Notes under the pieces: generated by a model
Told to the model about the DNA's origin: nothing
Databases searched by the model: none
The model's input: the letters and a program-made list of their open reading frames with translations, nothing else
DNA from: a virus
Virus record (IMG/VR): IMGVR_UViG_2842363717_000002
Span: 14 to 64,013 of that record
Length of the DNA stretch: 64,000 bases
Reading direction: 5' to 3' (one strand)
Program-made: the position numbers and the translations under genes
Shown: positions 1-64,000 of the stretch, piece after piece
Layout of the letters: every line of letters begins with the position of its first letter
How positions within the stretch are numbered: the stretch's first letter is position 1

Positions 1-325
1 GTGGCTTTTTGCGGAATCGTCTCAGCCGCTGGTCGCTCAGACGGATCGGCGGGATGGCCATAAATTGTGTAGGCGGCGCCGGCCAGAATGCCCAGGACGA
101 GAAGAGCGATCACGTATAGCATCATTCCGCGAATTGCTGTTTTTGGGGTCTTGTCCATTGCGATCTCCAAGATCGAGCGCTTCTGGTTCCGAGACTGGAG
201 GTCTGTCGATGATCGCTATTCCCACAGCCGGGGTGCACTTCATCCATCCAGGCCGCAGAGCGGCGGGCGGCACAGATAAGCCGCCGGCCAGATGCCGACG
301 GCTGAGATAGGTGATGTTTGTCTGA

Positions 326-529
326 TTACCAGGGCTGGCGGCCGTACCAGTCGTCGATGTCTTTCTTCGTACGGTCTTTTTCGTAGCCGTAGCGCTCCTG
401 GATCTTGCCTTCGAGCTGATCACGCTTGCCAGCGATGACGTCAAGGTCATCGTCAGTGAGCTTGCCCCACTGCTCCTTTACCTTGCCCTTCATCTGCTTC
501 CAGTTACCTTCAACACGGTTCCAATCCAT
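326..529 (-). CDS. csbD: CsbD/YjbJ family stress protein (host)
   Basis: MDWNRVEGNWKQMKGKVKEQWGKLTDDDL...GKRDQLEGKIQERYG is the typical CsbD/YjbJ sequence. Confidence 0.9.
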   Translation of the reverse strand: MDWNRVEGNWKQMKGKVKEQWGKLTDDDLDVIAGKRDQLEGKIQERYGYEKDRTKKDIDDWYGRQPW

Positions 530-680
530 GGGTATTTCCTCCTATCGTTGGAATGGAGAAACGGAGACGAAGGTTAAGTGTTCCGATCCATAAATGGGCA
601 ACCCGAAAGATGCAGTCACCCGGGAACAATCAGATCCGGATCCGGTTTAACGTGCACCCTTGTCCCTAGCGGAGGCGACG

Positions 681-908
681 ATGTGGGCAATCCTGCTCGG
701 TGCGGCTCTCATAATTGGAGGGCTTCTTTTCCTCTTTCGGTCAGCCCTCGGTCGAAAGCCGAGTGACCTGCACCAGATGCCGCAAGGCGGCAGCACGCTG
801 GAACCACGGCGCCAGGGCCTCAGGTTCCTCGGAGTATCGCAAAATTGGCCAGCCTTGGCTGTTATCGCTGTTGGCGTGCTTCTATTGGCTTTTGGCGGAT
901 ATTCATGA
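681..908 (+). CDS. small membrane protein (host side)
   Basis: GGAGG at 671-675 before ATG 681; two hydrophobic segments. Confidence 0.5.
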   Translation: MWAILLGAALIIGGLLFLFRSALGRKPSDLHQMPQGGSTLEPRRQGLRFLGVSQNWPALAVIAVGVLLLAFGGYS

Positions 909-1048
909 CAACCGGCTGCTTGTGTCCGGGCCCGCCCGGTTGAACCAGGCGACAAGCAGAGCCATGAATCGGTCGAACAATCAAACCGGCCGTGCGACTT
1001 TCGGTCGTCGCAAAAGCCGCACGCAATACCACTATCTAATTGATTTTA

Positions 1049-1097
1049 TGGTGAGAGCGTCGGGGTTCGAACCCGAGACCTACTGATTAAAAGTCAG
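1049..1097 (-). repeat. att site: duplicated 3' half of tRNA-Lys(UUU)
   Basis: Reverse complement CTGACTTTTAATCAG TAGGTC TCGGGTTCGAACCCCGA CGCTCTCACCA = anticodon arm (TTT), T arm, acceptor and CCA; D arm and 5' acceptor strand absent. Confidence 0.85.
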
Positions 1098-1291
1098 GCT
1101 TTTATGTAATGTTTTCGGAATACTTAAAAACAAACCGCGTCTAATTATGCATACCAAAAATCAATAGGTTGCAAGTCGTTTGCAAACCAATGGCCGTCGC
1201 CACCAAATTCAGTTTGATGTCAGTTTGGGTCAACTGCCAGTGGCATTAGTGACTCATTAGCAACATCTAACCATCCTCAAAAATCACGATG

Positions 1292-1319
1292 TTGCGGCCC
1301 GCATCAAATCACCTATAGT
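1292..1319 (+). promoter_or_regulatory. sigma70-like promoter
   Basis: TTGCGG-N16-TATAGT; predicted start near 1326 coincides with the 5' end of a long hairpin. Confidence 0.45.
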
Positions 1320-1325
1320 GATTAC

Positions 1326-1495
1326 GGGCTTGATAACCCTGACCGTTTATAGGCGCGCCGGAGTGCGTGCTGAAACTGCGCGCAGCTTAGCGGCTAGCGC
1401 TCGCCTTGGCCTTACCGGCCGGGAGCGTTGCGTTATGTCCAGGGCTCCGGCCTAAAGGCGCTGCGGCTCGTCTAAACGGCGTGTTATCAACTCCC
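1326..1495 (+). ncRNA. putative structured RNA or 5' leader (about 170 nt)
   Basis: Nested helices TTGATAAC(1330-37)/GTTATCAA(1483-90), CCGTTTA(1343-49)/TAAACGG(1473-79), GCCGGAG(1357-63)/CTCCGGC(1445-51). Confidence 0.5.
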
Positions 1496-1531
1496 GGCTC
1501 GGCGCCGTCAGCCGGACATGAGGCAAATGAC

Positions 1532-1807
1532 ATGCTGCTAGCGCACCAGGAAGCGCCGACACGAAGACGGCGAATTTATCATGCAACTTGGAAATTCAAG
1601 ATCGGCCAGGCCGTGCTGGCCGCGGATATGCCGGCGATTGTTCTCGGCCGATCGCGCTCCGCCGGAGGCAAGGAACTGTATCATTTATGGATGACTGGCT
1701 CATGCAGCGGCCGGCCCCATAGAACCTTTGCCGCTGAATTTCTAGTCGTGAAAAATCACCATTGCTCTACCTATAATGTATTAGTAAATTCTGTTTTAGC
1801 GACATGA
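1532..1807 (+). CDS. hypothetical moron protein, paralog of 1834-2082
   Basis: GAGG upstream of ATG 1532; shares WKxKIG...AIVLGRSRS.G.E.Y with the next ORF. Confidence 0.6.
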   Translation: MLLAHQEAPTRRRRIYHATWKFKIGQAVLAADMPAIVLGRSRSAGGKELYHLWMTGSCSGRPHRTFAAEFLVVKNHHCSTYNVLVNSVLAT

Positions 1808-1833
1808 TGTCGCGATTTTGGACATCGACGTAA

Positions 1834-2082
1834 ATGAGCAGATGGAAGCATAAAATAGGAGACTGCGTAGATCATATATCAGGAGCGATGACAGCAATTG
1901 TCCTGGGAAGGAGCCGGTCAATAGCGGGCATCGAACACTACCAAGTCAGGATAGTGGATCTCACTGAGGCACGTCGATATAGGGAAATTCGCGGAGACAA
2001 GACTAGGAAGGTGACTTTCTATTCCGCGAATTGTGAAGACTGTCGGTTCCGGCGATCCGACAGATGCTGCAAGACTGGATAA
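1834..2082 (+). CDS. hypothetical moron protein with Cys-rich C-terminus
   Basis: ORF track; paralogy with the previous ORF; followed by a terminator. Confidence 0.65.
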   Translation: MSRWKHKIGDCVDHISGAMTAIVLGRSRSIAGIEHYQVRIVDLTEARRYREIRGDKTRKVTFYSANCEDCRFRRSDRCCKTG

Positions 2083-2083
2083 T

Positions 2084-2120
2084 AAAAAAGGGCGGCACCA
2101 GACCGCCCGTTTTTGTTTTT
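2084..2120. terminator. bidirectional intrinsic terminator
   Basis: A-tract, GGGCGG/CCGCCC stem, T-tract between convergent genes. Confidence 0.75.
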
Positions 2121-2355
2121 AGGGGTTGAGGATTGCGTCGGCGCAGCGTGACGGCCAGTCATAATAGCCGTCGTTGCCACCATTTTTCCCTATCCTCCGA
2201 CAGACATCCGCGCAACGCTGACGCTCTGCGAGGATAGCGATTGCTATCGCATCGCGCCTTATGGCCCAGCCTTGCGAACCACCAAGTGATGCACACCAGG
2301 TTTTACCGAGAGCCTCAGTAGCAGCACGCAAGACATCTTCCGGGATCTCAACCAT
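2119..2355 (-). CDS. phage hypothetical protein
   Basis: MVEIPEDVLRAA start overlaps the end of the kinase gene. Confidence 0.6.
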   Translation of the reverse strand: MVEIPEDVLRAATEALGKTWCASLGGSQGWAIRRDAIAIAILAERQRCADVCRRIGKNGGNDGYYDWPSRCADAILNP

Positions 2356-3061
2356 ACCGCCGCAGCGCCTCCTCCACCCTGCCGAACAGCATCTCCGGCG
2401 TGTTGTCGTTGGCGATGACGAGATCCTGATCGCCGCACCCGCGCTCAGATGCGTGCTCGCCGGCAATGCCGCCCCTGCCTTCGATCTTGAAGATGTCGCC
2501 GCCGAGCCGGCGGATGGCTTGGGCTTCATTCGGGAAGCGGCAGTCGTCACAGACGACGCGGCCAGCATCCGCGAACACCTGCTCGACGCGAGCGCGCCAC
2601 AGCCTGATCCAAAAGTCGTCGCCGATAAGGTTTCGACCAAGTTCGGTCCCCAGCACCTGCATCAGGTAGCGGGGCGTCTTGCCGCAAAGCATGTCGCAAG
2701 GCTCTTCCTTCAGGTCGCCTTCGATATGGCGCTCGGAAAGACCCATGGCGCGACAGGCGTCCTTCAGCGGGCCGGCGAACTTCACCAGCGTGTAGCCGTG
2801 GCGCTCGACGAGGTAACGCGTGGCGGTGGACTTGCCGCTACCTGCGACGCCAGTGAACGCGACGACAGGCGGCAGGTTATCGTTGGCGGGCGCATACTTG
2901 TCGAGAGAGCCGAATGTGGTGGTCACGAGCTCGCCGCCTAAGTCCACCTTCCCGATCGCGGCGCCGAGCGCGCGCAGCTCCTGCGGCACGTTATCGTTGG
3001 CATGCGGGACTGCCGTTAGATCGCCGGATTGCGTCCAGATTGGTGCTTGGTTCTCGGTCAT
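2348..3061 (-). CDS. deoxynucleoside monophosphate kinase (T4 gp1-like)
   Basis: P-loop VAFTGVAGSGKST, FAGPLKD, TPRYLMQVLGTELGR, DDCRFPNE; GGAGG RBS. Confidence 0.85.
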   Translation of the reverse strand: MTENQAPIWTQSGDLTAVPHANDNVPQELRALGAAIGKVDLGGELVTTTFGSLDKYAPANDNLPPVVAFTGVAGSGKSTATRYLVERHGYTLVKFAGPLKDACRAMGLSERHIEGDLKEEPCDMLCGKTPRYLMQVLGTELGRNLIGDDFWIRLWRARVEQVFADAGRVVCDDCRFPNEAQAIRRLGGDIFKIEGRGGIAGEHASERGCGDQDLVIANDNTPEMLFGRVEEALRRYG

Positions 3062-3363
3062 GCTTCCTCCTTGAATAGAATTTCTAATCTCTGGATTAGG
3101 TCGCTGGCGGTCGGATTGTCCGGCCAGAAGTATGGGTGCGGCGGATTCCGGATCGAGTCCATGGCGGCCGAAATTACCGCTTCGATGGCGGCGCGAGCAT
3201 GCGCCTCTTGTGATCGCCATCCAAGTCGATATCGTTTCCCGCGGTTGTCTTCGTGGTCGAATTGCTCCTCACCACTGAAGACATTGAACTGATGCAAGCA
3301 CTCCGGATTGACGCCCCTAGAAACACACATCGCCCGAGCCACCCGCTCAATCATCGAACTCAT
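3058..3363 (-). CDS. phage hypothetical protein
   Basis: ATGA-coupled ORF in operon. Confidence 0.7.
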   Translation of the reverse strand: MSSMIERVARAMCVSRGVNPECLHQFNVFSGEEQFDHEDNRGKRYRLGWRSQEAHARAAIEAVISAAMDSIRNPPHPYFWPDNPTASDLIQRLEILFKEEA

Positions 3364-3722
3364 ACCTTCTCCTCTTCTTTCACTGGCGCCTTCCGGCGCG
3401 GTTCACCTATCGACGGCGCCAATGGCTGGCCAGGCACCAGCAGCGCCCTCAGCGAGCCAAGACGGTCAGCGACAAGCGGCCGGAACCGGGTGGCGCGGAA
3501 TGGCTGATCGACATAGCCCCAGACTTGGCAGATGCCGCGGTCGATACCCTCGAGCCGGAGCCCGATATATTCTCCGTCGAGATAGTGGACGAACGGCCCG
3601 ACCCACCGGATTTTGTAAATGATGCCTTCCGTCAATTCGGAGGGCAGCGTGGTGTTGGCCGGCTGCTTGGCGTCGATGCAACCGACCTCTTGGCCGACGT
3701 AGAATTGGTGGATGTAGGTCAT
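3360..3722 (-). CDS. phage hypothetical protein
   Basis: ATGA-coupled ORF. Confidence 0.7.
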   Translation of the reverse strand: MTYIHQFYVGQEVGCIDAKQPANTTLPSELTEGIIYKIRWVGPFVHYLDGEYIGLRLEGIDRGICQVWGYVDQPFRATRFRPLVADRLGSLRALLVPGQPLAPSIGEPRRKAPVKEEEKV

Positions 3723-3946
3723 GCGGCCTCCTTCAAAGCCGCACGGCCAGCATCGGTGATTGCGAAGAACTGCCTGCTACCCGACCCGCCACGCGTCGCT
3801 GAGACTAGGCCAAGCGGCACGAGTTTCCTGAGAAGCGCGGCGGTGTTTTCGCCGAGATGGGCGGTCGCGAAGTTGCGATGGCTTGGGTAGTCATCGTGCC
3901 GCCGCGCTAACACGGAAAGGGCGTCACGTTGTCTGTGGGTTATCAT
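3719..3946 (-). CDS. small winged-helix-like hypothetical protein
   Basis: ATGA-coupled; ends FAITDAGRAALKEAA, a wHTH-like pattern. Confidence 0.6.
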   Translation of the reverse strand: MITHRQRDALSVLARRHDDYPSHRNFATAHLGENTAALLRKLVPLGLVSATRGGSGSRQFFAITDAGRAALKEAA

Positions 3947-4827
3947 GCCGCCCTCCTGGATCTACCCGTCAGTGCATCGAAAGTAGCCAAGAATTCGATC
4001 TCAGCCTTCTCTGGCGACCAGCACCGGATGTTGACGCCGAGCGGGTCGTTGTGCTTTGCCTGCCACTCCATCGGCGCAAGATTGGCGGCAATCTCGTCCG
4101 CAAGAATGCGGTTGTCCGCTTCGTGCACCTCGGCGGGGATATCCAGCGGCAAGCCGAAGCGAGGCGCAACAGCCTTCCGCCAGATGCCGTCTTCCGTCTC
4201 ACCGATGGTTGGCGCCCTGCCCTTCACCGGCCGCCCGACGTCTCCGAATCCGGATAGCGCCTCTGGTGCATCATGCAGAAGCCCGGCCAGCGCCACCTCT
4301 GGAGCGTAGCGTGCGGCAAGGTATCGGGCGATCAACGTGCTGTGTTCTGCCACGCTGAAGTGCTTGTCGCAGGCGCCGGAGTAGCGGCAGATGTTCGACA
4401 AGCCGTGAGCGATGCTCTCGATGAACACGTCTTCCGGCCTTGGATCGAACGGGAAGAACTTGCGCGCAGGGTAGACCTGGATGAACGGACCGCGCAGCAT
4501 CTCCTTGACGGCTGGCTGAAGCTCCGGCGGGATGTCGAATCCGCCTTTGCTGCTGTCCGCGATAACTGAACGACGCAGGCCGATATACTGGCCGCGGGGC
4601 GCAAGGCCGCCACTGGCCATTTCATGGGGAGCGGCGTGGACGATCGTGGTGGGCGGCGCGCTGCGCAACGAGCTGATGAGGTCTCCGACGGTGAAGCCAT
4701 CATATCCCCGGAATTCCGGCTGCGGAATGTTATCGTTCGCCGGCACATACTTCGGCGCCGGCATGGGCTGCGCGCCCATACCGGGAACCATGACCGGCTC
4801 GTTATACTGTTTTTGCGGAAAGGTCAT
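3943..4827 (-). CDS. HD-domain phosphohydrolase (5'-deoxynucleotidase-like)
   Basis: IAHGLSNICRY, HFSVAEHS, LLHDAPEA, VHEAD motifs. Confidence 0.85.
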   Translation of the reverse strand: MTFPQKQYNEPVMVPGMGAQPMPAPKYVPANDNIPQPEFRGYDGFTVGDLISSLRSAPPTTIVHAAPHEMASGGLAPRGQYIGLRRSVIADSSKGGFDIPPELQPAVKEMLRGPFIQVYPARKFFPFDPRPEDVFIESIAHGLSNICRYSGACDKHFSVAEHSTLIARYLAARYAPEVALAGLLHDAPEALSGFGDVGRPVKGRAPTIGETEDGIWRKAVAPRFGLPLDIPAEVHEADNRILADEIAANLAPMEWQAKHNDPLGVNIRCWSPEKAEIEFLATFDALTGRSRRAA

Positions 4828-5543
4828 GCCGGTCTCCTCATGTCTTCGATGTGCGGTCCTTTGATCTCAATCGTCGAGACCGGTCCGCCAGGCACGTCGT
4901 CATCGAAAACGCCGACAACCAATCTGCCGGTGTACCAAGCCAGCGTGTCGAAGTTGCTGCGGCCAGCAAATAGCATCGGGCCTTCCTCGTGCTGGTGGTG
5001 GCCATGCACGACATGCAGATCAACCCCGCCAAACGCGTAGCCATCTTCCGCACCATCCGGATAGAGCATCCATGTGTTCTTCTGCTCATCCTGCTGGTCG
5101 AGCGGAACGCCAGCCTCAACGCCGGCATGGACGAACAGGCGCTTGCCGTCGTTGTGCATGACCGGCAGATCACGCATCCACTCAATATGCTCGAGCGGCA
5201 CGCGCGCTGTCGCGGCGACGGCATCTTCTCCGGCCTTGGCGCCGTAAGACATGAGCGTCGCGCCGCCGCCGTTCGGAAGCCACCAATGGAGCATGCCTAG
5301 GCAACCGGCCATCATGATTTCTTCGTGGTTGCCGCGCAGGCAGATCCATTTCCAGCCGGGTGTCTGCGGCCCGTCCATGAGGGTTTCTATGATTTGCCGA
5401 CTGGCTGGGCCGCGATCGACGTAGTCACCGGTGAAGACGACCGTGCCGGCCGAGTGGTTTCCTTCTTCGATGCGGGCGATAGCCGCAACGAGCAGGTCGT
5501 GCCGGCCGTGCAGGTCGGCGATGCTGTAGGTTTTGGTCATCAA
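4824..5543 (-). CDS. metallophosphoesterase (lambda NinI-like Ser/Thr phosphatase)
   Basis: DLHG, GDYVDRG, GNHE, FVHAG, VHGH. Confidence 0.9.
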   Translation of the reverse strand: MMTKTYSIADLHGRHDLLVAAIARIEEGNHSAGTVVFTGDYVDRGPASRQIIETLMDGPQTPGWKWICLRGNHEEIMMAGCLGMLHWWLPNGGGATLMSYGAKAGEDAVAATARVPLEHIEWMRDLPVMHNDGKRLFVHAGVEAGVPLDQQDEQKNTWMLYPDGAEDGYAFGGVDLHVVHGHHQHEEGPMLFAGRSNFDTLAWYTGRLVVGVFDDDVPGGPVSTIEIKGPHIEDMRRPA

Positions 5544-5944
5544 AACGCCTTCCCGCCAGCTGCGCGCCGGTTCTCAATGCGGTGATCTTCGCGGCTGGCG
5601 TTGTAGGCCATCTTTTCGACGATCGCGCCGCCCAGGTCGTAACCGCGGTAAGCCGCAAAGTCGCCGACGCGGATCATGATGTCGGCAAGCTCCACCTCGG
5701 CCATCGGGCGATGCGGCAGCTTGTCGTCCATCAGCACCTTGCCGCCGGTGGACTTGCGCTCACCTTCCATCGCTTCCGCAACCTCGGAGACAATCAGCAT
5801 CAGCATTTCGCCGAGGTTCCGCGCCTTCTCGCGGCCGGTGGCGAGATCCGTGTACCAGCCGGCTTTGCGGCTTGCTGCGTGGCAGTCGGCGGCGAACAGG
5901 TTGATGGCGGATGCGTGGGAGTAGTTGTCGTTTGCCGCGATCAT
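5540..5944 (-). CDS. MazG-like nucleotide pyrophosphohydrolase
   Basis: LIVSEVAEAMEG...EVELADIMIR...EKMAYN. Confidence 0.8.
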   Translation of the reverse strand: MIAANDNYSHASAINLFAADCHAASRKAGWYTDLATGREKARNLGEMLMLIVSEVAEAMEGERKSTGGKVLMDDKLPHRPMAEVELADIMIRVGDFAAYRGYDLGGAIVEKMAYNASREDHRIENRRAAGGKAF

Positions 5945-6321
5945 GCTCGCACCTCCAGAGCGGTCCGAAAAGGATTGGCGTTAACGAGGATATCGCCAAA
6001 CTTGGCTACCACCGCAGCATGGTCTTCCGCATCCATGACAAACAGAAATGTGCCGCCAAGGAAGTTGCCGCGGTCATCGCGCGGGCCGTTCAGGAAGTTC
6101 TTCTGAACAAGACCATACCGAACGCCGACTCGCTCATCCTGCGTTTGTTGGCCGACGCAGTTTTCGCCGACATGAGTCCACTTGCGCTGCTTGAGGGCGG
6201 CCTCAATCTCAGCCAGATCGGGCACTCGCGAAAGCTCAACGGCGTGCCTATAGTCCCTGCTCATGTTCTCGCAGGCACTTACCTCGTCACGGCTCAATAT
6301 GCCGTCGTATACCAATCTCAT
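5941..6321 (-). CDS. phage hypothetical protein
   Basis: Start MRLVYDG follows the CCACCAC-GAGGAG motif. Confidence 0.65.
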   Translation of the reverse strand: MRLVYDGILSRDEVSACENMSRDYRHAVELSRVPDLAEIEAALKQRKWTHVGENCVGQQTQDERVGVRYGLVQKNFLNGPRDDRGNFLGGTFLFVMDAEDHAAVVAKFGDILVNANPFRTALEVRA

Positions 6322-6379
6322 TCTCTTCTCCTCTTCGTGGTGGTTGCCACCGACTTGGTGGGCCGGCGGCAGGTTGTGG

Positions 6380-6634
6380 TTAGGCTGCCGCTTTAAGGTA
6401 TGGTCTGGTAAAGTCACGCTCGACTGTCACGGTGGTAAATCCTCTTGCAATCAAAATCCCCTGGATGAAACCAAGCCATCTGTGCGCCTTGGTTTCATCC
6501 GAGAAAGTCTGCAACTCGCGCAACATCCACCGCAGGTGAGGAGGGCTTGTGCCTGGATCTGGCTGGCACTCGATATAGGCTGAGATGCGACGCAGCATTC
6601 CGTCGTATCGCGCGATAATGTCGTTGTGGATCAA
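6380..6634 (-). CDS. phage hypothetical protein
   Basis: Coupled ORF; KAHRWLGFIQG motif. Confidence 0.7.
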   Translation of the reverse strand: MIHNDIIARYDGMLRRISAYIECQPDPGTSPPHLRWMLRELQTFSDETKAHRWLGFIQGILIARGFTTVTVERDFTRPYLKAAA

Positions 6635-7884
6635 GCCACCCTCCTCTGCTCTGCCGGCGCGTTGTCGTTCGCAGCATCGAGCATGGCGACCCGCACGCGC
6701 GAGATCTCGCCATATGACCGGTGATAGGTGATCGTCTGCAACGAGCGGCCGGACAGGAAGCCTGACCCGAAATGCCAGGCATCTTGCGGGATCGGCGCCT
6801 GATGGGACTCCATGATCACGCCGCCGCCTTCGGTCGCGAATTTCGACTTGTGGTGGACGTGGAATCCGTGGGCATACCGGAACATCGACGCTCCCCAGTC
6901 CTCAGCCCTGCGGTGCGCCATGATTCCCGGCATGTCCTGCAGCTTCGCCTCGTGTCCGTGGGTGGCGGAAATCATCACCTTGCCGTAGCGGCGATGGAAG
7001 AACAAAGACTTGTCCAGATCGACGATAACGCGCGGCTCGTTGCGATACCAAGCGTGAAGGAACCAAGCGATTGCTGGAGCCGTCTCCTCGTCGTGGTTTC
7101 CTTTGAGATTGCGAACCTCCACTATGGCATTATTGCGAAGAGCCGCATCAATAGTCCGGACCAACAGGCGGCCGGCGGTCTCCGTGACCTTGGTGTGCCT
7201 GCCGTCGACGTCGAGAACGTTCTTGGATCTAGATGTCCGGTTCTCGTTGTTGTCGGCATGTGTCAGGTCGCCGCCGCCAAGCACGATTGCTACACCGCTA
7301 GCCGGGGAGCGCGCTATTGCTTCCTCGATACCACGACCGATAACGCGCTCCGCAATCTTCAGATCCCAATTCTCGTCGGTCTCTTGGCTCCATGCGAACA
7401 TCCCAACGTGCCAGTCATTGCAAGGTATGAGCGTGACTAGTTCGTCCTGAACGTTTTCGGGTGCTGGCGTTGGGATAGCGGCAGGCTCATAATCAGCGAA
7501 CGCAGCCTTGAGCGTTTCGGCAATGTCGATCGCCGACGGCTCAATCCGCGTCTTCACCCACTGCTGAATCGTCCGTCCATCGGCGTCGACCAACGCCGAA
7601 ACGCCCTTTATGGTGTGCCCGACAGGCATCTCCCATTCCGGCCCTCGCTCCGGCTTCTGCTGGATGAAATCGCCGTTCGGCGTGCTCGTCACCTGGCTGA
7701 TGCGGAACCCCGGCAGCACCGGCTTAGTGCCAAGCATGCCGCGCTCTGCGGCCGCTTTCAGCCTCGAGCAAAACGTGTTGCGCGGCAGGCGGAGCAATTC
7801 GGCCGCCTGCGACTTGTTGCCGAGCGCAATGAACGCGTCGGCGGCTTCCTTGGCGAGATCGTCTGGGAGTCTGGGCGTTGGCAT
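6631..7884 (-). CDS. N-terminal HTH plus calcineurin-like phosphoesterase
   Basis: NDWH, GGDLTHAD, GNHD, HGHE, HVHH; ends AANDNAPAEQRRVA. Confidence 0.75.
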   Translation of the reverse strand: MPTPRLPDDLAKEAADAFIALGNKSQAAELLRLPRNTFCSRLKAAAERGMLGTKPVLPGFRISQVTSTPNGDFIQQKPERGPEWEMPVGHTIKGVSALVDADGRTIQQWVKTRIEPSAIDIAETLKAAFADYEPAAIPTPAPENVQDELVTLIPCNDWHVGMFAWSQETDENWDLKIAERVIGRGIEEAIARSPASGVAIVLGGGDLTHADNNENRTSRSKNVLDVDGRHTKVTETAGRLLVRTIDAALRNNAIVEVRNLKGNHDEETAPAIAWFLHAWYRNEPRVIVDLDKSLFFHRRYGKVMISATHGHEAKLQDMPGIMAHRRAEDWGASMFRYAHGFHVHHKSKFATEGGGVIMESHQAPIPQDAWHFGSGFLSGRSLQTITYHRSYGEISRVRVAMLDAANDNAPAEQRRVA

Positions 7885-8004
7885 TAGGATTCCTTACGGT
7901 TGGACATGAAGAAGCTGGTGCGCTTGAATGCGGCCATGCCCATTTCGTTGATTGCTGCCGTTACGGCCTTTGCAAGGACGGCTCGCAGTGTTTCGTCGTC
8001 CATA

Positions 8005-8442
8005 TTAACCTCCAATTATCGCCTGCGGCTCAGCCCGCTTCGGCTCTTCCCGCCCGCCGGTGCCTTCTTCGGCAAATCCCGGGCTTCCGGTCTCGCCCTG
8101 CCGCATGCCGACAGATCCGCCGTTGCCTTCAGCGCCGTCCATGGCGTTCTGCAGGTTGTTGGCCGTGGCGGTGGTGTAAGGCAGCTTGTAGTAACGCGGC
8201 GCGCCGTTGCCGCCGTCGAGCAGCACATAGATCGCCTCGTTGACGTCGATGCGCGCGCCCAGCACGGTGTAGTGGCCAGCTGGCGGCGCGGTGATGGCCG
8301 GGTGGCCGAGTGGGAGGAGCGTGGCTGGCGCCAAGATGGCGGCGACGACCGTGAGGCACAGGGCCTGCCGCTTCGTGCCGAACCATGCGACGGCGCTGGC
8401 GGCCAGCACGAAGGCTAGCCATAGGGTGATGGCGGGGCTCAT
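8005..8442 (-). CDS. membrane-anchored protein of the MotA/TolQ-like module
   Basis: Two N-terminal TM segments then a soluble domain; ATGA-coupled to the upstream ORF. Confidence 0.65.
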   Translation of the reverse strand: MSPAITLWLAFVLAASAVAWFGTKRQALCLTVVAAILAPATLLPLGHPAITAPPAGHYTVLGARIDVNEAIYVLLDGGNGAPRYYKLPYTTATANNLQNAMDGAEGNGGSVGMRQGETGSPGFAEEGTGGREEPKRAEPQAIIGG

Positions 8443-8702
8443 GGGCGGCGCGCCTTGAACACAATGGTGCTTGTGTCGATGCCACATGCACGAAAAGCTT
8501 TCCGGTAAAGCCATCCGACAAAGATCAGGACTCCCACGATGAGGTTGAGCGGGCCGGCCAACGCCAAGAGCGAAAAGAAGCCGATGTCGCCGATATCAAC
8601 ATCAAGCGGCGAAGAGCCTCTCCTCCATAGAAATTCTACGGCCAGCATCGACCCCATAGCGCCACTAAAAATCCATGCAGTAACTGTAACGAATATTTCC
8701 AT
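8439..8702 (-). CDS. small 2-TM membrane protein
   Basis: Hydrophobic 87 aa ORF coupled to its neighbours. Confidence 0.65.
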   Translation of the reverse strand: MEIFVTVTAWIFSGAMGSMLAVEFLWRRGSSPLDVDIGDIGFFSLLALAGPLNLIVGVLIFVGWLYRKAFRACGIDTSTIVFKARRP

Positions 8703-9244
8703 TACCCCTCACCCCTCTTCATCTGTTTGAAAACCTGCGACGCCGAACCAGGTACAACCTGCCCGCCGGCCATGCGAAAACGAATTGCTGTTCTCTCGGA
8801 CTTATCCTTCAGCAGATCGACCGTGCCTTTCCAGATCACGCCGCCCTCGGCCAGCCGAACCTCGACGGACACTGGAACCGGCACCTTGGCGCAGCCGAAG
8901 CAGCGAACGTTGACGGCGTATTCGCCGTCCGGGAGGCCGCGCGTGAACGCGGACTCGAAGTTCAACGGCGTGTCATCGTTGGCCGTGCCGAGATCGTCTC
9001 GCAGCAGCGACCAAACGCGGCCGCTCTTGTTGCTGTAGCCGACGGCGAGATCGTCACCGGCCTGCACCCACAAATCGACGTCAGTGGATCCGGCCGGCCA
9101 CGCGATCGACGCGACGAGGTTGCCGGGCAGCTGGGCGGGGTCATCTTTTGCGGCCGGGTTGACCGATGGCAGAACAAGCATGACGATCGCGATAACCGCC
9201 ATAAGCATTGCCAGCAGCGTATCTTGGATGAGCGTCCTGATCAT
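8702..9244 (-). CDS. ExbD/TolR/MotB-like partner: single TM with Asp plus periplasmic beta domain
   Basis: MIRTLIQDTLLAMLMAVIAIVMLVL; DVDLWV, GEYAVNV beta-sandwich pattern. Confidence 0.55.
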   Translation of the reverse strand: MIRTLIQDTLLAMLMAVIAIVMLVLPSVNPAAKDDPAQLPGNLVASIAWPAGSTDVDLWVQAGDDLAVGYSNKSGRVWSLLRDDLGTANDDTPLNFESAFTRGLPDGEYAVNVRCFGCAKVPVPVSVEVRLAEGGVIWKGTVDLLKDKSERTAIRFRMAGGQVVPGSASQVFKQMKRGEG

Positions 9245-9711
9245 TCGCTCGCATCCATTCGCAGCACATATGCCACCGTCCCCATCCAAGTCGCTGCCAC
9301 GGCGCCGACGAGCGTCGAGCAGAAAGCAACGCTAAGGCCGTCAATCAGAGACATTGACATCTTGAGGAGGCCGGCCGCGCTGGACATGTCGCCGGCAGAT
9401 AGCCCGCTAGCCAACACCAGGAAGCCAACCAGATTTCCTATAAGCCCGATCATTACGGCCCAGACCTTCGCGTGCGGCAGGACGCGGGTGTGGCCAGCGA
9501 AGACGGAGACCAAGACGGAAACCAGCAGAGCGCTGATGATGTAAGACAGCCCGCTGATGTCATGCGTAAACACGAACTGCGTGTAGCCCTGCACAGATGC
9601 CCAGACGACGAGAGCGGCCCAGCAGGTGTTGAGGATGATGAGGCGGGCGGTCATTGCTCGCCGTGTGGCGGCTTCGTATCCAAGCCTGTCATTGTAGCGG
9701 TCGACCATCAC
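9241..9711 (-). CDS. MotA/TolQ/ExbB proton-channel-like membrane protein
   Basis: IGLIGNLVGF and GLSVAFCSTLVG match the last two channel helices of this family. Confidence 0.65.
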   Translation of the reverse strand: MMVDRYNDRLGYEAATRRAMTARLIILNTCWAALVVWASVQGYTQFVFTHDISGLSYIISALLVSVLVSVFAGHTRVLPHAKVWAVMIGLIGNLVGFLVLASGLSAGDMSSAAGLLKMSMSLIDGLSVAFCSTLVGAVAATWMGTVAYVLRMDASE

Positions 9712-10412
9712 GAAGCCCTCCGCGCCAACAGATCACACACAACCGAAGCCGGAACCACGAAGCCGAAGCCCGTCATGGTTGGGGTGTAGCTGTCGCCGCC
9801 ATACCAGTTCTTGCCCTTCAGCGGAGCGAGCGTAACGCCTACATTAATGCCGACCACGCGACCATCGTTCGCAAACACGCCGCCACCGCTTTGCCCCATT
9901 ACCGTTGTCATGTCGGTGACAATGACGCGCTTCCACGGTCCTGTCTGGCGGCCAGTGCCGGCGACGCGGCCGAAGGATGCAATGAATTCCATGCCAAGGG
10001 GATTGCCGATCGCTTGCAACTGCTCGCCGAAGCGCGGCTCGCGGCAATCGAGCTCGCTCGAGCCGGAGACGTTGCCGTCGGTGTGGATCAGCGCGACATC
10101 ATAGTCCTTGTTGACCCAAAGCACCGCCGCGTCGTCTTCCGTGCCGGCGAGCGTCTTGATCTTGACTGTCTTCTGGTCGCCGACGACATGGGCCGCGGTG
10201 AGAATGTTGCCGCCGCCGATATGAACGCCGGAGCCGAGGCCGTCGGCGACGGAAATCTTGACGGCCGAATCTTCCGAGGTCGTCGGCACTGCCTGGACGA
10301 TGGTGTTGGTGATGGTGGTTTGGACGGTATTGGGAACGGCGATGGCAACGCCACCAACGATCACGATGGCAAACGCCAGAATGGCAATGCTCATGAATCT
10401 GTAAAATCTCAT
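9708..10412 (-). CDS. secreted trypsin-like serine protease
   Basis: Signal-like N-terminus; GSGVHIG, LTAAHVV, DVAL, GQSGGGVF; AGGAGG RBS. Confidence 0.85.
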   Translation of the reverse strand: MRFYRFMSIAILAFAIVIVGGVAIAVPNTVQTTITNTIVQAVPTTSEDSAVKISVADGLGSGVHIGGGNILTAAHVVGDQKTVKIKTLAGTEDDAAVLWVNKDYDVALIHTDGNVSGSSELDCREPRFGEQLQAIGNPLGMEFIASFGRVAGTGRQTGPWKRVIVTDMTTVMGQSGGGVFANDGRVVGINVGVTLAPLKGKNWYGGDSYTPTMTGFGFVVPASVVCDLLARRAS

Positions 10413-10501
10413 AAACGCCTCCTCTATGTGGTGAATGAGGAGCGGCTTGGTGGGCCGCGCAAACTGCTTTGGTGGGCAGTGTTTGCAGAGTGGGGTCAAT
10501 T

Positions 10502-10515
10502 TACAAATTTGTCAA
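10502..10515 (-). promoter_or_regulatory. phage promoter/operator TTGACAAATTTGTA (copy 1 of 8)
   Basis: Contains palindrome ACAAATTTGT fused to a TTGACA -35 box; heads the accessory operon. Confidence 0.7.
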
Positions 10516-10557
10516 TGAGCACTTGCGCGGCGACATGTAGAACATTATAAGAACCTC

Positions 10558-10791
10558 ATGAGGTTTATCGAAATCAAAAACTGGACGCCTGGGTATCTGA
10601 ACGTCACGCCACAGCACGTCACGATCCTTGCCGCCTGCGTTGTCTGCGGGTCGGAACGGGAATTTGATAGATGCGCCGTGCCGGTTGATGCCAAGCACGC
10701 GCTGATCGTCGATATCGAGGCGCGCCTTCGTTGCGCAGCCTGCGGCGCCAGGGCCGGTCGTTTGCGTTTCGGCAGCTATGCAGAAGACTGA
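10558..10791 (+). CDS. small Zn-ribbon moron protein
   Basis: CVVC...CAAC; opposite orientation to the late genes. Confidence 0.6.
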   Translation: MRFIEIKNWTPGYLNVTPQHVTILAACVVCGSEREFDRCAVPVDAKHALIVDIEARLRCAACGARAGRLRFGSYAED

Positions 10792-10794
10792 AAC

Positions 10795-10830
10795 GAAAAA
10801 AGCGCCCTCCCCTTAACCGGGGAGGGCGCT
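10795..10830 (-). terminator. intrinsic terminator
   Basis: 12-bp stem AGCGCCCTCCCC/GGGGAGGGCGCT with a U-tract on the minus strand. Confidence 0.75.
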
Positions 10831-10868
10831 TCGGAAAGTTTATGCCACCCACTGAGGCGGTAATGGAT

Positions 10869-11057
10869 CTAGTAACGAGGGTCGGTTGCTATGCCATATG
10901 TAACTGGCTGCACATAAACAGCCTCTTCCTTGTTTTTAAGCAAGGGTTTTACGCGGGCTTTCTCCGCCTCTGCCAGTTCTTCGGTGTCCCAAGCTGACAA
11001 GATATCCTCTTGCGGACCCCAATCATAAACGTGGATCACCAACCATTTATCAGCCAT
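10869..11057 (-). CDS. small hypothetical protein
   Basis: GGAGG RBS; ORF track. Confidence 0.6.
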   Translation of the reverse strand: MADKWLVIHVYDWGPQEDILSAWDTEELAEAEKARVKPLLKNKEEAVYVQPVTYGIATDPRY

Positions 11058-11082
11058 GAATGCCCTCCATGTTAGGTAGCCG

Positions 11083-13641
11083 CTATGCTACCTGCGGCAA
11101 GATCGGATGGTTGACGTCGCGTGCCAGCAGCTTCGTCCGCAGCGTGGTATAGTCCACGTTCTGCACCTCAACGTTACCATCGATCGCCATGGAAGCCATG
11201 ACGCCAGCAGCCTCGCCTTTCAGGCCTCCGGTTGGCTCAAGGCGCCCCATGTACCAGCAGAGGATCGTCTGCGAAGACGCCCACGGCACGATAACGTTCG
11301 TCTTTGTCGCCACATCCGGAACGATTTCCTCGAGAGGAATCGGTGCTATCTTGTCGACACCAGCCACAAGGCCACCAGGAACAGAGCCCTGAGTATAGAG
11401 AAGGCCGCCTGATGCCACTTTCCAGGCTGGATGCTTGTCGCAGTCGTAGGATGTTACCGCCACAGTCTTGAGAGACCGCGGCGTAGATCCATCCGTCTTG
11501 CAGTAGTCCTGAGCCGTCGAGACGTAGCCGGTGTTCTTCAGGCGCCATATCGGATCACGCTGATACGGGCGGTTCGGCCAGAACAGAAGCCCACCCGGTC
11601 CAGGATTGAGGAACGTGCCAGCATCAAGGCCAAGAGCTTGGAACTGTGTGACGAGCGTTGATGGAATGCGGCTGTCGCCGGAGTTCGCGTGCCACCAGAA
11701 CCAGCCGAGCTGATAGTCTCTTAGATCGTCAATGACGGCCAGCTGGGCAGCCCTGTTTGCCGCCGTAGCGTATCGATAGCCACTGCCCGGCAAGTCCGTA
11801 GACAGGCCGCCGGAGCCATTGTTGACGTCCATCTTGTTTGTTGTGCCGCCAACGGCAAACTGCAGAATGGTCGTTGTAACGGCAGGGTTGCCGATCGTCA
11901 CGCCGGTATTGGTGACATACGCGCGCCCTGCAGTCTCGTAGCGCAGCGGGTTGTAGTTCCGATGCGGGTCTATGGTCGTGACCGGAACCAAGCGCGCCGG
12001 GTCCGTCGTCATCGCCAAGCGGTAGTTCATGCTCTGAATCGAAGGATCGGGGCCGTCCAAAGTCAGGCCTGGGAGCGGCATAGTGCCCTGAATATCCGGA
12101 AGCAGGCCGGATCCAGAATTGCCAGCCACGATATATGGATCGATATCAGAGCCATAGGGCTTGCTCAGAGCGGTGGAGCCCTTGTAGCCGTTGTTAGCTT
12201 CAGAACCAGATCCAGCCGCCTCACTTCCGGTGAAGGTGGGCATGCCTGGCGACTTGTGAATGTATTCGCCGTCGTAGTCCGCAGCAATGAACTGCCGAGC
12301 CGTGAACGTCCGGCCATCGTTCGTAACAAGGGACGTGTCTTTCTGTCCGGCAGAGGTGATATAGCCAATGCCCGTCGAGAAGTAGACCGGTATATCCTGC
12401 CCGAGGATGAGCGTTCCATTCTGCCGTGTCGGGTCGAGCATGCGACGAACACCACACACGAACTGCCAACTTTCAACGGAGTTGCCAGTCTGCGTGTTCG
12501 TATCGGCGCGGTTGATGATCGCGCTGTTTACCCATGACGTGAGGTCTCGATAAAGACCCTTGAGCGCCGTGAAGTTGTAGCAGTCCACATAGGCCAGACC
12601 GGACGCCGGCATCCCGCCGATATCCCAATCGGTCTTCGCCAGATCGTCGAGGACGATGGCAACCGTCTTGCCTTCCTGCTTGGCTGCGTAGGCAGCACAG
12701 ACCGCCGTCCAGCTGGCGCCGTAGACGAGAACATCATAGTCGGCCGTCGTCGGCGCCTTGCCGGCATGGTAATAGTTCACCGTGCCGAAGCGGATCTTGT
12801 AGTAATAATCCAGCAGAGCGGCGCTGATCTCTCGGCACTGCGCATCGGTCAACGTCACGTCGAAGATGGCGAACAGGCCGCAGTCGTGAGCCGATACCGC
12901 GCCACCGTTGATTCCGCCAAGGTGGATGGTCGGATTGGTGGCTGGCGCGACATAGGTTGGCGCCGGAGCCTCACGCGTGATGCCGAAGGTATCAAGGCTG
13001 TTTGGGCGGATGGAATGCATGCCCTGGCCGGGCGTGATCGTCGTCGAGGTCGATGCATAGTTCGCGGCCTGCAAGCGGGCATTGAACTTGTTGGACGCGT
13101 CCCTAACATTCGCTCCGATACCGTCGCCGCCGGCCGTCTGGGCGCCGAAGTCGCCGCCGGCGGCGCCTGTAGCCGTTCGCGAATAATAAAAGATCGTGAA
13201 CTGGCCTTGGGTGAAGCTCTGAAGTCCAATGCCGGTGTTGTATTTCGTGGTTGAGGACCAGCCGCCCCACCGGTCATTTGCCGTATAGGTTGGCACTCCG
13301 GCGCCGGTCAGTGTCAGATCGTTCGTGCCCGGGTGGAATTTGTTCAGGCGACTGTTGATCTCGGTCGGCGTGTCAGGGGTGTAGAGGCCCTTGGCATTCG
13401 ACATGCTCACGCCAGCGCCCTTGACGCGCGTGATAACTTCATCATACGCCAGCTTCTCCGAGCGGCGCATGGTGATCCCCTGCCCGGCCTTGGCCGTCTC
13501 CAGCGTCGTTGTTTCAGCTTGGAAAACGAAATCCGGCAGAGGGGTGCCGATTACGCCGCCAGGCAGCGCAATGGCACCTCCCAAGGCGATGATGGCGACG
13601 AGCGACGCCCCTCGCCTCAAACTCGATTTGAGCCCCGCCAT
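11083..13641 (-). CDS. large protein: beta-rich N-terminal domain plus FAD-dependent oxidoreductase-like domain
   Basis: YDVLVYGASWTAVCAAYAAKQEGKTVAIV, IGGM.ASGL, FIAADYDGE, RLEP. Confidence 0.6.
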   Translation of the reverse strand: MAGLKSSLRRGASLVAIIALGGAIALPGGVIGTPLPDFVFQAETTTLETAKAGQGITMRRSEKLAYDEVITRVKGAGVSMSNAKGLYTPDTPTEINSRLNKFHPGTNDLTLTGAGVPTYTANDRWGGWSSTTKYNTGIGLQSFTQGQFTIFYYSRTATGAAGGDFGAQTAGGDGIGANVRDASNKFNARLQAANYASTSTTITPGQGMHSIRPNSLDTFGITREAPAPTYVAPATNPTIHLGGINGGAVSAHDCGLFAIFDVTLTDAQCREISAALLDYYYKIRFGTVNYYHAGKAPTTADYDVLVYGASWTAVCAAYAAKQEGKTVAIVLDDLAKTDWDIGGMPASGLAYVDCYNFTALKGLYRDLTSWVNSAIINRADTNTQTGNSVESWQFVCGVRRMLDPTRQNGTLILGQDIPVYFSTGIGYITSAGQKDTSLVTNDGRTFTARQFIAADYDGEYIHKSPGMPTFTGSEAAGSGSEANNGYKGSTALSKPYGSDIDPYIVAGNSGSGLLPDIQGTMPLPGLTLDGPDPSIQSMNYRLAMTTDPARLVPVTTIDPHRNYNPLRYETAGRAYVTNTGVTIGNPAVTTTILQFAVGGTTNKMDVNNGSGGLSTDLPGSGYRYATAANRAAQLAVIDDLRDYQLGWFWWHANSGDSRIPSTLVTQFQALGLDAGTFLNPGPGGLLFWPNRPYQRDPIWRLKNTGYVSTAQDYCKTDGSTPRSLKTVAVTSYDCDKHPAWKVASGGLLYTQGSVPGGLVAGVDKIAPIPLEEIVPDVATKTNVIVPWASSQTILCWYMGRLEPTGGLKGEAAGVMASMAIDGNVEVQNVDYTTLRTKLLARDVNHPILPQVA

Positions 13642-13642
13642 G

Positions 13643-13957
13643 TTACGCGGCGATCCACTGGAACTTGTCGTTCGGCTCGGCGTAGACGTCGTAATCCGTG
13701 GCCGCCGGCACGAGAAAGCGCTTGCCGGTCGTTGCATCCGGCGTCGGACCTACCGACACCCACGAGTCCGCAGCGGCACGAATGCGAAACATCGCCTGGC
13801 CAGAGCCAGAGTTTTCGCCTGGTGCAGAATTGGTGGATGTGACTCCGGTGGCCGGCGCCTCGCTCCACGCGATCTTGCCGAGGATGGCCTGAGACTTGTC
13901 TCGAGCGAAAAGAGAGCCGGGATAACCGCAAACGACATGAAGGCCTGAGAAAGCCAT
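13643..13957 (-). CDS. phage hypothetical protein
   Basis: GGAGAC RBS with CCACCAC motif. Confidence 0.7.
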   Translation of the reverse strand: MAFSGLHVVCGYPGSLFARDKSQAILGKIAWSEAPATGVTSTNSAPGENSGSGQAMFRIRAAADSWVSVGPTPDATTGKRFLVPAATDYDVYAEPNDKFQWIAA

Positions 13958-14009
13958 GGTAGTCTCCTGAAATGTGGTGGTGTTGGTCGGCCATGGTGCG
14001 GCCAGTGGA

Positions 14010-14315
14010 TCAGCCGCGCGTGGTGCGCCGTGGCTGGTTTTCGTAGAGGCGGTCTAACCGGTCGTTGAGGCCGTCGATGCGATTGCCGACGCCCTCGATC
14101 GCTTTCATGATGGCTGATGTCTGCTCGTGCATCCCAGCCTTGGTTACGTATGTTTCTGCGGTGTGCAACTTGTGTTGAGCCAGGTCGGCCGTATTCTTGT
14201 CGGCCTTGTCCTCGGCGACCTTCACCTTGGCCTCGACGCGCGCCCAGACGCGCCAGCCGGCCCCGGCGAGCATTATAAAGAAGCCGACGACGGCCATGAT
14301 TTCGGGGCCGGTCAT
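14010..14315 (-). CDS. TM plus coiled-coil protein of the lysis cassette (holin-associated)
   Basis: N-terminal TM, coupled to the spanin gene. Confidence 0.55.
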   Translation of the reverse strand: MTGPEIMAVVGFFIMLAGAGWRVWARVEAKVKVAEDKADKNTADLAQHKLHTAETYVTKAGMHEQTSAIMKAIEGVGNRIDGLNDRLDRLYENQPRRTTRG

Positions 14316-14614
14316 TTGCCGCCCTCCAGCGCCGCGTCACGATCGGCATAGAAGTCGCGCAGTGCCAGATGGCGCCGAATGCACGTCAGCAGTCGTTCCC
14401 GGTCGGTGATCCAGAACTTTTCGACTTGCGCCTGGGTCAGCGGCTTGTCGCCGACATCCACCGGGCCGAGGCACTTTATCGTCAATGCGGTGTCCGGCCG
14501 CGCCAAGCGTGGTGGCGTCGGCGGAACAACAAGCCTATCGGACCGAGTTAATGCGCTGCACGCCGGTAGCGCCAACAGCAGGGCGGCCAGCGTCAGGATC
14601 TTGGCTAGCTTCAC
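14312..14614 (-). CDS. o-spanin (Rz1-like lipoprotein)
   Basis: GTG start; signal peptide with lipobox LPA-C; Pro-rich; overlaps the i-spanin gene. Confidence 0.7.
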   Translation of the reverse strand: MKLAKILTLAALLLALPACSALTRSDRLVVPPTPPRLARPDTALTIKCLGPVDVGDKPLTQAQVEKFWITDRERLLTCIRRHLALRDFYADRDAALEGGK

Positions 14615-14906
14615 GCTGCAGTTCCTCAATTCTAGAATGGAGATTATCGGCTTCGGCTTGCATGTCAGCGATGCGGGCAGCCTCGCGGGCCTTGGCGGCA
14701 TTGTTCGCGGCAGCCTGCCGCTCGGTCTCGGCGTTTGCGGCGTCCGACGCGGCCTGCTTGAGCTCGGCGATTTCGGCCTTGTATTTCAAGCTAGCCGCGT
14801 CATACCCGTTGTTGTAGATGGTCGAGACGCCCCACCAAACGGCGAGCGCGAGCAGGACCACGGCGATGCCGTAGCCAACCCATTTGTTTGCGAGCGCGCC
14901 AATCAT
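14535..14906 (-). CDS. i-spanin (Rz-like)
   Basis: N-terminal TM plus Ala-rich coiled coil directly after the endolysin. Confidence 0.7.
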   Translation of the reverse strand: MIGALANKWVGYGIAVVLLALAVWWGVSTIYNNGYDAASLKYKAEIAELKQAASDAANAETERQAAANNAAKAREAARIADMQAEADNLHSRIEELQREASQDPDAGRPAVGATGVQRINSVR

Positions 14907-15499
14907 TGCGACAGCCCCGACACGCAGATCTCAGCCTCGCCGGCGCGCTGGGCATCGCCCATCTCGCGCCGCTTTACGAGCCCTTGCACGATGTGGCCGC
15001 CAGCCTTGTTCCATGCCGTCTGCGCCTCGCAGGCCTCACGATAGCGACCCTGCACTGCCAACCGTGCCGCGGTCGAATTGACCATGCCGGAGACACCGAA
15101 GTTATAGGCGCCGGAAATCATCGCGGCCTGCACGCCGATCGGGAACCGGGTGAAGCCCTTGATCTGCTTCGTCAGCGGCTCGTAGTAGTCGCGCTTGACG
15201 CGGACCTCGAGGATGGCGTCGCATTCCGCCGGCGTCTTCGTGAGCCCGGGCGGAACGGGCTTGCCGTCGATCTGGGTCTCGCCATGGCAGATGTCATAGA
15301 TATTGGCGAAAGGATCCCAGTGCGACTTTAGCACGAGACCCTCCCACGGCTTGATGAGCGTGTCGGTCGCGAGAATGACGGCCGCCGGCCGCTCTGGCTC
15401 TTTGAAATACGAGCCGCCACCGGCAAGCACCGCCGCAAGAACAGCAGCGGCGATCGCCGACTTGCCGCGCTTGGTGGCGACAATCTTATTGATCGGCAA
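14903..15499 (-). CDS. endolysin, GH24 lysozyme (possibly SAR type)
   Basis: WEG...DICHGET catalytic pattern, AYNFG, CEAQTAWNKAGG..GLVKRR; TTG start after GGAGG; weakly hydrophobic N-terminus. Confidence 0.88.
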   Translation of the reverse strand: MPINKIVATKRGKSAIAAAVLAAVLAGGGSYFKEPERPAAVILATDTLIKPWEGLVLKSHWDPFANIYDICHGETQIDGKPVPPGLTKTPAECDAILEVRVKRDYYEPLTKQIKGFTRFPIGVQAAMISGAYNFGVSGMVNSTAARLAVQGRYREACEAQTAWNKAGGHIVQGLVKRREMGDAQRAGEAEICVSGLSQ

Positions 15500-15737
15500 C
15501 TGGTGCCTCCTTCTTTTGGGTGAGCAGCCGCGCGACGTACGCACCGCCTAGCAGCGCAAGCGTCAGCCACCACGGCAGGTAGTCGCCGATGACCGGCACG
15601 ACATTGAGGATGACGTCGGCAACCGCGGCGAGCTCGATGAGGCGGAGCGACCAGGCTTTTTTGTAGACTGCGGCCGCATCAGGGATCAGCACACGCGCGA
15701 CAGCGTCACGCGTGCTGGTTATCAGCATGCGAAGCAT
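15486..15737 (-). CDS. putative holin
   Basis: Small 2-TM protein immediately upstream of the endolysin. Confidence 0.55.
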   Translation of the reverse strand: MLRMLITSTRDAVARVLIPDAAAVYKKAWSLRLIELAAVADVILNVVPVIGDYLPWWLTLALLGGAYVARLLTQKKEAPVADQ

Positions 15738-15793
15738 GGTGGGGCTCCGTTAAGGTTGAAATAGTCGAGGTGACGCGTTAATGTCGCCGCATA

Positions 15794-16084
15794 TTGATGA
15801 CGCGAGGGCGCGATATGATCAAAGAACTATTTGGGCTTTACTGCTGGTGCTGGACCGGCCTGCCGCGCGCGCTCTTTCGCAAGATCTTCCCCGAGCAGAT
15901 ACGACCAGCCGATTACCATTGGTCCAAATACGATTCGGCTTTTGCGGCGGTCGTTCGCCTGACCAACGGTGAGTGGTCGTCGGGCAACGGCACCTTATGG
16001 CGCCGCCGCCGCTCGTCAGATGACCGATGGGAATATCAGCAAGACGAAGAAACACTAGAAGAGCAGATGGATCGCATCATTTAG
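15794..16084 (+). CDS. moron hypothetical protein
   Basis: Opposite-strand ORF filling the gap between tail fibre and lysis genes. Confidence 0.55.
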   Translation: MMTRGRDMIKELFGLYCWCWTGLPRALFRKIFPEQIRPADYHWSKYDSAFAAVVRLTNGEWSSGNGTLWRRRRSSDDRWEYQQDEETLEEQMDRII

Positions 16085-18501
16085 TTGTTGTAGGCCCAGA
16101 GAGCGCCAGTGGTGTTCGCGATATTGTTCTTTGCGAGGAACACTCCGCCACCCGCAACAGAAGGCGCATTTGTAAGGTCTGTTCTGATGTAGGCGTTCAA
16201 TAGGCCCATCTTCGAAGTTGCATCAAGGGAGATATCGGCGCCGATCTGGCCGCCGTTCCATATGATGCCGACCGAGTTGGTAAGCCTGATCGTGCCGTGG
16301 CCAGAGCCGGCCTGGTCGCCCAGAGCAATGCAGCCGGTGAAGACCTCGCCAAGAGTAATGCCCGTGGCGTCGACCGCATAGTTTGAGTGGTTCATCTGGC
16401 AGTTGATGAATTCGCCGTGCGCGTTATTCGATCCAGCCCCGAGGCTGACGCAGACGGAGTTGTAATTCATCTTACCGTCTGAGAACATGACGTTGCCGCT
16501 CTCCACCATGACCGCGAAGGCGCAATTCGAGATTGAGAAATCGCTCACATGGTCGTATTCCGCGACGTTGGTATAGCGGATGCCGTGATAGCAACTCGTG
16601 GCACGAATGCCTTTGATGATGCCATCATGCTGCCAGCTTCCAGCCGACAACTCCGCATAGAGGCCAGAGCCATTGATGTTAGCGAACTCGATCTTGCCGT
16701 CGATCAAATACCGATCGCAGTTCGACAGCTTAATGCCCTTCTGGCCGGCGTCAGTAAGCGAGCCAGGATAGCCAGTGTACGTCGTGGCATTGCCAACGAA
16801 GCGAATATGCCCGCGGATCGACCAGTTCACGCAGTTGGTCATATCCAGGATCGGAGCGTTTGTCGTCGTCGAGATCGTCACCGGTCCGCTGGTCGTGATC
16901 TCGATGTTCGAAACGCCGGTCAGGCCGGTAGTGGTGTAGCTGCCTGCCTCGATGACTAGGCGCTTGCCAGCCGCTGCTGTAATAGCGTCCTGCAGCGTGT
17001 TGTACTGCGAAGAACGAACCTCGCCACCGGCAGACGATATGCCGCTTGATGGCCCGCCCTTGAAGACGTTGGAGCCGCGGTCGTCAAACCAGCCATGGAC
17101 CGCGATGTACATGTTTCCAGAGGCGCCGCCGCGATGGCGCACTTGGCCAGAAGTGTTCGTCCTGACGCGCAGGCTTCCGGCCGTGTACTGATTGGTGACC
17201 TGAATATGTCCGACGTTGCTGCCGGCGTTGCCTGCGCCAGGGGCGGCATCATTGATGATAGGCGACGTAATCTCGGCGCCAGCAGAGACCGTGGCCGATG
17301 TATATGACACCTCAAACAGCGCATCAACTTCAATGCCGGTCGGGATCGCGCTGAGCGCCAGCAGCGCGGCGCTAGTCGTAACCGCGATGGGGTTGCCGGT
17401 CTGTGGCAGCGGATCCAGCATCATGTGGCGGTCGCCACGCTGCACTACGCGGCGCCATGCGCCGGAGATACGGACGCGCGAACCGAGCCGGCGGTATTTG
17501 GTGTAGCCAGACGGGTAGTTTGCTGCGCCAGTCGGGTTTAGACTCTGCGACATGCCGATGGCGACGAGCGTGCCGTTAGTGCAGGCAAAGATATGCCATG
17601 TGCCGTCGGCGATGGCGCTGTCGAAGCGGCCGCCGTTGCCGGTGCCGTAGGCAACATCAAGCTGGCGCGTGACCGCGCTCCAGACCATCATTCCGGGCGC
17701 AGCGTCATCCGTCGCCGCAACGCCGGCGGCGATGTCGAGATCGTTCGTCAGATCGGTGGCGTTGTTGCTGATCTCGCCGCCGAAGAGATAGCCGCGGGCG
17801 AGCGTCGCCTCGAGCGCCGTCTCGGCGTAGGCTTGCGCCTGATCACGATACCCAAGCGCCTGATCTCTGTAACCAGACGCGGATGCAGCTGCCGCTTCAG
17901 CGGCTGCAACGATCGCAGCATTTACCTGATCGGTGATGAGGCGGAAAGTGGATCCGATGACCCGGCCAAAGACCTGCAGTCCGGCCGTCAGACCGCCTGC
18001 CGCAATATCGTTCCCGCTGTTGGTCTTGATCGTGAGCGGCGAACTGCCATTGAACGAGACCGTTGCCGGTGAAGCAGTGTTTGCCTCAAAGACCGTGAAG
18101 ACGATCAAGGCCGATTCAGAAGCCGGCATGTCACTTGTCGCAATGATGGCGTTAGGTGTACCGGCGCCGGCGTCAGTCGCAACGATGAAAGAAAACGGCA
18201 GATCAGCGACACGAGCCCATGATCCAACGCCGGAAGCGCCAATCTTCTGATAGATCCCGTTGTAGTTAATCGTAGCGTCCTGCATAACCCACGCCATGGT
18301 GTCGGCGGCGTGCAACAGGTCTGCGTAAAGCAATGCGCGTGTCAGTTTGACCGTGCCAGCGTTGCTCCCTACTGCAGTTAGAAACCCTTCAAGGTTGGTT
18401 CCCCAATTGCGAATGTCGGGCTTGTAGGGCTTATACGGCCCAGATGAGGGAACGCCGTCCACGACATAATCGCGCCAGACCTGCCTTGCGGTTAGGGCCA
18501 T
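16081..18501 (-). CDS. tail fibre/tailspike with C-terminal beta-helix (putative depolymerase)
   Basis: YNTLQDAITAAAGKRLVIEAGSY followed by Asn/Gly-rich beta-helix-like repeats; position after the tail tip. Confidence 0.75.
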   Translation of the reverse strand: MALTARQVWRDYVVDGVPSSGPYKPYKPDIRNWGTNLEGFLTAVGSNAGTVKLTRALLYADLLHAADTMAWVMQDATINYNGIYQKIGASGVGSWARVADLPFSFIVATDAGAGTPNAIIATSDMPASESALIVFTVFEANTASPATVSFNGSSPLTIKTNSGNDIAAGGLTAGLQVFGRVIGSTFRLITDQVNAAIVAAAEAAAASASGYRDQALGYRDQAQAYAETALEATLARGYLFGGEISNNATDLTNDLDIAAGVAATDDAAPGMMVWSAVTRQLDVAYGTGNGGRFDSAIADGTWHIFACTNGTLVAIGMSQSLNPTGAANYPSGYTKYRRLGSRVRISGAWRRVVQRGDRHMMLDPLPQTGNPIAVTTSAALLALSAIPTGIEVDALFEVSYTSATVSAGAEITSPIINDAAPGAGNAGSNVGHIQVTNQYTAGSLRVRTNTSGQVRHRGGASGNMYIAVHGWFDDRGSNVFKGGPSSGISSAGGEVRSSQYNTLQDAITAAAGKRLVIEAGSYTTTGLTGVSNIEITTSGPVTISTTTNAPILDMTNCVNWSIRGHIRFVGNATTYTGYPGSLTDAGQKGIKLSNCDRYLIDGKIEFANINGSGLYAELSAGSWQHDGIIKGIRATSCYHGIRYTNVAEYDHVSDFSISNCAFAVMVESGNVMFSDGKMNYNSVCVSLGAGSNNAHGEFINCQMNHSNYAVDATGITLGEVFTGCIALGDQAGSGHGTIRLTNSVGIIWNGGQIGADISLDATSKMGLLNAYIRTDLTNAPSVAGGGVFLAKNNIANTTGALWAYNN

Positions 18502-18526
18502 TCGAATTCTCCAATATTTTCAAAGG

Positions 18527-20572
18527 TCATGTAACGACAAACGAACCCGTCGCGACGGCAGATGCGGCCACGCCTGAGCCGTTGATCGCAACGACGAAGC
18601 CATACTTCGTGCCAGCGGTCAGACCGGTGACTACGCGGCTATCGGCGGAGCTCGGCGAGCCGTACTCCGTGGCGACCAGCGTTGCGCCGGAAAAGGTGTT
18701 GGTGGTGTTGGTGTAAAGCCGCGCGCCAACGTAGTTGGCGCTGTTAGGCGCCGTCCAGTTGAATGTGCCTTGGCCGACACCGCCTGTGACAGAGGCGCCA
18801 GTCACAACACCGGGCGGCGTAGTGTCAGCAGTGGCGGTGAAGGTTTGGTAGGCGGTCCAATCCGAGCTTGATCCGCCACCCCATGCGCGAAGCCGAAACT
18901 TGTATTGGGTGCCATCTGCCAGGTAGCTTGACCGCACTTGGTCATTTGGCGCCGTCGAGACCACAGACTGCGGCCCGGTGGATCCTGACGTCTTTTCCCA
19001 CTCGAACTCGTAAGTCAGCGAATCCGAGATATGGTTCCAGCTTGCGAGAGCGTAGGCCGCAGTGGAGCCGCCCGAGACGACTTCCTGTTGGATGACAACA
19101 CTGAAACCTGTTGGGATCGGCGCACCGGCATGCGGGATGATCACGATCGACGATCCCGGCGCACCTTCTTCCGTCGCGGCGTTGAAGTCGTACAGATCAG
19201 CTGAAACGACTATGCCGCTGAAGGTCACCGTCATGTCTCGCAGAGAAATCGTCACCTTCGACGTGATCTCGACGATAGCATCGGACAGCTTCGGGCTATA
19301 CTGAATGCGGACAAACCGGTCATATGAGGGGTCGTTGTCCAGGTCGTAGTGAGCAGTGATCGAGACCCGCGGCGCGTTGCGACGGATATATGCAAGCTTC
19401 TGCATCCGCTGCATGTGGTTGTGCGACTGCACGGCCACATTATCTACGGTTGACGTCCGCTCTGTGTCCTCGCCGACATAAGGATTGCCATAGATTGCTG
19501 CGTCGTTGGTGTTGTAGAGGTCTGACGGATCGGTGAACCGGCCGCGGACGGCTAGTACGCTCGTCGACGGATCGACGTTCGCATTGAGGCCAAAGGAAAT
19601 GATGTTGCTGCGGTCGAAAAGCTTCGTCGGCGCAACATATTCACCGGCGTGCACTCCGATCTTGCCGTCGGCGCGCTCGTAGAGAACCAATTCCGCAGCC
19701 TGGTCAAGCGTGCGGCCAACCTCGACAGGATCACTGTTGGCCCGGAACCACATGCCGCCGTAATACCGGCGCTCCGTTCCACCACTCCTGTTCGTGACGA
19801 GCTGATCACCTACGTTGGCCGCGTTGACCCAGTCAGGCAGATACATGTCGGCCAGCGACAGCTTGCCGCCGTAGGGGCTAGTCATGTGCCAGAGGCGCAT
19901 TAGCGCGATATTTCGAGAATATGCGGTGGTCTCAGTGCGCGGGTCGTAAAGCAGCATCCCATCGATAACAGCGGAATGTTCCGGCATCTGGTTGGGATAG
20001 ACATCGAGGTATTTTTTGCTCTCCGCCGTGCCGCAATACATGCGCATCGACGCCAACCCGTCGCCACGATGATTCGTCGTCCAGATCGAAGGGAATTCAG
20101 AGATCACATCAGAATATGCGGTCTCGTGATTGAGGCCGAGGCGCGTGTCGATCCTGACATAAGGGCGGCTATCATCATTGAAATGAGCGGGCGATATCAC
20201 GACGCCAGAGCTATCGAGGTCGATCGCCTCGTCGTGCAGGTAATGCTGGACGAAGCCTTGAATGCGATGCCCCGCCGTCACGATTATGTGGTAGGCAGTT
20301 CCGCCAGACTCCTCGAGGAACACGTAGTCGCCGGCCTTCTTCACGCGGCCAAGTACAATCGGCAGTGACGGAACCGACTGCTTTAGATTGTACGTTCCGT
20401 CTTCCGGCTTGGGCACGGACGGCTTTGGCGTTAGGGCCTTGGACACGAACCCAAGCCCGGCTGCGATACCGCCGTAGAGGAGCGCCGCGGTGCCAAGATA
20501 CAGCGCGTTTGCCGCAGCAACCGTCGTTGCCGCTGACGATACGATCAGCGGGATGAGCTCAAGACCAGTCAT
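18527..20572 (-). CDS. central tail tip/host-specificity protein with Fn3-like domains
   Basis: LPIVLGRVK, FSDPS-like FTDPS, C-terminal Fn3-like repeats; synteny. Confidence 0.75.
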   Translation of the reverse strand: MTGLELIPLIVSSAATTVAAANALYLGTAALLYGGIAAGLGFVSKALTPKPSVPKPEDGTYNLKQSVPSLPIVLGRVKKAGDYVFLEESGGTAYHIIVTAGHRIQGFVQHYLHDEAIDLDSSGVVISPAHFNDDSRPYVRIDTRLGLNHETAYSDVISEFPSIWTTNHRGDGLASMRMYCGTAESKKYLDVYPNQMPEHSAVIDGMLLYDPRTETTAYSRNIALMRLWHMTSPYGGKLSLADMYLPDWVNAANVGDQLVTNRSGGTERRYYGGMWFRANSDPVEVGRTLDQAAELVLYERADGKIGVHAGEYVAPTKLFDRSNIISFGLNANVDPSTSVLAVRGRFTDPSDLYNTNDAAIYGNPYVGEDTERTSTVDNVAVQSHNHMQRMQKLAYIRRNAPRVSITAHYDLDNDPSYDRFVRIQYSPKLSDAIVEITSKVTISLRDMTVTFSGIVVSADLYDFNAATEEGAPGSSIVIIPHAGAPIPTGFSVVIQQEVVSGGSTAAYALASWNHISDSLTYEFEWEKTSGSTGPQSVVSTAPNDQVRSSYLADGTQYKFRLRAWGGGSSSDWTAYQTFTATADTTPPGVVTGASVTGGVGQGTFNWTAPNSANYVGARLYTNTTNTFSGATLVATEYGSPSSADSRVVTGLTAGTKYGFVVAINGSGVAASAVATGSFVVT

Positions 20573-20580
20573 GAAAATTC

Positions 20581-20979
20581 CTAAATGGACCAGATCGCCA
20601 GATGCCGGGCCGCCATGTTCCCGATGCGATTGGTGAAGCGCACGAGCCATCGGCGGCCGTCGAAGATGGCGCCGAACTGCCGTTCCGGATTATGGGGAGA
20701 ACCTATGACGCCGACCGCGCCGCAAACGGGCACCGCAAGCCGACGGACGTTGATGCGCAATGCTGCAGCTTCCATCAGCGGCACGCAGCCACCGGCCGCA
20801 CGGACGATGGCGAGATATTCCGCTTCGCTGCTGAAGCGGCCGCGCCAATCCTCGACGGGATCGCGGTGGCCAAGCCAGATCGCCCAGGCGGCCGGAAACA
20901 GCATGCAGTTCAGCGTTGCCGCATCCCATTCCTTCCGCTCTTGGGCGGCAAGAAAAGCGGCCAGCGTCTGCTCTATCAT
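20581..20979 (-). CDS. NlpC/P60-like tail assembly protein
   Basis: WDAATLNCMLFPAAW; synteny with lambda K-like genes. Confidence 0.65.
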   Translation of the reverse strand: MIEQTLAAFLAAQERKEWDAATLNCMLFPAAWAIWLGHRDPVEDWRGRFSSEAEYLAIVRAAGGCVPLMEAAALRINVRRLAVPVCGAVGVIGSPHNPERQFGAIFDGRRWLVRFTNRIGNMAARHLAIWSI

Positions 20980-20986
20980 CGGCGCG

Positions 20987-21565
20987 CTACCAGTTCGGCC
21001 ATCTAATCGTGCGATCCTTGAGACCGGGGATGCGCTCGCAAAAGCGATCGTCTGCCGCGGTCGGATTCAGGATCTTCCCGCGCGCGCGCTGGTCGACGTC
21101 CGACAGAACGGCGCCATTGGTTACAGAGCGAAGCGTGAAGCGGTTGGCGATATCCACCTGAATCGTGGAGTTGATGCCGGTGTCGCTGGCGCTATCCACG
21201 AAGTTGAGGTTGGAGATCGTGCCAGTGAATTTTATGATGGGCGCGCCGGTTGGCTGGTCGTAGTCATCGCACCGCTGCAACAGTATCCGGAATGTCGAGC
21301 CGACAATGGTGCCGGCCTGATAGTCGGCCCAGATCGAATTGCTTTCCGTCTCACGGATGCCAGAAAGCACCAGCGACAACGTGAACGCCTCGGCGTTGAT
21401 TGCCGCCTCGATCTGCGCCAGCGCATCCTCGGTGAGCACGCAGGCGCGATAGACTTCCCCGTCGGAGCCAATGAGCGGGCCGCCGGAGCCATCCCAAAAA
21501 CGAAGAGTGCCAGATGGTAGTTCCACCTGGCACAAAACCCTAAGACTGGCCAAAGCGGCCTCCAA
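20987..21565 (-). CDS. minor tail protein (hub-like)
   Basis: LRFWDGSG motif; synteny. Confidence 0.65.
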   Translation of the reverse strand: MEAALASLRVLCQVELPSGTLRFWDGSGGPLIGSDGEVYRACVLTEDALAQIEAAINAEAFTLSLVLSGIRETESNSIWADYQAGTIVGSTFRILLQRCDDYDQPTGAPIIKFTGTISNLNFVDSASDTGINSTIQVDIANRFTLRSVTNGAVLSDVDQRARGKILNPTAADDRFCERIPGLKDRTIRWPNW

Positions 21566-21584
21566 TCAATATTGCCGACCGCGG

Positions 21585-22295
21585 CTAAGCCAGAGAATTC
21601 CAGTAGTCAGTCGCCTCGACGAAGCTGACGTTTGGCTTTGTTCCCTTGGTGATGGCGTCCTGCGAGATATCCATGCCGCGGTCGTCAGCGAGATGGCACA
21701 AGCACGTCGGTCGATCGAAGTTCAGATCGGAGCCATCCGGAATGAGTTCGCGCACGCTTGGCGAAATCGGAACCGTCCAAGTGTCGCCGTCGATTTCGAT
21801 GGCTGGGCCGGTTTCATAGAGCGCGTGATTGAAGCTGAAGCGAACGCCGACGAGATCCGCCTCGGCATTGATGATGCGCAGCTTGATCGATGTTGCGGCA
21901 AGCGGCGTCACGCCGACCGTCACAACCGAAATTGCGCCCTGCAGGTATTCGGTGTCATCATCAAACGGCGTGTCATCGCTATGCGGCATTTCGGATGCCG
22001 GCTCAAAGTGGCCGGATGCATACGGCGCCGAAAGAGATGACGGAACGCGCACCGCAATCAGGCCCGATCTGCCGCCGAGTTTTTGGCGCATTGCCTGCCA
22101 GATCTTCCACTGGTTGCGGTATCGGTTTTGAACGACCACGCCAGCGTAATCGATGGCCCAATAGCCCAAATCCGTCCGGACGACAGGCTCGACGCCGCCA
22201 AGCGACCGGCCGCCGGACCTTGTGAAAGGCACAAGACCCGGCGAAACCTGCGACGGCGTGAGGGCGCAGAACGGCCATTCGATGATGTCGACCAT
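21585..22295 (-). CDS. distal tail protein
   Basis: Immediately downstream of the tape measure gene. Confidence 0.6.
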   Translation of the reverse strand: MVDIIEWPFCALTPSQVSPGLVPFTRSGGRSLGGVEPVVRTDLGYWAIDYAGVVVQNRYRNQWKIWQAMRQKLGGRSGLIAVRVPSSLSAPYASGHFEPASEMPHSDDTPFDDDTEYLQGAISVVTVGVTPLAATSIKLRIINAEADLVGVRFSFNHALYETGPAIEIDGDTWTVPISPSVRELIPDGSDLNFDRPTCLCHLADDRGMDISQDAITKGTKPNVSFVEATDYWNSLA

Positions 22296-22300
22296 ATGCC

Positions 22301-24883
22301 CTACCCGTTCCTATAATCGCCGCCGGCGCTGTCGTTTTGGTATTTCGCCATAGTTGGAACTACTTGCCGATTCGCAGCACTGACTATACGCGGGCTGGCC
22401 GCGGCCACAGTGTCATTGCTGACCGACTTCACGTAGGCCCGCAGGCCGCCAGTGTCATCGACCGACACACCGACTTGGATGTCGGTCTTGCCGCCACCGC
22501 CCATCTTCGTGCCGCGAGGTAAAACTACCTCGCCGCGCTGGAGAATGGCCGGAACCTCGCCGGGCACCAGGCCCGCAACGCCGCCTTTGTGGTAGCGCTT
22601 GGCACCCGCAAAAGCCTTTGGCGATACCGAACGCCCATGGCCGTAGCCATCGGCACCAGCCACACCGCCGCTATGCAGGATGCCGGGAATAATCATCCCG
22701 CCGAGAAGGCCGCCTTTGCCGCCACCGCCCAATAGTCCGCCGAGGCCACCACCGCTAAACACGGCATTGAGGCCAACGTCGATCAGCTTGTCGACGACCT
22801 TATTCAAGGCGTTAGCCAAAGCTTCGGCCGCGGACTTGCCGCTTCGTAGGTCGGAGATAAACCCGCCGACAGCATCGCGACCAAGATCACGGAACTCTTC
22901 GGCAGATTTCTTGATCCGCTCTTGCGATGCCTTCAATTGGTCGCCGGCAGACGATGCCTTCGCGTAGTTGGTCGACAACGCGTCAATGCTTGCGGCCAGT
23001 TCCGGAGTTACCGAAACGCCAGCCTTTTGGGCCTCAGACAGCAATTCCTGCTGGATCCTAGCCTTCTCGACGGCAAATCCGTAATCATTGACAAGTGGGT
23101 TTAGCTTGGCTTGCGCTGCATACTGAGCGTTCAGCATGTCGATGCGCTTCTGAACCTCGGCGACGTCGCCCTGGAACAGTTGATCCGGCGACTTCTTGTT
23201 GCCAAGGCCGGCGTCGTTCATCGAGATGCCGGTACCAGAAAGGTAGGTTTGCGCCTCTTCCTTGCGTCTGCCAGGGTTCGACGTCAGCGCGGCTATAGCC
23301 TTCGCCACCTTCTCCGGCCCGCCGCCTTCTTTGATCGCATTCACGATCGCATCAGGCAGAGATCCGTAGTTGTAGGCGATAGACGTCAGCGCTGCTTGCT
23401 GGCCTTCGGAAAGGCTCTTCCACGTCTCAATGCCAATCGCATTCTGAATTCCGTTCTGGAATTCGATGATGCGCCTCGACAGGTCGCGCTGCGCATCATC
23501 GAGCGTGACGATGGTATCCTTGGTGACTTCTTCAATCTGACCGTTGGCACGAGTAGCTGTGTCAGATCCGAAGCCGACGCGAAAATGGTTCGTGTCCCAC
23601 TTGGCATTCGTGATGAAGCCTTCAAAGCCGCGGATGAGTTTTGCAGCGGCGGACTTGCCAACCTCATCGAGATTGGCGTCGTTGAAATCCTGGGCGTTGG
23701 CCTCTTCGCGATTGAGGAACTTGCCGCCGCCGGAATACAGCGGCGAAAGCGTGCCGAGGGGCGACTTGTTGATCTGCGTCTGCAGGTCATTCAGGTTTTT
23801 GGCGTACTGGCCAACCTGCGTCAGCGCCTGGCCCATAGCTGGGATTAGCTCTGTCTTGATTTTGCTGGCGATGTCGCTAATCGCGCCGCCGCCATTTAAC
23901 CCGAGGCCTATCGCCGAAGAAGTCAGTGCCGCAAATGCGTCCTTGGCCTGCTCGCCAGTGAGGTAAAGCGTGTTTAGCCGCTTCTGCGTACCCTCAAGCG
24001 CTTCTTGCAATGGGATGGATTCGTTCGCCGACAGCCTGAGTTGCTTGGCCAACTCCCTGATATTCTCGGGGATGCCCTTCATGCCCTCGATCTTCTCCAT
24101 CTCAAGCGAGAATTCGCGAAAATCAGGAACTTCCTTATTCAGGGAGCCAAGGGCGTGCTGGAAATCGATAACGGTCTGTGTGGCACCGCCAAACTCGCTG
24201 ACCGGCACACTCAGAACATCAGATTTGAGGCTCGATCCGGCGGCCTCGATTGCCTTTTGCAGACTGCCGAATTCGTCGCGCAGCTTCTGCAATTCGATCT
24301 TCTTGACCGAATCCGAATATCCTTCGACGCCTTTTTTGGCGATGCCCCATGCGTCATCGAACGATTTGATCAGCTCGGCGTGGGCCTTCAGCAGTTTTTC
24401 GGCGTCCGGAACGTCAGACTTCAACGTCGTGAGGTATTGAACCGCAGCTCCGGCCAGGCCGATCAAGGCGTATGACGCAAGAGAAACTGGATTCACGACC
24501 TGCGCGAAGGCCGCGCCCAGCGTTTTTACCGCGCCGACAATGCCGCCGCCAGTCCCGTTAAAGACCTGCGCGACCTGGCTGCCCTGCTGCACCATGATGG
24601 TGAACGGCGACGTGCCGCTTGCCAGGCCCATTGCTATGTCGTTCAACTGGAACGACAGGTTCGCTACCGCAGCGCGCTGAGCGCCTAGCGAAGCTTCGAC
24701 CTTGCGGCCGGAATTCACAAAGCTGTTAGCAGCGTTGTCATTGGCGCGCTTGAACTTGTTTTCGATCCCGCCGGCTGTGTCGCCGGCAGCCTTTGCAATG
24801 CCGGCGAGTTGCTTTTCGAATTTCTTGGTCGTAGCCTCGATGGAGACTAGAAGGCGGGCGGTATCGTCTGCCGTCGCGGCCAT
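22301..24883 (-). CDS. tape measure protein with internal lysozyme-like domain
   Basis: NLSFQLNDIA..LASGTSPFTIMVQQGSQV (lambda H-like N-terminus); FEGF..WD..HFRVGFG...AALTSIAYNYG. Confidence 0.88.
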   Translation of the reverse strand: MAATADDTARLLVSIEATTKKFEKQLAGIAKAAGDTAGGIENKFKRANDNAANSFVNSGRKVEASLGAQRAAVANLSFQLNDIAMGLASGTSPFTIMVQQGSQVAQVFNGTGGGIVGAVKTLGAAFAQVVNPVSLASYALIGLAGAAVQYLTTLKSDVPDAEKLLKAHAELIKSFDDAWGIAKKGVEGYSDSVKKIELQKLRDEFGSLQKAIEAAGSSLKSDVLSVPVSEFGGATQTVIDFQHALGSLNKEVPDFREFSLEMEKIEGMKGIPENIRELAKQLRLSANESIPLQEALEGTQKRLNTLYLTGEQAKDAFAALTSSAIGLGLNGGGAISDIASKIKTELIPAMGQALTQVGQYAKNLNDLQTQINKSPLGTLSPLYSGGGKFLNREEANAQDFNDANLDEVGKSAAAKLIRGFEGFITNAKWDTNHFRVGFGSDTATRANGQIEEVTKDTIVTLDDAQRDLSRRIIEFQNGIQNAIGIETWKSLSEGQQAALTSIAYNYGSLPDAIVNAIKEGGGPEKVAKAIAALTSNPGRRKEEAQTYLSGTGISMNDAGLGNKKSPDQLFQGDVAEVQKRIDMLNAQYAAQAKLNPLVNDYGFAVEKARIQQELLSEAQKAGVSVTPELAASIDALSTNYAKASSAGDQLKASQERIKKSAEEFRDLGRDAVGGFISDLRSGKSAAEALANALNKVVDKLIDVGLNAVFSGGGLGGLLGGGGKGGLLGGMIIPGILHSGGVAGADGYGHGRSVSPKAFAGAKRYHKGGVAGLVPGEVPAILQRGEVVLPRGTKMGGGGKTDIQVGVSVDDTGGLRAYVKSVSNDTVAAASPRIVSAANRQVVPTMAKYQNDSAGGDYRNG

Positions 24884-24929
24884 AAACAGCCCCAATCTTA
24901 AATTAGCACTTCAACGAAAAGGGGAAGCG

Positions 24930-25109
24930 ATGGATGGATGGCTGAAAGCTCTGATTGCGGCGACATGCGCCCTAATCATTGCCGTCGGCGGCTACTTGGC
25001 GAGCATTGAATACAATTCAAAATACTCGACAAAGGCCACCAATGACGACCTCATCAAACGCAACGAGCAGACCATAAGGAGCTTTGACGCCGCCACTGGC
25101 CAGCGTTAG
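24930..25109 (+). CDS. single-TM moron protein (superinfection-exclusion candidate)
   Basis: GGGGAAG RBS; MDGWLKALIAATCALIIAVGGYL; antisense inside the tail operon. Confidence 0.6.
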   Translation: MDGWLKALIAATCALIIAVGGYLASIEYNSKYSTKATNDDLIKRNEQTIRSFDAATGQR

Positions 25110-25351
25110 AACCCCACAATTCCGAGATCTGCCAATTCATCATCGCCCATTGGTGGAGCTGGCGGCTCCTCGCTGGCGTGAGCTTTTCTGTAGCCCTCTG
25201 AGCAGCAGGCAAATTCCCAGAGTGTGCATTCATCTATATCGCGAGGCGAGTATCCGATGACCGCGCCAGCGGCGAGATAGCTTGACCAGCGTGTCTTGCC
25301 ATTCGGGAGCGGGTCTAGCTTTCCTTCGCCATCCCCGCCTGGGGCTCCCCC
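25106..25351 (-). CDS. tail assembly chaperone T segment (frameshift extension)
   Basis: -1 frame relative to G with no own RBS; GYSPRDIDECTLWEF. Confidence 0.6.
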   Translation of the reverse strand, partial: GGAPGGDGEGKLDPLPNGKTRWSSYLAAGAVIGYSPRDIDECTLWEFACCSEGYRKAHASEEPPAPPMGDDELADLGIVGF

Positions 25352-25665
25352 GGCTGATCGTCGGTCTCCCACATGATGAACTTGGTCAATATCGAAGCCG
25401 CAGGCACGGAAAGGCTATATGGACTAGAAACATCCATTGCGGCCTCAATTGCCTTTTGCGCATCGCGCTCAGCCATGCCGCCGCCCATCAGGCCAATGCG
25501 AAGCGTAGAGACGACGTCATCAATCTTCCATTGCTGCCCAAGCAGGCGCATTAAGATGACGGCAACGCCAGCGTCGCAGCGCTGTTCCAATGCCCTCAGC
25601 TCCCCGATCCCCAGCCTGAACGGATGCTCTCCGCCAGGCCATATAATGTACTCACTGCCCCTCAT
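25315..25665 (-). CDS. tail assembly chaperone G
   Basis: FRLGIGELRALEQRCDAG...IGLMGGGM; between tail tube and TMP. Confidence 0.75.
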   Translation of the reverse strand: MRGSEYIIWPGGEHPFRLGIGELRALEQRCDAGVAVILMRLLGQQWKIDDVVSTLRIGLMGGGMAERDAQKAIEAAMDVSSPYSLSVPAASILTKFIMWETDDQPGEPQAGMAKES

Positions 25666-26432
25666 GCTGCGTCCTCTTGTGTAAAATCTTCTGGAAAGTT
25701 GAGATAGCAGTTGCCGACGCCCCACGCCGCCACGGCAGCGTTGTCATAGGCAAGCGCCGCATTGCGCGGGTCCGCGAATAGCCCGATGTGGCCGTAGTCT
25801 CCATTTATGCGAAGCCTAGCGGCCCATTTACCGGTTGACTTGTGAAACGACACGCCCTTGTAGGTATTGCGAGGAAGGGCGAAGCGAACAGCCGTAACCA
25901 GTTTTACTAGTTCGTCCTCTGTGCGTCGCCGCCCTGGCTTACCCTTCTTTGACTCGCTCATCTTTAGGCGAGTCTCCTCTGTGTGGGTCTTGCCCGTGCT
26001 GGCGATGCGAAGCTTTTCTCGCTGCTCTGCGCCAATAATCTGGCCCTTGCGAGCCAAGCTCATTTTTGCCCGTGCCTCGTCACTCATTGGGCCGCGAACT
26101 ATGCCTTTCATTGACGCACTCTTTTTCGCGCGCGTTTCTTCGCTTTGGATCTGCCCAGACGCGCCGTCTCCGCCGTCCGTCTTGTTGATCAGCAGGCCGC
26201 CCATCTCGCGGCGACCGTACTTTTCGATCAGTTCGACTTCATAGGCGTGCGCCTGAGACTCATGGATAAACCAGTCGACAATTTCGACTGAACATCCGCC
26301 CTCATCATAGATTTCTCGGAATTCTTTTGATCGACGCGCTAGACTTACTTCGTAAGCCCTGCGGTCCCTGCCCTTCCCAACGTAGAAAGGGGTGCCAGAC
26401 GCATCGCGCCAAATATACGTGTAGAATTCCAT
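25662..26432 (-). CDS. GIY-YIG homing endonuclease with NUMOD3 repeats and AP2-like domain
   Basis: FYTY...FYVGKG; HTEETRLKMSESKKG; YKGVSFHK..GKWAARL. Confidence 0.8.
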   Translation of the reverse strand: MEFYTYIWRDASGTPFYVGKGRDRRAYEVSLARRSKEFREIYDEGGCSVEIVDWFIHESQAHAYEVELIEKYGRREMGGLLINKTDGGDGASGQIQSEETRAKKSASMKGIVRGPMSDEARAKMSLARKGQIIGAEQREKLRIASTGKTHTEETRLKMSESKKGKPGRRRTEDELVKLVTAVRFALPRNTYKGVSFHKSTGKWAARLRINGDYGHIGLFADPRNAALAYDNAAVAAWGVGNCYLNFPEDFTQEDAA

Positions 26433-26556
26433 CGCGAGTATCCCTCTCACTATCCAATGTAGGCGCTTGGCAGGCGGTTGGATGACCGCTTTTCGGGAGC
26501 TACCCTAGCCAAGCAACTGGTATATAGTCGGCTGACCGCCTATAATCAACTCTGAG

Positions 26557-27006
26557 TTAGGAGATCCTGGCAGTACGCGTCGGGATGCCGTCGAACTGAA
26601 TATCGAGCTCGGCAGTGACCTTCGTGCCGCGTTCGGCGGCGTTATTGATCGAGGCGAGGTAGGCGGCGCCAGATTCGTATTCGGTGTCACCGATCGCCGC
26701 ATTGACGTGGTGAATACGGATGTTCTTCGGCTGTCCGGCACCCCACCAATCAAGCAGAAGCTCGTGCGACTGCGAAGCCCATACGCCAGAGGCGGAAACC
26801 GTCACTTCAGACGACTGAACGGCGCGCTCTACCTGCGCAGGCAAAGACTCGTCGTCACACGACGGAACCTCGGAAGTCTGCATGTTGTGCTGGCGATTAA
26901 CGCCTCTGGAAGTCAGGCCGCAGATCTTGCTGTAAACGCCGCTACCTGCGGTCACCTCGACCTCAAGTACCATCTGATGAAAATTAGCTGTACCCGCATA
27001 TGCCAT
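26557..27006 (-). CDS. major tail tube protein
   Basis: ICGLTSR, SEVTVSASGVW; synteny. Confidence 0.75.
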   Translation of the reverse strand: MAYAGTANFHQMVLEVEVTAGSGVYSKICGLTSRGVNRQHNMQTSEVPSCDDESLPAQVERAVQSSEVTVSASGVWASQSHELLLDWWGAGQPKNIRIHHVNAAIGDTEYESGAAYLASINNAAERGTKVTAELDIQFDGIPTRTARIS

Positions 27007-27027
27007 TTGGTTTTCCTTTCACGGCAA

Positions 27028-27060
27028 AGAAAAACCGCCGGGTGGTTGCGGCGGTTCGCT
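27028..27060 (-). terminator. intrinsic terminator
   Basis: AACCGCCG/CGGCGGTT stem with a U-tract on the minus strand. Confidence 0.6.
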
Positions 27061-27083
27061 AATGCACTTGTTGTTTGTGTGTG

Positions 27084-27899
27084 TTAGGCTGCCATTTGAT
27101 ATTTGGCGCCCTTGCTCATGTTATCGGAGCCCCATAATGGCTGCAGGTTGTCTAAGCACCATGCCATCTTGAATTGCTCGCATTCTGGAGTTTCGTATTG
27201 GAATGAAGCTAGCGGCCGCTCATGATCGATGTGCCACTCGCCATAATTATCCCAAGACATTCCGTCGACAAACTTGCGCTCGAGATGAGTTTTCAGTTCA
27301 TCAATCGAGTAGCCGAGGATCTCGAAAGTCCTCTTTCCTGCTTTTTCGCTTCCGCCTATAGCTCGGCGAACCGCTGTCCGCATTGTCCACTCAAGATGTC
27401 CCTGCGGAGTTGACCTCTTGATATCGTTGTATCGTTTGGCGGACGCGCGCACCTTGTCGCGATTGTCGTCCGCCCATTTCCTTGAGCGCTCAGCGCTGAC
27501 TGTCTTGGAACATGGCTTGCACACAATCTGCTTTGCGTGTTTGCGCTCAAATCCGTCTCCGCACCTGTCGCATGAGACTGTAAAACCAATAATCACTGGC
27601 TGGCGGCGCACAGAGTCATATGCGCGCTCACGTTCACGCCTGACTTCAACGCTGCAATCATCGCAGTATTTATGCGTCGCACCACCGTTGCAGGCGGCGA
27701 CAACGCCACAGCGTTCACAAGTGTAATTACGAGTTGGCTTCCGATTTTTGGAGCGATATTCAGCATTAGTCACCTCCTTGCGACGACACTTGCAGGAGTC
27801 GCAATAGAGACGCTTTCGGCTTTTGGTGGAAATCGTTTCTCCGCAATCGGCACAGCCGATCACGATTTCGCTCATCGGAGCCCTTGTTTTCTTGCTCAT
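27084..27899 (-). CDS. HNH endonuclease with multiple Zn ribbons
   Basis: Repeated CxxC; WDNYGEWHIDHERP...NLQPLW..DNMSKG. Confidence 0.85.
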   Translation of the reverse strand: MSKKTRAPMSEIVIGCADCGETISTKSRKRLYCDSCKCRRKEVTNAEYRSKNRKPTRNYTCERCGVVAACNGGATHKYCDDCSVEVRRERERAYDSVRRQPVIIGFTVSCDRCGDGFERKHAKQIVCKPCSKTVSAERSRKWADDNRDKVRASAKRYNDIKRSTPQGHLEWTMRTAVRRAIGGSEKAGKRTFEILGYSIDELKTHLERKFVDGMSWDNYGEWHIDHERPLASFQYETPECEQFKMAWCLDNLQPLWGSDNMSKGAKYQMAA

Positions 27900-27936
27900 A
27901 AAACCTCCAGATATGTGAGTATACCTAGTGTCGTTT

Positions 27937-27950
27937 TACAAATTTGTCAA
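27937..27950 (-). promoter_or_regulatory. TTGACAAATTTGTA motif (copy 2)
   Basis: Directly upstream of the HNH gene. Confidence 0.65.
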
Positions 27951-28127
27951 GTTTTCGTGCTGGTGGCTTTGTTAGCGTCGCCCGCCCTGTAGAAACCGCG
28001 TATTCGACGAAATCTCGAGGCCACGATTGCGGCTCCGCTTTCGGCTTAGCGTTGAAGCTAAACTTTGATCGAGGCCGGCTCCAATTCACCTCTTGATGAA
28101 CCATCATCCACGCCATGCGTTCACCCG

Positions 28128-28541
28128 TCATTCTGGCTCTTCGATGCTGGCCGTTACGCTCGCCACGCCATGCGTTGTGAGCCCGTCGGAGTCGGTAAAG
28201 ACGCGTCGAAAATCCACGCGGATTTCTGCCAAGGCGTTGGCGGTGAGCGTCAACTCAGCTTCGTGAAGCGCGCGATAGATCAGATCGACGATGTTCTTCG
28301 CCTCGACCTGCCCGACAGCTTTGCTCCACACGTCCAACTGGAACGAGTGGGTGCCGCTGACAGAGCAATCGGCACCGTCATCAACCACATCAGTAGGTCC
28401 GAAGCTGATGTAGGCAGTCTTGTCTTTGTAAGGGTCGGCAGGCACGCGATCGTAAACCCCGCCAGCCAAAGCCATGATAGCGGTCGACGCGCGCAGCGTG
28501 TCGTATAGGAGCTTTTGCAGCTCAGCCTGTGCGCCCATCAA
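28128..28541 (-). CDS. tail terminator/completion protein (DUF3168-like)
   Basis: GGVYDRVP..AYISFG..QLDVWS. Confidence 0.8.
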   Translation of the reverse strand: MMGAQAELQKLLYDTLRASTAIMALAGGVYDRVPADPYKDKTAYISFGPTDVVDDGADCSVSGTHSFQLDVWSKAVGQVEAKNIVDLIYRALHEAELTLTANALAEIRVDFRRVFTDSDGLTTHGVASVTASIEEPE

Positions 28542-29029
28542 TCAGCCTCACCTTGCGTCACCGGCCCAACGAATTTGATCGCCTTTTTCATCTCGCGCTT
28601 GATGCGAGACTGAATGCGTTTCTTGAGGGCGCGATATGATGGAAAGAAAAACGGATGCGCTCTGGTGCCAGGATGGCCGTGGGCGACGCCCTTGAAACTC
28701 TTGTTGCCGCCGCCGGTCGCTACATTGTGTGGAGCGGTACCGAACTCGACAAAAGCCGCGTAATAGGCTTTGGCGTTGCCAGCATAAACGGTTATGCGGA
28801 TGCCTCGCTCATTGGGATCGCTTTGAGCGATAACTGCAGAGCCTGCCGGTGCGGCTCCCCATGTCCAGCCAATGCTGTCACGAAGGTCTCCGTCATCGAC
28901 CGGTGCCAAGCGCTTCATCATTTTGACGAGCTCTTCGGCGCCGGCTTCCATTGCGGGCCTAGCGGCCGCTTCGACGCGCTTGGGCAGCGCGGCGACAGCC
29001 TTCTTTAGTTCGGAAACGCCTTGAACCAT
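28538..29029 (-). CDS. HK97 gp10-like tail component
   Basis: APVDDGDLRDSI, YAAFVEFGT, HPFFFPS. Confidence 0.85.
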   Translation of the reverse strand: MVQGVSELKKAVAALPKRVEAAARPAMEAGAEELVKMMKRLAPVDDGDLRDSIGWTWGAAPAGSAVIAQSDPNERGIRITVYAGNAKAYYAAFVEFGTAPHNVATGGGNKSFKGVAHGHPGTRAHPFFFPSYRALKKRIQSRIKREMKKAIKFVGPVTQGEAD

Positions 29030-29052
29030 CTACCGGCCGCCTTACGCTCGCC

Positions 29053-29391
29053 CTACGGAACAACCCCGCGCTCGCAGAGGAGATCAATCCACTTATTATC
29101 GGTGGATGCCGTGACGTCTCTGATCGCGTATTCGACATTGGTGCGGGTATCCGTTACCCGCCAATCTGCCGTAATGCGCCTCGTTGCAGTGTGCGATCGA
29201 ACGCGGATGACTTGCAGATGGCGATTTTCGAGCCTGGCCGCGATTACAGCCTCGCCGCCGCGCAGATTGATGTATTCCGCAGCGTCTTGAAACTGCTCGA
29301 TCCACCCGGCGACAGTGTTGCCGTATCCGTCATCCTGCTCGTTCCGTACAGCAAAGGAGACGCGTTCTTTTAGCGCGCCCGCAGTCATCAC
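29053..29391 (-). CDS. head-closure/head-tail adaptor
   Basis: GALKERVSF...D.YG; synteny. Confidence 0.8.
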   Translation of the reverse strand: MMTAGALKERVSFAVRNEQDDGYGNTVAGWIEQFQDAAEYINLRGGEAVIAARLENRHLQVIRVRSHTATRRITADWRVTDTRTNVEYAIRDVTASTDNKWIDLLCERGVVP

Positions 29392-29816
29392 GGGCTAGCC
29401 ACGCCGGAGTACTGAACATCAAGGTTCAGAACGGTTGTCGACGCGGCCAGACCCATGAGTGTGAAGTAGTCGCCGCCGGTGATGTCGGCAACAGGGCAAA
29501 GTTTGCCGGGTGTGTCCGAAAGATAATAGGCGGTCCCGGCTGTGAGCACGGCGCCAACAGTTACCTGCGTACCGGGCATGGCGACCACGACGGGCTGATT
29601 GAGGGCAGCGCTGTTGAGCGCCATGCCAATATTGCCAGTCAGGCCACGCGCCTCAGCGGCTGCAGCATCGCTGTCGGCGAGTTGCCATTTGCCGGTCGTG
29701 GTGGAGTCGAGATAGACGATGTCGCCGGCTGCGATAGTTGCACCAGCGATGCCTGTTTTTGTTTGCGCGCTTGCGCCAGCGACCACATTGGCCGCCGTGA
29801 TTACGATGTCTGCCAT
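29388..29816 (-). CDS. structural protein (capsid cement/decoration-like)
   Basis: Gly/Ala-rich AGATIAAGDIVY; position in the head-tail region. Confidence 0.5.
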   Translation of the reverse strand: MADIVITAANVVAGASAQTKTGIAGATIAAGDIVYLDSTTTGKWQLADSDAAAAEARGLTGNIGMALNSAALNQPVVVAMPGTQVTVGAVLTAGTAYYLSDTPGKLCPVADITGGDYFTLMGLAASTTVLNLDVQYSGVASP

Positions 29817-29834
29817 GGAAAATTCTCCTGCGGC

Positions 29835-30374
29835 TTAGCCGCGTCTGTGGTTGCAAAGCAGCGCGTCAAACGCAGTCCAGCCCGGCGGCGCGTCGTTCTC
29901 GCGCTTCTCGTAGGCTTCGGCGATCCAAAGCAGCATTGCGTGTTTGATGGATGGAGGCAGCGCGGTATATCCAACAACGGCAGTCAAAGTGATGCGCGAT
30001 CCATTGCGAGGGACCGGCCACTGCTTGCCATAAGCGGGTTTTATTGATGCCTCTAGGCCGTCAAATCGCCCCTCAAAATCGCCTGGAGCAACGGTAGCAT
30101 CCGTGCCATCGGTGGCGACGTACGCGATTGAGGTGACCGACTGCACCGGCGCCATAGGAAGCCGGCCAAAATCGCAGAAGGCGTCGCATTTCACTTCGAC
30201 TGTCTGCGTTGCCAGTGGCGTGTTGCAGTATCGCTCGACATAATCTCGTGCCGCAGCGATTAGCGCCTGAAAAAGTGCGTCGTCATCATTATGAAGGACG
30301 ACACACTGACGCTTCGCCTCCTCGACGGAAACGGGATCAGTCGGCGCCTGCGTCACCTTCTGCGGATACCACAT
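29835..30374 (-). CDS. head-tail connector (gp6-like)
   Basis: PVSVEEAK, IAAARDYVERYC, LPPSIKHAMLL. Confidence 0.85.
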   Translation of the reverse strand: MWYPQKVTQAPTDPVSVEEAKRQCVVLHNDDDALFQALIAAARDYVERYCNTPLATQTVEVKCDAFCDFGRLPMAPVQSVTSIAYVATDGTDATVAPGDFEGRFDGLEASIKPAYGKQWPVPRNGSRITLTAVVGYTALPPSIKHAMLLWIAEAYEKRENDAPPGWTAFDALLCNHRRG

Positions 30375-30549
30375 TCGCCTTGCCCTTCTTGCGAGCCGGC
30401 GCTGCGACCGGAGCATCATCAGCGTCTGCCTTAACGGCGAAGCCTGCATCAACGATGCGTTCGGCCTCGGCGTCATCAAATTCGTGCTCGTCGCCAGGCG
30501 CCAAGTTGAATTCTGGGCCGGAAAGACCGGCAGTCATTTTCAAAAGCAT
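30337..30549 (-). CDS. small head-region protein
   Basis: ORF after the capsid gene; AERIVDAGFA. Confidence 0.6.
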   Translation of the reverse strand: MLLKMTAGLSGPEFNLAPGDEHEFDDAEAERIVDAGFAVKADADDAPVAAPARKKGKANVVSAEGDAGAD

Positions 30550-30600
30550 GTCGCCTCCTGAAAAGAGAGGCGGGCCAGCCTAAGCCAGCCCGCCGTTCGA

Positions 30601-31875
30601 TTAAGCCTGAATCAGATACTTAACGGACGCCGTGTCGAGCAACTCTCCGTCGAAGCGGATGAGACCGGCGATGCCGAGATCCGGCCAGAAACGCTCGCGC
30701 AGGACGCCGATAACCGGAGAGCCAACCTTGCGGACCCAGTACTTGCCGAGATCGCCGAAGAGGATGGTCTTGTTGCCGGTCGCAATGTTCGCCATCGCCT
30801 GGTTGATGACGTAGCGATAGCCAAGCAGAGTGCCGGGAGCGCCTTCCTTGACGTTGCCCATCTGCCAGAGGTAGTTGCCCTGACCGTCCTTCAGCTTGCG
30901 GATGGCCGCCAGCGTCAAGTCGTTGAACATGAAGCTGACCTTCGGCGAGATGCGGTATGCCGGGTCAACAGCGTGCGACAGGTCGATGATTTCGTCAGCG
31001 GCAATTGCCGTGGCCGAGACAGCTGTCTTGCCGAGGGTGGAGGCGGTCACGATGCCGTTCGGAGCGCTCGAGCCCGTGCCGGTCGTCAGCTGTGCGTTGG
31101 CGAGACGGCCGAGACGTTCGCCGAGCAGGTCAGCAAGCAGCGATTCCATGTTGAAGATGGAGTCCTGCGCGAGCTGCCAAGAGAACTTCACGAACTTCGT
31201 GTTGAAGTCGTAGGCCTCGAGCTGCTTCTGGCCGAAGACCGCGTCGGCAGAACCGTCGTCAGTCAGCGCCGTGCCTTCCGTGCCCTGGACGCCAGTCTTG
31301 CTGGTGTCGTCGGTCGTCGGGATCGGCAGTGCGTTGCCAGAAGTCGTGTTGAGTTCGCTGACGATGCTGCCATCGTACATCGGACCCCATGCCTTCATGG
31401 AGCGAACGAGCATATTCTGCAGTTCGACCGGGACAGTGTAACCGCCAGCGGCGTTCGTGCCACCGGTCTGGATACGCTGTTCGATGTTCTCTGTGCCTGC
31501 GCGCAGAACCTTGCGCTCTTCGCCATCCAGGGCGTCAAGCGAGGCGCCGTTGGCGAGGAACTTGAAGAATACTTCGCGATATTCGGCCTTTTCGCCGGTC
31601 TCGGAACCAGCGGCTCGGTCTTCGCCAGCGGCGCCGGGACGCTTCTTGGCGCGCTCTTCATCCTGCCGAGCAGCGAAGCGTGCTTCGAGTGCGGCCTGGT
31701 CTTCTTCGCGCTTGATGTTGCGCTCGACGCGGTCGAACTCTGCCATGATAGTGTCGTGGCGCTGTTCGAGCTCGACGGAACGGGCTTCGTCGGTGTTCTT
31801 TTTGATTTCGTCCAGGGCGGCGCGGGCTTCCGTTACGAGACGGCCGCGCTTTTCCTGCAGCTCAGTGAGAGTCAT
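30601..31875 (-). CDS. HK97-fold major capsid protein
   Basis: N-terminal coiled-coil delta domain; GGYTVP; LTTGTG..P.GI; GDLGKY. Confidence 0.95.
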   Translation of the reverse strand: MTLTELQEKRGRLVTEARAALDEIKKNTDEARSVELEQRHDTIMAEFDRVERNIKREEDQAALEARFAARQDEERAKKRPGAAGEDRAAGSETGEKAEYREVFFKFLANGASLDALDGEERKVLRAGTENIEQRIQTGGTNAAGGYTVPVELQNMLVRSMKAWGPMYDGSIVSELNTTSGNALPIPTTDDTSKTGVQGTEGTALTDDGSADAVFGQKQLEAYDFNTKFVKFSWQLAQDSIFNMESLLADLLGERLGRLANAQLTTGTGSSAPNGIVTASTLGKTAVSATAIAADEIIDLSHAVDPAYRISPKVSFMFNDLTLAAIRKLKDGQGNYLWQMGNVKEGAPGTLLGYRYVINQAMANIATGNKTILFGDLGKYWVRKVGSPVIGVLRERFWPDLGIAGLIRFDGELLDTASVKYLIQA

Positions 31876-31951
31876 GCAAGTCTCCAAATGTGGTGTGGGT
31901 TGGTGCTATTGGCAGGACGTCTGTCCGGCCCTCCGGCTGGCGACCGGGTGA

Positions 31952-32590
31952 CTACGCGACGTCCTGCCGGATGCCGCGAATCTTTTGTTCCATAGCCGCC
32001 CGCTTCTCAGCGATCCGGCGCGCAGCCGCGGCTGCGTTTTCAGCCTTGCGGCGCTCCGCATCTTCGCGCTCGCCGCCCTCTGCCCTCGCCGCCTCTAGCG
32101 AGCGCAGGCCTATGCTTGTTCCGCTGTAGGCCGGCGTGGTGACGATGGAAACATCGCGGAGCGACACCTTCTTCAAAGTGCGTGTCGGCGGCTCCTGCGT
32201 ATCGTCCCACTCCTGTACGTCCGCGCGGAAGGCAAACGACATCTTGCTCAGGTCGCCTCGCTTCATCTTGCCGACGATTGCCTTGACGTCCGGATCTTCT
32301 GCATCGAGCATGGTCTCCATGTAGAGGCCGCGCTCATCCTCGCGCAGCGTCAGAGTCCCCGAGCTCGTCCTGGCGAGCGGAAGGCCATCGTGATTGACAA
32401 GGAAGACAACATCGTCGCGGCCGATCGCATCGCGAAACGCTCCGCGCTCGATAACTTCTCTAAAGAAGTTGCCTATATCCGTCGTCTCTCCGAATACGGC
32501 GGCATAACCGCTTACCTTGATGCCGCTTTCGTCTGCGCGGATCTCAGCCGGAACGCCGCCGCGCGTCTCAATTTCGCTAGTGCTTGTCAT
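31952..32590 (-). CDS. HK97 prohead protease
   Basis: GYAAVF, FLVNHD..LAR, MSFAF, DVSIVTTPAY. Confidence 0.93.
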   Translation of the reverse strand: MTSTSEIETRGGVPAEIRADESGIKVSGYAAVFGETTDIGNFFREVIERGAFRDAIGRDDVVFLVNHDGLPLARTSSGTLTLREDERGLYMETMLDAEDPDVKAIVGKMKRGDLSKMSFAFRADVQEWDDTQEPPTRTLKKVSLRDVSIVTTPAYSGTSIGLRSLEAARAEGGEREDAERRKAENAAAAARRIAEKRAAMEQKIRGIRQDVA

Positions 32591-33420
32591 GCTGCTATAG
32601 CCTTGTGTTCGGCGTTGTCGTTTGCGGCTACCGGCAGATTGACAAAGCAATCTGGCCCATAGGCAGAGATCGCGGCAGCATCCCTAGCCCTGGCGGCGTC
32701 CTCTGGCGTAGGAAAGCGGCCAAGATTATTTCTTTTGCCATTTATGTTTATGTACGCGTGCCACATGCCGCGAGGCGCATCGAGGGAGACGCCACGGTAC
32801 CCAGAGGTGTTATCAGCCCTCTGTGAAGATTTTTTCTTCGCAGATGTCATCCTATCGTACTCTTCGTCCGACAGTTTGTAGCCCTTGCATGCCTCGGATA
32901 TCTTGGCTCGGGTCTCAGCCGAAACAACCTTACCCCGTTGCGCGTCGCCCATCCTTTTGCGAACCTCTGGCGTCATGGCCGCCCTGATGCCAGCAATTTT
33001 GCGCTCGATAACCTCCGGTCGACGAAGGGCCTCCTGAAGCCTTGCGACGACATCAGGAGTTGCTGCAGCCTTGGCTTTTTCGGAAATCTTTGCACGCACC
33101 TCCGGCGTCTTCCCCACCACGCCATCTCCACCGGATGTGCTATTCGTCAGGCGAGCACCACCTTCTAGATATTGAGCGATAATCTCAACCTCCTTGGTGG
33201 TGGCCTCCTCCCGAGAAAGTCCATCAAGCAGAGTGGTCATCAGGATTTCGCCGCCGCCATCAAGGACAGCCCTAATCCAGTTCGACTTATGTGTGCCAGT
33301 GAATATACGCTTGTGGTCGCGCAGCCTTCTTGATGGACGGCACGTTATCCCGACATACCTAACGACATCAGGTGACCGAGAGTCGGCCAACGCATAAACC
33401 ATCCACGTATTTTTGGTCAT
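32587..33420 (-). CDS. GIY-YIG homing endonuclease with NUMOD3/AP2 domains
   Basis: VYAL..VRYVGIT; NTSGYRGVS..WHAYI; ends AANDNAEHKAIAA. Confidence 0.8.
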   Translation of the reverse strand: MTKNTWMVYALADSRSPDVVRYVGITCRPSRRLRDHKRIFTGTHKSNWIRAVLDGGGEILMTTLLDGLSREEATTKEVEIIAQYLEGGARLTNSTSGGDGVVGKTPEVRAKISEKAKAAATPDVVARLQEALRRPEVIERKIAGIRAAMTPEVRKRMGDAQRGKVVSAETRAKISEACKGYKLSDEEYDRMTSAKKKSSQRADNTSGYRGVSLDAPRGMWHAYININGKRNNLGRFPTPEDAARARDAAAISAYGPDCFVNLPVAANDNAEHKAIAA

Positions 33421-34694
33421 GCGGCCTCGGCCTCACTGTCGTTGTTGTCATTGGCCGGCGGATTGGTCGGATTGGTTGCCGACTGCGACTGCTGTGATCC
33501 AAGCGGCACGGTTGCCCCTTGGATGTGAAGCTTGTCCGCCTCTGCGCCCTTGGCCGGCAGGTTTTCGAGCTTACGAACCTCGTCAGGAGTGCGGATGGCG
33601 TTCTGGATCGCGATGCCATAGCCTTCCATCCGGGTCTTGAAGTCGCCGCGGAGAAGTCCGTCGAGATTGTGCTCGATGTAGCGACTGCCCGCCGCCCGCC
33701 CGAAGAACTTCAGGTTGATCTCGTCCTCTAGCGCCTTGGCCCACTGGCCAATCAGGTGCTTTGTGAGGTGCAGATCCTGCTGCTCTACGTTGCTGAAGGT
33801 TGCCCTCGTCAGATCCTGCAGAAAGACCGGAGGCAGCTGGTAGGTCCGAGCGATTTCCTCGACCTGAAAGCGGCGCGCCTCGATCATCTGCCCTTTGGCC
33901 GGGTCAAGACCGACTGGAGACAGATCATATCCTGGCGGAATCGGGAAAACAGATTCCCCAGCACCCTTCGCAGCGTCGACCGAGCGCTTGATGTCAGCCT
34001 GGGCGCGCTTAAGCGCATCGCCATTCGCCGGCAGCGGCCCCTTCAAGGCTAATGGCGGAACGCCACCACCCGCAAAGAAGTTGGAGCCGTAGTCATTCAT
34101 GGCAATCGCGAGTTGGATTGCCTTGGACGCCTGCGCGATCGGGCCGTAGTGCCTCAAACCACAGCTGCGCCGCATAAACGGCACATCAATGACGTCGGCC
34201 GCATCATACGTAATGCCACCATAGCCATAGGTAACCTTTAGGCCGACGCGTTTGATGGTCGTTTTCGTCGGATCCATCGGCCAAAGCGAATCCACGCCCT
34301 GCGGCGTACGCTCGATGTAGGCCAGACCGCGGCCGTGCGTGAAAACCTGTTGCCAGAACCACTGCCAGAACGCGAAAGAGCCAATGCCATCGTTAGGAGC
34401 GATGTTTACGACCGTTTCCAGCCGGCCGGTGATGCGCGTGGCGCCGGTTTTGGTCTCACGATAGGCGTGCCGCGGTAAGGCGGCCAGCGTGCGCGACATA
34501 AAGGCGACAGCCGCCCAAACAGCCGGCACCGTCAGCGCGCTGTCGACCGTGATGGCCGGGAGATTGGCCGAATTGATACCGAAGAACGCCAGAAAATTGT
34601 CGGCGCTCACCGGGATGGTTGGATTCTCGATTGTCGTGCGAGTTTCCGGCGATTGTTCCGCGTTTCGGCGGCTAAACCAGTCTTTTAAAGCCAT
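33417..34694 (-). CDS. HK97-family portal protein
   Basis: VPAVWAAV, EEIARTYQLPP, TFSNVEQQ; ends PANDNNDSEAEAA. Confidence 0.95.
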   Translation of the reverse strand: MALKDWFSRRNAEQSPETRTTIENPTIPVSADNFLAFFGINSANLPAITVDSALTVPAVWAAVAFMSRTLAALPRHAYRETKTGATRITGRLETVVNIAPNDGIGSFAFWQWFWQQVFTHGRGLAYIERTPQGVDSLWPMDPTKTTIKRVGLKVTYGYGGITYDAADVIDVPFMRRSCGLRHYGPIAQASKAIQLAIAMNDYGSNFFAGGGVPPLALKGPLPANGDALKRAQADIKRSVDAAKGAGESVFPIPPGYDLSPVGLDPAKGQMIEARRFQVEEIARTYQLPPVFLQDLTRATFSNVEQQDLHLTKHLIGQWAKALEDEINLKFFGRAAGSRYIEHNLDGLLRGDFKTRMEGYGIAIQNAIRTPDEVRKLENLPAKGAEADKLHIQGATVPLGSQQSQSATNPTNPPANDNNDSEAEAA

Positions 34695-36628
34695 TATGCC
34701 GCCTTTGTGAGTGAAAATTCCGGGTCATCCCAAGGAGAGGCCGCCGGCTTTATCTCGACGATTCCATCAACAGCCGCGCCAACCGCCATCGCCGAAGCTA
34801 CGGCCGGGTCAATGCGCACAGTGCTCTTCTTCTTTGAAAACCACTGATTGCCCATAAGCGGGTCGGTTTCGATCGCCACGCCCATCAGCGCACCCAGCAG
34901 GACCGGCGACTTTCTAAGCCGCACACGCTCCTCCAGGATCAGCGCCTCTAGCGCCGCGACGCTCCCTGGCATCCACAAGCCGAGCGGCGGTTCAAGGCCA
35001 GCGTCTTTTGCTGCTTGAACCTTGTCGTCGTCGGGCTTTGCGCGTTTCTTGCCGCCCTGTGGGTGGGCTACGGTCTTAATGCTGACGCCGTACTCGTCGA
35101 GCTCGGTTTCGAACTTGTCAAAAGCGTAACGGTCGAAAGCCAAAACGCCAATTCCGTGCTCGGTGTTAAGGCGAGCGAATAGAGCAGCAACATGATCATA
35201 TCGTACACGTGCGCCCTCCGGAGCGTTGATGTAGCCGTTGTCCATCCATAGCCGGTAGGGCACATGGTCGATCTTCGACCGCTCATCCATGGTGTCGCGC
35301 GGCGTCCACGCTTCGATCCAAAGATCGAAGGTTGGCAAATCGACTTCCGCGCCGTCCTCTCGCATGACGCGCTTGGTGCCCGTCTCGACGACGAAAGCGG
35401 CCGCGGTCAAATCCTTGGCGCCAGACAAGTCGAGGCCTGCGGCCGTGATCTGTTTGCCCTTGTGTTCGGTGTACGGGTCGAAATCGACCATAACCTTTTC
35501 AAGGATGGGGCGCGGAATCCAGGCTGTGTCGGCTTCCGTCCAGACGCAAAAGTGCAGTCGGAGAATGCCGTTCCGCTTGGATGGGATGTCTTTCGCCTGG
35601 TTGACGACGCCGGCAAGGTAATCGTGCTTGAGCGTAACGCCGAAGAGCGGGTTGGCCTTCTGCCAGCACGTTGGATCCGTGAAAGGATCGTCATCTTTGT
35701 CGAGCGCGCAAACATATGAGAACGTCGTGTCGTCGACCACTTCACCAACGTAGGTGAAGTCATCATCCGGCGTCTGTGTGCCGGCCGCAACCTTGACGGC
35801 GTGCTGGTGTTCATCCCAGCAAATGGAGTTCCGATCGCTGCCAGAGTTCGTAATCATGAACAACAGCGGCTGTCGGCGAAACTTGAAGCCGCGCTCGAGC
35901 ATTTCGATGACCTTGCCATCGGGATGCTCGTGGATCTCGTCGCACAAGGCGATGTAAGGACGTGGACCAGAGTGCGCGCCTTCGCGCGAGATGGGCCTGA
36001 AAAACGACCGCTTCTTGAGGTACGACAGATTCCAGATCGGGTTGCCGCCTGATGGCGTCAGCTTCGACTTAAGCGCCGGCGATTGCTCATACATCGCAAC
36101 CGCGTCGCGAAACAGAACGAACGCCTGATCCTTGTTGGCGGCCGCAGCGTAGATCTCGGCCGCCGCCTCGCCGTCCGATGTCAGGCAATAGTGCCCGATA
36201 CCCGCGGCCAGCGGCGACTTGCCGTTGCCTTTGCCTTCCTCGATGTAGGCGCGTCGAAAGCGTCGCAAGATTGCGCCGTCGGATTCAACTCGCTTCCATC
36301 CGAAGATGGAGCCTATCTTGAACTGCTGAGAAATGTGCGGGTGAAACGGCCGACCTTCGAACTGGCCGCCGTTCAGGCGGAGAACAGCCGGGAAAAACCG
36401 CAGCACGCGATCGGCAGCCTCAGGATCCCAGTGGATGCCGCGCGCCGGGCCATTTAGTCGGTCGTCTCGGTGCCGGCGGCACGCGTTGCGTACGTGCGGC
36501 CCAGCAATGATGGTGCCGTTGATCACGGCCTCTGCGTATTCGTCCACCGGGCCGGTCGGATATGGCGGATTGAAATGCGCTGGAACGCTAGTCGAAGAAC
36601 TCGTCGGCCGGGTCTTTGCTTTCGCCAT
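34694..36628 (-). CDS. terL: terminase large subunit
   Basis: EEGKGNGKS, LCDEIHEH, ITNSG, WQKANP, GLDLS, IDPAVA. Confidence 0.95.
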   Translation of the reverse strand: MAKAKTRPTSSSTSVPAHFNPPYPTGPVDEYAEAVINGTIIAGPHVRNACRRHRDDRLNGPARGIHWDPEAADRVLRFFPAVLRLNGGQFEGRPFHPHISQQFKIGSIFGWKRVESDGAILRRFRRAYIEEGKGNGKSPLAAGIGHYCLTSDGEAAAEIYAAAANKDQAFVLFRDAVAMYEQSPALKSKLTPSGGNPIWNLSYLKKRSFFRPISREGAHSGPRPYIALCDEIHEHPDGKVIEMLERGFKFRRQPLLFMITNSGSDRNSICWDEHQHAVKVAAGTQTPDDDFTYVGEVVDDTTFSYVCALDKDDDPFTDPTCWQKANPLFGVTLKHDYLAGVVNQAKDIPSKRNGILRLHFCVWTEADTAWIPRPILEKVMVDFDPYTEHKGKQITAAGLDLSGAKDLTAAAFVVETGTKRVMREDGAEVDLPTFDLWIEAWTPRDTMDERSKIDHVPYRLWMDNGYINAPEGARVRYDHVAALFARLNTEHGIGVLAFDRYAFDKFETELDEYGVSIKTVAHPQGGKKRAKPDDDKVQAAKDAGLEPPLGLWMPGSVAALEALILEERVRLRKSPVLLGALMGVAIETDPLMGNQWFSKKKSTVRIDPAVASAMAVGAAVDGIVEIKPAASPWDDPEFSLTKAA

Positions 36629-36983
36629 CAGGTTTTGCCCCAGCCTTCGAAGCGTCTGCAGGCGTCGCACCCATCTGGCCAAGGCATTGCCTAAGCAAAT
36701 TCATTGCCTGCACGCCGCAGTCCTGACCGGCGATCATGCGTCCCAAAATGTTGCTTGCCGTGGCCACCAAAATCCGGTGACTGCTGTTGAGCCAAGGGAT
36801 GTCGATGCGTAGCGTTTGCCACGCCTCCCTGGCCTTGTTCGTATCGGTGTCTTTAATCCAGTCGGGCGGATCGCCGAGATCGTCGGCCACAGTGGGCTCG
36901 TTGCGTTCTTCGAATTTCTTGCGTCTGACCGATGCCTGGCCAGTTACCTCGGCCTTAGCCTTTGGCGTCCTCGGCCTTGCCAT
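36588..36983 (-). CDS. terS: terminase small subunit (P27-like)
   Basis: MARPRTPK...GRKKF-like N-terminus, P.W.., GATPADASK; directly upstream of terL. Confidence 0.8.
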   Translation of the reverse strand: MARPRTPKAKAEVTGQASVRRKKFEERNEPTVADDLGDPPDWIKDTDTNKAREAWQTLRIDIPWLNSSHRILVATASNILGRMIAGQDCGVQAMNLLRQCLGQMGATPADASKAGAKPDGESKDPADEFFD

Positions 36984-36994
36984 AGCTATAATCC

Positions 36995-37007
36995 TTGACA
37001 AATTTGT
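36995..37007 (+). promoter_or_regulatory. TTGACAAATTTGT motif (copy 3), 12 bp upstream of the terS start
   Basis: Palindrome ACAAATTTGT at 36998-37007. Confidence 0.6.
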
Positions 37008-37084
37008 TGAGACGCGGTGACGTCTCTGAATCATTCAGGCGTAGAGTCCTTGCTCCGCCACAATCCCCAAAGACCCCATCATTT

Positions 37085-37165
37085 GAATTGGAAAAATGTG
37101 CACGAATGGCCCACGCCGGTCCCTAGGCCGCGCAGCCCCAGAGATCCGACCCGCCCCTCCCAGGG
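37085..37165. other. probable cos packaging region
   Basis: Non-coding gap between HNH and terS, the usual cos location in HK97-like phages; exact cut site not determinable. Confidence 0.35.
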
Positions 37166-37255
37166 CAACCTTTCATTATATCATTCATCGCCGCACCTGT
37201 CAACAACAAAATGCAATTAAATCACTTATTTATGTCGGTTTCTTCATTCATTTTG

Positions 37256-37615
37256 TTAGATCGGCCATCCATCCGGACCGTACCGAACTACCGTCTTGCC
37301 GTTGTCCTCTAGCTGGCCGCGAGAGGCGTGGCATGGCTTGCATGTGCTGAGGAATGGACCGAACCAAAAGATTTCTTCCGATCCGCGATGCGGAACAGCG
37401 TGGTGCACCTCCGTCGCCTCGGTCACCACGTCTTGCTCCATGCACCATTGGCACAGCGGATGGGTGGCTAGCTGGTGCATGCGAAGGCGCTGCCACCGTG
37501 CGGACTTGTAGAGCCGTCGATAGAGCGCAGCCTCTTCCGAGCGCGCATCGGACTTGGTTGCAGGGGTCGGACTTGAACCGACGGCCTTCAGGTTATGAGC
37601 CTGACGAGCTACCAT
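37256..37615 (-). CDS. terminase-associated HNH endonuclease (start uncertain)
   Basis: YKSARWQRLR..HPLCQWC..EVHH..CKPCH; only in-frame ATGs are 37615 (inside tRNA-fMet) and 37480. Confidence 0.8.
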   Translation of the reverse strand: MVARQAHNLKAVGSSPTPATKSDARSEEAALYRRLYKSARWQRLRMHQLATHPLCQWCMEQDVVTEATEVHHAVPHRGSEEIFWFGPFLSTCKPCHASRGQLEDNGKTVVRYGPDGWPI

Positions 37616-37631
37616 GCTGCTCTACCCTGCT
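37555..37631 (-). tRNA. tRNA-Met(CAU), initiator-like
   Basis: AGCAGGGTAGAGCAGCATGGTAGCTCGTCAGGCTCATAACCTGAAGGCCGTCGGTTCAAGTCCGACCCCTGCAACCA; 1:72 mismatch and GAGCAGC/GCTC D arm as in fMet. Confidence 0.9.
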
Positions 37632-37635
37632 TGAT

Positions 37636-37712
37636 TGGTCTGAATGGCAGGGTTCGAACCTGCGACCCCGTGAGCCCAAGTCACGTGCGCTACCAGTCTG
37701 CGCTACATTCAG
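37636..37712 (-). tRNA. tRNA-Pro(UGG)
   Basis: CTGAATG acceptor, CGTGA-CTTGGGC-TCACG anticodon arm, GGTTCGAACCC T arm, encoded CCA. Confidence 0.9.
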
Positions 37713-37714
37713 AT

Positions 37715-38125
37715 GAAACCGAAAGCGGCCGCTCAACCAATTAAGGGAGCAGCCGCAGGGATCGCCTGTCGCCGAGGAGGAAGCGCCAGGCAATGAATGC
37801 CGCCAAGGTCCGCAATGCGGCGCGTCAAGGCAGGCAATAGATGGGGATGGCAACGTGCACCACGTTGGGGCGTTAAGCGCTGCCGTTATCCATCCCCGAC
37901 GAACACTGGTTTACAACGCCAGCCTCGCAGATGAAGTTGATGTGGGCATATCGCCGATCGGCAGCGGTTCGCGCTACCGCTGCAACACATCAATAGTTAC
38001 CCAAAGCTCAGCGGCTGCAACGCAGTGCAGCATGGCGATGGGTCCGTCGCTAAGCGCACGGAGCGGTGTGGGGCGCCGCAACTACGTTGCGCTACCCCTT
38101 CGCTCTACTCTCCCCGAGAGTGGAG
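37715..38125 (-). ncRNA. putative structured leader/ncRNA upstream of the tRNAs
   Basis: Chain of nested hairpins with no credible ORF (see findings). Confidence 0.4.
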
Positions 38126-38129
38126 AAAG

Positions 38130-39110
38130 TCAGATTTCCATCGAACAATTTGCAGTCCTTGCCAAATAAAGTGCATCAGCAAGATTATCGTTGGCTGCAA
38201 CCAGCAAACGCTTGCCGGCTTCGATGGCGTACTGACCTTTGAAGCCTCTGGCCTCTCCGATCTGCTTTAGGCTGCTGGACTTAACCGCAAGCGTGAGGAT
38301 TTTGAAATGTTCGTCAGCCATCTTGCCGACGGCGCTAAGCCATTCCTGGCGCTCCTCGCGCTGGCTAACGATATCCTGCCACATAACAGAACCGCCGCCT
38401 GCACAGGTTGTCTTCTGCATGCCGAGGAAACTGTCAGCAATCTTAGCTGAGCCGCACGGCAGACCGTCTGGGCACTTGGTGAATGTGACCTTGCTCATGT
38501 CTGTGTTGGCGTATGCCTTTGCCAGTTCAGCCTTGGCCTCGTCGTGATTGATCTTGATGCGCTCGCCTTTATGGCGTCTACCTGTGATGTAGCGCGGCTT
38601 CCTGGTTCCAAGCATCACGGCGAAATATTCGTTACTGTCCGAGACCTCTTGTGGGTTCTCGTCGCCGCCCAATGCTACATCCACCTTGTCGCGGCAGCGA
38701 AGCATGGCCCCTGTTGGCATGCGGGCCGAATATCCCTCAAGCTTGCCGTCAATTGTGAAGCGAAACGCTTTTTCCGTCTGCGTGCCGTCGCTGAACCGGA
38801 TCCGTCCGATCCTGATGACCGGACCGTTGACGATGTGAGTTTTGTGCTCAATACCGTCATACGTCGACATTTCCGTCGTTGCTTCGCTGCGCTCGATTTC
38901 GCCAGTTTTTACGTTCTTCATGATCTCGGCGACCGATGGAGTGACCAAGCGCTTGCGATCATGCTTAAGGTCAGAGACCTCTTCGGGATCGTTGTCATTT
39001 GCGGCAACAACGGTCCAATTCGTTTTTATAGGCTCCGGATCGTGATCCTTTGCCAATACGTATGAACGAAGCGTATCAAGCTGCTCCGCCAGTGATCCGT
39101 GTCTTGCCAT
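38130..39110 (-). CDS. phage protein, candidate late transcription regulator
   Basis: Last early gene before the late region; C-terminal HTH-like SSLKQIGEARG; motif promoter upstream. Confidence 0.5.
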   Translation of the reverse strand: MARHGSLAEQLDTLRSYVLAKDHDPEPIKTNWTVVAANDNDPEEVSDLKHDRKRLVTPSVAEIMKNVKTGEIERSEATTEMSTYDGIEHKTHIVNGPVIRIGRIRFSDGTQTEKAFRFTIDGKLEGYSARMPTGAMLRCRDKVDVALGGDENPQEVSDSNEYFAVMLGTRKPRYITGRRHKGERIKINHDEAKAELAKAYANTDMSKVTFTKCPDGLPCGSAKIADSFLGMQKTTCAGGGSVMWQDIVSQREERQEWLSAVGKMADEHFKILTLAVKSSSLKQIGEARGFKGQYAIEAGKRLLVAANDNLADALYLARTANCSMEI

Positions 39111-39164
39111 AGTCGTCTCCCGCATGTGGTGGTAACTACAATATGGGGCCAACCTACAAAAATA

Positions 39165-39177
39165 ACAAATTTGTCAA
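39165..39177 (-). promoter_or_regulatory. TTGACAAATTTGT motif (copy 4)
   Basis: Upstream of 38130-39110. Confidence 0.65.
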
Positions 39178-39416
39178 ACGCCGCAGGCGCGCTTTGTGGC
39201 TTGCTGTGTCGTCCGCAAATAGACGCGCAGGCCGTTGATCGTCGGCTGCGAGACATTGGCGCGCTCTGCGTCGTCCAGCGCCTGCCATGCGTATGCCTCG
39301 ATGTAACGCGACAGCGTGCAGTCCTTGCTGACAACGGCCTGCGCATTGGCAGGCGTGGTAAGGGCGGCTACGGCAAAAGTCGCGGCGATGGCGGATGCAA
39401 GAGCAATTGATTTCAT
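39174..39416 (-). CDS. small secreted protein
   Basis: Signal peptide ending ANA-Q; GAGGAGAC RBS. Confidence 0.65.
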   Translation of the reverse strand: MKSIALASAIAATFAVAALTTPANAQAVVSKDCTLSRYIEAYAWQALDDAERANVSQPTINGLRVYLRTTQQATKRACGV

Positions 39417-39468
39417 GACTGTCTCCTCTTCGTGGTGATGGTTGCGATGGTGCTAATTTAACAAACTC

Positions 39469-39482
39469 TACAAATTTGTCAA
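39469..39482 (-). promoter_or_regulatory. TTGACAAATTTGTA motif (copy 5)
   Basis: TTGACA-N16-TAAATT upstream of 39416. Confidence 0.65.
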
Positions 39483-39503
39483 GAAGCCGATAAACAAAAA
39501 AAT

Positions 39504-39540
39504 ACGTATTACGTGCAAATATCCCTTGCACGTAATACGT
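39504..39540. promoter_or_regulatory. perfect 15-bp inverted repeat operator
   Basis: ACGTATTACGTGCAA-N7-TTGCACGTAATACGT. Confidence 0.7.
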
Positions 39541-39599
39541 GGTTATGCGACAACGATCTTACCGAAGCAATCCCGCTTCGGCAGGACTAGGAGGCCACC

Positions 39600-39668
39600 A
39601 TGAGCGTTAAGCTCACCTTCCAAGTCCGGTTCGGCAAGTGGAGACTGACAATCTCCATTAGCCGATAA
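39600..39668 (+). CDS. 22-aa peptide MSVKLTFQVRFGKWRLTISISR
   Basis: AGGAGG RBS; flanked by hairpins; not in the ORF track. Confidence 0.6.
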   Translation: MSVKLTFQVRFGKWRLTISISR

Positions 39669-39734
39669 CTGGGGGCCGGAGGGGTAGCAGCCTCTCCGGT
39701 TCCCAAGATATAGCAAAACAAGGGGCCGCTTTCA

Positions 39735-40160
39735 ATGTTCGATCTCAAGGCTCAAAGGCTGAGCCTCAACCTCACGCAGCAGGAAATGGCGCTGGCCATG
39801 GGAATGCCGCTGCGAAGCTATCAGGACATCGAGTCCGGCAAGAACCCCGTTCGGCCCGTTCATGAGGCGGCGGCCAACTATGCGGCCTACGTCATTCGCA
39901 CCAAGGCCCGAGTGAAGGGAACGAAGCCGCCGCATTTCTTCATCGTCCGGTTCAAGTCGCACGAAGGCGAATGGTCACATACTTGGTCAGTCTATGCCGA
40001 AGACTTCGCCGACGCCGTCGAGAGGTTTTACAATTTGGCTCGTGTTGACAGGACGGCAGAGATCCAAATCAAAGGCGCCTTGAATGGCTTCATACCAAAC
40101 CACTCGGTCAATCACGCCGAGGCGGTGCTAGAGCACCGCGATGTGCCTTGGCCGGACTGA
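39735..40160 (+). CDS. XRE-family HTH regulator (moron)
   Basis: LNLTQQEMALAMGMPLRSYQDIESG. Confidence 0.85.
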   Translation: MFDLKAQRLSLNLTQQEMALAMGMPLRSYQDIESGKNPVRPVHEAAANYAAYVIRTKARVKGTKPPHFFIVRFKSHEGEWSHTWSVYAEDFADAVERFYNLARVDRTAEIQIKGALNGFIPNHSVNHAEAVLEHRDVPWPD

Positions 40161-40660
40161 TTGTCGTTCTCGGCCAGCCAGCCGCGCACTAGCGCCACGG
40201 CTTGCCGTGCCGCGTCTCCTTCTGTCTCCGCCCTGATCACCGCCTGCCATGCGAAGCCCAAGGCAGCCAGCAGAGCATGCCGCTCACGCTGGTCTTTGCT
40301 GACGGGCGTCTTAGCGGCCTTGAACTCGATCAAGCCAAGGCGGCCGCCGGCTATATATAGCCGAAGGTCATGCTCGCCGGCAGCAAGCCCCGTAGCCTTC
40401 GCCTTGACCTGCTCACGCATCGATCTGCGTGCCGCATTGAAGTCTCCTGCCAGGGTGAACTTGCCGGCGGCGGCGTGTTCGACGTCGGCTGCATATTCCG
40501 GCACGCCACGAAGAGCGCGCACCGCTGCAGCCTGCAAGACCCACTCCTCGATCGCCGCAGGGGCAACCGTCACCTTGCCGCTAGCGGAGGTCTTGATGAC
40601 GACGCGGGCGCCGTTGATTCTGGTTGTTTGCTGGGTGGACTTGGATTTTTCGTTTTTCAC
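40112..40660 (-). CDS. VRR-NUC domain nuclease
   Basis: G..AGEHDL...LIEFKA.K..VSKDQ. Confidence 0.75.
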   Translation of the reverse strand: MKNEKSKSTQQTTRINGARVVIKTSASGKVTVAPAAIEEWVLQAAAVRALRGVPEYAADVEHAAAGKFTLAGDFNAARRSMREQVKAKATGLAAGEHDLRLYIAGGRLGLIEFKAAKTPVSKDQRERHALLAALGFAWQAVIRAETEGDAARQAVALVRGWLAENDNQSGQGTSRCSSTASA

Positions 40661-40680
40661 GTTTTTTTACCCTCGAAGCC

Positions 40681-40780
40681 CATACACACCATACATACTG
40701 TAGAAGTATGTATGTGTATGTATGGATGGAAGCTTGTTAAATTGTATGTCTTGTATGGCTGTATGTATGGCTTGTATGGA
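40681..40780. repeat. GTATG/CATAC repeat cluster, candidate replication origin
   Basis: 9 GTATG and 3 CATAC copies in 100 bp right after the primase-helicase gene. Confidence 0.5.
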
Positions 40781-40787
40781 TATTAGA

Positions 40788-42929
40788 TTATTCTAATAAA
40801 TAGACCCACTCTCCGACTTCGGCTATTTTCCTCGTTTCCAGTAGGGTGTCCTTTGATCTCTTGAACTGCGCCTGCATCGTTCCCTGCTTGGTTCCTGATG
40901 GGCTTTTGGCATAGCAAGCCATCCGCCAGTCAGCTGTCTTCATGATCATGATATCTTCGGGATAGTATGGCGCACCTGGCGACTCGGTGCCGCTCGATGC
41001 CAGCAATTCTGAGAGGACGGCAAGCGCTGCATTTGCCTGTTTGGATATAGCTTTTTTCACCATGGCCGACCCATCTGGCTCACCATCCGCAGGCACCACT
41101 ACAGGCGCCGTAGTTGGCTCCCCGTCTTCGTCCTGCCCGATGTCAACGGATTGCATGGTGAAGGCTAACACGTCGCCCTCCTCGCCATCGTTGGTGCCAT
41201 CGCATACAAGTCGATGCTTGTTGCCATCCTTCTTCACCATGAACGAGGCGTCGACAGCGCCATCAAGGTCGATGGCGCCCTTCCCTCGCTCGCCGCTCCA
41301 TGCGCTGTGATGGATCGCCGTCACATGCGCCTTTGTTTCCGCCAGGATGTGATCGCAAGACTGCACAAACCTGGTCATGTCCTTGCTGGCGTTTTGGTCG
41401 CCGGCACCGAACACACGAGTAAGGGTATCGATGATAACCCAGACGCAAGGCATGCCTGTGATGGTTTCGGCCTCGCGGATCGCCGCTATCAGGTCGTTGG
41501 CGTCCTTCAAGTCCTTGGTGAAGTCCAGCCGTCCACCGACCACGAGAAGCGGCACATTCTGCACTTCATGATGCTTGCGGAACGCCATCATGCGCCGCTC
41601 CGTCAACTTTTTGCGCTCGGCGGCAACATAGATCACCAGCCCTTGCTTCACCTTCTTTCCATGCCAATCCATGCCCGCCGCGATGTGGCAAGCAAGATCA
41701 GTCGTCACCACGCTCTTGCCTGTGCCAGGCAGGCCTGAGATTGTCGTGAACTCACCAACACCAAGCCATCCCTTCAGGATGGTCTCCTTCGGCTTGCCTT
41801 CTTCGATTTCGTCGAACCATGTCAGTTCGAATCGCTCTTTCTTGCGTGGAGCTGCCGGCGCCCGTTCGGCGGTCGGTGGCTCGCTGATGGCGTCCATTGC
41901 CGCGGCGGCCTTGGCCAGCTTGTTCGCCACCATGCGCTCTGTGTCGATGGATGGCGTATTGTCATTATCGAATTCGCGGTCAGGTATCTGGCGAGGCGAA
42001 TTTGCCGTCTTGTCGAGTCCGCGCTTGATTTTATCCATGCACTTTCGCTCGCCGTCCGTGCCGACGAGGCCATTGGCTCGAGCAGCATCGATCAGACCGG
42101 CTTCGGCGTCTGCGCGGGATATGTGGCCGCCCGCTACCAATTCACCAATGGAGCACGCACTGGAAAACAGTTGCTGGCCGCGTTGCCCCTTGGGTGAACT
42201 GGACAGTTTGTCGAGCTCCATCTCCATGGCGCGCGAGGCGTACCTAACCGCCCCTGTGTTTGTTTCTGGCTGATAGGTGTATTCGCGCGGCTGAGTTGGG
42301 GCAGGTGCCGTGGTCTTTGGCAGCACAAGGTCTAGAAGCCATGCGGGAGCATCTGCGAATTCAGGCATATCCTGGCTGTGGTGGTCAATCCACTCGTAGC
42401 GCCGGCCGTCTGCCATGACGCTGCCGGGTCCGACGATGTATCCAGCTTCCCCTCGAGTGTCCACGCCTGGCGCTATAGCGGCTCTGTTTCTCACGCCATC
42501 AACATGCTTGAAGAAGATGTGCGTGCCGCCGTTGGCCGTCATGGCGCGGGCAGTATGTGGCAATGGGCCGTGGATCGCCTCCATTTCTGCCAGCCACGTG
42601 TGCCCGTCGCGGTCGCCGTGCCTGTCCAGGTCGAGCACCCAGCCGCCTAATTTTTCACCCGTCGGGATGCCAATGACGGCGTTAGGATGACGATCGCCAA
42701 ACCAGATATCAATGATGCGTCGTGACGTGGTCGCATCTTTCAGGCCATACGTCGTGTACGGCGCCTTCTCGGCGAATTCGATGAGCTCGCCAGTGGAGTA
42801 ATCAACGCCTTCGCTGACTTGCTCCCTGCACGGAAAAACGGCAATGCCCGCTGCAATATATGAGCGGGCGATATCAACTGGCGCCCTGTCTGTCGAGGTG
42901 GGCGGGACTTTGAAGTCTAGTTTGGCCAT
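40788..42929 (-). CDS. bifunctional primase-polymerase fused to AAA_25 helicase
   Basis: IAVFPC, VLDLD, TANGGTHIFF, DTRG..GYIV; GLPGTGKS, IIDTL, IHHS. Confidence 0.9.
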   Translation of the reverse strand: MAKLDFKVPPTSTDRAPVDIARSYIAAGIAVFPCREQVSEGVDYSTGELIEFAEKAPYTTYGLKDATTSRRIIDIWFGDRHPNAVIGIPTGEKLGGWVLDLDRHGDRDGHTWLAEMEAIHGPLPHTARAMTANGGTHIFFKHVDGVRNRAAIAPGVDTRGEAGYIVGPGSVMADGRRYEWIDHHSQDMPEFADAPAWLLDLVLPKTTAPAPTQPREYTYQPETNTGAVRYASRAMEMELDKLSSSPKGQRGQQLFSSACSIGELVAGGHISRADAEAGLIDAARANGLVGTDGERKCMDKIKRGLDKTANSPRQIPDREFDNDNTPSIDTERMVANKLAKAAAAMDAISEPPTAERAPAAPRKKERFELTWFDEIEEGKPKETILKGWLGVGEFTTISGLPGTGKSVVTTDLACHIAAGMDWHGKKVKQGLVIYVAAERKKLTERRMMAFRKHHEVQNVPLLVVGGRLDFTKDLKDANDLIAAIREAETITGMPCVWVIIDTLTRVFGAGDQNASKDMTRFVQSCDHILAETKAHVTAIHHSAWSGERGKGAIDLDGAVDASFMVKKDGNKHRLVCDGTNDGEEGDVLAFTMQSVDIGQDEDGEPTTAPVVVPADGEPDGSAMVKKAISKQANAALAVLSELLASSGTESPGAPYYPEDIMIMKTADWRMACYAKSPSGTKQGTMQAQFKRSKDTLLETRKIAEVGEWVYLLE

Positions 42930-43492
42930 TAGGCGCTCCTTATGGCTGAAGAAATATAGTCGATTGCGTCAGTTGGCAGGATGGAGAACCATTCCCCGTT
43001 CAGTCGCCTGGATGCAAAATGCTCGTGCGCTTGCCGTTCGACTGATATTGCTGCGTTGGTTTGGATGGCCGCGTCCAAAGTCAGCTTATGCGGGCTCGAC
43101 GTCGATAATTGAGCAAGACGCTTTTGCGGAGAATTCGCTATCCCGATCTTGCATAGCGGGCTGGACGAATCCAAACACGAAATGACGTAGACGTATCGCA
43201 AAGACAACCGGATCGGCTTCAAAGTGGAAATGTGAGCAATTCTATCCCATGCCCACCTCGCTATCCGCTTGCCGCTGCTGGTGTGGATTTCAGAACGATC
43301 TAAAGCGCCTAATTCGCCAAGCAGATAAGATATCGCGCACCGGCCCTCCTCGCTGTCGTTCAGTACCAGTTGAAGCGTCTGTCCTCCGTCGACTGCCCGA
43401 ATCGTCAAGGCGCCATCACTTTCGGACGCTCCAGTGATGCATGCCTGCAAGACAGGCTCGCTGGGTTTCTTTGTGGGCATTTTTCTCCTCAA
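42929..43492 (-). CDS. GIY-YIG (T5orf172-like) domain protein
   Basis: YVYVI..CKIGIANSPQKRLAQL..SSP..ERQAH..RLNGEWF. Confidence 0.8.
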   Translation of the reverse strand: MRRKMPTKKPSEPVLQACITGASESDGALTIRAVDGGQTLQLVLNDSEEGRCAISYLLGELGALDRSEIHTSSGKRIARWAWDRIAHISTLKPIRLSLRYVYVISCLDSSSPLCKIGIANSPQKRLAQLSTSSPHKLTLDAAIQTNAAISVERQAHEHFASRRLNGEWFSILPTDAIDYISSAIRSA

Positions 43493-43582
43493 TGTGGTTC
43501 GTGGCCTTGCGCTGGTGAAGCGCCCCGCCTATCTTCGGAATTGCAGATGCCGAATCGATAGCCGCCCAGGAGGCGGAGAACT

Positions 43583-43666
43583 ATGATTTTGACGTATCTG
43601 CAAACTGCCAACGAGATCGCTGGCATCCTCTCCTTCTTCATCCTCATCTACACGCTGGTGCGCTAG
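43583..43666 (+). CDS. 27-aa hydrophobic peptide, type I toxin-like
   Basis: MILTYLQTANEIAGILSFFILIYTLVR; AGGAGG RBS inside a hairpin; not in the ORF track. Confidence 0.55.
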   Translation: MILTYLQTANEIAGILSFFILIYTLVR

Positions 43667-44031
43667 AACGGCGCATCCTTTAGCGCCTCACGCAACCGCG
43701 CCGCCGCGCCAGACCACGCCGCCTTCACGAGCATGCGTCTGTCGAGCTCGTCATAATCATCAAGCGCAACTCCCCATAGTCCGCGCTCCTCAATCCACTC
43801 GCCGACCGCCTCAACGCCACCATCCAGGGCGGCAAGCTCGTAGTCGTCGAGCCGGCGGATTTTCTTGTAGTCGTCGATCGCCACGATGCACCTCCGGCAA
43901 AGATATTGGGTGTCTCCCTTGGTGTGGTTGATGCCCAGCGCTACGGCGCGCATGCCGCAGCAAAAACACGTGGTGGGATCCCCGGCGGCGTCAACCGTCG
44001 GGGTGAAGGCGGTTTTGGGTATGGTGCTCAT
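43663..44031 (-). CDS. phage hypothetical protein
   Basis: CFCC..YLCRRC; coupled ORF. Confidence 0.7.
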   Translation of the reverse strand: MSTIPKTAFTPTVDAAGDPTTCFCCGMRAVALGINHTKGDTQYLCRRCIVAIDDYKKIRRLDDYELAALDGGVEAVGEWIEERGLWGVALDDYDELDRRMLVKAAWSGAAARLREALKDAPF

Positions 44032-45083
44032 GCCGCTACCGTTGCCGGCACGTTGTCGTTTGCCGCCGCGAACAGGTCTGCCACCGGCTGATCTTTCGTG
44101 CCGAGTGCAGCAATGTTCTTCACAGCCTGGCGGAAATAGGACGGCTTAAGCTCGAAGCCGATGCCCTTGCGGCCCATCTCGACAGCCGAATAGACCTCAC
44201 TGCCGATGCCCAAGAATGGCGTCAGCACTGTTTCGCCCGGCAGGCTCCACAGATCGATGCATCGCTCGATGACGTCGAGTTGCAGCGGCGAGATGTGTTG
44301 TTCATCTTGCTCGTCTCGGCCGCCGCGGTATTGCAGCGTGCGCGTTTGGCGAATGTCGCTCCACACCGGCGAGGCGTAGCGCTGCCAGACGAACACGGAT
44401 CTCCATTGCTCAAAGCTCCACGGCGTGCGGCCATCGGCAATCGTCTCCGCCGCGTGCCGATCGTACGCCTCGCGGCTGACGTCGAGACCGCCATCCTCTC
44501 CGGCCTGCGAGCCGACGAATGCGTCAAACATGCCGTCGACAGGCTCCATATTATCGCCCGGCTTGCGGAACGAAACGATATAATCGGCGAGCCCCTGCCC
44601 ACTGATGCAGCTATCTTTCGTGACCTGCTTATGCAGCAGGCGGATCGATTTAGTGCGCTGTTGCGCGACGACCGGATCTTTCCAGATGCAAACTTCCGAA
44701 TGGAAGATCCACCCGGCATCTTCATATGCGCGGATGATCTCGCCGCGGAAGTCACGCATGCCGATGAAGCCGTTGCGTCTCTTGCTGGTCGGCAGTTGCA
44801 TGCAATGCACGCTGTGAATTCGGCCGGGCTTGGTGACGCGCAGCAGTTCCTGGATCAGGAAAGCATAATGCTCCCAGAACGCGCCGCCCTCATTGTTGCT
44901 GATGTCGCGATCAAAGCTCGAGAACTTATAGAGACCTTCGAATGGCGGCGAGTGAATGCCGAAGTGGACGCTATCGCCCGGCACGGCGCGGATCAGCTCG
45001 CACGAGTCGCCCTCGTAGATAGCGTAGTTGTCGGTGATTACCTGGTTTACGGCATTGACGCCGGCGGTCACGGAATTGGTCAT
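44028..45083 (-). CDS. DNA methyltransferase (N4-C/N6-A, beta class)
   Basis: HSPPF, H..PLQLDVIERCI, VLTPFLGIGS; ends AANDNVPATVAA. Confidence 0.88.
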   Translation of the reverse strand: MTNSVTAGVNAVNQVITDNYAIYEGDSCELIRAVPGDSVHFGIHSPPFEGLYKFSSFDRDISNNEGGAFWEHYAFLIQELLRVTKPGRIHSVHCMQLPTSKRRNGFIGMRDFRGEIIRAYEDAGWIFHSEVCIWKDPVVAQQRTKSIRLLHKQVTKDSCISGQGLADYIVSFRKPGDNMEPVDGMFDAFVGSQAGEDGGLDVSREAYDRHAAETIADGRTPWSFEQWRSVFVWQRYASPVWSDIRQTRTLQYRGGRDEQDEQHISPLQLDVIERCIDLWSLPGETVLTPFLGIGSEVYSAVEMGRKGIGFELKPSYFRQAVKNIAALGTKDQPVADLFAAANDNVPATVAA

Positions 45084-46492
45084 TATGCGGCACCTCCTAG
45101 CCATGTCGGGATCTGCATCGGGATTTTCGGATCGTAGTTAGCCTTATCGCGCGCCTGCGCATTGATGGCTGCTTTGGTGATGTTGGCTGTGTGCAAGACC
45201 ATGGCCGCGGCCATGCGGTCGGCGTCAGCCTCCTTGCGTTTGAGGTTCGCTACAACGGCGCCCTCGGTCTCGGCGGCGATGAAATGCGCCGTGACTTCGT
45301 TCTGCTGACCGAACCGCCAGAAGCGGCGCACCGCCTGATAGACCTGCTCGAAGCTGTCATTGAGGCCGACAAATCCGGTATCGGCGCAATGCTGCCAGTT
45401 CATGCCAAAACCAGCGATCGACGGCTTTGTGACGAGAACGCGGATTCGACCTTCGCTGAAGTCGATCAACTTCCGCTCTTTGACGTCTTCCTTGTCGGAT
45501 CCTCGCACTTCGACAGCGCCTGGAATGGCGGCTGTCAGTGCTTCGCTCTCGGCGTTGAGATTGCACCACCAGACGAACGGCCGATCGGTAGGCGTTAGGC
45601 TTGCCGCGTGCGCGACACGGTCGCCGACGCTATCTCGGCGCGCCTTGATGCGCTCCTGCAAGGTCGACGCGCGACCGCCGACCAGATCGACGTTGTCAGC
45701 AGACATTGTCACCGTATGGTGAACTTGGTGGAGTGCCGGCAATTGGTAGGGGCCATCGCCGTATCCTAGGTCTGATGGCTTCCGGAGCATGACAGCCCAC
45801 GACGCCATCCATCGCCAGAAGTCGTTTTCGGCATGGCCCTTCAGTCGCCACTTCTGCGTCTCGCCGCCATCGTGCGTGAAGAAGGTGGCGAGCATATCCG
45901 AATAGGACATGATGCCGAGGAATTCAGCGTGGTTGCCGAGTTCCATGAAGTCGTTCGGCGCAGGCGTTGCGGTAGCTGCCAGTCGGAATGGAATGCCGTG
46001 GCAAGCATCCACCAGTTCATTGCGGTAGTGGCCCGACTCGGACTTGAGAATGCTGCTCTCGTCGAGGATCACGCCGGCAAACCGATCGAGATTGAAATGC
46101 TCGATCTTCTGATAGTTGGTGATGTTGATGCCCGGGCCGCATTCGTCTTGGGATTTGACGTGGCGCGCCGGAATTCCGAACTTCTCAGCCTCCCGAACCA
46201 TCTGCGCAGCGACGGCCAACGGCGCAAAATGCAGAATATCGCCCTGCGTTGCGTCGCCGACGGCCTGACCCCATGACAATTCCATGAGGCTCTTGCCGAG
46301 ACCAGTCCCGGCGAACAGCGCAGCCCGGCCGCGCTTGAGCGCCCATGTGACGATGTCGCGCTGGAATGGGAACAGGACAGCAGGCAGTTCTGGAATCTCG
46401 GTCAGGCCAGTCGGCGGATCCAAGATCGCCTTTCTGGCTAGAAACTCAGCATAGGCGTCAGCCTGCGCCGATGGCGCAATGTTCATATTCAT
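45083..46492 (-). CDS. SNF2-like helicase
   Basis: LFPFQ, GTGLGKS, LDES, TATP, GMNWQ, QAVRR. Confidence 0.85.
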   Translation of the reverse strand: MNMNIAPSAQADAYAEFLARKAILDPPTGLTEIPELPAVLFPFQRDIVTWALKRGRAALFAGTGLGKSLMELSWGQAVGDATQGDILHFAPLAVAAQMVREAEKFGIPARHVKSQDECGPGINITNYQKIEHFNLDRFAGVILDESSILKSESGHYRNELVDACHGIPFRLAATATPAPNDFMELGNHAEFLGIMSYSDMLATFFTHDGGETQKWRLKGHAENDFWRWMASWAVMLRKPSDLGYGDGPYQLPALHQVHHTVTMSADNVDLVGGRASTLQERIKARRDSVGDRVAHAASLTPTDRPFVWWCNLNAESEALTAAIPGAVEVRGSDKEDVKERKLIDFSEGRIRVLVTKPSIAGFGMNWQHCADTGFVGLNDSFEQVYQAVRRFWRFGQQNEVTAHFIAAETEGAVVANLKRKEADADRMAAAMVLHTANITKAAINAQARDKANYDPKIPMQIPTWLGGAA

Positions 46493-46586
46493 CTTGTCTC
46501 CTCAGACTGTGGTGGATCATCCCGCGCGTTGGTGGCGCGCGGAGTGGTGTATGTTATGGTAGCTTGCACTCAACGAAAGGCTGGCG

Positions 46587-46883
46587 ATGACACCGTTTCA
46601 ATCGAAGAAGCTAAAAAAATCATTCGCGTCGCGGCATGCATTTGTCGAAAAGCCGGAGCCGTTCAACGTCAAGGTTATGTCATGGCCGGCGCCATGGAAG
46701 GGATCGGACGAGTACATCAATTTCGCGTTCGATATCGGCAGGAAGATGAACGAAGAAATCATTCACCTTCGAATTCACAAGTCCGATTACTCTGAGATCA
46801 TGAAAACCATGCTGGATATCGATCGCGAGGCCACGATCAAAGCGTTCGCCGAAGCGATACTTGCGGCGCCTGACCAGCCGTAG
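46587..46883 (+). CDS. moron hypothetical protein
   Basis: Opposite-strand ORF filling the gap. Confidence 0.6.
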   Translation: MTPFQSKKLKKSFASRHAFVEKPEPFNVKVMSWPAPWKGSDEYINFAFDIGRKMNEEIIHLRIHKSDYSEIMKTMLDIDREATIKAFAEAILAAPDQP

Positions 46884-46887
46884 GCCA

Positions 46888-47616
46888 TCAAGCCGCAACC
46901 TTCCGCTCGACAACGGCGAACCCCGGCACATTCCGAACTCCCGCGCGCACGACTTCCTCGGCGTTCTTCTGCGCCACGGCCAGCACTTCCGCCTTCGCGC
47001 GTGCCCATAGCCAATCCATGGCCGCCTCCTCATCCACCAGCGTCACGTCCCACACCGTGCGCAGCCCGGTGCCTACGGTCGCCGCCTTGTCGGCACGCTT
47101 CGCAGTCTTTTCCAGCTTCTTAGCGTCGGCCAGCAGTTCCTCCGCCTCTTCCCGCGCCGCGAGGTTGCCCGAGGACGCGCGAATGGCCTCATCTGCGGCA
47201 AGCTTAGCGGCTGCTGCTGCTGCGGCCACACGGGCAGCTTCCTCCGCCGCTGCGATGGCCTTGGCGGTGCGCCACGGCGTCAGCAGGGTGTCGAGCGTCG
47301 ACTTGGCCATGTCCACCTTGCCTTTTTTAGGGGCAATATAGACGTTGTAACGGTCCTGGATCTCCTTGACCTTAACGTCGAGCGGCTTCTTCTCCTCGAC
47401 GCGCAGCGCATCGGCGCGTTTGCCCGCCTCGTGGATTCCGTCTCTCAGTCGCTCGATCTGGTCGTGCATTTCCTGGCTGGTGATCGGCTCACCGTCGGCC
47501 CAATTCTTGGCTTCATCGAAGAGGTCTTCGATTTCCTGCTTGATGGCGTCGAATGGTGACTGGTTGTGGGTCTTGGGCGGGGTGGCGATTGCGGTGGGGT
47601 CGAAGGTGTTAGTCAT
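46888..47616 (-). CDS. phage coiled-coil protein
   Basis: Ala-rich helical ORF, coupled. Confidence 0.7.
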   Translation of the reverse strand: MTNTFDPTAIATPPKTHNQSPFDAIKQEIEDLFDEAKNWADGEPITSQEMHDQIERLRDGIHEAGKRADALRVEEKKPLDVKVKEIQDRYNVYIAPKKGKVDMAKSTLDTLLTPWRTAKAIAAAEEAARVAAAAAAAKLAADEAIRASSGNLAAREEAEELLADAKKLEKTAKRADKAATVGTGLRTVWDVTLVDEEAAMDWLWARAKAEVLAVAQKNAEEVVRAGVRNVPGFAVVERKVAA

Positions 47617-47960
47617 TCTGCGGCTCCCACCAGCGAACGAAGGCGAGCGATGGACGGCTCGACATGCCCATTCCAGTCGCGGATCAGGTCGTCAGTTTCG
47701 TCGTCTAGGTTGATCTCGTCGAGGCGAGCAAGCAGGAACTGCGCCTCGCCAGTGATAGATCCGAGCCTCTCCCGAAGTGCGGCTACCTCATAAGCCAGCG
47801 CAATATGCAGGTTGTCTGGTCCGCTATCGCGGAATGCCGGCCATTCATCGCCATAGCGAAGCGCCTCCCAATTGCCGGCATTCTTCTGTTGAATCGTGTA
47901 CTTGCCATCGTTCACGGTCACTGAAATCAGTCCGTCCTCGGCTCTTCTCTCGGTCATCAT
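47613..47960 (-). CDS. phage hypothetical protein
   Basis: GAGGAGAC RBS with CCAC motif. Confidence 0.65.
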   Translation of the reverse strand: MMTERRAEDGLISVTVNDGKYTIQQKNAGNWEALRYGDEWPAFRDSGPDNLHIALAYEVAALRERLGSITGEAQFLLARLDEINLDDETDDLIRDWNGHVEPSIARLRSLVGAAE

Positions 47961-48000
47961 CGTCTCCTCACGTGGTGTGGTTGTCGCGCTGGTTGGGCGC

Positions 48001-48501
48001 CTATGATTTCGCCCAAAGGGCAACGTCATCAAAATGCACTGGCGTAAAACCGATGCTTTCTACTGACATGTCGCGGTGGAACCCCTCGAGCCCCTCAAGG
48101 TTGCCGTGGACATGCCCATGCAAATTCTTGGTGCCGTGCCGCAACTGGTCCAATCGCATCGGAATGTGAGATGCAGTGAAACCTTCGTCACGGAATTGCC
48201 GCCACAGCGCGATGCGTTGAAAGATCCCCGCTGCTGCAAGAGACGGAATGTCATCGTGATTGCCGACAATTAGGCGGATAGCGCCGTTGAGCTTCGGACG
48301 TACGCGCTTTGCATCTTCTGTCTTCCAAGCGAAATCGCCTAGGTGATAGACGAGATCCTGTGGTTTTACCGCCGCGTTCCAGTTATCGATAATCGCTTCT
48401 TCCATTTCGCTCAGCGACGAAAACTGTGGCCTGCAATAGGTGATGATATTGTTGTGACCGAAGTGGGTATCACTGATGAACCATACATTTCTTGCCGTCA
48501 C
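48001..48501 (-). CDS. calcineurin-like metallophosphoesterase
   Basis: SDTHFGH, LGDF, GNHD, SHIP, HGHVH. Confidence 0.88.
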   Translation of the reverse strand: MTARNVWFISDTHFGHNNIITYCRPQFSSLSEMEEAIIDNWNAAVKPQDLVYHLGDFAWKTEDAKRVRPKLNGAIRLIVGNHDDIPSLAAAGIFQRIALWRQFRDEGFTASHIPMRLDQLRHGTKNLHGHVHGNLEGLEGFHRDMSVESIGFTPVHFDDVALWAKS

Positions 48502-48551
48502 TGGCGTCTCCTCACGTGGTGTAATTTGGTAGCTTCACCGTGGCGTCAATT

Positions 48552-48565
48552 TACAAATTTGTCAA
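48552..48565 (-). promoter_or_regulatory. TTGACAAATTTGTA motif (copy 6)
   Basis: 22 bp identical to copy 1 (ATTGACAAATTTGTAAATTGAC). Confidence 0.7.
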
Positions 48566-48567
48566 TC

Positions 48568-50313
48568 TCAGAACGGGATATCGTCGTCCAATTCCCACCG
48601 CTCCGCATAGCTGCGATTGTCGTTCGCAGGTGCCGGGACGTTGTCGTTGGCGGCGGTACGCGGCCCAACACGATGCGCCATGACATCGGGATATTTGGGA
48701 TTGCGCGCGTAATCGAGTTGGACTTCTACCGTGTCGTCGAGCTCGCCCTGTCGCTCGAGCCATTGCAACACAGTGGAAGGGAACGGACGGCTGCCACCAT
48801 GAGCCAACCAGTAGCGGTCAGCCTTGGTTTTTGGGTATCCCTTGTGCTCGCAGCACAGCCATTCATTTATCGATTTCATGCCCACGAGATAGGTGCACTT
48901 GACGGAGTCGACTTTTCCATCTTTCCCTGGGTGATGGCGGAAAGACCTCGATGACACTTCATACCAAGGCTTTTCCGTCGAAAGCACTGGTGTCTTGTCT
49001 GCGTGCGCCGTGATCTTCTCTTCCTCATTTGGCGGGAAGACGTAGCCGCAGCACTGGCATGTCATAATCGAGATCGGGATGAGCTCGCCGCAACCGCAAT
49101 TGCCATTCACGTCTGCGGTATCCTGTGGGCACTGCTTTTTCGGTTGTTCGCCAAGGCCCTTGCCAGGCTCACGCGGGCGAATCTGATCGATTGGCCCGTG
49201 ATAGGCTAGGTTGCGGCCGTGATCGGCAATGAGGCAATCGGTCTTGCCGGCGCAGTTGCGCGTTCCCCTTCCCAAAATCTGCACAAGCTTGCCAGGCGAC
49301 TTAGTCGACAAGATCAGGCTGATGAAATCGACGAACGGGAAGTTTGTGCCAGTCGTGATCATTGAGACCGACGAAATCGCCCAATATTTGCCAGAGCGGA
49401 AGCCTTCGAAAATCTCCTTGGTTTGGTGGGAGTTGTCGCTGGTCAGTACGGCACACGTCCTGCCGTGCCGGCGGATGGCATCTGCGACGTGGTTGGCGTT
49501 CTCCTTACTGGTGCTGAAGAATAGCCCCGCCCGCCGTCCTTCAGACAGTACCATGTCTTCTGCGACAGCCTCTTCGATGATTCGTTCGGCTGCTTCGGAA
49601 ATCTGGCCCGGGATATACTCGCCGCCGCGTGTGCCAACACCTTTGAGGTCGATCTTGCTGGTGGTTTTCTGGCTGGTGAGAGTCGTCAGGTAACCTTGCT
49701 CGATAAGCTCGCCGATGCCGATTTCATAGACGACATCATCGAAAAGCTTGAATTTGGCAGGTGCGCCGGCGGCAATAAGTTCGGGAGGCGTCTCATCATC
49801 ATCCAGGTCATCGGTCAGCCGACCGGAATCCATGCGATAGTCGGTCGCCGTGGTGCCGCAGGTTCGGCTGTCCGGATTGCGGGCGCGAACATCCTTGAAG
49901 AACTTGCCGTACTGCGTGTTGGCGTTGCGTGAAATGGCGTGCGCCTCATCGACGATGACGAGGTCGATATCGCCCAGCAGTTCAACCTTATTCCACACGG
50001 ACTGGATGCCGCAGAACAACACCTGTGCGTGCGCGTCGCGCCGCTTTAGGCCGGCGGAATAGATTCCCGCCGGCGCAAACGGTGACAGACCAATGAACTC
50101 CTTGAAGTTCTGCTCCACCAGTGGCGCCGAGTGCGTAACGTTGAGGATCCGCATGTCCGGATAATCGGCCAGCAACTCTTCTATCAGCTTGGCGATCACA
50201 AGTGCTTTTCCGGCGCCGGTCGGCAGAACGATCAAGCCGTTTCCGCCATCGTTGGCCCAATAGGCGTACAAGGCGTCTAGGCTGGCGCGTTGGTAGTCGC
50301 GGAGTTCAAGCAT
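48568..50313 (-). CDS. SF2 DEAH helicase (RadD/UvsW-like) with Zn ribbon
   Basis: LRDYQ, PTGAGK, VDEAH, TAT, QILGRGTR, KQCP..C.CCG. Confidence 0.9.
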   Translation of the reverse strand: MLELRDYQRASLDALYAYWANDGGNGLIVLPTGAGKALVIAKLIEELLADYPDMRILNVTHSAPLVEQNFKEFIGLSPFAPAGIYSAGLKRRDAHAQVLFCGIQSVWNKVELLGDIDLVIVDEAHAISRNANTQYGKFFKDVRARNPDSRTCGTTATDYRMDSGRLTDDLDDDETPPELIAAGAPAKFKLFDDVVYEIGIGELIEQGYLTTLTSQKTTSKIDLKGVGTRGGEYIPGQISEAAERIIEEAVAEDMVLSEGRRAGLFFSTSKENANHVADAIRRHGRTCAVLTSDNSHQTKEIFEGFRSGKYWAISSVSMITTGTNFPFVDFISLILSTKSPGKLVQILGRGTRNCAGKTDCLIADHGRNLAYHGPIDQIRPREPGKGLGEQPKKQCPQDTADVNGNCGCGELIPISIMTCQCCGYVFPPNEEEKITAHADKTPVLSTEKPWYEVSSRSFRHHPGKDGKVDSVKCTYLVGMKSINEWLCCEHKGYPKTKADRYWLAHGGSRPFPSTVLQWLERQGELDDTVEVQLDYARNPKYPDVMAHRVGPRTAANDNVPAPANDNRSYAERWELDDDIPF

Positions 50314-50675
50314 CAGGCGACATCCTTCTGTTTGGACGCCCATGCAGCCTTCCAGTCCAAGCTCCACCGAGTGCGGGCCTCGCGCACCGCCGTAACGCGA
50401 GCCTTGGCTGCGGCCGCCTCGGCCTCGCCCCGATCAGTCAGGAAATAGATCACGGCGCCCTTGCCGAATCCGATGCCGCTTGATTTGACCCATCCAGCGC
50501 GCACGCATTTCTTCCATGGCGCGCGCAACCACCGATCGCCCGGCTCCATCCGGCCGCAGAAGGTGCCGTCGGTGCGAACGAAGCCCGCCATAATCTGGTC
50601 AATATACGGGCTGTCTTTCGGAAGCGGCCGGCCCACCAGCTCCTCTGACCACGTCAGTTTTTTCTTCGCCATCAT
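50313..50675 (-). CDS. phage hypothetical protein
   Basis: Coupled ORF. Confidence 0.65.
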   Translation of the reverse strand: MMAKKKLTWSEELVGRPLPKDSPYIDQIMAGFVRTDGTFCGRMEPGDRWLRAPWKKCVRAGWVKSSGIGFGKGAVIYFLTDRGEAEAAAAKARVTAVREARTRWSLDWKAAWASKQKDVA

Positions 50676-51199
50676 GCCGCCTCCCGCTTCGTCTTCCGCC
50701 GCAGCGCCGTCAGTTCCTTCTCCTCAATCTGGCGAACGCGTTCTGCGGTAACGCCCAGGTCGGCGGCGATCACCGGCAAGGTCTCGCCCATGGCGCGACG
50801 AATGACCACGTCACCACCGCGCTCGCTCATGGCGGCCAGTGTTTGAGTGAGCTCGACATGATCCATCTGTGTCGGCAATGTGCCGCGCATCGCCATCAGC
50901 CTGCCTTCCGGATCATCGACAATCGCCAGGCGCCGCCGGGTCGCATCGCGCCGCAGGCTCAAGACGCCGCGCATGCTCCAATACATCCAGTTGTAAAAAC
51001 CACCATCCTCGCGGTAGCCGCGCCAGTTGCGCAGGCAATAGATGATCGTGTCGGTGACCAGATCCTCTCGCTCCTCGGCGTTACGCGTCAACTTGCGCGC
51101 CAGAGCCTCGAGGCCACGCTTATATTGCATGATGCGCGCGTCGAACTCCGGCGGCCGGCCCTCGGGGTTGTCATTCGCTGCTGTGTACTGATTGCTCAT
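50672..51199 (-). CDS. ECF-sigma-like protein 1
   Basis: LARKLTRNAEEREDLVTDT..F.NW; C-terminal GETLPVIAADLGVTAERVRQIE. Confidence 0.7.
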   Translation of the reverse strand: MSNQYTAANDNPEGRPPEFDARIMQYKRGLEALARKLTRNAEEREDLVTDTIIYCLRNWRGYREDGGFYNWMYWSMRGVLSLRRDATRRRLAIVDDPEGRLMAMRGTLPTQMDHVELTQTLAAMSERGGDVVIRRAMGETLPVIAADLGVTAERVRQIEEKELTALRRKTKREAA

Positions 51200-51672
51200 G
51201 CTGCCACCTGCATCAGACGGCCGCGTGCCAATTCCCGGCGCTGGCGCATTGCCTCTCGAGAGATGCCGCGTTCTCGCCCCATGTCTGTTAGCGTGTCGCC
51301 CATGGCCTCGCGAATGACCGCCTCGCCGTCGGGGATGGTGGAAAGCAGCGACAACACCCGGGACAACGTCGCTGCGTCATCCTGGTTCTGGATGGCACCA
51401 ACGCGGTAAGCCGCAGTCTCAGGCACGGTGACGCCGCAGCGCATGGCCTGCCGAGATTTGCGGATGTGGTTGCTGGCCGCTCTGCGGAGGATGATCTGCG
51501 CCCAGGTGCGGAACGTGCCCATGCGGCAACGATCGGCAAGGTGGAGCATGTCTGTCAGTGCATCCTGCAGAAGGTCTTCTGCGCGTGGGCCGGCCATATA
51601 TTTGGCCTGGCGCTTGAGGGAGGGAAGATATGCGGTAAGGGCGGCGTCGAAGCCGGGTGGCCGATCGGTCAT
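51196..51672 (-). CDS. ECF-sigma-like protein 2
   Basis: YLPSLKRQAKY..AEDLLQD..FRTW; GDTLTDMGRERGISREAMRQ. Confidence 0.7.
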   Translation of the reverse strand: MTDRPPGFDAALTAYLPSLKRQAKYMAGPRAEDLLQDALTDMLHLADRCRMGTFRTWAQIILRRAASNHIRKSRQAMRCGVTVPETAAYRVGAIQNQDDAATLSRVLSLLSTIPDGEAVIREAMGDTLTDMGRERGISREAMRQRRELARGRLMQVAA

Positions 51673-51715
51673 GGTTGTCTCCTCTTGTGGTGGTGATTGG
51701 CTGGTGAGGCCCGTA

Positions 51716-52261
51716 TTAGTTGTCGTTTGCGGCGATCATATTTTTAGCACTGTCTCGTCGGTTGCGGCGTTGCTCCTGCCCAGTAGCCCACCTGCAGTTG
51801 CTTGGCTCGTAATTTCCATCGTTATTGATGCGATCCAGCGTTAATCCGTGCGGCCGCTCACCCATGTCCTCTAGAAAATTGTCGAACAGGAACCATCTCT
51901 CGCAAACGCGTATGCCCCTGCCACCATATCGCTCGTAGTGAAGTTGATTTGAGTTTGTGCATCTCTCAATCATTCCTCGCCACGAGTTATAGGTCTTTGA
52001 TGGCCCACCCTGTCTGCTCGCGTTCCCGTGCGTTGCATTAGCTGCCGTTGGTCCTGCCAGCATACATCCACAAGACTGAACGCCTCCATATCGAAGGTCG
52101 CTGGTGCTTCCGACGGTGGATCGTCCACATTCACAAATGCACAGCCATGTCTTTCGAGTGCCTTTCTTTCCTGCGTATTCAATAACAGTGAGGCGTCCGA
52201 AGACGTCCCCAACTAGGTTTGGGTATTCTCTAGCCATTGCTTGGGATCTCATCTTTTCCAT
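51716..52261 (-). CDS. HNH-type homing endonuclease
   Basis: GDVFGRLTVI, WLCICECG, TYNSW..MIERC, TLDRINND.NYEPSNCRWAT. Confidence 0.85.
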   Translation of the reverse strand: MEKMRSQAMAREYPNLVGDVFGRLTVIEYAGKKGTRKTWLCICECGRSTVGSTSDLRYGGVQSCGCMLAGPTAANATHGNASRQGGPSKTYNSWRGMIERCTNSNQLHYERYGGRGIRVCERWFLFDNFLEDMGERPHGLTLDRINNDGNYEPSNCRWATGQEQRRNRRDSAKNMIAANDN

Positions 52262-53171
52262 CGACCCACGAACTACCGTCGTTGAGTACGTAGGTCACGG
52301 TTTCGTCTTCTTCGCTCGCGTCTACCTGAGTGCCGGGGACCAAAGATGGAATAAACAACTGAGCTGGACACCCTTCATCTTGCTCTGCCAGCGATAAAGG
52401 CTTGTTGTGCCTTGAGCAGTCCCATCCCGCATTGCCGTCCATGATAGGGGTGGAAAATAAGCATGTTCTGCAGTGGACTCTTGGCCATGCCTCCCCCCAG
52501 CATACCTCTGCCTGGCGGCAAAAAAGCCCACGAAAGTCATCGCGCTTGCTGCAAAGCCGACCGGGCGGCTCCGGCATGTTGATAATACGTTCGATCCTGG
52601 CGACTGCTCGCATAGCGTATTCCATGTCGAGCTCGACGCGTTCGAAATGCATGTCCTCGTCGTTTTTATTGGACATCATGTAGTAAACGCGATCGATGCC
52701 GAGACCGTACATGTAAAACTGGAATGTGGCGTAGTGCTTAGGCATCCCGATCTTGACGCCGTTCTTTTTCACCGGCTTGAAATACTCGTCTTTCGCTGAC
52801 TTGCACTCGACGACATGGATAGCTTTCGGAGCCTCCAAAATGCCAAGCGCCTGCCCGTCGATCTTGCCGCGGAGATGACCGCCGACGGCTCGCACTCGAT
52901 CCTGCTGGCCCCAGACTTCCACGCCGATCAGGCGCAACAGATCCAGAAGCCGTTCCTCCTCAATGTTGCCTCGTTCGAAGATGCGGCGCTTTTTCCATGT
53001 GATTACCTCTGGAATGGAAGCGCGGCGAAAAGCCAGCCAGATGGCGCGATCGCACTCCACGCCGATATCGCCCGCAGGCACGCCGACGGATTCCCAGTCG
53101 TCGCCTTGGGTTTCCAGCGAGTCCTGGATGGCGCGCTGGGTTGATGATGTTGGCTTGGGGATGGGTGCCAT
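52230..53171 (-). CDS. PD-(D/E)xK exonuclease (phage recombination, Cas4/YqaJ-like)
   Basis: C.RAIW..FR; GKIDG..VECKS; QFYM; C..C/CRTC. Confidence 0.75.
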   Translation of the reverse strand: MAPIPKPTSSTQRAIQDSLETQGDDWESVGVPAGDIGVECDRAIWLAFRRASIPEVITWKKRRIFERGNIEEERLLDLLRLIGVEVWGQQDRVRAVGGHLRGKIDGQALGILEAPKAIHVVECKSAKDEYFKPVKKNGVKIGMPKHYATFQFYMYGLGIDRVYYMMSNKNDEDMHFERVELDMEYAMRAVARIERIINMPEPPGRLCSKRDDFRGLFCRQAEVCWGEAWPRVHCRTCLFSTPIMDGNAGWDCSRHNKPLSLAEQDEGCPAQLFIPSLVPGTQVDASEEDETVTYVLNDGSSWVDGKDEIPSNG

Positions 53172-53462
53172 CTATGCAACGGCCACAGCAAACAACGGCG
53201 ACGTCGAGAGCGCCGACTGGTGGCCGCGAACGTCATCCTTGCGGATGTATGTGGTCCACAATTCCCTCCCATCGCGGGTTATTGGGTGCATCTCCTGGAT
53301 GTCAAACCTGACATCATCGATCTCATCTGCATCGATCTCAAAGTCATCTTTGTTGACCTCAGCCTCTATCTTCGCCTTCGCTGCATCAAGCGATTCGGCT
53401 TCGATTGTGCAACTGCTCCGACCTTGGAACGTGTAATCGACCATGAACTTTGCCATCGTCAA
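53172..53462 (-). CDS. phage hypothetical protein
   Basis: Coupled ORF. Confidence 0.6.
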   Translation of the reverse strand: MTMAKFMVDYTFQGRSSCTIEAESLDAAKAKIEAEVNKDDFEIDADEIDDVRFDIQEMHPITRDGRELWTTYIRKDDVRGHQSALSTSPLFAVAVA

Positions 53463-54517
53463 ATCCTGACCGGCATAAGGACGGCCAACAGCCCCTCAGC
53501 CTTATCAGACGTGAAGACCGCCGGCGAGCCGCTATCAGCCAGCGCCAACCTGATATCGCCAGCCGGGAAGATGCCAACGAGTTCGGTGAGGTACGCCGCA
53601 TTGAATCCGATATCGATCTTGTCTCCGTTATACGAGACGACGATTTCGTCAGATGCGCTGCCGCGCTCTGGGTTGCTGACATCCAACTTCCCTACGCCAT
53701 CCGCTAAGGACAGGCGTACGGCTTTGCCGCGCTCGGAAGACACGGCAGCAACTCGGCCAGCAGCCTGGCGCATGTCATCGCTGCCAAACGTCACGATCTT
53801 GTCGTTGGCGGTCGGAATGACGCGCTGATAGTCCGGGAACGTGCCGTCGATCAGTTTCGATGTGAGGATGAAGTCGCCGGCCGAGATGCGGATCTTGGAT
53901 TCGGAGACCGATACAGACACAACGCCCTTGGGAAGCAGGCCAACCGCCTTGCGGGGCACGATGACGCCGGTAAAGGCTGGAACGGCAGGGCCGGTGTGGC
54001 GAGATAGGCGGTGGCCGTCAGTCGACACGGCGACAACGGCGCCGTCATGAACGTGTAGGAACACGCCATTGAGGTAATAGCGCGTCTCTTCCGTGGACAT
54101 CGCAAACGCAACCGGCGCAAACAGCGAGGCGAGGTCGATCTCGAATGATGCATCATATGCTTTATCGCCGAACGTGGGAAAGTCCGCCGCATCGAGTGTG
54201 GACAGCTTAAACACGCTACGCCCTGATTTTATCTGGAGGCGATCACCCTCAAGGCTGATGGAAATATCGCCACCGGCCTTCTTGGCGATATCGGCGAGCA
54301 ACTTGGCGTCGACACAGACCGTGCCCGGCGTGGTAACGTCGGCCGGCGCAACATCGGTGGCGACGATATCAAGGTCGGTGCCGGTGACGTGCAGGCGGCC
54401 CTCTGCGGCGGAAAGCAGTACGTTGCCAAGGATGGGGATGGTGTTGCGGCTTTCGACGACGCGGCCGACGTTGGTCAGCACGCGCGCGAGGTCGGCCCGC
54501 TGGATGGTGAGTTTCAT
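53459..54517 (-). CDS. dnaN: DNA polymerase III beta sliding clamp homolog
   Basis: RNTIPILGNVL, TGTDL, ETRYYLNGV, STDGHRL, SKLIDGTFPDY, IGFNA.YL, VLMPVRI. Confidence 0.92.
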   Translation of the reverse strand: MKLTIQRADLARVLTNVGRVVESRNTIPILGNVLLSAAEGRLHVTGTDLDIVATDVAPADVTTPGTVCVDAKLLADIAKKAGGDISISLEGDRLQIKSGRSVFKLSTLDAADFPTFGDKAYDASFEIDLASLFAPVAFAMSTEETRYYLNGVFLHVHDGAVVAVSTDGHRLSRHTGPAVPAFTGVIVPRKAVGLLPKGVVSVSVSESKIRISAGDFILTSKLIDGTFPDYQRVIPTANDKIVTFGSDDMRQAAGRVAAVSSERGKAVRLSLADGVGKLDVSNPERGSASDEIVVSYNGDKIDIGFNAAYLTELVGIFPAGDIRLALADSGSPAVFTSDKAEGLLAVLMPVRI

Positions 54518-54575
54518 GGTGGTCTCCTCTTGGTGGTGGTGTGCCGCACGGTTGGTTGCCGTGCGGCGGTGGTGG

Positions 54576-54980
54576 TTAGGCTACAAAGCCTGCCGGCGTG
54601 ATGTACTCGCCGTTGCGCATTTCATGAAAACTCCACGTCTTGCCAGGATGAGCAGCGACCCAGTCTGATACTGCCTGCTCAATGGCATTTCCCAGAGACC
54701 GGTGCGGCTTATCGTATTCTGCCCAGGGATCGTCTGGACCGTCCTCGCCAAAGCATTCTTCGTTGCGTTCGGTGAGATCTTCCATGATGCGCTCGGCGTA
54801 TGCTTCACCGTCAACGTAGGCGGACATCACAGTCTTGTCGGCTTCGACGATGTAGAATGGCGCTCGGTCGTAATCGCCTGTGCCGACATGAATAGCCTCT
54901 TCTCTGCTATCGTATGGCCCGCTGAATATCTCCGCATCTTCGGAGTCCGACACCCACCATTTGAAATTCTTGTCGCTCAT
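54576..54980 (-). CDS. phage hypothetical protein
   Basis: GAGGAG RBS with CCACCAC. Confidence 0.7.
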   Translation of the reverse strand: MSDKNFKWWVSDSEDAEIFSGPYDSREEAIHVGTGDYDRAPFYIVEADKTVMSAYVDGEAYAERIMEDLTERNEECFGEDGPDDPWAEYDKPHRSLGNAIEQAVSDWVAAHPGKTWSFHEMRNGEYITPAGFVA

Positions 54981-55039
54981 TGTCTCTCCTCTAGTGGTGG
55001 AATGGCGGGCCGCTGGTGACGACCCGCCTTGTTATGCTG

Positions 55040-55666
55040 TTACTTCCGAGCGCCCCAAGGTTTCGACCCAGCCGGCTTTGCTGCCGCTGCGGCCGACGAT
55101 GCCTGGCGATTGTCATTTGCCGCGGGTGCGCGGTTGTCGTTGGCAGCAGCTGGCTCGTTGCGCTTCTTGCCCTGCGTGCCGTCGCCGATCACGCCGAGTT
55201 CCGGAACGGGCTCCTTGGCGCCTTCATGGGTGAAGAAGAACCGCTCAATCTGGTTCTTGTCCTTGTAGAAGGTGCCGTCCGGCTTTTTGTTGCCGATCTG
55301 GATGCCGATCTCGGCCGTGAACGACTTGAACAGCAGGTCATCCGTGTCGGTGTCGGCAGTGATTTCCTCGCCGACCGCATAGCCAAATCTGTCGAACATG
55401 GGCTTACCGTACTTGTAGGCACCGTGCTGGAAGCCGTCGGAGTGGACGATCGTCCAATAGGCCCAGAACTTGCGCTTGGCGAATTCGACGGGCTCGATCA
55501 CCTCGAAAGTGATTTCAGCCTGCCAGCCCTTCTTGTCCTGCGTTTCGGTGAGGTTGATCGCCTCGGCCTGGAGCTGCGCATACATGTGCGGCAGGATGCC
55601 ACCGCCGCCGCCCTGCTTCTCGGTGTTCTCGTAATCTGCTGCGTAGTTGTTGCCAATCTTGGCCAT
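55040..55666 (-). CDS. putative single-stranded DNA-binding protein (DUF669-like)
   Basis: Follows Sak4; OB-like core with tail ending KPWG; two ANDN copies. Confidence 0.65.
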   Translation of the reverse strand: MAKIGNNYAADYENTEKQGGGGGILPHMYAQLQAEAINLTETQDKKGWQAEITFEVIEPVEFAKRKFWAYWTIVHSDGFQHGAYKYGKPMFDRFGYAVGEEITADTDTDDLLFKSFTAEIGIQIGNKKPDGTFYKDKNQIERFFFTHEGAKEPVPELGVIGDGTQGKKRNEPAAANDNRAPAANDNRQASSAAAAAKPAGSKPWGARK

Positions 55667-55830
55667 GCTAGTCTCCTTCTGTGGTGGTTAGTTGGTGGCG
55701 GCGTAGTAGCGCCAAGGCGTGGTTGCCTTTGGCGTTACCGATCGTTCGCGGATGACGGTCTGCAGCCAGACCGTGCCGCTGTTGCGTGTTGTGACGGGGA
55801 ACCACGCGAACCAGCGTTCAGAGTGGAACA

Positions 55831-56640
55831 TTAGGCGTCATCATCCTCTACCGAAGCCTCAACCGGCAAGGCGTTGCGCTGGAAATAGAAGTCCAGCACC
55901 TTGAACCCCTCGCCGCGCTTGAACGGCAGGGTGGCTTTCTCGATTCCGTAGCGATTCCCGGCGATGAATCCCGGCCGTTCCTGAACGGCAATCATCATCT
56001 CGCCGCTGCCCTCGCCTCGGTTGTTGGTCTTCTTGAAGCCGGCGTCTTCCTTCTTGATCGATGTGCGCTGATGCAAGAAGCCGATGAGGTCTGCAGCGTC
56101 CACGATGACGCCGACAGCATCGTCGCGAAGGTTCGGCATATAACGCGGGTAGCTGTCTGTCGTGACGCCCGGCACGGTCTTGGACTTCACATGCGAAATG
56201 ATCACGACGTAGAAGCCGGCCTCCTTGAGGTCGAGCATCTTGCCGATGAACTCATGCCAGATGTCGAGCTCTGCAGCATAGCCTTTGCCGTAGCCTGGCT
56301 CTTCGATGTTCTTCCAGTTGTTGTCGGCGCAGACCTTCGCCCTGATCAGCTGCTCAAGGCCGTCGGCAGAGTCCAAGACATAGGTCTTACGGTCGTGCTC
56401 GTTGTCCGGATCGAGCAGCCAGTCAGCCTGATCCATGACGTCGGCGTAGCTTTCCGATACGCCGAATGACTTCATCACAACGCCAGCCGGCGCACGCTCA
56501 CCCTTGCCGGTTCTGACGTACAGCGGGCCAGGAAATTCGCTGGCTAGCGTTGTCTTGCCGGATTTTGCGCCGGCGTAGATGACGACGAAGGCCGGGTCGG
56601 TCTCAATCGTGTCTAGGGGAGCTTCCCAATTCAGTGCCAT
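55831..56640 (-). CDS. AAA_24/Sak4-like ATPase recombinase
   Basis: YAGAKSGKTTLAS, LDSAD, GYGKGY, AGNRYG. Confidence 0.85.
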   Translation of the reverse strand: MALNWEAPLDTIETDPAFVVIYAGAKSGKTTLASEFPGPLYVRTGKGERAPAGVVMKSFGVSESYADVMDQADWLLDPDNEHDRKTYVLDSADGLEQLIRAKVCADNNWKNIEEPGYGKGYAAELDIWHEFIGKMLDLKEAGFYVVIISHVKSKTVPGVTTDSYPRYMPNLRDDAVGVIVDAADLIGFLHQRTSIKKEDAGFKKTNNRGEGSGEMMIAVQERPGFIAGNRYGIEKATLPFKRGEGFKVLDFYFQRNALPVEASVEDDDA

Positions 56641-56736
56641 TCACGTCTCTCCTAAATATAGCAAACTGCGATGATGAGCAGGACGGCCAGGATGACTGGC
56701 CACCAGCTGAACGGATCGGGCGGCCACATGCCGGCG

Positions 56737-57012
56737 TCATTGCCCATGTGTGTCGATCGCCTCGATGAGTTTGTTCGTGCCCCACACGCAAAGGGAGACG
56801 AATGCGATGCCAATAGCGGAAAGCGCGACAACTGGCGCGAAGACGCCAACGCCTACCGCAACGGCCGCTACTACGCCGGCGATAGCGGCCCGACGAAGCG
56901 TTGGCGCCTTGAAGACCGTTGGCTTTCCGGGCTTGCTGACGGGCGCGTCGATCGGCACGTAGTCCAGCGGCGTGCGGGTGAGCGGCGGGTCGTTCCAGGG
57001 TGATCTGGGCAT
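56737..57012 (-). CDS. small 2-TM protein
   Basis: Hydrophobic C-terminal half; coupled. Confidence 0.55.
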   Translation of the reverse strand: MPRSPWNDPPLTRTPLDYVPIDAPVSKPGKPTVFKAPTLRRAAIAGVVAAVAVGVGVFAPVVALSAIGIAFVSLCVWGTNKLIEAIDTHGQ

Positions 57013-57200
57013 CAGAACACACCGAGCCAGACGCCGAAGCCGTGGACGACTCCAACCGGTGCGACGACACAACCGAAGGCGAGCAGCACCCATGCGCTTG
57101 CCTTGATGCAGACAATGACGTGCGTGATCCAAGCCGCCATTGCGGCGAGTAAGGCACCGGCGGCGAGAAAGAATGCCAAAATTCCAGCTGCTATTTTCAT
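57012..57200 (-). CDS. small hydrophobic membrane protein
   Basis: GAGGAGAC RBS; 2 TM segments. Confidence 0.65.
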   Translation of the reverse strand: MKIAAGILAFFLAAGALLAAMAAWITHVIVCIKASAWVLLAFGCVVAPVGVVHGFGVWLGVF

Positions 57201-57264
57201 AAAGTCTCCTCTTGCCGTGCGGTTGGTCGCCGCACGGCTTGCTGTGGTGGTGGCGTTGGTGGTG

Positions 57265-58416
57265 TTAGGCGGCGGCGCCGTACGGATATTCGACGAAGTG
57301 CTCGACGACATCCTTCGACTGCTTGAGCGGCATGCCAGTTACGGCACGCAGTTCCTTGATGGCATCGATTTTCTTGCCCTTGGCGGCAAGTCGCTGCCAT
57401 TCGTGCTTGTAGGTCGGCGCCGCTTCCTGGCTGGTGGTGGTCAGGACATAGACGCCGAACTGCTGGCCCTTATGCTTACCGGCGAGGCGGCTGGCCTCTG
57501 CTTTGGCGGCCGATTCGGTGGCGTGCACAAACGGCCGGCTGGATGGCTTCGGCTGGCCGTCTTCGATGAGGGCGACGATGGCGGTGGGAGTCGGTGCGGC
57601 CGGCGCGGGAACGGCTTCCGAATGGTAGAAATAAAGCAGCCCAACAGGCGATTTCAATTCGAACCCATCGTCATCTGATTTTTCGACGCGATGGACCCCG
57701 CCGACCGGTAATTCATCTTCGTAATCGGTGTGAATGATTTTTACCCAGTCACCAGCCCTGAACTTGGCCGGCGCCGCGTTGTCGTTGCTTGCCGTGGTGG
57801 TTGGCTCGTCGATCCATTCGGCGACGATGTCGTTCGCAAGTTCCGTCGTTGTGTCATCCCGCGTGGACTGACGGCCTGTGTCTGTCCACACCGCAGACGA
57901 CCAATTTCCTTTCTCGCCGAACGTAGTAGTTGACCCAGTCACGAACGCCGGCCCGACCTTGCGGCCGTCGCGCGTCTTGTAGAACTTGCCGGCCTCGAGT
58001 GCGAAGACGGGAAGCGGTTCGAAGCAGTCGATCGTGGCGCGCGTAAGGTTGCGCGGCGAGGCCATCGTTTCGTAATTGACCGGCGGATCGATATTTAGGA
58101 GGTACTCGCCGTTGTCGACCAACTTCCCGGACCAGGAGCTGATTGTGGCCGTCTTGCCGATCGCGCCGGTGGTGGATCTTGCGTCTTTGACGAGCCGTAC
58201 GCGATCGCCGACCTTCGGCTGCCACGGCTGCCACGGCTGCTCGACGAGCTCGAATCGGTAGGCGCTCATGCCACCTTGGCTGCCGTAATCCATATCAACC
58301 GTGATGAACTCGCCATCGTACTGCCTCACGACATACTCATTGCCGGCAGTAACGCATTTGGTGTTGTCGTCGTTAACGCACTTAACCCGATCCCCAACCT
58401 TAAACTTTCCCATCAT
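57265..58416 (-). CDS. modular protein with SH3-like repeats and C-terminal ribosomal L7/L12-CTD-like domain
   Basis: KFKVGDRV x3-like repeats; GKKIDAIKELRAVTGMPLKQSKDVVE. Confidence 0.65.
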   Translation of the reverse strand: MMGKFKVGDRVKCVNDDNTKCVTAGNEYVVRQYDGEFITVDMDYGSQGGMSAYRFELVEQPWQPWQPKVGDRVRLVKDARSTTGAIGKTATISSWSGKLVDNGEYLLNIDPPVNYETMASPRNLTRATIDCFEPLPVFALEAGKFYKTRDGRKVGPAFVTGSTTTFGEKGNWSSAVWTDTGRQSTRDDTTTELANDIVAEWIDEPTTTASNDNAAPAKFRAGDWVKIIHTDYEDELPVGGVHRVEKSDDDGFELKSPVGLLYFYHSEAVPAPAAPTPTAIVALIEDGQPKPSSRPFVHATESAAKAEASRLAGKHKGQQFGVYVLTTTSQEAAPTYKHEWQRLAAKGKKIDAIKELRAVTGMPLKQSKDVVEHFVEYPYGAAA

Positions 58417-58703
58417 GCTGCTCCTCTCGTGGTGGTGGTTTTGCGGAGCTTGCGCTCCTTGGTGAAGTCGATGACGTTGTCGTCTTCGGCGCCCGAAATG
58501 GCTGCGGCGTCCGGCGGGGGGATTTCGTCGTCATCGACCGCCTGCAGTTCCCATTCGTGGAACTGCAGAACATCCAGCGTCGGGCTGACGCGAATAATAA
58601 CGATGCTCCCCATGAACCCGATGACGATACCGAAAACGTTGGTGTTCATCCTGTGCTCGACGACGTCGCCGATCTCAATGCAGTCGCAATCAGGGCAACT
58701 CAT
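58413..58703 (-). CDS. phage hypothetical protein
   Basis: Coupled ORF. Confidence 0.65.
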   Translation of the reverse strand: MSCPDCDCIEIGDVVEHRMNTNVFGIVIGFMGSIVIIRVSPTLDVLQFHEWELQAVDDDEIPPPDAAAISGAEDDNVIDFTKERKLRKTTTTRGAA

Positions 58704-59050
58704 GCCGCCACCTGCAGATCTGCCAGGCCGGCGATCAGAAGCTCGCGCTCGGACGGCGCGACTTCGGCGATGTCGAGCGTTGGAATGCGCTGCACCGATA
58801 CTGGCATGATGCCGCTCGTCGTCGAGCAGCCGCCGTTGGACGGCACCATCCTGGTGACGGCGCGCGGGTTGTTGTCGTTCGCCGCGGCGATCGGAGAGTT
58901 CTGGTAATGTCCGAGGCCGTACTCGCGCCGCAGGCGCTGGTAACAGGTCATCGGCTTGATGTTGTATCTGGCTGCTATGGCGGCAACGGTCTCGCCGTTA
59001 AGTCTGCGCGCATGCATATCGGCCAGCATAGCGCTGGTAATCATGGTCAT
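58700..59050 (-). CDS. HTH protein, first gene of the early leftward operon
   Basis: GETVAAIAARYNIKPMTCYQRL; AANDN. Confidence 0.65.
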   Translation of the reverse strand: MTMITSAMLADMHARRLNGETVAAIAARYNIKPMTCYQRLRREYGLGHYQNSPIAAANDNNPRAVTRMVPSNGGCSTTSGIMPVSVQRIPTLDIAEVAPSERELLIAGLADLQVAA

Positions 59051-59118
59051 GTCGTCTCCTCTGTGGTGGGATTGGCAGGCGGTGAACTTGCCAATTGATG
59101 GTCATAATGTTATCGATT

Positions 59119-59132
59119 TACAAATTTGTCAA
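59119..59132 (-). promoter_or_regulatory. TTGACAAATTTGTA motif (copy 7), main early promoter
   Basis: TTGACA-N17-CATTAT; between the early operon and the divergent repressor. Confidence 0.72.
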
Positions 59133-59147
59133 AGTATGGCGGCTATT

Positions 59148-59783
59148 ATGTCTTCACGCGGCACCCCCTCCAGAACGCGCTTCGCGCAGATGCTTGCGGC
59201 CGAGCAAATCAAGCGCGGCCAGACAGATCGCGAGGTGGCGGAAAACCATGGCTGGCTGCAGCAGACGTTCAGCCGGTGGAAGCTCGGAAGCCTGCCGCGG
59301 CAGCATATGTTCGCGTCGATCGCCAGCTTCCTGGAAACAGATGAGAACGCTGTGCGGGAGATGGTCGAGGAAGCGCAGGAAAGCGCCGCATCGACGAAGC
59401 TGCCAAACGTGGCCGCATTCAACGCTGCCCGGGTCTATGGTCGCGTGACCGACCGCAAGGACGGGAAGTATGTCTTTGACGCGTTCAACAAAGGCCGCAA
59501 GCGCATTCCTGACGGACGCTACGCCATCTTGATCGACACGAAAATCATGGAGCCGGCGCTGCCGGTCGGCACCAGGGCGTGGCTGGATCCGGCAATCTGG
59601 CCGTCGCCAGGCAATGAAGTGCTGGCCCACGCCAAGGGCGGAGCCGCGTGGATCGGCCGGCTCGTTGGTGTGTCCGGCACGTCCGCCGAGATCGAGCGCG
59701 GCGGATCGACGATGACGGTGCGTGATGTTGAAGGCGTGCATGTCATCGTCCTTTCCGAGCGCGTTGCGCGAATTAATGCTTGA
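59148..59783 (+). CDS. XRE/CI-like repressor with S24-like C-terminal domain
   Basis: QTDREVAENHGWLQQTFSRWKLG HTH; MEPAL..G..AWLDP. Confidence 0.75.
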   Translation: MSSRGTPSRTRFAQMLAAEQIKRGQTDREVAENHGWLQQTFSRWKLGSLPRQHMFASIASFLETDENAVREMVEEAQESAASTKLPNVAAFNAARVYGRVTDRKDGKYVFDAFNKGRKRIPDGRYAILIDTKIMEPALPVGTRAWLDPAIWPSPGNEVLAHAKGGAAWIGRLVGVSGTSAEIERGGSTMTVRDVEGVHVIVLSERVARINA

Positions 59784-59809
59784 CAAATTTGTAGAGTGTT
59801 TGGTAGACA
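59780..59809 (+). promoter_or_regulatory. TTGACAAATTTGTA motif (copy 8), promoter of predicted sRNA
   Basis: TTGACA-N18-TAGACA; overlaps the repressor stop codon. Confidence 0.65.
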
Positions 59810-59814
59810 CAATA

Positions 59815-59995
59815 CGCTGCTGTGGTGGCAGTAAGGAAATCCGGGTTCTGACGAGCGTCAGCTAGTCTCCTCCCCGAGATAGTACGAACCTTCATCCCTG
59901 AGCCGCTAAGCGGGTGGTGCCGGCCTTCGGGTCGGCTCAGAGGATGGGGTTAAGCAAAAAAGCGCCAGCCGGCGGTTAGCCAGCGGCGCTTTTCT
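59815..59995 (+). ncRNA. predicted phage sRNA with anti-RBS elements
   Basis: Promoter upstream, two multibranch domains, own terminator, no ORF. Confidence 0.6.
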
Positions 59996-59998
59996 TAT
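59954..59998. terminator. bidirectional intrinsic terminator
   Basis: AAAAGCGCC...GGCGCTTTT. Confidence 0.65.
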
Positions 59999-60163
59999 GT
60001 CGGCTTTTCATTGATGCTTCTCATGGCGTGATCCCCTCGAATTGGTGCTCCTATAAAAAGGAAAAGCCGCCTCGGTGGGCGGCTCATCTTCTTCTGGGCG
60101 GGTCGCGGCCTTTCGCCGCTACTCTTCTTCTGTCGTGGTCTTTCTTAAGTGGCCGCATTGTCG

Positions 60164-60349
60164 TCATTCTCCAAATGGGGGTTGTCGAGAATAATGTTTT
60201 GTCCGTTGGCGCTTTTGCCCTGCCTCCGGTTGTACTTTGCTTTTTAACTCGCCTACAATCTTCTGCCTTCGATCACTGCCAGCATCGAAACCTCCTTTGC
60301 TGACCCTGTCTGCGGCGCCCTGTTTCGTTTGCGTGATTATGAATGCCAT
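60164..60349 (-). CDS. small basic protein divergent from CI
   Basis: ORF with downstream terminator near 60056-60088; no HTH visible. Confidence 0.4.
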   Translation of the reverse strand: MAFIITQTKQGAADRVSKGGFDAGSDRRQKIVGELKSKVQPEAGQKRQRTKHYSRQPPFGE

Positions 60350-60430
60350 GACTCAATTGATTGTGCAAGTGCTTTCTATTGCATAAATCGGTCAATTGTG
60401 CTAAGCGGTTGATAATTCGGAGATTTTTTT

Positions 60431-61174
60431 ATGACGAAATTAACTGAGAAACTTCATAAGCAATCCAAGGCCGTGGGCGTTACCCAGGCGACGATCGCTC
60501 GCGAGCTGAATATCACACAACAGGCGGTCAACAACCTATTCAACGGGCGCGCGGCGTCCTCGATGTATTGGCGCGAGATCGCCGGCATGCTGCAGATCCC
60601 CGAAGACGAGATGCGCGAGCTGATGATAGACGCCGGCCGCGACCCAGAGAAGAACACCAAGCTGCCGACCGCGCCGCCGCATCGAACCGTTGATGCGGCG
60701 GCCGCCTTTCCTGAGGATGAACCAGTGTTAGCTAATGCCAAAGTCATTGATTTAGTTCCGGTAACGAGGCCCGGCAAGATGATTCCAGTGCTCGGTGAGG
60801 TCGTCGGCGGCGACGATGGCGAATACATCTTCAACGGCCAGGTCCAGGATTATGTCGCCTGCCCGCCATCACTGGTGAACGTTCCGAACGCCTATAGTGT
60901 CTATGTCGATGGCGAGTCGATGGCGCCACGGTATCGGCCTGGCGAAGTAGTATATGTGCACCCCGGCCGCCCTCCTCGGCGCGGTGATGATGTCATCGTG
61001 CAAATCCACGGCAAGGACGACAGCCAGCCGCCGCGCGGCTTCATCAAGGAATTCGTGGGCTGGGCCGGTGAGAAGCTTGTGTTGCAACAATACAATCCTC
61101 AGAAGCGAATCGAATTCAGCCGACAAGCAGTTGTGAGCATTCACCCGATCGTTTTGTCCGGAAAATACATTTGA
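60431..61174 (+). CDS. cI: CI-like repressor (HTH plus S24 autopeptidase)
   Basis: VTQATIARELNITQQAVNNLFNG; VGG cleavage-type site; GESMAPRY; FIKEF. Confidence 0.9.
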   Translation: MTKLTEKLHKQSKAVGVTQATIARELNITQQAVNNLFNGRAASSMYWREIAGMLQIPEDEMRELMIDAGRDPEKNTKLPTAPPHRTVDAAAAFPEDEPVLANAKVIDLVPVTRPGKMIPVLGEVVGGDDGEYIFNGQVQDYVACPPSLVNVPNAYSVYVDGESMAPRYRPGEVVYVHPGRPPRRGDDVIVQIHGKDDSQPPRGFIKEFVGWAGEKLVLQQYNPQKRIEFSRQAVVSIHPIVLSGKYI

Positions 61175-61268
61175 GCCACAACCATAGTTGACTTGCTTAT
61201 AATAATCGCTTATACAACTCCTCACCGCCGCATTTTACCGGGCGGGCACCACGTTGAGGAGACTTGCG

Positions 61269-61472
61269 ATGTTGAACAGAAGAGTTCTTGAGACCGACGA
61301 CGACTATTCCCCGGCAGGCTGCGCCGCCGGTAGCGCGGAGCCGATCCGCAAAGCAGACCATCGTGCCAAGAAGCATCCCCGCCCCGCGCCGCGCAACTTA
61401 GTTTGCCGCGGCCGCCTTGCGTCGCGCCACCAGAAGCCTGGTCGCGTGTTCGCCGAGATGGAGGTGGAGTGA
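61269..61472 (+). CDS. phage hypothetical protein
   Basis: CACCAC-GAGGAGAC RBS. Confidence 0.55.
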   Translation: MLNRRVLETDDDYSPAGCAAGSAEPIRKADHRAKKHPRPAPRNLVCRGRLASRHQKPGRVFAEMEVE

Positions 61473-61591
61473 TGGACAACTCTGGCTTTTCCATTCGCGA
61501 TTTCATCAAAGACCTGATCGGCGCCCTTTCGGCCGTCTCGTTCGTCGCAGCCGTTTCGATCTGGCTGCCGTATGTCGTGCAGCACCACTAA
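61472..61591 (+). CDS. small membrane peptide
   Basis: Coupled to the previous ORF; hydrophobic. Confidence 0.5.
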   Translation: MDNSGFSIRDFIKDLIGALSAVSFVAAVSIWLPYVVQHH

Positions 61592-61625
61592 CCCACACCA
61601 CATCACGCTAGAGGAGACTGAAACA

Positions 61626-62309
61626 ATGAAATTCGACATTTTGAACAGATTCAGCGGAGAAGTGCAGGTCTCTGCCGAGATCGATTGCGACGCAAATGCC
61701 CTTCCGTCCGTGAAGCTTGGCCTCGCGGTCAAATGGGCGATCAAGGAAAAGGCCGACCTGTACGGCGCCGACCTGCGCAGCGCCGACCTGTACGGCGCCG
61801 ACCTGCGCAGCGCCGACCTGCGCAGCGCCGACCTGTACGGCGCCAACCTGCGCAGCGCCAACCTGTACGGCGCCGACCTGTACGGCGCCGACCTGCGCAG
61901 CGCCGACCTGTACGGCGCCGACCTGTACGGCGCCAACCTGCGCAGCGCCAACCTGTACGGCGCCGACCTGGGCGAGGCGAAAAACGCTGAGCTACCGATC
62001 GCGCAAACTCGCATCTTGCCGGAAGGCAGCATCATCGGATGGAAGAAGTGCCAGAAAGGCGTCATCGTCAAGTTGCGTATTCCCGAGGAAGCAAAACGGT
62101 CCCATGCATTCGGCCGCAAGTGCCGCGCTGAATTCGCCGATGTGATCGAAGTAATCGGCGGCAATGTCGGCATCAGCATGCACGATTACAGCACCGAGTA
62201 CCGCGCCGGCCAGCGCGTGCTGCCTGACAAATTTGACGAGAACTGGATGGAGGAATGCGCCGCAGGCATTCATTTCTTCATCACCCGCATAGAAGCCGAG
62301 AACTACTAA
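61626..62309 (+). CDS. pentapeptide-repeat protein with conserved C-terminal domain (DUF5758-like)
   Basis: 14 A[DN]L(YG/RS) repeats; GRKCRAE..CAAGIHFF. Confidence 0.88.
   Translation: MKFDILNRFSGEVQVSAEIDCDANALPSVKLGLAVKWAIKEKADLYGADLRSADLYGADLRSADLRSADLYGANLRSANLYGADLYGADLRSADLYGADLYGANLRSANLYGADLGEAKNAELPIAQTRILPEGSIIGWKKCQKGVIVKLRIPEEAKRSHAFGRKCRAEFADVIEVIGGNVGISMHDYSTEYRAGQRVLPDKFDENWMEECAAGIHFFITRIEAENY
61752..61970 (+). repeat. 15-bp tandem repeat array (14.6 units)
   Basis: GCC[GA]ACCTG followed by TACGGC or CGCAGC. Confidence 0.9.
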
Positions 62310-62416
62310 TTCAAATTGCCCGACGGGCAATGGGCGCGGTCGGTGATGATGGCTGCAACTTTCGTTTCCGTACCGCGCCCCAACCAATTCACCAACCACC
62401 ACAAAGGAGACCAAGC

Positions 62417-62689
62417 ATGACCACCAAGAGAAGACAGGCACCAGCCAACAGCAACCGCCTGCAGCCGACACGGCCAAGCAATTACGAGTTCATGCCTTAC
62501 ACCGGAACCGGCACTGAGGTCGTCGACGATCTCACCATTGGCGCGGCGCCCAGTTGGCGCCTGCTGCAAATCGCGCGCTGGCATGATGCAAAGCACGCCG
62601 GCCGCAACGGGCGGATAGCCAATACGCTGCGCCACGTGGCTGGGCGGCAGGATGATGCGAGGGCTGCGGCGCAGGCGGTGGCGGCATAA
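62417..62689 (+). CDS. phage hypothetical protein
   Basis: CCACCAC-AAAGGAGAC RBS. Confidence 0.6.
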   Translation: MTTKRRQAPANSNRLQPTRPSNYEFMPYTGTGTEVVDDLTIGAAPSWRLLQIARWHDAKHAGRNGRIANTLRHVAGRQDDARAAAQAVAA

Positions 62690-62907
62690 TGGCAAACACG
62701 GCATGGCGAAACGAAAAGCGAAGGCTGCGGGAGGCGGAGCGAGAAGCTGCCGAAGTGGCTGCCGCTGAGGAACGCAGCGACCGTCGCGAACATCTATGGA
62801 ACGTGCCCGAGCGCGCTCGGGACGCCTACATAGACATGGAAGACAGCTTCGGCCCTGAAACGGTGCTGGAATTCATGAAGGCAATGTATCCGGAGGCCGA
62901 GGCATGA
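62689..62907 (+). CDS. phage hypothetical protein
   Basis: Coupled ORF. Confidence 0.6.
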   Translation: MANTAWRNEKRRLREAEREAAEVAAAEERSDRREHLWNVPERARDAYIDMEDSFGPETVLEFMKAMYPEAEA

Positions 62908-63152
62908 CCCGCCAGCCAGCGAACGACAACCAGCCCCGCCTGATGGGAAGAAAGGATGCCGCAGCTTACTGCGGCATCGCCGAATCGACCTTCTCGCTTT
63001 GGGTGGCGACCCATAAGATGCCGCCGTGCATCCCTGGCACCCGCAAGTGGGACCGTCGGGCGATAGACGCTAAGCTTGACGAGATCAGCGGCCTCGGCGT
63101 CAATGACAACGAAGACCCTTATGAGAAGTGGATGCGTGAAAATGCGGGTTAA
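62904..63152 (+). CDS. xis: excisionase-like wHTH
   Basis: RLMGRKDAAAYCGIAESTF..WDRRAID; overlaps the integrase start. Confidence 0.75.
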   Translation: MTRQPANDNQPRLMGRKDAAAYCGIAESTFSLWVATHKMPPCIPGTRKWDRRAIDAKLDEISGLGVNDNEDPYEKWMRENAG

Positions 63153-64000
63153 GCTGAAGGGGCTCGCCAAGGTCAAGAAGGCCCTGGCCGACGGCAGGAC
63201 GGTCTATTACTGCTATGCCTGGCGCGGCGGGCCGCTCCTGAAGCACAAAGACGGCTCGCCGATCCAGCCTGGCGACCCGCTTCTCGTTAAGGCATTCACC
63301 GATGCTACGAAGGATCGACACGTCGATCCGACGGAGACGCTGAACGCAATCATTACCGAATACCGCGCGTCAACCGACTTCATGTCGCTCGCCGACAAGA
63401 CGCGCAAGGAATACGATCGCTACATCGACAAGATCCGCGACAAGTTCGGCAAAACACCCTTTTTCATGCTCGAGGATCCTCGATACCGAGGAGAGCTCAA
63501 AAAATGGCGCGACACCATGGCCGACAAGCCACGCACCGCCGATTACGCATGGACGACGCTTGCCAGGCTGCTTTCGTTCGGCAGGGACCGCGGGAAGCTG
63601 AAAATAAATATCGCCGAAAAAGGCGGCAGGCTCTACGAATCGGATCGCGCCGAGAAAATCTGGACCGACGAACTCCTGGAGAGGATTTTGGCAGTCCTTG
63701 ACCAACGGATGCGCGCTGCCGTGACCATGGCCCTGTGGACCGGCCAGCGGAAGGCTGACATTCTGAAGGCACCGCTGACAGACTACGACGGCCAACACAT
63801 CAAGGTGAAGCAGAACAAGCGCGGCGCCCGCGTGAAGATCCGCGCCGGCAAGCCGCTCAAAGACGCGCTCGACGAACTGCTGCGCGATCGGCCAGCCGCG
63901 AAGGGCAACGTCAAGTCCGCCACCCTCCTCACCAGTTCGTATGGCACGCCGTGGACGTCTGACGGTTTCGACACCGCCTGGCAGCGCGGCATGAAGAAGG
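63142..64000 (+). CDS. int: tyrosine integrase (truncated by the window edge)
   Basis: Arm-binding N-terminus YYCYAWRGG; LWTGQRKADIL catalytic Arg; VKQNKRG Lys loop. Confidence 0.92.
   Translation, partial: MRVKLKGLAKVKKALADGRTVYYCYAWRGGPLLKHKDGSPIQPGDPLLVKAFTDATKDRHVDPTETLNAIITEYRASTDFMSLADKTRKEYDRYIDKIRDKFGKTPFFMLEDPRYRGELKKWRDTMADKPRTADYAWTTLARLLSFGRDRGKLKINIAEKGGRLYESDRAEKIWTDELLERILAVLDQRMRAAVTMALWTGQRKADILKAPLTDYDGQHIKVKQNKRGARVKIRAGKPLKDALDELLRDRPAAKGNVKSATLLTSSYGTPWTSDGFDTAWQRGMKK

What the first reader, a model, noticed from the sequence alone, without database searches (positions are those of the whole stretch)
32590..44063. Genome-encoded near-complete tmRNA tags at C-termini, including the portal protein
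Seen: AANDNAEHKAIAA (endonuclease 32587), PANDNNDSEAEAA (portal), AANDNVPATVAA (methyltransferase 44028) and AANDNAPAEQRRVA (phosphoesterase 6631). All have ANDN and a terminal AA/VA at tag-like spacing (12-14 aa). Known: both SspB and ClpX determinants are needed for efficient ssrA-tag degradation. Inferred: hard-wired degrons keep toxic nucleases, a methylase and unassembled portal short-lived. Caveat: AA endings alone can arise from GAG-GCN-GCA-TGA RBS/start overlaps.
Basis: partly seen in the sequence, partly recalled or inferred. Interest (0 to 1): 0.75.

Follow-up and report, generated by a model that had tools for sequence, protein, structure and literature searches.

The report
Phage proteins ending in tmRNA-tag mimics
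Four proteins of this Rhizobium prophage, the portal among them, end in close copies of the host's tmRNA "destroy-me" tag (A-N-D-N head, native spacing, Ala-Ala end), and about 100 related tails show the peptide itself is under selection, so the phage probably leaves these proteins' lifetime to the host SspB-ClpXP protease; nobody has tested this at the bench.

Summary
The window is a 16-3/RHph-like Rhizobium provirus. Four proteins end in [A/P]ANDN + 7-9 residues + AA/VA: a GIY-YIG homing endonuclease, the portal, a DNA methylase and an exonuclease. Related hosts have tmRNA tags ANDNYAEARLAA, ANDNNAKEYALAA and the like, and all encode SspB.

It does not explain the pattern.
- In 106 unique ANDN tails from 23 protein families, spacing after ANDN is 7-14 residues, never 1-6.
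- 79 of 91 such tails end in AA, against about 11% of other ORFs, with or without an overlapping start.
- 17 AA tails have no overlapping start. All four Ala codons and all wobble positions vary.

In five host genomes (33.6 Mb) the pattern occurs only in the tmRNA gene and in prophage-like DNA.

Best reading (0.6): genome-encoded two-part ssrA-tag mimics, read by SspB (head) and ClpX (Ala-Ala end). Binding and degradation are inferred, not shown.

ssrA-like tags on phage proteins are known (mycobacteriophage BPs). Copying the adaptor-binding head, at this scale and on a portal, appears unpublished. The scan has noted the same phenomenon on at least 8 other genomes.

The parts
33420..33458 (-). 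Portal C-terminal tail PANDNNDSEAEAA (ANDN + 8 residues). Its last codons also encode the GAGG RBS of the next gene, and the stop overlaps that gene's ATG.
   Evidence: The tail type is conserved in 29 related portals, all ending in AA. The Pfam portal domain ends at residue 378 of 425.
33417..34694 (-). Portal protein gene (425 aa)
   Evidence: PF04860, E 1.4e-79. The public gene call on the host contig agrees.
32590..32628 (-). Homing-endonuclease C-terminal tail AANDNAEHKAIAA (ANDN + 8). The stop overlaps the ATG of the prohead protease gene.
   Evidence: Two homologues at 61% and 35% identity carry ANDN + 8-9 + AA after the same AP2 domain end; other homologues have short AA tails or none.
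32587..33420 (-). GIY-YIG / NUMOD3 / AP2 homing endonuclease gene (277 aa), inserted between portal and protease
   Evidence: It is absent at this position in Rhizobium phage RHph_TM3_3_14B.
44031..44066 (-). DNA methylase C-terminal tail AANDNVPATVAA (ANDN + 7). The stop overlaps the ATG of the next gene.
   Evidence: Close homologues carry DLF-(A)AANDN-x5-7-AA, and a second subfamily carries ANDN-x6-11-NAA with no overlapping start. In an AlphaFold2 model residues 336-358 have pLDDT below 50.
44028..45104 (-). N6/N4 DNA methylase gene (358 aa)
   Evidence: PF01555, E 2.7e-15
6634..6675 (-). Exonuclease C-terminal tail AANDNAPAEQRRVA (ANDN + 9, ends in VA). It encodes the AGGAGG RBS of the next gene, and the stop overlaps that gene's TTG.
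   Evidence: The homologous tails in two related prophages end in AA: ANDNAPAEQMRAA and AANDNEPARAAA.
6631..7884 (-). DNA repair exonuclease-like gene (417 aa)
   Evidence: phrog_704, E 2.8e-96. Pfam finds only weak HTH hits.
51167..51178 (-). Head-only ANDN at the N-terminus of a sigma-70-type factor (residues 8-11). The protein ends ...REAA.
62919..62930 (+). Head-only ANDN at the N-terminus of a small HTH_17 (excisionase/AlpA-like) protein
48616..48651 (-). Two head-only ANDN copies in the C-terminal linker of a helicase that ends in an SSB-like acidic tip, DDDIPF

Best explanation
The four tails are genome-encoded copies of the host's two-part tmRNA (ssrA) degradation tag.

Proposed mechanism:
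- The head, (A/P)-A-N-D-N, is the part of the tag that the adaptor SspB binds.
- The free C-terminal Ala-Ala is the part that the ClpX pore engages.
- The 5-7 variable residues between them keep the native distance, so both can bind at once.
- SspB would tether each tagged phage protein to ClpXP, which unfolds and degrades it.

Consequences (inferred): potentially harmful enzymes (homing endonuclease, methylase, exonuclease) and free portal subunits would be short-lived unless protected. For the portal, protection could come from burial of its C-terminus inside the procapsid.

Weak ends such as EAA or RVA would make turnover depend strongly on the adaptor, as with engineered SspB-dependent tags.

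Shown here: the mimicry, its conservation as a peptide, its spacing rule, its restriction to phage-like DNA, and the presence of SspB in related hosts. Inferred: binding, degradation and the biological benefit.
For: 1. The head is identical to the host tag. ARAGORN reads the tmRNA tags of five related host genomes as ANDNYAEARLAA (Rhizobium, Mesorhizobium), ANDNNAKEYALAA (Agrobacterium), ANDNKAQGYALAA (Brucella) and ANDNFAPVAQAA (Bradyrhizobium). That is ANDN + 8-9 residues ending in AA.
2. All five hosts encode SspB (PF04386). The Rhizobium protein matches the solved Agrobacterium structure (2NYS) and the Caulobacter SspB-alpha structures (2QAS, 2QAZ) at E 1e-36 or better.
3. In E. coli, SspB binds the first seven tag residues, AANDENY, while ClpX contacts the tag at the same time (PMC9963277).
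4. There is a spacing rule. In 106 unique tails the number of residues after ANDN is 7 (20 tails), 8 (29), 9 (23), 10 (6), 12 (4), 13 (4) and 14 (5). No tail has 1-6.
5. The head and the Ala-Ala end are coupled. 79 of 91 tails with spacing 7-14 end in AA, against 1 of 14 at spacing 15 or more. By family it is 17 of 19 (P about 1e-12). By ORF it is 40 of 45 against 99 of 917 (Fisher P 8e-31).
6. The selection is on the peptide. All wobble positions of ANDN vary. All four Ala codons are used at both final positions. 17 AA tails have TAA, TAG or TGA stops with no overlapping start.
7. The pattern is specific to phage-like DNA. In 33.6 Mb of five host genomes the pattern ANDN-x5-11-AA-stop hits 19 times, against 1 hit for the control pattern. 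Five hits are the tmRNA genes, one is out of frame, and the other 13 lie in prophage or phage-like DNA. Five proviruses of about 60 kb carry 1-4 each. In 121 alphaproteobacterial genomes, 113 have 0 or 1 hit.
8. The tails lie beyond the last recognised domain: portal domain to 378/425, methylase to 329/358, AP2 domain to 255/277, phrog_704 to 400/417. The methylase tail has pLDDT below 50 in the model.
9. The tail has arisen or been kept repeatedly: in two methylase subfamilies and in scattered homing-endonuclease homologues.
Against: - No binding or degradation data exist for any of these tails.
- In all four window tails the last codons also serve the next gene's RBS, spacer and start. Part of their sequence is therefore constrained for another reason, and in portals the final GCC-GCA-TGA is strongly conserved at the DNA level.
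- The middle of the tails does not resemble the host tags, which have an aromatic residue or N/K straight after ANDN followed by A-x-x-L. I could not read which residues alphaproteobacterial SspB needs; the relevant papers are not held.
- The portal tails end in EAA, DAA or QAA rather than LAA or VAA. That may make them weak ClpX signals.
- Portal relatives at 60% identity or less lack ANDN even though many of them also live in alphaproteobacteria. The motif is therefore a lineage habit, not a necessity.
- Most ANDN copies in the window are not at a C-terminus. The head clearly has a life apart from the full tag.
Confidence: 0.6

Rival explanations
1. The tails do engage SspB and/or ClpX, but not mainly to destroy their bearer. 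One version: they act as competitors that occupy the adaptor and protease, sparing other phage proteins or blunting host quality control. Another version: they recruit ClpX as an unfoldase to remodel complexes, as ClpX does with the Mu transpososome.
For: - The mimicry evidence is the same as for the main explanation.
- Many ANDN heads sit where no ClpX-type end follows: N-termini, linkers, or ahead of a DDDIPF tip.
- The acidic, weak-looking ends of the portal tails (EAA, DAA) would suit binding without efficient engagement.
- ClpX remodelling of MuA is established knowledge (from memory, not checked here).
Against: - A decoy would be expected as one abundant protein with repeats, not as single copies conserved on about 20 different enzymes.
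- The tight coupling of the head with a terminal Ala-Ala at native distance is what productive hand-off to the ClpX pore needs.
- The portal is a low-copy protein and would make a poor competitor.
Confidence: 0.2
2. ANDN is a docking motif for some other partner, for example a phage-encoded hub. The Ala-Ala ends are a by-product of translational coupling (RBS, spacer and start overlapping the stop), so the likeness to the tmRNA tag is a coincidence.
For: - All four window tails overlap the next gene's start, as do 68 of 91 related tails.
- AA is the commonest C-terminal dipeptide even among ANDN-free ORFs of these phages, at about 11%.
- The motif is lineage-specific among phages of the same hosts, which would fit a phage-encoded partner.
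- The phage encodes its own sliding clamp, and clamp-binding-like DLF or QLSLF sits beside some tails.
Against: - Overlapping starts give AA in only 11% of other ORFs, against 89% of ANDN tails.
- 17 AA tails have no overlap.
- The lower limit of 7 residues and the loss of AA beyond 14 residues need a reader that measures the distance from ANDN to the free end.
- The head equals the one invariant part of five host tags.
- No SspB-like protein is encoded in the window.
- The polar sequence ANDN does not fit the hydrophobic clamp pocket (established knowledge of clamp-binding motifs).
Confidence: 0.12
3. The repeat acts at the DNA or RNA level, as a recombination linker at module borders, a protein-binding site or a translation signal. 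The peptide is incidental.
For: - The copies lie near gene borders.
- The same context MIAANDN occurs at one gene start (5935) and one gene end (51730).
- These phages carry other dispersed short nucleotide motifs, according to notes of this scan (not tested here).
Against: - All third-codon positions vary while the amino acids stay the same.
- All 20 copies are in the coding frame and on the coding strand. In 79 related loci all but one copy are on the coding strand.
- A DNA motif cannot explain the coupling to a C-terminal Ala-Ala at a set distance.
Confidence: 0.03

Closest known systems
Native tmRNA (ssrA) tag read by SspB and ClpXP, alphaproteobacterial version (SspB-alpha; solved structures 2QAS/2QAZ from Caulobacter and 2NYS from Agrobacterium)
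   Same: - Same invariant head, (A)ANDN.
- Same overall length: 12-14 residues counted from the first Ala, against 13-14 in the hosts.
- Same C-terminal Ala-Ala with a free carboxylate.
- SspB is present in related hosts.
   Different: - The tag is written in the gene and made on every molecule. It is not added by tmRNA to stalled chains.
- The middle residues are unrelated to the host tag.
- The residue before Ala-Ala is often E, D, Q or R instead of L or V.
- The head also occurs alone at N-termini and in linkers.
ssrA-like C-terminal tag on the virally encoded repressor gp33(136) of mycobacteriophage BPs (integration-dependent immunity; PMC4557955)
   Same: [quoted passage not shown]
   Different: - In BPs the tag sits on a regulator at the extreme C-terminus, and integration removes it.
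- Here the adaptor-binding head is copied as well.
- Here the tag sits on about 4 proteins per phage and about 19 protein families across the lineage, including a structural protein, and it is not removed by integration.
Engineered SspB-dependent degradation tags (weakened ClpX end plus intact SspB site, 'DAS' type; used in mycobacteria, PMC3064785)
   Same: An intact SspB-binding head combined with a weak C-terminal signal makes degradation depend on the adaptor. Portal-type tails (ANDN ... EAA, DAA, QAA) have this layout.
   Different: These tails are natural, not designed. Whether their ends are really weak for alphaproteobacterial ClpX is unknown.
ClpX recognition of Mu transposase and Mu repressor C-termini
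   Same: A mobile element's own protein carries a C-terminal signal for ClpX. An ISLre2-type transposase with an ANDN...IAA tail seen in passing fits the same theme.
   Different: The Mu signals are not tmRNA-tag copies and have no SspB-binding head.

Membership tests
ssrA-type two-part degron (SspB site + ClpX site) | Located at the extreme C-terminus and ending in Ala-Ala (ClpX determinant) | tested here: met
   Three of the four window tails end in AA and one in VA. 79 of 91 related tails end in AA.
ssrA-type two-part degron (SspB site + ClpX site) | N-terminal part of the tag equals the host tag's SspB-binding head | tested here: met
   The tmRNA tags of five related hosts all start with ANDN. 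The window tails have AANDN three times and PANDN once. The tag of the window's own host could not be read because its genome is not held.
ssrA-type two-part degron (SspB site + ClpX site) | Distance between the head and the free end like the native tag, long enough for both readers to bind | tested here: met
   The window tails have 7, 8, 8 and 9 residues after ANDN. The hosts have 8-9. The related tails have 7-14 and never 1-6.
ssrA-type two-part degron (SspB site + ClpX site) | Host has the adaptor SspB (and ClpXP) | tested here: met
   PF04386 is found above the family cut-off in 5 of 5 related host genomes, and the protein is homologous to solved SspB-alpha structures. ClpX and ClpP were not searched; they are assumed from general knowledge.
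ssrA-type two-part degron (SspB site + ClpX site) | The tail is exposed and unstructured | tested here: inconclusive
   The tails lie beyond the last Pfam or PHROG domain match. The methylase tail has pLDDT below 50, but the whole model is only moderate (mean pLDDT 60.7).
ssrA-type two-part degron (SspB site + ClpX site) | The tail binds SspB, and the protein is degraded by ClpXP in a tail-dependent way | not testable with these tools
   This needs bench work.
tmRNA-added tag (trans-translation product) | The tag is encoded by tmRNA and added co-translationally to stalled chains | tested here: not met
   The tails are in frame in the genes themselves and are followed by ordinary stop codons. 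The provirus has no tmRNA gene.

The most novel reading that the evidence does not exclude
The whole phage lineage uses the host's trans-translation tag as a proteome-wide control line. Full tags and head-only ANDN motifs together place about 15 proteins per phage under SspB-ClpXP. These include enzymes, a sigma factor, an excisionase-like protein and the portal.

These proteins must compete with the cell's own ssrA-tagged chains for the same adaptor. Their lifetime would therefore rise when ribosome stalling loads the system. That would give the phage a built-in sensor of host translational stress that feeds into the lysis-lysogeny and assembly decisions.
Probability: 0.15. Interest if true: 0.85.

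Novelty: new variant of a known kind. Interest (0 to 1): 0.7.

Why it matters
If the tails work as they look, a widespread group of temperate phages of Rhizobium, Agrobacterium, Mesorhizobium and Brucella-type bacteria has written the host's quality-control tag into its own genes, adaptor site included. That would set the lifetime of nucleases, methylases and even the portal.

- It would be a natural counterpart of the engineered SspB-dependent tags used in synthetic biology.
- It would make a structural phage protein a probable substrate of the ssrA pathway.
- It is directly testable, because a cultured phage (RHph_TM3_3_14B on Rhizobium etli) carries the same tails.
- It gives a simple sequence rule, ANDN-x5-12-AA-stop, that in five searched host genomes marked only the tmRNA gene and phage-like DNA.

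Tried and rejected
No complex was modelled and no other tool was used in its place.
- The two papers that define what alphaproteobacterial SspB reads in the tag (Lessner 2007, Chien 2007), and Chowdhury 2010, are not held. The residue-level requirements of SspB-alpha are therefore not cited.
- Full-text searches for ANDN/AANDN with phage, and for ssrA-like + SspB + phage + portal, found no paper describing this. One hit (Pseudomonas phage pf16, which encodes an SspB homologue) is a different matter.
- A phage-encoded SspB was looked for. There is no PF04386 match in the provirus even at E = 1, and no alpha-type tmRNA gene.
- A scan of viral contigs for the homing endonuclease found only distant partial matches. 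The protein database was used instead.
- The window's own host assembly (GCA_014200035.1) is not held, so its tmRNA tag could not be read. Rhizobium esperanzae (portal 95% identical) served as proxy.
- GC3 gene calling was not decisive in this genome. Pfam, PHROGs and public gene calls were used instead.
- The isolated Mesorhizobium hit (L092) has no Pfam or PHROG family and no relative among my loci. Its neighbourhood has DUF3987, a phage-lysozyme protein and DUF2793, so it was classed as phage-like.
- Rejected idea: that the homing-endonuclease tail is a duplicate of the portal tail made on insertion. The two differ at most codons.

Full report
**What the window is.**
The window is almost the whole of a 64,231-base IMG/VR provirus. 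It lies on a 481-kb contig of assembly GCA_014200035.1. Its head genes match Rhizobium phages RHph_TM3_3_14B, RHph_Y3_1 and Sinorhizobium phage NV1.1.1 at about 83% DNA identity. The nearest portal in a named genome, at 95% identity, is in Rhizobium esperanzae. Nearly all genes run on the minus strand.

**The observation.**
All four tails are present, in frame, at the ends of long ORFs.
- Homing endonuclease: AANDNAEHKAIAA (32590-32628).
- Portal: PANDNNDSEAEAA (33420-33458).
- DNA methylase: AANDNVPATVAA (44031-44066).
- Exonuclease: AANDNAPAEQRRVA (6634-6675).

The portal and methylase are confirmed by Pfam. The 'endonuclease' is a GIY-YIG/NUMOD3/AP2 homing endonuclease lying between the portal and the S78 prohead protease. 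The 'phosphoesterase' matches PHROG 704, DNA repair exonuclease.

ANDN occurs 20 times in the window, always in a probable coding frame. On the minus strand it occurs 19 times against 0.14 expected, and it is the most enriched tetrapeptide. Third-codon positions differ between copies, so the conserved object is a peptide.

In all four tails the last five or six codons also carry the next gene's ribosome-binding site and spacer, and the stop overlaps its start (GCATGA three times, GCTTGA once). I tested whether this overlap could produce the Ala-Ala ends.
- In the related loci, ORFs of 120 aa or more with an overlapping start end in AA in 11% of cases. ORFs without an overlap also end in AA in 11%. 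ANDN tails end in AA in 89% (40 of 45; Fisher P 8e-31).
- Seventeen AA-ending ANDN tails have TAA, TAG or TGA stops with no overlapping start.
- All four Ala codons are used at both final positions.

The overlap is real, but it does not account for the pattern.

**Comparative anatomy.**
Portal relatives were fetched from 79 bacterial genome loci.
- ANDN is present only in the closer relatives, in Rhizobium, Agrobacterium, Shinella, Mesorhizobium, Brucella/Ochrobactrum, Bradyrhizobium and others. With one exception it is on the coding strand. It is absent from nearly all portal relatives at 60% identity or less, although many of these also live in alphaproteobacteria.
- Twenty-nine unique portals carry [P/A]ANDN + 8-13 variable residues (20 in one), and every one ends in AA. 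More distant portals have acidic tails with mixed ends, and some carry near-variants such as DNDN or GNDN.
- Close methylase homologues carry DLF-(A)AANDN-x5-7-AA. A second subfamily carries ANDN-x6-11-NAA with GCAGCC-TGA, which has no overlapping start. Distant homologues lack ANDN but mostly still end in GAA, VAA or GVA. This suggests that a head was added to an older Ala-Ala end.
- Among homing-endonuclease homologues, three carry ANDN + 8-9 + AA directly after the AP2 domain. Many others have short AA tails, and some have none.

I pooled all loci and clustered the proteins with the tails removed. This gave 106 unique tails with ANDN within 30 residues of the end, in 23 families.
- The number of residues after ANDN is 7 (20 tails), 8 (29), 9 (23), 10 (6), 12 (4), 13 (4) or 14 (5). 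It is never 1-6, and only 14 tails have 15 or more.
- AA ends 79 of 91 tails with spacing 7-14, but 1 of 14 with spacing 15 or more.
- 17 of 19 families with spacing 7-14 are AA-ending (binomial P about 1e-12 at a 15% background).

A reader that measures the distance from the head to the free end explains this. A by-product of gene overlap does not.

**Comparison with the hosts.**
The tmRNA genes of five host genomes carrying such prophages were located with Rfam and read with ARAGORN.
- Rhizobium esperanzae and Mesorhizobium: ANDNYAEARLAA.
- Agrobacterium: ANDNNAKEYALAA.
- Brucella: ANDNKAQGYALAA.
- Bradyrhizobium: ANDNFAPVAQAA.

ANDN is the invariant part. The spacing is 8-9 residues and the end is AA. 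All five genomes encode SspB. The Rhizobium protein is homologous to solved Agrobacterium and Caulobacter SspB-alpha structures. In E. coli, SspB binds the first seven tag residues while ClpX contacts the tag at the same time (PMC9963277). SspB helps degradation but is not indispensable (PMC8138137).

**Specificity for phage DNA.**
The DNA pattern for ANDN-x5-11-AA-stop hits the five host genomes (33.6 Mb) 19 times, against 1 hit for the reversed control pattern.
- Five hits are the tmRNA genes themselves and one is out of frame.
- The other 13 lie in prophages of this kind or, in one case, in an island with DUF3987, a phage-lysozyme protein and DUF2793.

Five proviruses of about 60 kb carry 1-4 in-frame hits each. 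In a sample of 121 alphaproteobacterial genomes, 113 have no hit or one hit. The single hits look like tmRNA tags, though not each was verified. There were about 9 control hits in total. That tally includes one unpublished genome (G050), and no specific claim rests on it.

The cultured Rhizobium phage RHph_TM3_3_14B has 13 ANDN copies in 37.7 kb. Its portal ends PANDNKSDDEAQAA, and its two methylases end AANDNVASVQEAA and AANDNSPQLSLFGDAA.

**Mechanism.**
The most economical reading is that these are hard-wired two-part ssrA tags. SspB docks on (A/P)ANDN, and ClpX takes the Ala-Ala end, which is held at the native distance. The tails lie outside recognised domains. The methylase tail is modelled without confidence, though the whole model is only moderate.

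The bearers are mostly enzymes that could harm the cell if they persisted or leaked in a lysogen. The portal's C-terminus is expected from general portal structures to face the capsid interior (established knowledge, not tested here). Assembly could therefore protect it while free subunits are cleared. Weak-looking ends (EAA, DAA, RVA) would make turnover depend on the adaptor, as in engineered SspB-dependent tags (PMC3064785).

None of the binding or degradation steps has been shown. The window has no SspB homologue of its own.

**Rivals.**
- The same contacts could serve competition or ClpX remodelling rather than destruction (0.2).
- ANDN could bind another partner, with the AA ends arising from gene overlap (0.12). 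The coupling and spacing statistics argue against this.
- A DNA-level role (0.03) is contradicted by the wobble variation and by the strict use of the coding frame.

**What is known, and novelty.**
Phage-encoded ssrA-like C-terminal tags are known, for example the viral form of the mycobacteriophage BPs repressor (PMC4557955).

What differs here:
- The adaptor-binding head is copied as well as the end.
- The native spacing is kept.
- The tag sits on about four proteins per phage and about 19 protein families across a lineage.
- It is present on the portal.

Two full-text searches found no paper on this. The scan itself has noted the same phenomenon on at least eight other genomes, and on this window as the wider ANDN finding. 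Those are unchecked AI notes and were not used as evidence.

**Verdict.**
This is a new variant of a known kind. Interest 0.7.

Noticed in passing
L196:1592-3106 (+), genome handle G016, 21 copies: An alphaproteobacterial genome carries 21 near-identical copies of a gene for a UPF0236 (ISLre2-type transposase) protein that ends PANDNISPRAAAMAIAA*. This suggests an insertion sequence that also wears a tmRNA-tag look-alike.
   Followed up: partly
window 51716-52261 (-): The HNH endonuclease ORF stops directly after ...MIAANDN (TAA). In phage RHph_TM3_3_14B the matching ANDN is internal, with 162 more residues after it. The window gene may be truncated or split at the motif.
   Followed up: partly
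window 48568-50367 (-): A ResIII/Helicase_C helicase ends in an SSB-like acidic tip (DDDIPF), preceded by two ANDN copies. The RHph_TM3_3_14B helicase ends AANDN...WDDEVPF. This tail type has spacing of 15 or more and never ends in AA.
   Followed up: partly
window 44067-44080 (-); L194 about 22617-22664; window 53459-54517 (-): Sliding-clamp-binding-like motifs sit right beside or inside some tails: ADLF before the methylase ANDN, and QLSLF inside the tail of a methyltransferase in RHph_TM3_3_14B. By position relative to that phage, the window's 352-aa ORF at 53459-54517 corresponds to its annotated DNA pol III beta clamp. I did not confirm this.
   Followed up: no
window 34694-36682, 45083-46492, 46888-47616, 57265-58416, 3943-4827, 27084-27899 (all -): Several proteins with no ANDN near their C-terminus also end in Ala-Ala: large terminase ...TKAA, a helicase ...GGAA, and others ending ...KVAA, ...GAAA, ...RRAA and ...QMAA (the ...RRAA protein carries one ANDN near its N-terminus). 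AA is the commonest C-terminal dipeptide in ANDN-positive loci (11%), against 6% in ANDN-negative relatives.
   Followed up: partly
window 50672-51199 (-), 58700-59050 (-), 3943-4827 (-): Three proteins have a 'split' arrangement, with ANDN near the N-terminus or mid-chain and a C-terminal AA: the sigma factor (...REAA), a small HTH protein (...QVAA) and the dNMP phosphatase-like protein (...RRAA).
   Followed up: partly
L083/L088 (genome G001 contig 2, 379585-380549); also G002 and G005: In Rhizobium, Agrobacterium and Bradyrhizobium the sspB gene lies within a few hundred bases of the tmRNA gene.
   Followed up: no
window about 37550-37629: An 80-base stretch matches tRNA-Met genes of Komagataeibacter phages at 86% identity. 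This is a phage-borne tRNA near the terminase region.
   Followed up: no

What the first reader, a model, noticed from the sequence alone, without database searches (positions are those of the whole stretch)
59780..59998. Predicted phage sRNA complementary to both halves of the shared CCACCAC-GAGGAGAC translation-start motif: candidate RNA-based global repressor
Seen: promoter copy 8, about 150 nt without an ORF, then a terminator. The RNA has UGUGGUGG near its 5' end (59821-28), AGUCUCCUCCCC in a hairpin (59864-75) and GGGUGGUG (59912-19), whose GUGGU is unpaired in a multiloop closed by CAUCC-CUGAG/CUCAG-GGAUG. These are the reverse complements of CCACCACA and GAGGAGAC, found together before about 19 phage genes. 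Known: P1 c4 and P4 CI are structured antisense immunity RNAs that use two separate loops, and alphaproteobacterial cuckoo sRNAs expose CCUCCUCCC anti-SD loops. Inferred: one trans-acting RNA silences translation of many lytic cistrons through a phage-specific bipartite address, which would be an undescribed multi-target immunity layer.
Basis: partly seen in the sequence, partly recalled or inferred. Interest (0 to 1): 0.85.

Follow-up and report, generated by a model that had tools for sequence, protein, structure and literature searches.

The report
Phage small RNA matching shared gene-start tag
A conserved, structured ~180-nt RNA gene in the immunity region of 16-3-like rhizobial phages displays sequences complementary to a "tag" placed just before about 15-20 phage genes, so one RNA probably controls translation of much of the phage genome, but no expression data exist yet.

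Summary
Window 59815-59995 (+) is one member of a structured RNA family: about 45 copies in rhizobial proviruses, Rhizobiaceae genomes, phage RHph_TM3_3_14B and the model phage 16-3. It has no Rfam match.

**Structure.** 20 of 25 base pairs show compensatory changes. Two hairpin loops are essentially invariant GUGGUG. A third element, GUCUCCUC, lies on the 3' side of hairpin 2.

**Match to the tag.** In the annotated relative, an unbiased hexamer count puts CACCAC first upstream of the Shine-Dalgarno (SD) sequence (30-fold) and GGAGAC first in the SD region (68-fold). These are the exact complements of the RNA's elements.

**Co-occurrence.** The tag CACCAC-N1-10-GGAGA occurs 9-22 times in every RNA-bearing phage checked for it. 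In four of five whole genomes scanned it clusters in the prophage beside the RNA gene. It occurs 0-3 times in RNA-less relatives.

**Co-variation.** The RNA's anti-SD segment tracks lineage-specific tag variants:
- GAGGAGAC with GUCUCCUC
- GGAGAGACGA with UCGUCUCUCC
- GAGGAGCUACAA with UUGUAGCUCCUC

This argues for direct RNA-mRNA pairing. Repression, lysogenic timing and expression itself are inferred only. No description was found in the papers I could search, so I class it as a new variant of phage antisense or sRNA control.

The parts
59780..59809 (+). Promoter. The -35 TTGACA (59780-85) sits inside TTGACAAATTTGT, which contains the palindrome ACAAATTTGT. An extended -10-like TGgTAGACA lies at 59801-09. 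The -35 overlaps the stop codon of the upstream repressor-paralog gene.
   Evidence: Sequence. CTTGACAAATTTG and GGTAg-ACA are conserved in about 20 homologs. Eight copies of TTGACAAATTTGT occur in the window. The simple promoter scan did not call it because the -10 is weak.
59815..59995 (+). Predicted sRNA transcript, about 180 nt. The start (plus or minus 3 nt) is inferred from the promoter and the end from the terminator.
   Evidence: Covariance-model match of 147.5 bits at 59809-59956. Family alignments A2 and A3. No Rfam match.
59816..59832 (+). Hairpin 1. The 6-bp stem pairs 59816-21 with 59827-32, and the loop is GUGGU. The segment CUGUGGUGG is complementary to CCACCACAG of the tag.
   Evidence: 5 of 6 pairs show compensatory changes and 100% of cells are paired. 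The loop is invariant in 27 of 28 sequences.
59839..59880 (+). Hairpin 2. The base stem is conserved and covaries, and the inner hairpin is variable. It carries the anti-SD element on its 3' side.
   Evidence: helix 2: 5 of 6 pairs with double changes.
59865..59872 (+). Anti-SD element GUCUCCUC, the exact complement of the tag's GAGGAGAC.
   Evidence: Invariant in the close group. It changes together with the tag consensus in the G017, G021 and G128 lineages.
59898..59940 (+). Hairpin 3 domain. The covarying stem CUGAGCC/GGCUCAG encloses a mini-hairpin and a C(UUCG)G hairpin.
   Evidence: 7 of 7 pairs show double-sided changes.
59912..59921 (+). Mini-hairpin GG-GUGGUG-CC. The loop GUGGUG (59914-19) is complementary to CACCAC.
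   Evidence: Both closing pairs covary (GC to AU; CAC/GUG in L172). The loop is invariant in all 46 aligned members.
59960..59998 (+). Bidirectional intrinsic terminator, with U-tracts on both strands.
   Evidence: It is conserved with compensatory changes in TM3_3_14B.
59148..59783 (+). Upstream gene: a CI-like repressor paralog, homolog of 16-3 p070. At the position aligned to the catalytic Ser of the S24 domain it has Ile (TKIM against GESM). No terminator separates it from the RNA, so its transcripts would read into the RNA.
   Evidence: PHROG phrog_4 transcriptional repressor. Alignment to the C-like repressor. Synteny holds in 25 of the 27 homolog loci searched.
60431..61174 (+). C-like repressor (HTH_3 + Peptidase_S24, GESM present), 58% identical to the phage 16-3 C repressor.
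59054..59069 (-). Tag CCACCACAGAGGAGAC, 4 nt before the ATG of the cro-like first gene of the early operon (58700-59050).
55671..55686 (-). Tag before the gene starting at 55666.
54984..54999 (-). Tag before the gene starting at 54980.
54522..54541 (-). Tag before the gene starting at 54517.
51677..51695 (-). Tag before the gene starting at 51672.
48506..48521 (-). Tag before the gene starting at 48501.
47962..47977 (-). Tag before the gene starting at 47960.
46496..46515 (-). Tag before the gene starting at 46492.
39421..39437 (-). Tag before the gene starting at 39416.
39115..39131 (-). Tag before the gene starting at 39110.
31880..31895 (-). Tag before the major capsid gene (start 31875).
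13962..13982 (-). Tag before the gene starting at 13957.
6326..6342 (-). Tag before the gene starting at 6321.
61247..61263 (+). Tag before the gene starting at 61269, in the operon downstream of the C-like repressor.
62397..62411 (+). Tag before the gene starting at 62417.

Best explanation
A phage-encoded trans-acting small RNA of about 180 nt is transcribed from the immunity region, on the same strand as the two CI-like repressor genes and opposite the early lytic operon. It can arise from its own promoter and probably also as the 3' end of the upstream repressor-paralog mRNA. It folds into three domains. These display two GUGGUG hairpin loops and a GUCUCCUC segment.

These elements base-pair with a bipartite tag, CACCAC(A)-N1-10-GAGGAGAC. 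The tag lies 4-10 nt before the start codon of about 15-20 independently initiated phage genes: cro-like, replication, left-operon, capsid, tail and others. The tag is missing from the repressor and integrase genes.

Loop-to-CACCAC contact would nucleate binding, and anti-SD pairing would cover the ribosome-binding site. One RNA would therefore lower translation of the tagged genes as a set. The most likely purpose is to silence leaky lytic expression in the lysogen or to sharpen the lysis-lysogeny switch.

Shown: the RNA family, its structure, the complementarity, the co-occurrence and the co-variation. Inferred: expression, the sign of the effect, the timing and any chaperone dependence.
For: **1. 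Family and structure.**
- About 45 members were found: IMG/VR proviruses, Rhizobiaceae genomes, and phages RHph_TM3_3_14B, 16-3 and AP-16-3.
- RNAalifold on a MAFFT alignment gives 25 pairs, 15 with compensatory changes.
- On 28 sequences, 98.9% of cells are paired and 20 of 25 pairs change on both sides. The covariation score is 0.546 against at most 0.095 for slid controls and 0.168 for shuffles.

**2. Conservation falls on the exposed elements.** The GUGGUG loops are invariant apart from one loop in one lineage, while the stems vary.

**3. Unbiased complementarity.** Among the 87 annotated CDS of TM3_3_14B, the top hexamer at -32..-10 is CACCAC (30-fold, P = 2.5e-28, 16 genes). The top hexamer in the SD region is GGAGAC (68-fold). 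The 'AC' after GGAG cannot pair with 16S rRNA (my knowledge of the 16S 3' end), yet it is matched by the RNA's 'GU'.

**4. Co-occurrence.**
- Tag counts in RNA-bearing records are 18 (window), 22 (TM3), 16 (16-3), 13 (AP-16-3) and 9-16 in five proviruses.
- Reversed-pattern controls give 0-2.
- In whole genomes G001, G234, G128 and G017 the hits cluster in the prophage next to the RNA gene.
- RNA-less relatives have few or none: RHph_Y3_1 has 3 sites and a Labrenzia phage has 0.

**5. RNA-target co-variation.**
- Window/TM3 group: GAGGAGAC with GUCUCCUC.
- G017 prophage: GGAGAGACGA with UCGUCUCUCC.
- G021 prophage: GAGGAGCUACAA with UUGUAGCUCCUC.

**6. Selectivity.** The C repressor, the p070-like repressor and the integrase of TM3 lack the tag.

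**7. Conserved immunity-region synteny**.
Against: - There is no expression evidence. No RNA run was listed for the window.
- The one root metatranscriptome with matching contigs covers only the 5' part of a variant, and those contigs extend upstream of the predicted start. That could be read-through or contaminating DNA.
- The sRNA promoter shares TTGACAAATTTGT with seven other phage promoters, six of them on the strand that carries the lytic genes. If the palindrome is a repressor operator, the RNA may be off in lysogens.
- A whole-window hybridisation scan did not single out the gene starts. GC-rich stem regions dominated the ranking.
- The order of elements in the RNA (GUGGUG, anti-SD, GUGGUG) is co-linear with the target only for the anti-SD plus the second loop, and those are 41 nt apart.
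- One family member (L202) has both loops but no recognisable anti-SD.
- RHph_Y3_1 keeps 3 tags without the RNA, so the tag also has an RNA-independent role.
Confidence: 0.55

Rival explanations
1. The pairing is the same but the biology differs. The RNA is co-induced with the lytic promoters through the shared TTGACAAATTTGT element. It then acts during lytic growth as a threshold, timer or dosage governor for tagged genes, and not as a lysogenic immunity factor.
For: The window has eight promoters with the identical 13-mer, including the early-operon promoter at 59132 (-) and the sRNA promoter. The half-sites ACAA/TTGT equal those of the annotated 16-3 C-repressor operator OR2, ACAATTGTAGTTGT. 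The -10 is weak and variable among homologs.
Against: Late genes such as capsid and tail carry the tag too, so an accumulating repressor would hit them hardest. The RNA lies on the lysogeny strand and is fused to the 3' end of a repressor-paralog gene with no intervening terminator. In G128 it lies directly upstream of the C-like gene.
Confidence: 0.2
2. The prophage RNA mainly serves superinfection exclusion. It blocks translation of incoming related phages that carry the same tag, whatever their repressor specificity. The lineage-specific SD-flank variants would act as RNA immunity groups.
For: The tag and loops are shared across phages whose repressors are only 36-94% identical. The SD-flank code differs between lineages together with the RNA. 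This recalls P1/P7 c4 heteroimmunity (my knowledge).
Against: The constant CACCAC/GUGGUG part shows no arms-race diversification. There is no experimental hint.
Confidence: 0.1
3. The tag is simply a strong, unstructured CA-rich standby site plus SD for de novo initiation. The RNA has another job, such as a protein-binding RNA, an mRNA 3' stabiliser or a terminator module, and does not regulate the tagged genes.
For: The tag sits at genes that follow intergenic gaps and includes highly expressed ones such as capsid, tail and cro-like. RHph_Y3_1 keeps 3 tags without the RNA. L202 lacks the anti-SD.
Against: This does not explain why the RNA's invariant loops are the exact complements of the two top-enriched hexamers. 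It also does not explain why 6-8 non-SD flank positions co-vary between RNA and tags in three lineages.
Confidence: 0.08
4. The motif works at the DNA level, like the stoperators of Cluster A mycobacteriophages. A repressor would bind oriented CACCAC...GGAGAC sites throughout the prophage, and the 'RNA gene' would be a cluster of such sites.
For: The sites are asymmetric, intergenic and in one orientation relative to transcription. The RNA locus carries the same words on the minus strand.
Against: Stem covariation that preserves RNA pairing around the words has no DNA-level rationale. The spacing of the words in the RNA locus (36-41 nt) differs from that in the tag (1-10 nt). Every tag lies next to a start codon and contains the SD.
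Confidence: 0.04

Closest known systems
P1/P7 c4 antisense immunity RNA (Rfam C4 family) and P4 CI RNA
   Same: It is a structured phage RNA in an immunity region. Short sequences exposed in separate loops pair with two nearby target sites, one of which covers the ribosome-binding site, and so block translation of lytic functions. (This account of c4 is from my knowledge; c4 is mentioned in PMC8546580, found and not read.)
   Different: There is no Rfam C4 match. c4 has one target operon (icd-ant) and is processed from the same transcript. Here the complementary tag precedes about 15-20 genes scattered over the whole genome, and the RNA has its own promoter.
Alphaproteobacterial anti-SD sRNAs with CCUCCUCCC loops (cuckoo/alpha-r14 family, e.g. 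NfeR1)
   Same: It has a C/U-rich anti-SD element (CUCCUCCCC) exposed in a stem-loop of a rhizobial sRNA. These sRNAs regulate several mRNAs by occluding the SD. (NfeR1 papers were listed; the family description is my knowledge.)
   Different: No Rfam family matched at E <= 10. There is only one anti-SD element. The family-defining conserved parts are the two GUGGUG loops. It is encoded by a phage, and its targets are phage genes marked by a second motif.
Start-Associated Sequences (SAS/ESAS) of Cluster K mycobacteriophages
   Same: This is an asymmetric conserved motif that contains the SD core plus positions unable to pair with 16S rRNA. It lies a few nt before the start codons of a subset of phage genes, in one orientation, and is essentially absent from the host. 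The authors left open whether a phage RNA or protein binds it (PMC3203893).
   Different: The sequence differs (GGGATAGGAGCCC against CACCAC-N-GAGGAGAC) and so do the hosts. SAS are confined to non-structural genes, whereas here structural genes are tagged too. No trans factor is known for SAS, and here a complementary RNA is identified.
T4 RegA, a protein translational repressor of many early mRNAs
   Same: One phage factor targets the translation-initiation regions of many phage cistrons (my knowledge).
   Different: RegA is a protein that acts in lytic growth. Here the factor is an RNA, with recognition by base pairing.

Membership tests
Rfam C4 antisense RNA (P1 c4) | Match to the family covariance model | tested here: not met
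   cmscan at gathering threshold on the whole window and at E <= 10 on 59600-60450 gave no C4 hit.
Rfam C4 antisense RNA (P1 c4) | Two loop sequences complementary to two sites next to or over the RBS of the target | tested here: met
   The GUGGUG loops and GUCUCCUC are complementary to CACCAC and GAGGAGAC of the tag. This is functional resemblance only.
Rfam C4 antisense RNA (P1 c4) | Processed from the same transcript that carries its single target operon | tested here: not met
   The RNA has its own conserved promoter. The targets are dispersed and mostly on the opposite strand.
Cuckoo / alpha-r14-type anti-SD sRNAs | Match to any Rfam alpha-proteobacterial sRNA model | tested here: not met
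   Only chance-level hits appeared: ncS01 at E = 1 to 3.4, driven by the terminator hairpin, and sraL at E = 3.8.
Cuckoo / alpha-r14-type anti-SD sRNAs | Repeated CCUCCUCCC motifs in two or more hairpin loops | tested here: not met
   There is a single CUCCUCCCC element, and the repeated loop motif is GUGGUG instead.
Start-associated sequence (SAS)-type motif, for the target tag | Asymmetric conserved motif with the SD core, 3-10 nt before start codons, in one orientation | tested here: met
   All 15 strict sites precede a start codon. In TM3, about 20 of 87 annotated CDS carry it.
Start-associated sequence (SAS)-type motif, for the target tag | Phage-restricted and rare in the host genome | tested here: met
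   In G128, G017, G001 and G234 the hits cluster in the prophage. Elsewhere counts are about 2-fold above the reversed-pattern control or less.
Start-associated sequence (SAS)-type motif, for the target tag | Sequence GGGATAGGAGCCC of Cluster K phages | tested here: not met
   The consensus is different, so this is an analog and not a member.
Stoperator-type DNA sites | Bound by the phage repressor as DNA | not testable with these tools
   This needs binding assays. Covariation of the RNA stems argues for an RNA-level role.

The most novel reading that the evidence does not exclude
The RNA and the tag form a phage-wide RNA address system. A constant kissing-loop part (GUGGUG:CACCAC) and a lineage-specific SD-flank code together define which cistrons one small RNA silences. 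That would give 16-3-like phages a second, post-transcriptional immunity layer with its own specificity groups. It would also be the first trans-acting factor identified for a start-associated sequence motif.
Probability: 0.35. Interest if true: 0.9.

Novelty: new variant of a known kind. Interest (0 to 1): 0.8.

Why it matters
Phage antisense and small RNAs known so far, as far as I know, act on one or a few targets. Here a single RNA appears matched to a sequence tag that marks a fifth of the phage's genes, including cro-like, replication, capsid and tail genes. If confirmed, this would be a genome-wide post-transcriptional switch added to classical repressor control.

It would also offer an explanation for start-associated motifs. 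Their function has been open since they were described in mycobacteriophages (PMC3203893).

The family includes phage 16-3. By my recollection, its genetics and its host S. meliloti Rm41 are tractable, so the hypothesis can be tested directly.

The co-varying RNA/tag pairs give natural compensatory mutants. They also suggest a compact, programmable way to control several genes together in rhizobia.

Tried and rejected
- **Rfam:** no family matched at gathering threshold. At E <= 10 only terminator-driven chance hits appeared.
- **Genome contigs pattern scan:** CTGTGGTGG-N25-45-GTCTCCTC was too loose for 596 Gb.
- **18-mer scan of viral contigs:** about half of the 36 hits were chance matches inside coding DNA and were excluded with the covariance model.
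- **Order-level search:** 150 genomes with model R2 gave no member outside the centre genome. This means 'not found in those searched', not 'absent'.
- **Expression:** no RNA run was listed for the window. For a variant (L015), one root metatranscriptome held two short contigs over the 5' part. They continue upstream of the predicted start, so they do not show a discrete sRNA.
- **Thermodynamic target scan:** duplexfold gave unrealistic long duplexes. A seed-and-extend scan with accessibility was dominated by GC-rich stems and by self-antisense. I dropped it in favour of k-mer and co-variation evidence.
- **Link to 16-3 immX or avirT genetics:** the key paper (PMC165751) is not held, and neither GenBank record annotates immX near the RNA. 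This stays unresolved. From my memory of the abstract, immX lies well away from immC, so it is probably not this locus.
- **Pr transcript as an anti-sRNA:** I considered that the convergent Pr-like transcript neutralises the RNA. Two minus-strand terminators (60085-60064 and 59985-59963) precede the RNA body, so any overlap would be limited to the terminator.
- **tRNA 3' ends:** I considered pairing of the UGGU loops with tRNA ends (CACCA). Nothing supports it, and the complementarity to the tag is longer (up to 9 nt).
- **Literature:** searches for a rhizobial prophage or 16-3 sRNA found nothing relevant.
Full report
**What is at the locus.**
- The window is a complete 64-kb provirus from IMG/VR. 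It is related to Rhizobium phage RHph_TM3_3_14B (capsid 94% identical) and more distantly to the classical Sinorhizobium phage 16-3 (capsid 66%).
- The finding lies in the immunity region. A cro-like gene (58700-59050, -) starts the early operon.
- Divergent from it is a CI-like repressor paralog (59148-59783, +; PHROG phrog_4). The residue aligned to the catalytic Ser of the S24 domain is Ile (TKIM against GESM).
- The candidate RNA follows at 59815-59995 (+). After it come a bidirectional terminator, a short minus-strand ORF with its own terminator, and a C-like HTH+S24 repressor at 60431-61174 (+).

**It is a conserved, structured RNA.**
- No Rfam family matches.
- Pairwise alignment with TM3_3_14B already showed a conserved promoter, invariant UGUGGUG, GUCUCCU and GGGUGGUGCC, and three compensatory pairs in hairpin 1.
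- Pattern scans of IMG/VR, a covariance model (R1, later R2) and searches of Rhizobiaceae genomes brought the family to about 45 members. They lie in proviruses, in Rhizobium and other Rhizobiaceae genomes, and in phages 16-3 and AP-16-3.
- There is one copy per element. It was found in 4 of 151 family-level and 5 of 151 genus-level sampled genomes, and in none of 150 further genomes of the order.
- RNAalifold on a MAFFT alignment predicts 25 pairs, 15 of them with compensatory changes.
- On 28 sequences, 98.9% of cells pair and 20 of 25 pairs change on both sides. The covariation score is 0.546, against at most 0.095 when partners are slid and 0.168 when shuffled. That alignment is model-fitted, but the MAFFT-based result agrees.
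- Stems vary while three exposed elements stay fixed. These are the loop of hairpin 1 ((C)UGUGGUG(G)), GUCUCCUC on the 3' side of hairpin 2, and GUGGUG as the loop of a 2-3 bp mini-hairpin whose closing pairs covary.
- Indels of 1 nt and of non-triplet length exclude a conserved ORF.

**The tag on the genes is real and start-associated.**
- In the window, CACCAC-N1-10-GGAGA gives 18 matches at 15 gene starts. Reversed sequence gives 0 and Markov controls average 0.25.
- Each site is followed within 7-19 nt by a start codon that opens an ORF of at least 67 codons. Relaxed forms give about 20.
- In the independently annotated TM3_3_14B, a hexamer census over the 87 CDS ranks CACCAC first at -32..-10 (30-fold, P = 2.5e-28, 16 genes). 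GGAGAC ranks first in the SD region (68-fold).
- Tagged genes mostly follow intergenic gaps. They include cro-like, the clamp, a sigma factor, a methylase, the major capsid and the major tail.
- The C repressor, the repressor paralog and the integrase are untagged.

**RNA and tag belong together.**
1. The RNA's fixed elements are the exact reverse complements of those two top hexamers. The 'AC' after GGAG cannot pair with the 16S 3' end (my knowledge), yet it is matched by the RNA's 'GU'.
2. Every RNA-bearing record checked for the tag has 9-22 matches, against 0-2 for the reversed pattern.
3. In whole genomes G001, G234, G128 and G017, the hits cluster in the prophage beside the RNA gene.
4. 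Two capsid relatives lack the RNA. The Labrenzia phage has 0 tags. RHph_Y3_1 has 3 sites, one of them before the capsid gene it shares at 93% identity.
5. The anti-SD segment co-varies with the local tag consensus:
   - GAGGAGAC with GUCUCCUC (window, TM3)
   - GGAGAGACGA with UCGUCUCUCC (G017)
   - GAGGAGCUACAA with UUGUAGCUCCUC (G021)
   - (A/U)GAGGAGA with GACUCCUCUU (G128), where only the 6-8 nt core matches

   In these lineages, 4 to 8 positions outside the GGAG core match. That is hard to obtain without selection for pairing.
6. G021 is also the only member with a changed loop 1 (UUGGUAG). Its tags often read ACCAA. This is suggestive only, because the sample is small.

**Mechanism proposed.** Loop-to-CACCAC contact would nucleate binding and anti-SD pairing would cover the ribosome-binding site, lowering translation of the tagged set. 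The anti-SD and the second loop are co-linear with the target, with 41 nt between them. Loop 1 could bind a second site or a second mRNA. These steps are inferred.

**When it acts is unresolved.**
- For a lysogenic role:
  - It lies on the repressor strand.
  - It follows the repressor-paralog gene with no terminator between them. The -35 overlaps the stop codon in the window, so that mRNA would carry the RNA as its 3' end. The gene order holds in 25 of 27 homolog loci searched.
  - In G128 it lies directly between the early promoter region and the C-like gene.
  - Lysogeny genes are untagged.
- Against a lysogenic role, or for a lytic one: its promoter shares TTGACAAATTTGT with seven other phage promoters, including the early one. 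The palindrome ACAA-AT-TTGT has the half-sites of the annotated 16-3 C operator OR2. If this is a repressor operator, the RNA would be co-induced with the lytic genes.

**Expression is untested.** No RNA run was listed for the window. One root metatranscriptome has contigs over the 5' part of a variant, but they continue upstream of the predicted start.

**Limits.**
- Gene starts in unannotated prophages were called by regex (SD plus a start codon plus an ORF of at least 40 codons).
- The thermodynamic scans were uninformative.
- One member (L202) lacks an anti-SD while keeping both loops, and its prophage still shows CACCAC-rich leaders. The loop interaction may therefore be the core of the system.

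**Comparison and novelty.** It works like P1 c4 (two loops, with the RBS covered) and like rhizobial anti-SD sRNAs, but it fails their model-based membership tests. The tag resembles the start-associated sequences of Cluster K mycobacteriophages, whose trans factor is unknown (PMC3203893). No description of this RNA or tag turned up in the papers I could search. I rate it a new variant of a known kind. The comparative support is strong and there is a directly testable model system in phage 16-3.

Noticed in passing
window 10503, 27938, 36998, 39165, 39470, 48553, 59120, 59783: Eight copies of TTGACAAATTTGT contain the only ACAA-N2-TTGT palindromes in the window. The half-sites are the same as in the annotated 16-3 C-repressor operator OR2 (ACAATTGTAGTTGT). 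This may be a common operator fused to the -35 of phage promoters, including the sRNA's.
   Followed up: partly
window 59148-59783 (+): The repressor paralog upstream of the RNA aligns with the C-like repressor (22% identity). It has Ile where the S24 nucleophile Ser should be (TKIM against GESM), so it is probably a non-cleavable CI-like protein. It is the homolog of 16-3 p070.
   Followed up: partly
window 60000-60130: A conserved block lies just beyond the sRNA terminator. TTCTCATG is shared by several homologs. There is a second terminator-like hairpin at 60064-60085 and a C/T-rich stretch. It lies at the 3' end of the convergent minus-strand unit that carries a 61-aa ORF (60164-60349). 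Its function is unknown.
   Followed up: no
L202 7764-7895 (IMGVR_UViG_2884546135_000003): This family member has both GUGGUG loops but no anti-SD segment. Nearby genes have CACCAC-rich leaders with weak or no GGAG.
   Followed up: partly
L167 (G128:C1:4365293-4365417): This is a minimal version of the RNA, about 110 nt. Hairpin 3 doubles as the terminator, and the repressor-paralog gene is absent. The RNA sits directly between the early-gene tag and promoter region and the C-like repressor gene.
   Followed up: partly
NC_011103.1 36882-37028 (-) (L181/L182): Model phage 16-3 carries the RNA, unannotated, between p070 and p069/Pr/OR. The overlapping opposite-strand ORF annotations p070/p071 look like one real gene plus a shadow ORF.
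   Followed up: partly
MN988490.1 (RHph_Y3_1) 19832, 23768, 37711: This 40-kb relative has no RNA gene and keeps the tag at only three sites. One is just before the major capsid gene it shares with TM3_3_14B. I did not look up the genes behind the other two.
   Followed up: partly
window 26448-26515 (-) and 37558-37712 (-): Rfam finds an int-alpA RNA and two tRNA genes inside the provirus.
   Followed up: no
window 57265-58416 (-): A 383-aa early protein has a weak match in its C-terminus to the ribosomal L7/L12 C-terminal domain (E = 2.5e-05, just below the Pfam cut-off).
   Followed up: no

What the first reader, a model, noticed from the sequence alone, without database searches (positions are those of the whole stretch)
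59780..59998. Predicted phage sRNA complementary to both halves of the shared CCACCAC-GAGGAGAC translation-start motif: candidate RNA-based global repressor
Seen: promoter copy 8, about 150 nt without an ORF, then a terminator. The RNA has UGUGGUGG near its 5' end (59821-28), AGUCUCCUCCCC in a hairpin (59864-75) and GGGUGGUG (59912-19), whose GUGGU is unpaired in a multiloop closed by CAUCC-CUGAG/CUCAG-GGAUG. These are the reverse complements of CCACCACA and GAGGAGAC, found together before about 19 phage genes. Known: P1 c4 and P4 CI are structured antisense immunity RNAs that use two separate loops, and alphaproteobacterial cuckoo sRNAs expose CCUCCUCCC anti-SD loops. Inferred: one trans-acting RNA silences translation of many lytic cistrons through a phage-specific bipartite address, which would be an undescribed multi-target immunity layer.
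Basis: partly seen in the sequence, partly recalled or inferred. Interest (0 to 1): 0.85.

Follow-up and report, generated by a model that had tools for sequence, protein, structure and literature searches.

The report
Phage small RNA matching its own ribosome sites
A conserved, structured small RNA of 16-3-like temperate phages of rhizobia displays three short sequences that are complementary to, and co-evolve with, a phage-private motif at the translation start of about 19 of the phage's own genes, so it is most likely a new RNA-based global brake on phage translation.

Summary
Window 59816-59996 (+) is a promoter-to-terminator, non-coding, about 180-nt RNA gene in the immunity region of a 16-3-like rhizobial prophage, directly downstream of a repressor-like gene. 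It has no Rfam match. It belongs to a family found in more than 40 viral contigs, seven or more Rhizobiaceae genomes, and the cultured phages 16-3, RHph_TM3_3_14B and RHph_X2_25.

The helices covary (88% of cells paired, 28 of 32 pairs with two-sided changes). The conserved parts are unpaired: two GUGGUG hairpin loops and GUCUCCUC.

Their complements, CACCAC(A) and GAGGAGAC, lie together before 17-19 start codons in the window (0.16 expected by chance). In host genomes this motif is almost confined to the prophage. Sixteen of 17 near-complete motif-rich viral records carry the RNA.

A second RNA variant has the three motifs in a different order. In diverged lineages the anti-SD segment changes together with the start-site motif: GUCUCUCC with GGAGAGAC, CUCCUCGUGU with ACACGAGGAG, GUAGCUCCUC with GAGGAGCUAC.

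Pairing is therefore strongly supported. Repression, and especially a role as immunity in the lysogen, remain inferred. I rate it a new variant of a known kind, of high interest.

The parts
59780..59809 (+). Promoter of the sRNA: -35 TTGACA (59780-85, overlapping the TGA stop of the upstream repressor-like gene), palindrome ACAAATTTGT (59783-92), extended -10 TGG-TAGACA (59801-09).
   Evidence: TTGACAAATTTG and TGGTA are invariant in the 4-phage alignment and in most of the 34 loci. It is one of 8 exact copies in the window. The simple sigma-70 scan did not flag it because the -10 ends in A.
59816..59996 (+). Predicted sRNA transcript, about 180 nt. The 5' end is inferred from promoter spacing and the 3' end from the terminator U tract.
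   Evidence: Covariance model R1 scores 142.7 bits over 59812-59964. There is no Rfam family. MFE is -81.4 kcal/mol, z = -2.69. G.U pairs in H1 and H3 fit the + strand only.
59816..59832 (+). Hairpin H1. The 7-nt loop UGUGGUG (59821-27) is complementary to CACCACA.
   Evidence: All six stem pairs are 99.5-100% paired and 5 of 6 show two-sided changes. The loop is kept where the closing pair changes to A-U. Loop unpaired probability reaches 1.0.
59839..59880 (+). Domain H2. A long stem (AUCCGGG / CCCGAGAU) encloses a variable inner hairpin and the unpaired anti-SD segment GUCUCCUC (59865-72).
   Evidence: The stem covaries: 7 of 8 pairs show two-sided changes. UCCUC has unpaired probability 0.9-1.0. 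Its complement AGGAGAC occurs in 12 of 91 start regions, against 0.45 expected.
59880..59887 (+). Conserved single-stranded UAGUACGA between H2 and H3. Its role is unknown.
   Evidence: (U)AGUA(C/G)G is nearly invariant in the alignments. No complement is enriched in start regions.
59893..59946 (+). Domain H3. The outer stem CAUCCCUGAGCCG/CGGCUCAGAGGAUG encloses the small hairpin CGG[GUGGUG]CCG (59911-22, loop 59914-19) and the hairpin GCC[UUCG]GGU.
   Evidence: The small hairpin is 100% paired with compensatory changes, and the GUGGUG loop is invariant in 38 of 38 homologs, including those found without that requirement. The outer stem has 11 of 12 pairs with two-sided changes.
59962..59996 (+). 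Intrinsic terminator (stem 59962-89, U tract 59990-96). It is bidirectional: an A tract lies upstream and it also reads as a terminator on the - strand.
   Evidence: Terminator scan, - strand entry 59985..59963. MFE fold. Equivalent hairpins occur in homologs.
59137..59783 (+). Repressor-like gene (homolog of 16-3 p070), directly upstream of the sRNA. It has no CACCAC-SD motif at its own start.
   Evidence: PHROG 4, transcriptional repressor, E 7e-7. The TM3_3_14B homolog is annotated as an S24 peptidase/repressor. The sRNA lies directly downstream in all 8 loci that extend far enough, and also where the protein is only 33-34% identical, next to variant 2. Start region shown.
59048..59068 (-). 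Target site 1: CACCACAGAGGAGACGACATG, start of the cro-like HTH gene (58700-59050), the first gene behind the early promoter at 59132.
   Evidence: HTH hits.
46490..58437 (-). Early-region target sites, each CACCAC..GGAG(AC)..ATG: 58414-37 (383-aa protein), 57198-57253 (hairpin between the halves), 55664-86, 54978-99, 54515-41 (DNA polymerase processivity factor), 51670-95 (sigma-factor-like), about 48499-48522 (GTG start, phosphoesterase), 47958-77, 46490-46514 (helicase).
   Evidence: Protein names from PHROGs.
6319..39437 (-). Further target sites: 39414-37, 39108-31, 31873-95 (major head protein), 13955-82, 10410-33 (protease), 6319-42.
   Evidence: PHROGs.
61247..62419 (+). Target sites in the operon to the right of the C-repressor gene: 61247-71, 61596-628 (pentapeptide-repeat protein), 62397-419.
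   Evidence: Pfam.

Best explanation
Window 59816-59996 (+) encodes a trans-acting, base-pairing small RNA of 16-3-like temperate phages of Rhizobiaceae.

The RNA folds into three domains. They present two GUGGUG hairpin loops and one unpaired GUCUCCUC. The motif-bearing translation-initiation regions of the phage carry the contiguous complement, CACCAC(A)-N0-6-GAGGAGAC, 3-8 nt before the start codon.

Proposed mechanism: one loop docks on CACCACA and the anti-SD segment then pairs over the Shine-Dalgarno sequence. The nearest-neighbour energies are about -9 and -13 kcal/mol, against about -9 for the 16S tail on the same SD. The 30S subunit is shut out, and the mRNA may also be exposed to RNases.

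Some 17-19 cistrons share this address: the cro-like gene, replication genes, a sigma-like factor, the major head protein, a protease and others. The two repressor genes lack it. One RNA could therefore damp the whole lytic programme and spare lysogeny functions.

Shown here: the RNA family, its structure, the exposed conserved seeds, the phage-specific motif, co-occurrence, and co-variation between RNA and targets.

Inferred: transcription, the direction of the effect (repression), and the timing. My preferred timing is a threshold filter. The RNA would be made from its own promoter and as the 3' end of the repressor-like gene's transcript. It would titrate leaky or incoming motif-bearing mRNAs, which stabilises lysogeny and hinders superinfecting phages that share the address. 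A role as a feedback brake during lytic growth is nearly as likely.
For: - Conserved element: a blastn hit seeded by the neighbouring gene aligns four diverged phages. The islands of invariance are the promoter, CUGUGGUGG, GUCUCCU, UAGUA.GA and GUGGUG.
- Family size: 33 true loci in IMG/VR; 7 Rhizobiaceae genomes; 6 more divergent copies among 151 family genomes.
- Structure: 88.2% of cells paired, 28 of 32 pairs with two-sided changes, 0 of 500 shuffles as good, and slid controls at 38-57% paired.
- Strand: G.U pairs fit only the + strand.
- Seeds exposed.
- Only the three seed regions have complements enriched in start regions.
- Motif: 21 matches against 0.16 expected in the window; 11-17 per related phage, with reversed-pattern control 0.
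- Motif private to the phage: in three 5-8 Mb host genomes, 10 of 12, about 10 of 15 and 6 of 15 hits lie inside the one sRNA-bearing prophage.
- Co-occurrence: all near-complete motif-rich records but one carry the RNA. Two apparent absences are contig-end or split-assembly artefacts.
- Variant 2 has the order GGUCUCCUCU .. CUCUGUGGUGG .. CGG[GUGGUG]CCG. It sits at the same genomic position and extends the pairing across the junction CCACCACAGAGGAGAC.
- Co-variation between RNA and targets: G061 has GUCUCUCC in the RNA and GGAGAGAC at its start sites; G145 has (GU)CUCCUCGUGU and ACACGAGGAG(AC); G065 has GUAGCUCCUC and GAGGAGCUAC. The cross-matrix is diagonal-dominant, for example 17/14/11 own sites at 8/9/10 nt or more against at most 5 at 9 nt or more elsewhere.
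- The motif is kept even inside the coding end of an upstream gene.
- Neither repressor gene start has the motif.
- Duplex energies.
Against: - There are no expression data, so the transcript ends are inferred, and the -10 is non-canonical.
- The sRNA promoter belongs to the same 8-copy class, with a shared palindrome, as the promoters of its targets. It may be repressed in the lysogen together with them, which weakens the 'immunity' reading.
- G001, an unrelated complete provirus, has 10 or more CCACCAC-SD start sites and no detectable RNA. The upstream half-motif may therefore have a function of its own.
- In lineage G172 the match between RNA and start sites is weak.
- Co-variation of the H1 loop with the targets is only suggestive.
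- The three motifs were required in the pattern scans, so their invariance in those loci is partly by construction.
- The third hairpin has only 3 bp.
- A full-length duplex-energy ranking was uninformative.
Confidence: 0.68

Rival explanations
1. The RNA and the pairing are the same, but the RNA is not an immunity factor. It is made together with its targets during lytic development, from the same promoter class. There it acts as a negative-feedback brake or timer, for example to shut off early proteins or cap expression, as the T4 RegA protein does for early mRNAs.
For: The sRNA promoter shares TTGACAAATTTGT and its palindrome with seven mRNA promoters, including the early promoter at 59132, and the same holds in relatives. 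The targets include both early and late genes.
Against: The RNA gene is fused to the 3' end of a repressor-like gene. That gene's own promoter is of the same class, which is the position of lysogen-expressed functions. Both repressor genes escape the motif. There are no data on timing either way.
Confidence: 0.3
2. The RNA acts mainly in cis. Transcription from its promoter, together with the bidirectional terminator, collides with and is antisense to rightward-promoter (Pr-type) transcripts. These come from the C-repressor region and head for the early genes. The match to start sites would be a by-product, for example if the RNA arose from captured antisense copies of start sites.
For: In 16-3 the annotated Pr points through p069 towards the sRNA and p070 on the opposite strand. 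In the window, - strand terminators lie at 60085-60064 and 59985-59963.
Against: This does not explain why exactly the three seed segments stay constant while scaffolds, motif order and promoters change. It does not explain why the anti-SD segment tracks lineage-specific start-site flanks. It does not explain why the helices covary so as to keep the seeds unpaired. X2_25 has the RNA without an adjacent C-repressor gene.
Confidence: 0.08
3. The RNA is a protein-binding RNA. The GUGGUG loops would act as a sponge or scaffold for a phage or host RNA-binding protein. The CACCAC element of the mRNAs would be an independent translational enhancer or standby site.
For: Two near-identical loop motifs on short hairpins resemble protein-titrating RNAs of the CsrB type. 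G001 shows CCACCAC-SD sites without the RNA. C/A-rich leaders are known translation enhancers (general knowledge).
Against: A sponge would carry the same sequence as the mRNA site, not its complement. The anti-SD segment co-varies with start-site flanks, and variant 2 extends complementarity across the junction. No candidate protein was identified.
Confidence: 0.05
4. There is no functional RNA. The region would be a DNA-level element, such as operators or a recombination boundary sequence, or plain intergenic DNA with chance complementarity.
For: No expression data are available. Mosaic phages share boundary sequences (general knowledge).
Against: Helices are kept through compensatory changes, including G.U pairs that fit one strand only. 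The promoter and terminator are conserved. Enrichment statistics argue against chance. Position and content are conserved in more than 40 loci.
Confidence: 0.03

Closest known systems
P1/P7 c4 antisense RNA (immI region)
   Same: It is a phage-encoded, structured RNA in an immunity region. It uses two separate exposed sequences to pair with two sites around a ribosome-binding site and so blocks translation (general knowledge; summarised in PMC12197685).
   Different: c4 is cut from the operon it controls and has essentially one target, icd-ant. Here the RNA has its own promoter and about 19 dispersed targets that share an address motif. There is no sequence or structure similarity: no Rfam C4 hit.
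Alphaproteobacterial cuckoo (alpha-r14 family) sRNAs and NfeR1
   Same: They are sRNAs of the same host group that expose C/U-rich anti-SD motifs (CCUCCUCCC) and repress many mRNAs at the RBS (general knowledge; NfeR1 papers listed). The window RNA contains CUCCUCCC.
   Different: Those are chromosomal or plasmid host sRNAs with anti-SD motifs in hairpin loops, and they target host transport and metabolic mRNAs. This RNA has one anti-SD segment plus two GUGGUG loops, and its targets are the phage's own genes through a motif that host genes lack. No Rfam family scored at E 10 or better except two unrelated weak hits.
Phage trans-acting sRNAs VpdS (VP882) and PreS (lambda); P22 sar; lambda OOP
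   Same: They are phage-encoded base-pairing RNAs that influence the lysis-lysogeny decision or phage replication (PMC12197685).
   Different: Their targets are host genes, or one or a few phage genes with idiosyncratic sites. None is described as using a repeated start-site address across the phage genome, and none comes from rhizobiophages (the review has no 'rhizob' mention).
T4 RegA translational repressor (a protein)
   Same: It works alike in outline: one phage-encoded factor recognises a shared feature of many phage start sites and represses their translation (general knowledge).
   Different: RegA is a protein. Here recognition would be by RNA-RNA pairing.

Membership tests
Trans-encoded base-pairing sRNA that occludes ribosome-binding sites | Independent transcription unit: own promoter and Rho-independent terminator, non-coding | tested here: met
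   A conserved -35 and extended -10 and a terminator hairpin with U tract are present. Indels among homologs exclude coding. Transcription itself was not observed.
Trans-encoded base-pairing sRNA that occludes ribosome-binding sites | Conserved single-stranded seed region(s) within a covarying scaffold | tested here: met
Trans-encoded base-pairing sRNA that occludes ribosome-binding sites | Complementarity to the SD/start region of several mRNAs encoded elsewhere, beyond chance | tested here: met
   (21 matches against 0.16 expected). Phage-specific in host genomes.
Trans-encoded base-pairing sRNA that occludes ribosome-binding sites | Seed and target co-evolve | tested here: met
   Lineage-specific matched changes occur in G061, G145 and G065. 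G172 is weak, and the H1 loop evidence is only suggestive.
Trans-encoded base-pairing sRNA that occludes ribosome-binding sites | Repression of target translation; chaperone (Hfq/ProQ) dependence | not testable with these tools
   Needs reporters, toeprinting, and RIL-seq or MAPS.
P1/P7 c4-type immunity RNA (Rfam C4 antisense RNA) | Match to the family covariance model | tested here: not met
   No hit at the gathering threshold in the window, nor at E 10 or better in 59600-60200.
P1/P7 c4-type immunity RNA (Rfam C4 antisense RNA) | Processed from, and targeting, its own operon upstream of an antirepressor gene | tested here: not met
   The RNA has its own promoter, and its targets are dispersed over 6-62 kb of the window. 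No ant-like gene was identified next to it.
Cuckoo / alpha-r14 sRNA family | Match to the Rfam models; several hairpins each with CCUCCUCCC in the loop | tested here: not met
   No Rfam hit. There is a single anti-SD segment, it lies in an internal loop, and its CCCC is paired.

The most novel reading that the evidence does not exclude
A temperate-phage lineage has given its own lytic genes a private translational 'address' (CACCACA-GAGGAGAC) that host genes lack. It encodes one small RNA, riding behind a repressor gene, that reads this address with three seeds and can silence the whole lytic programme after transcription. Because mosaic relatives with different repressors share the address, the RNA would also give cross-immunity against heteroimmune superinfecting phages. 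That would be an RNA-level immunity layer independent of operator specificity, and RNA and address would co-evolve as a lock-and-key pair.
Probability: 0.35. Interest if true: 0.88.

Novelty: new variant of a known kind. Interest (0 to 1): 0.8.

Why it matters
Phage-encoded sRNAs are only now being catalogued. The known ones hit host genes or one phage operon. This would be the first case I can find in which a phage marks many of its own cistrons with a dedicated start-site motif and controls them with one RNA.

It bears on how lysogeny is kept quiet despite leaky transcription. It also suggests a kind of superinfection immunity that does not depend on repressor-operator specificity.

It gives a clean natural example of co-evolution between an sRNA and its target motif across lineages.

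It is directly testable in cultured, harmless systems: 16-3 in Sinorhizobium meliloti Rm41, and RHph_TM3_3_14B in Rhizobium etli.

It could also offer an orthogonal RNA switch for translation control in rhizobia.

Tried and rejected
- Full-length RNA.duplexfold ranking of 91 start regions was dominated by G+C-rich terminator pairing and did not separate motif sites. I replaced it with the 7-mer profile and longest-complement matrices. RNAup, IntaRNA and R-scape are not installed.
- Hammerhead idea: CUGACGAG at 59851 is not conserved in homologs and Rfam gives no hit.
- Reading the - strand as a leader, put-like or nut-like element of the Pr transcript: rejected because G.U pairs and the promoter and terminator orientation fit the + strand.
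- Small ORFs in the region (47 aa on +, 40 aa on -): rejected because of indels among homologs.
- 16-3 C-repressor operator geometries ACAA-N4/N6-TTGT do not occur near the window's promoters. The shared palindrome ACAAATTTGT is therefore not that operator; its binding protein is unknown.
- In G001, a hairpin with a UGUGGUG loop at about 62851 (-) looked like a third variant. It lies inside long ORFs and is probably the antisense of a start site.
- The immX paper (PMC165751) is not held, so I could not check whether 16-3 p070/p071 correspond to the genetically defined immX cistrons.
- The genome contigs pattern scan returned mostly chance hits in high-G+C genomes: 50 of 57 were rejected by the covariance model.
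- blastn with the sRNA alone finds only TM3_3_14B in the phage collection. Sequence search alone under-detects the family.
Full report
**Setting.** The window is an IMG/VR provirus record of 64,231 bp. Its genes lie mostly on the - strand. The closest cultured relatives around the finding are Rhizobium phages RHph_TM3_3_14B, RHph_X2_25 and 16-3.

The finding lies in the immunity region. A cro-like HTH gene (58700-59050, -) opens the early operon behind a promoter at 59132. Diverging from it is a repressor-like gene (about 59137-59783, +; homolog of 16-3 p070; PHROG 4). Then comes the candidate RNA, then two terminators that also read on the - strand, a small - strand ORF (the p069 position), and the homolog of the 16-3 C repressor (60431-61174, HTH plus peptidase S24).

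**The observation.**
- The promoter-like TTGACAAATTTGT is one of eight exact copies in the window, and six to eight copies occur in each relative.
- The start-site motif is real and far beyond chance. CACCAC-N0-12-GGAG-N3-12-ATG matches 21 times at 17 sites, against 0.16 expected. Two more sites have a GTG start or an inserted hairpin.
- I scanned every 7-mer of the RNA against 91 upstream regions.
- Rfam has no family for the region.

**Is it an RNA gene?** Yes, as far as sequence comparison can show.
- A blastn hit that was carried by the neighbouring protein gene let me align four diverged phages without any bias towards the motifs. The invariant islands are the promoter (TTGACAAATTTG, TGGTA), CUGUGGUGG, GUCUCCU, UAGUA.GA and GUGGUG.
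- A pattern scan found 34 IMG/VR loci, one of them false. A covariance model (R1) confirmed 7 of 57 pattern hits in GTDB genomes. Six are named Rhizobiaceae (Rhizobium, Sinorhizobium, Agrobacterium, Shinella) and one is an unclassified Proteobacteria MAG. The model also found six more divergent copies in a sample of 151 genomes of the family.
- On the model-guided alignment of 38 copies, 88% of cells pair, 28 of 32 pairs show two-sided changes, no shuffle reaches this, and slid controls fall to 38-57%. That alignment is fitted to the model, but the plain MAFFT alignment gives the same picture.
- G.U pairs in H1 and H3 would be C.A on the other strand, so the + strand is the RNA.
- The gene always sits directly after the p070-like gene: 8 of 8 loci that extend far enough. 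Its -35 overlaps that gene's stop codon.

**Anatomy.**
- H1 (59816-32) shows UGUGGUG in a 7-nt loop.
- H2 (59839-80) is a long covarying stem. Its large loop holds a variable hairpin and the unpaired GUCUCCU(C).
- A conserved UAGUACGA follows.
- H3 (59893-946) holds a 3-bp hairpin with a GUGGUG loop.
- A terminator closes the RNA.
- The seeds are predicted to be accessible.

**Link between the RNA and the start-site motif.** Five lines of evidence support it.
1. Relatives with the RNA have the motif: 11-17 hits each, reversed control 0.
2. The motif is private to the phages. In three host genomes of 5-8 Mb, most hits fall within the one prophage of about 60 kb that carries the RNA, and the rest look random.
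3. I sampled viral contigs by the motif alone, using two exact words. Sixteen of 17 near-complete motif-rich records have the RNA. Two apparent absences are artefacts: one contig ends 39 nt into the RNA, and another is a second contig of an assembly whose RNA lies on a different contig.
4. A second architecture (variant 2, four contigs) sits at the same position behind a p070-like gene of only 33-34% identity. It carries the same three motifs in a different order, GGUCUCCUCU .. CUCUGUGGUGG .. terminator-loop GUGGUG. The first two extend pairing across the junction of CCACCACAGAGGAGAC.
5. In diverged chromosomal copies the anti-SD segment and the start sites of the surrounding prophage have changed together: GUCUCUCC with GGAGAGAC (G061), (GU)CUCCUCGUGU with ACACGAGGAG(AC) (G145, two copies), and GUAGCUCCUC with GAGGAGCUAC (G065). 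A cross-matrix of longest complements is diagonal-dominant. One lineage (G172) is weak, and H1-loop co-variation (GGUGGUA with UACCACC) is only suggestive.

**Mechanism.** The simplest reading is translational repression. A loop-to-linear contact forms at CACCACA and a duplex forms over the SD. The duplex energy is -12.8 kcal/mol for GUCUCCUC:GAGGAGAC, against -9.3 for the 16S tail on the same site. The targets include the cro-like gene, a processivity factor, a helicase, a sigma-like protein, the major head protein and a protease. Both repressor genes lack the motif. The motif is maintained even where it lies inside the coding end of the preceding gene (58414-37).

**What is not settled.** The sRNA promoter is of the same class as the promoters of its targets and carries the same palindrome (ACAAATTTGT, often extended to 16 bp). 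This is probably an operator for an unidentified protein. It is not the 16-3 C operator geometry. The RNA may therefore be co-regulated with its targets, as a threshold or timer, rather than being constitutive in the lysogen. Against that, it would also be the 3' end of the repressor-like gene's transcript. One unrelated, complete provirus (G001) has ten or more CCACCAC-SD start sites but no such RNA, so the upstream element may have a function of its own that this RNA exploits.

**Comparison with known systems.** It works like P1 c4 (two exposed sequences against an RBS) and like alphaproteobacterial anti-SD sRNAs, and in logic like the T4 RegA protein. It is a member of none of these (see the membership table). 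A 2025 review of phage sRNAs lists nothing from rhizobiophages and no RNA with a repeated address on its own genome. Full-text searches found no earlier description. The region is unannotated in the GenBank records of 16-3 and TM3_3_14B.

**Verdict.** The RNA is real as a conserved structured element (about 0.9). Pairing with the start-site motif is strongly supported (about 0.8). Repression is likely (about 0.68). A role specifically as lysogenic immunity is open (about 0.35). It is a new variant of a known kind and of high interest.

Noticed in passing
window 10503-10515, 27938-50, 36995-37007, 39165-77, 39470-82, 48553-65, 59120-32, 59780-92: There are eight exact copies of TTGACAAATTTGT. 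The core ACAAATTTGT is a perfect palindrome, often extended to a 16-bp near-palindrome over the -35. It is probably a shared operator that makes one regulon of most phage promoters, including the sRNA's. Six to eight copies also occur in 16-3, TM3_3_14B and X2_25. At 59117-32 it serves two back-to-back promoters.
   Followed up: partly
window 59137-59783 and 60431-61174: Two repressor-like genes lie in tandem on the same strand, one p070-like and one a C-repressor homolog with HTH plus S24 domains. Each faces a leftward transcription unit. Two bidirectional terminators (59962-89, 60064-85) and a 61-aa - strand ORF (60164-60349) lie between them. This looks like a double switch whose logic is not described for 16-3.
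   Followed up: partly
window 57265-58416 (-): An early 383-aa protein gives a weak hit to the C-terminal domain of ribosomal protein L7/L12 (E 2.5e-5, just under the Pfam cut-off). The X2_25 homolog is annotated the same way. This is curious in a phage that seems to regulate its own translation.
   Followed up: no
window 57200-57253 and 54539-54575 (-): The same small hairpin (GCCGUGCGGC..GCACGGC, in either orientation) lies between or next to the CCACCAC and GAGGAGAC halves of two start sites. It may be a small repeated intergenic element that would bring the two halves together.
   Followed up: no
window 51196-51672 (-): A sigma-factor-like gene (PHROG 1740) has a motif-bearing start site. 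16-3 has three genes annotated as sigma-like. This suggests a phage-encoded transcription cascade under the proposed RNA control.
   Followed up: no
window 26448-26515 (-), 37558-37712 (-): Rfam finds an int-alpA RNA and two tRNA genes inside the prophage.
   Followed up: no
G001 = IMGVR_UViG_3300001473_000094 (loci L088-L091), 53-61 kb: This is an unrelated 68-kb provirus (60% G+C, no protein similarity to the window). It has a cluster of start sites of the form CCACCAC(A)G(A)GGAG.. and no detectable sRNA. The CCACCAC leader element may therefore be more widespread than the RNA.
   Followed up: partly
window 61572-62309 (+): A pentapeptide-repeat plus DUF5758 protein is encoded next to the C-repressor gene, as in TM3_3_14B. 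It may be a lysogen-expressed accessory or defence gene, and its start site carries the motif.
   Followed up: no
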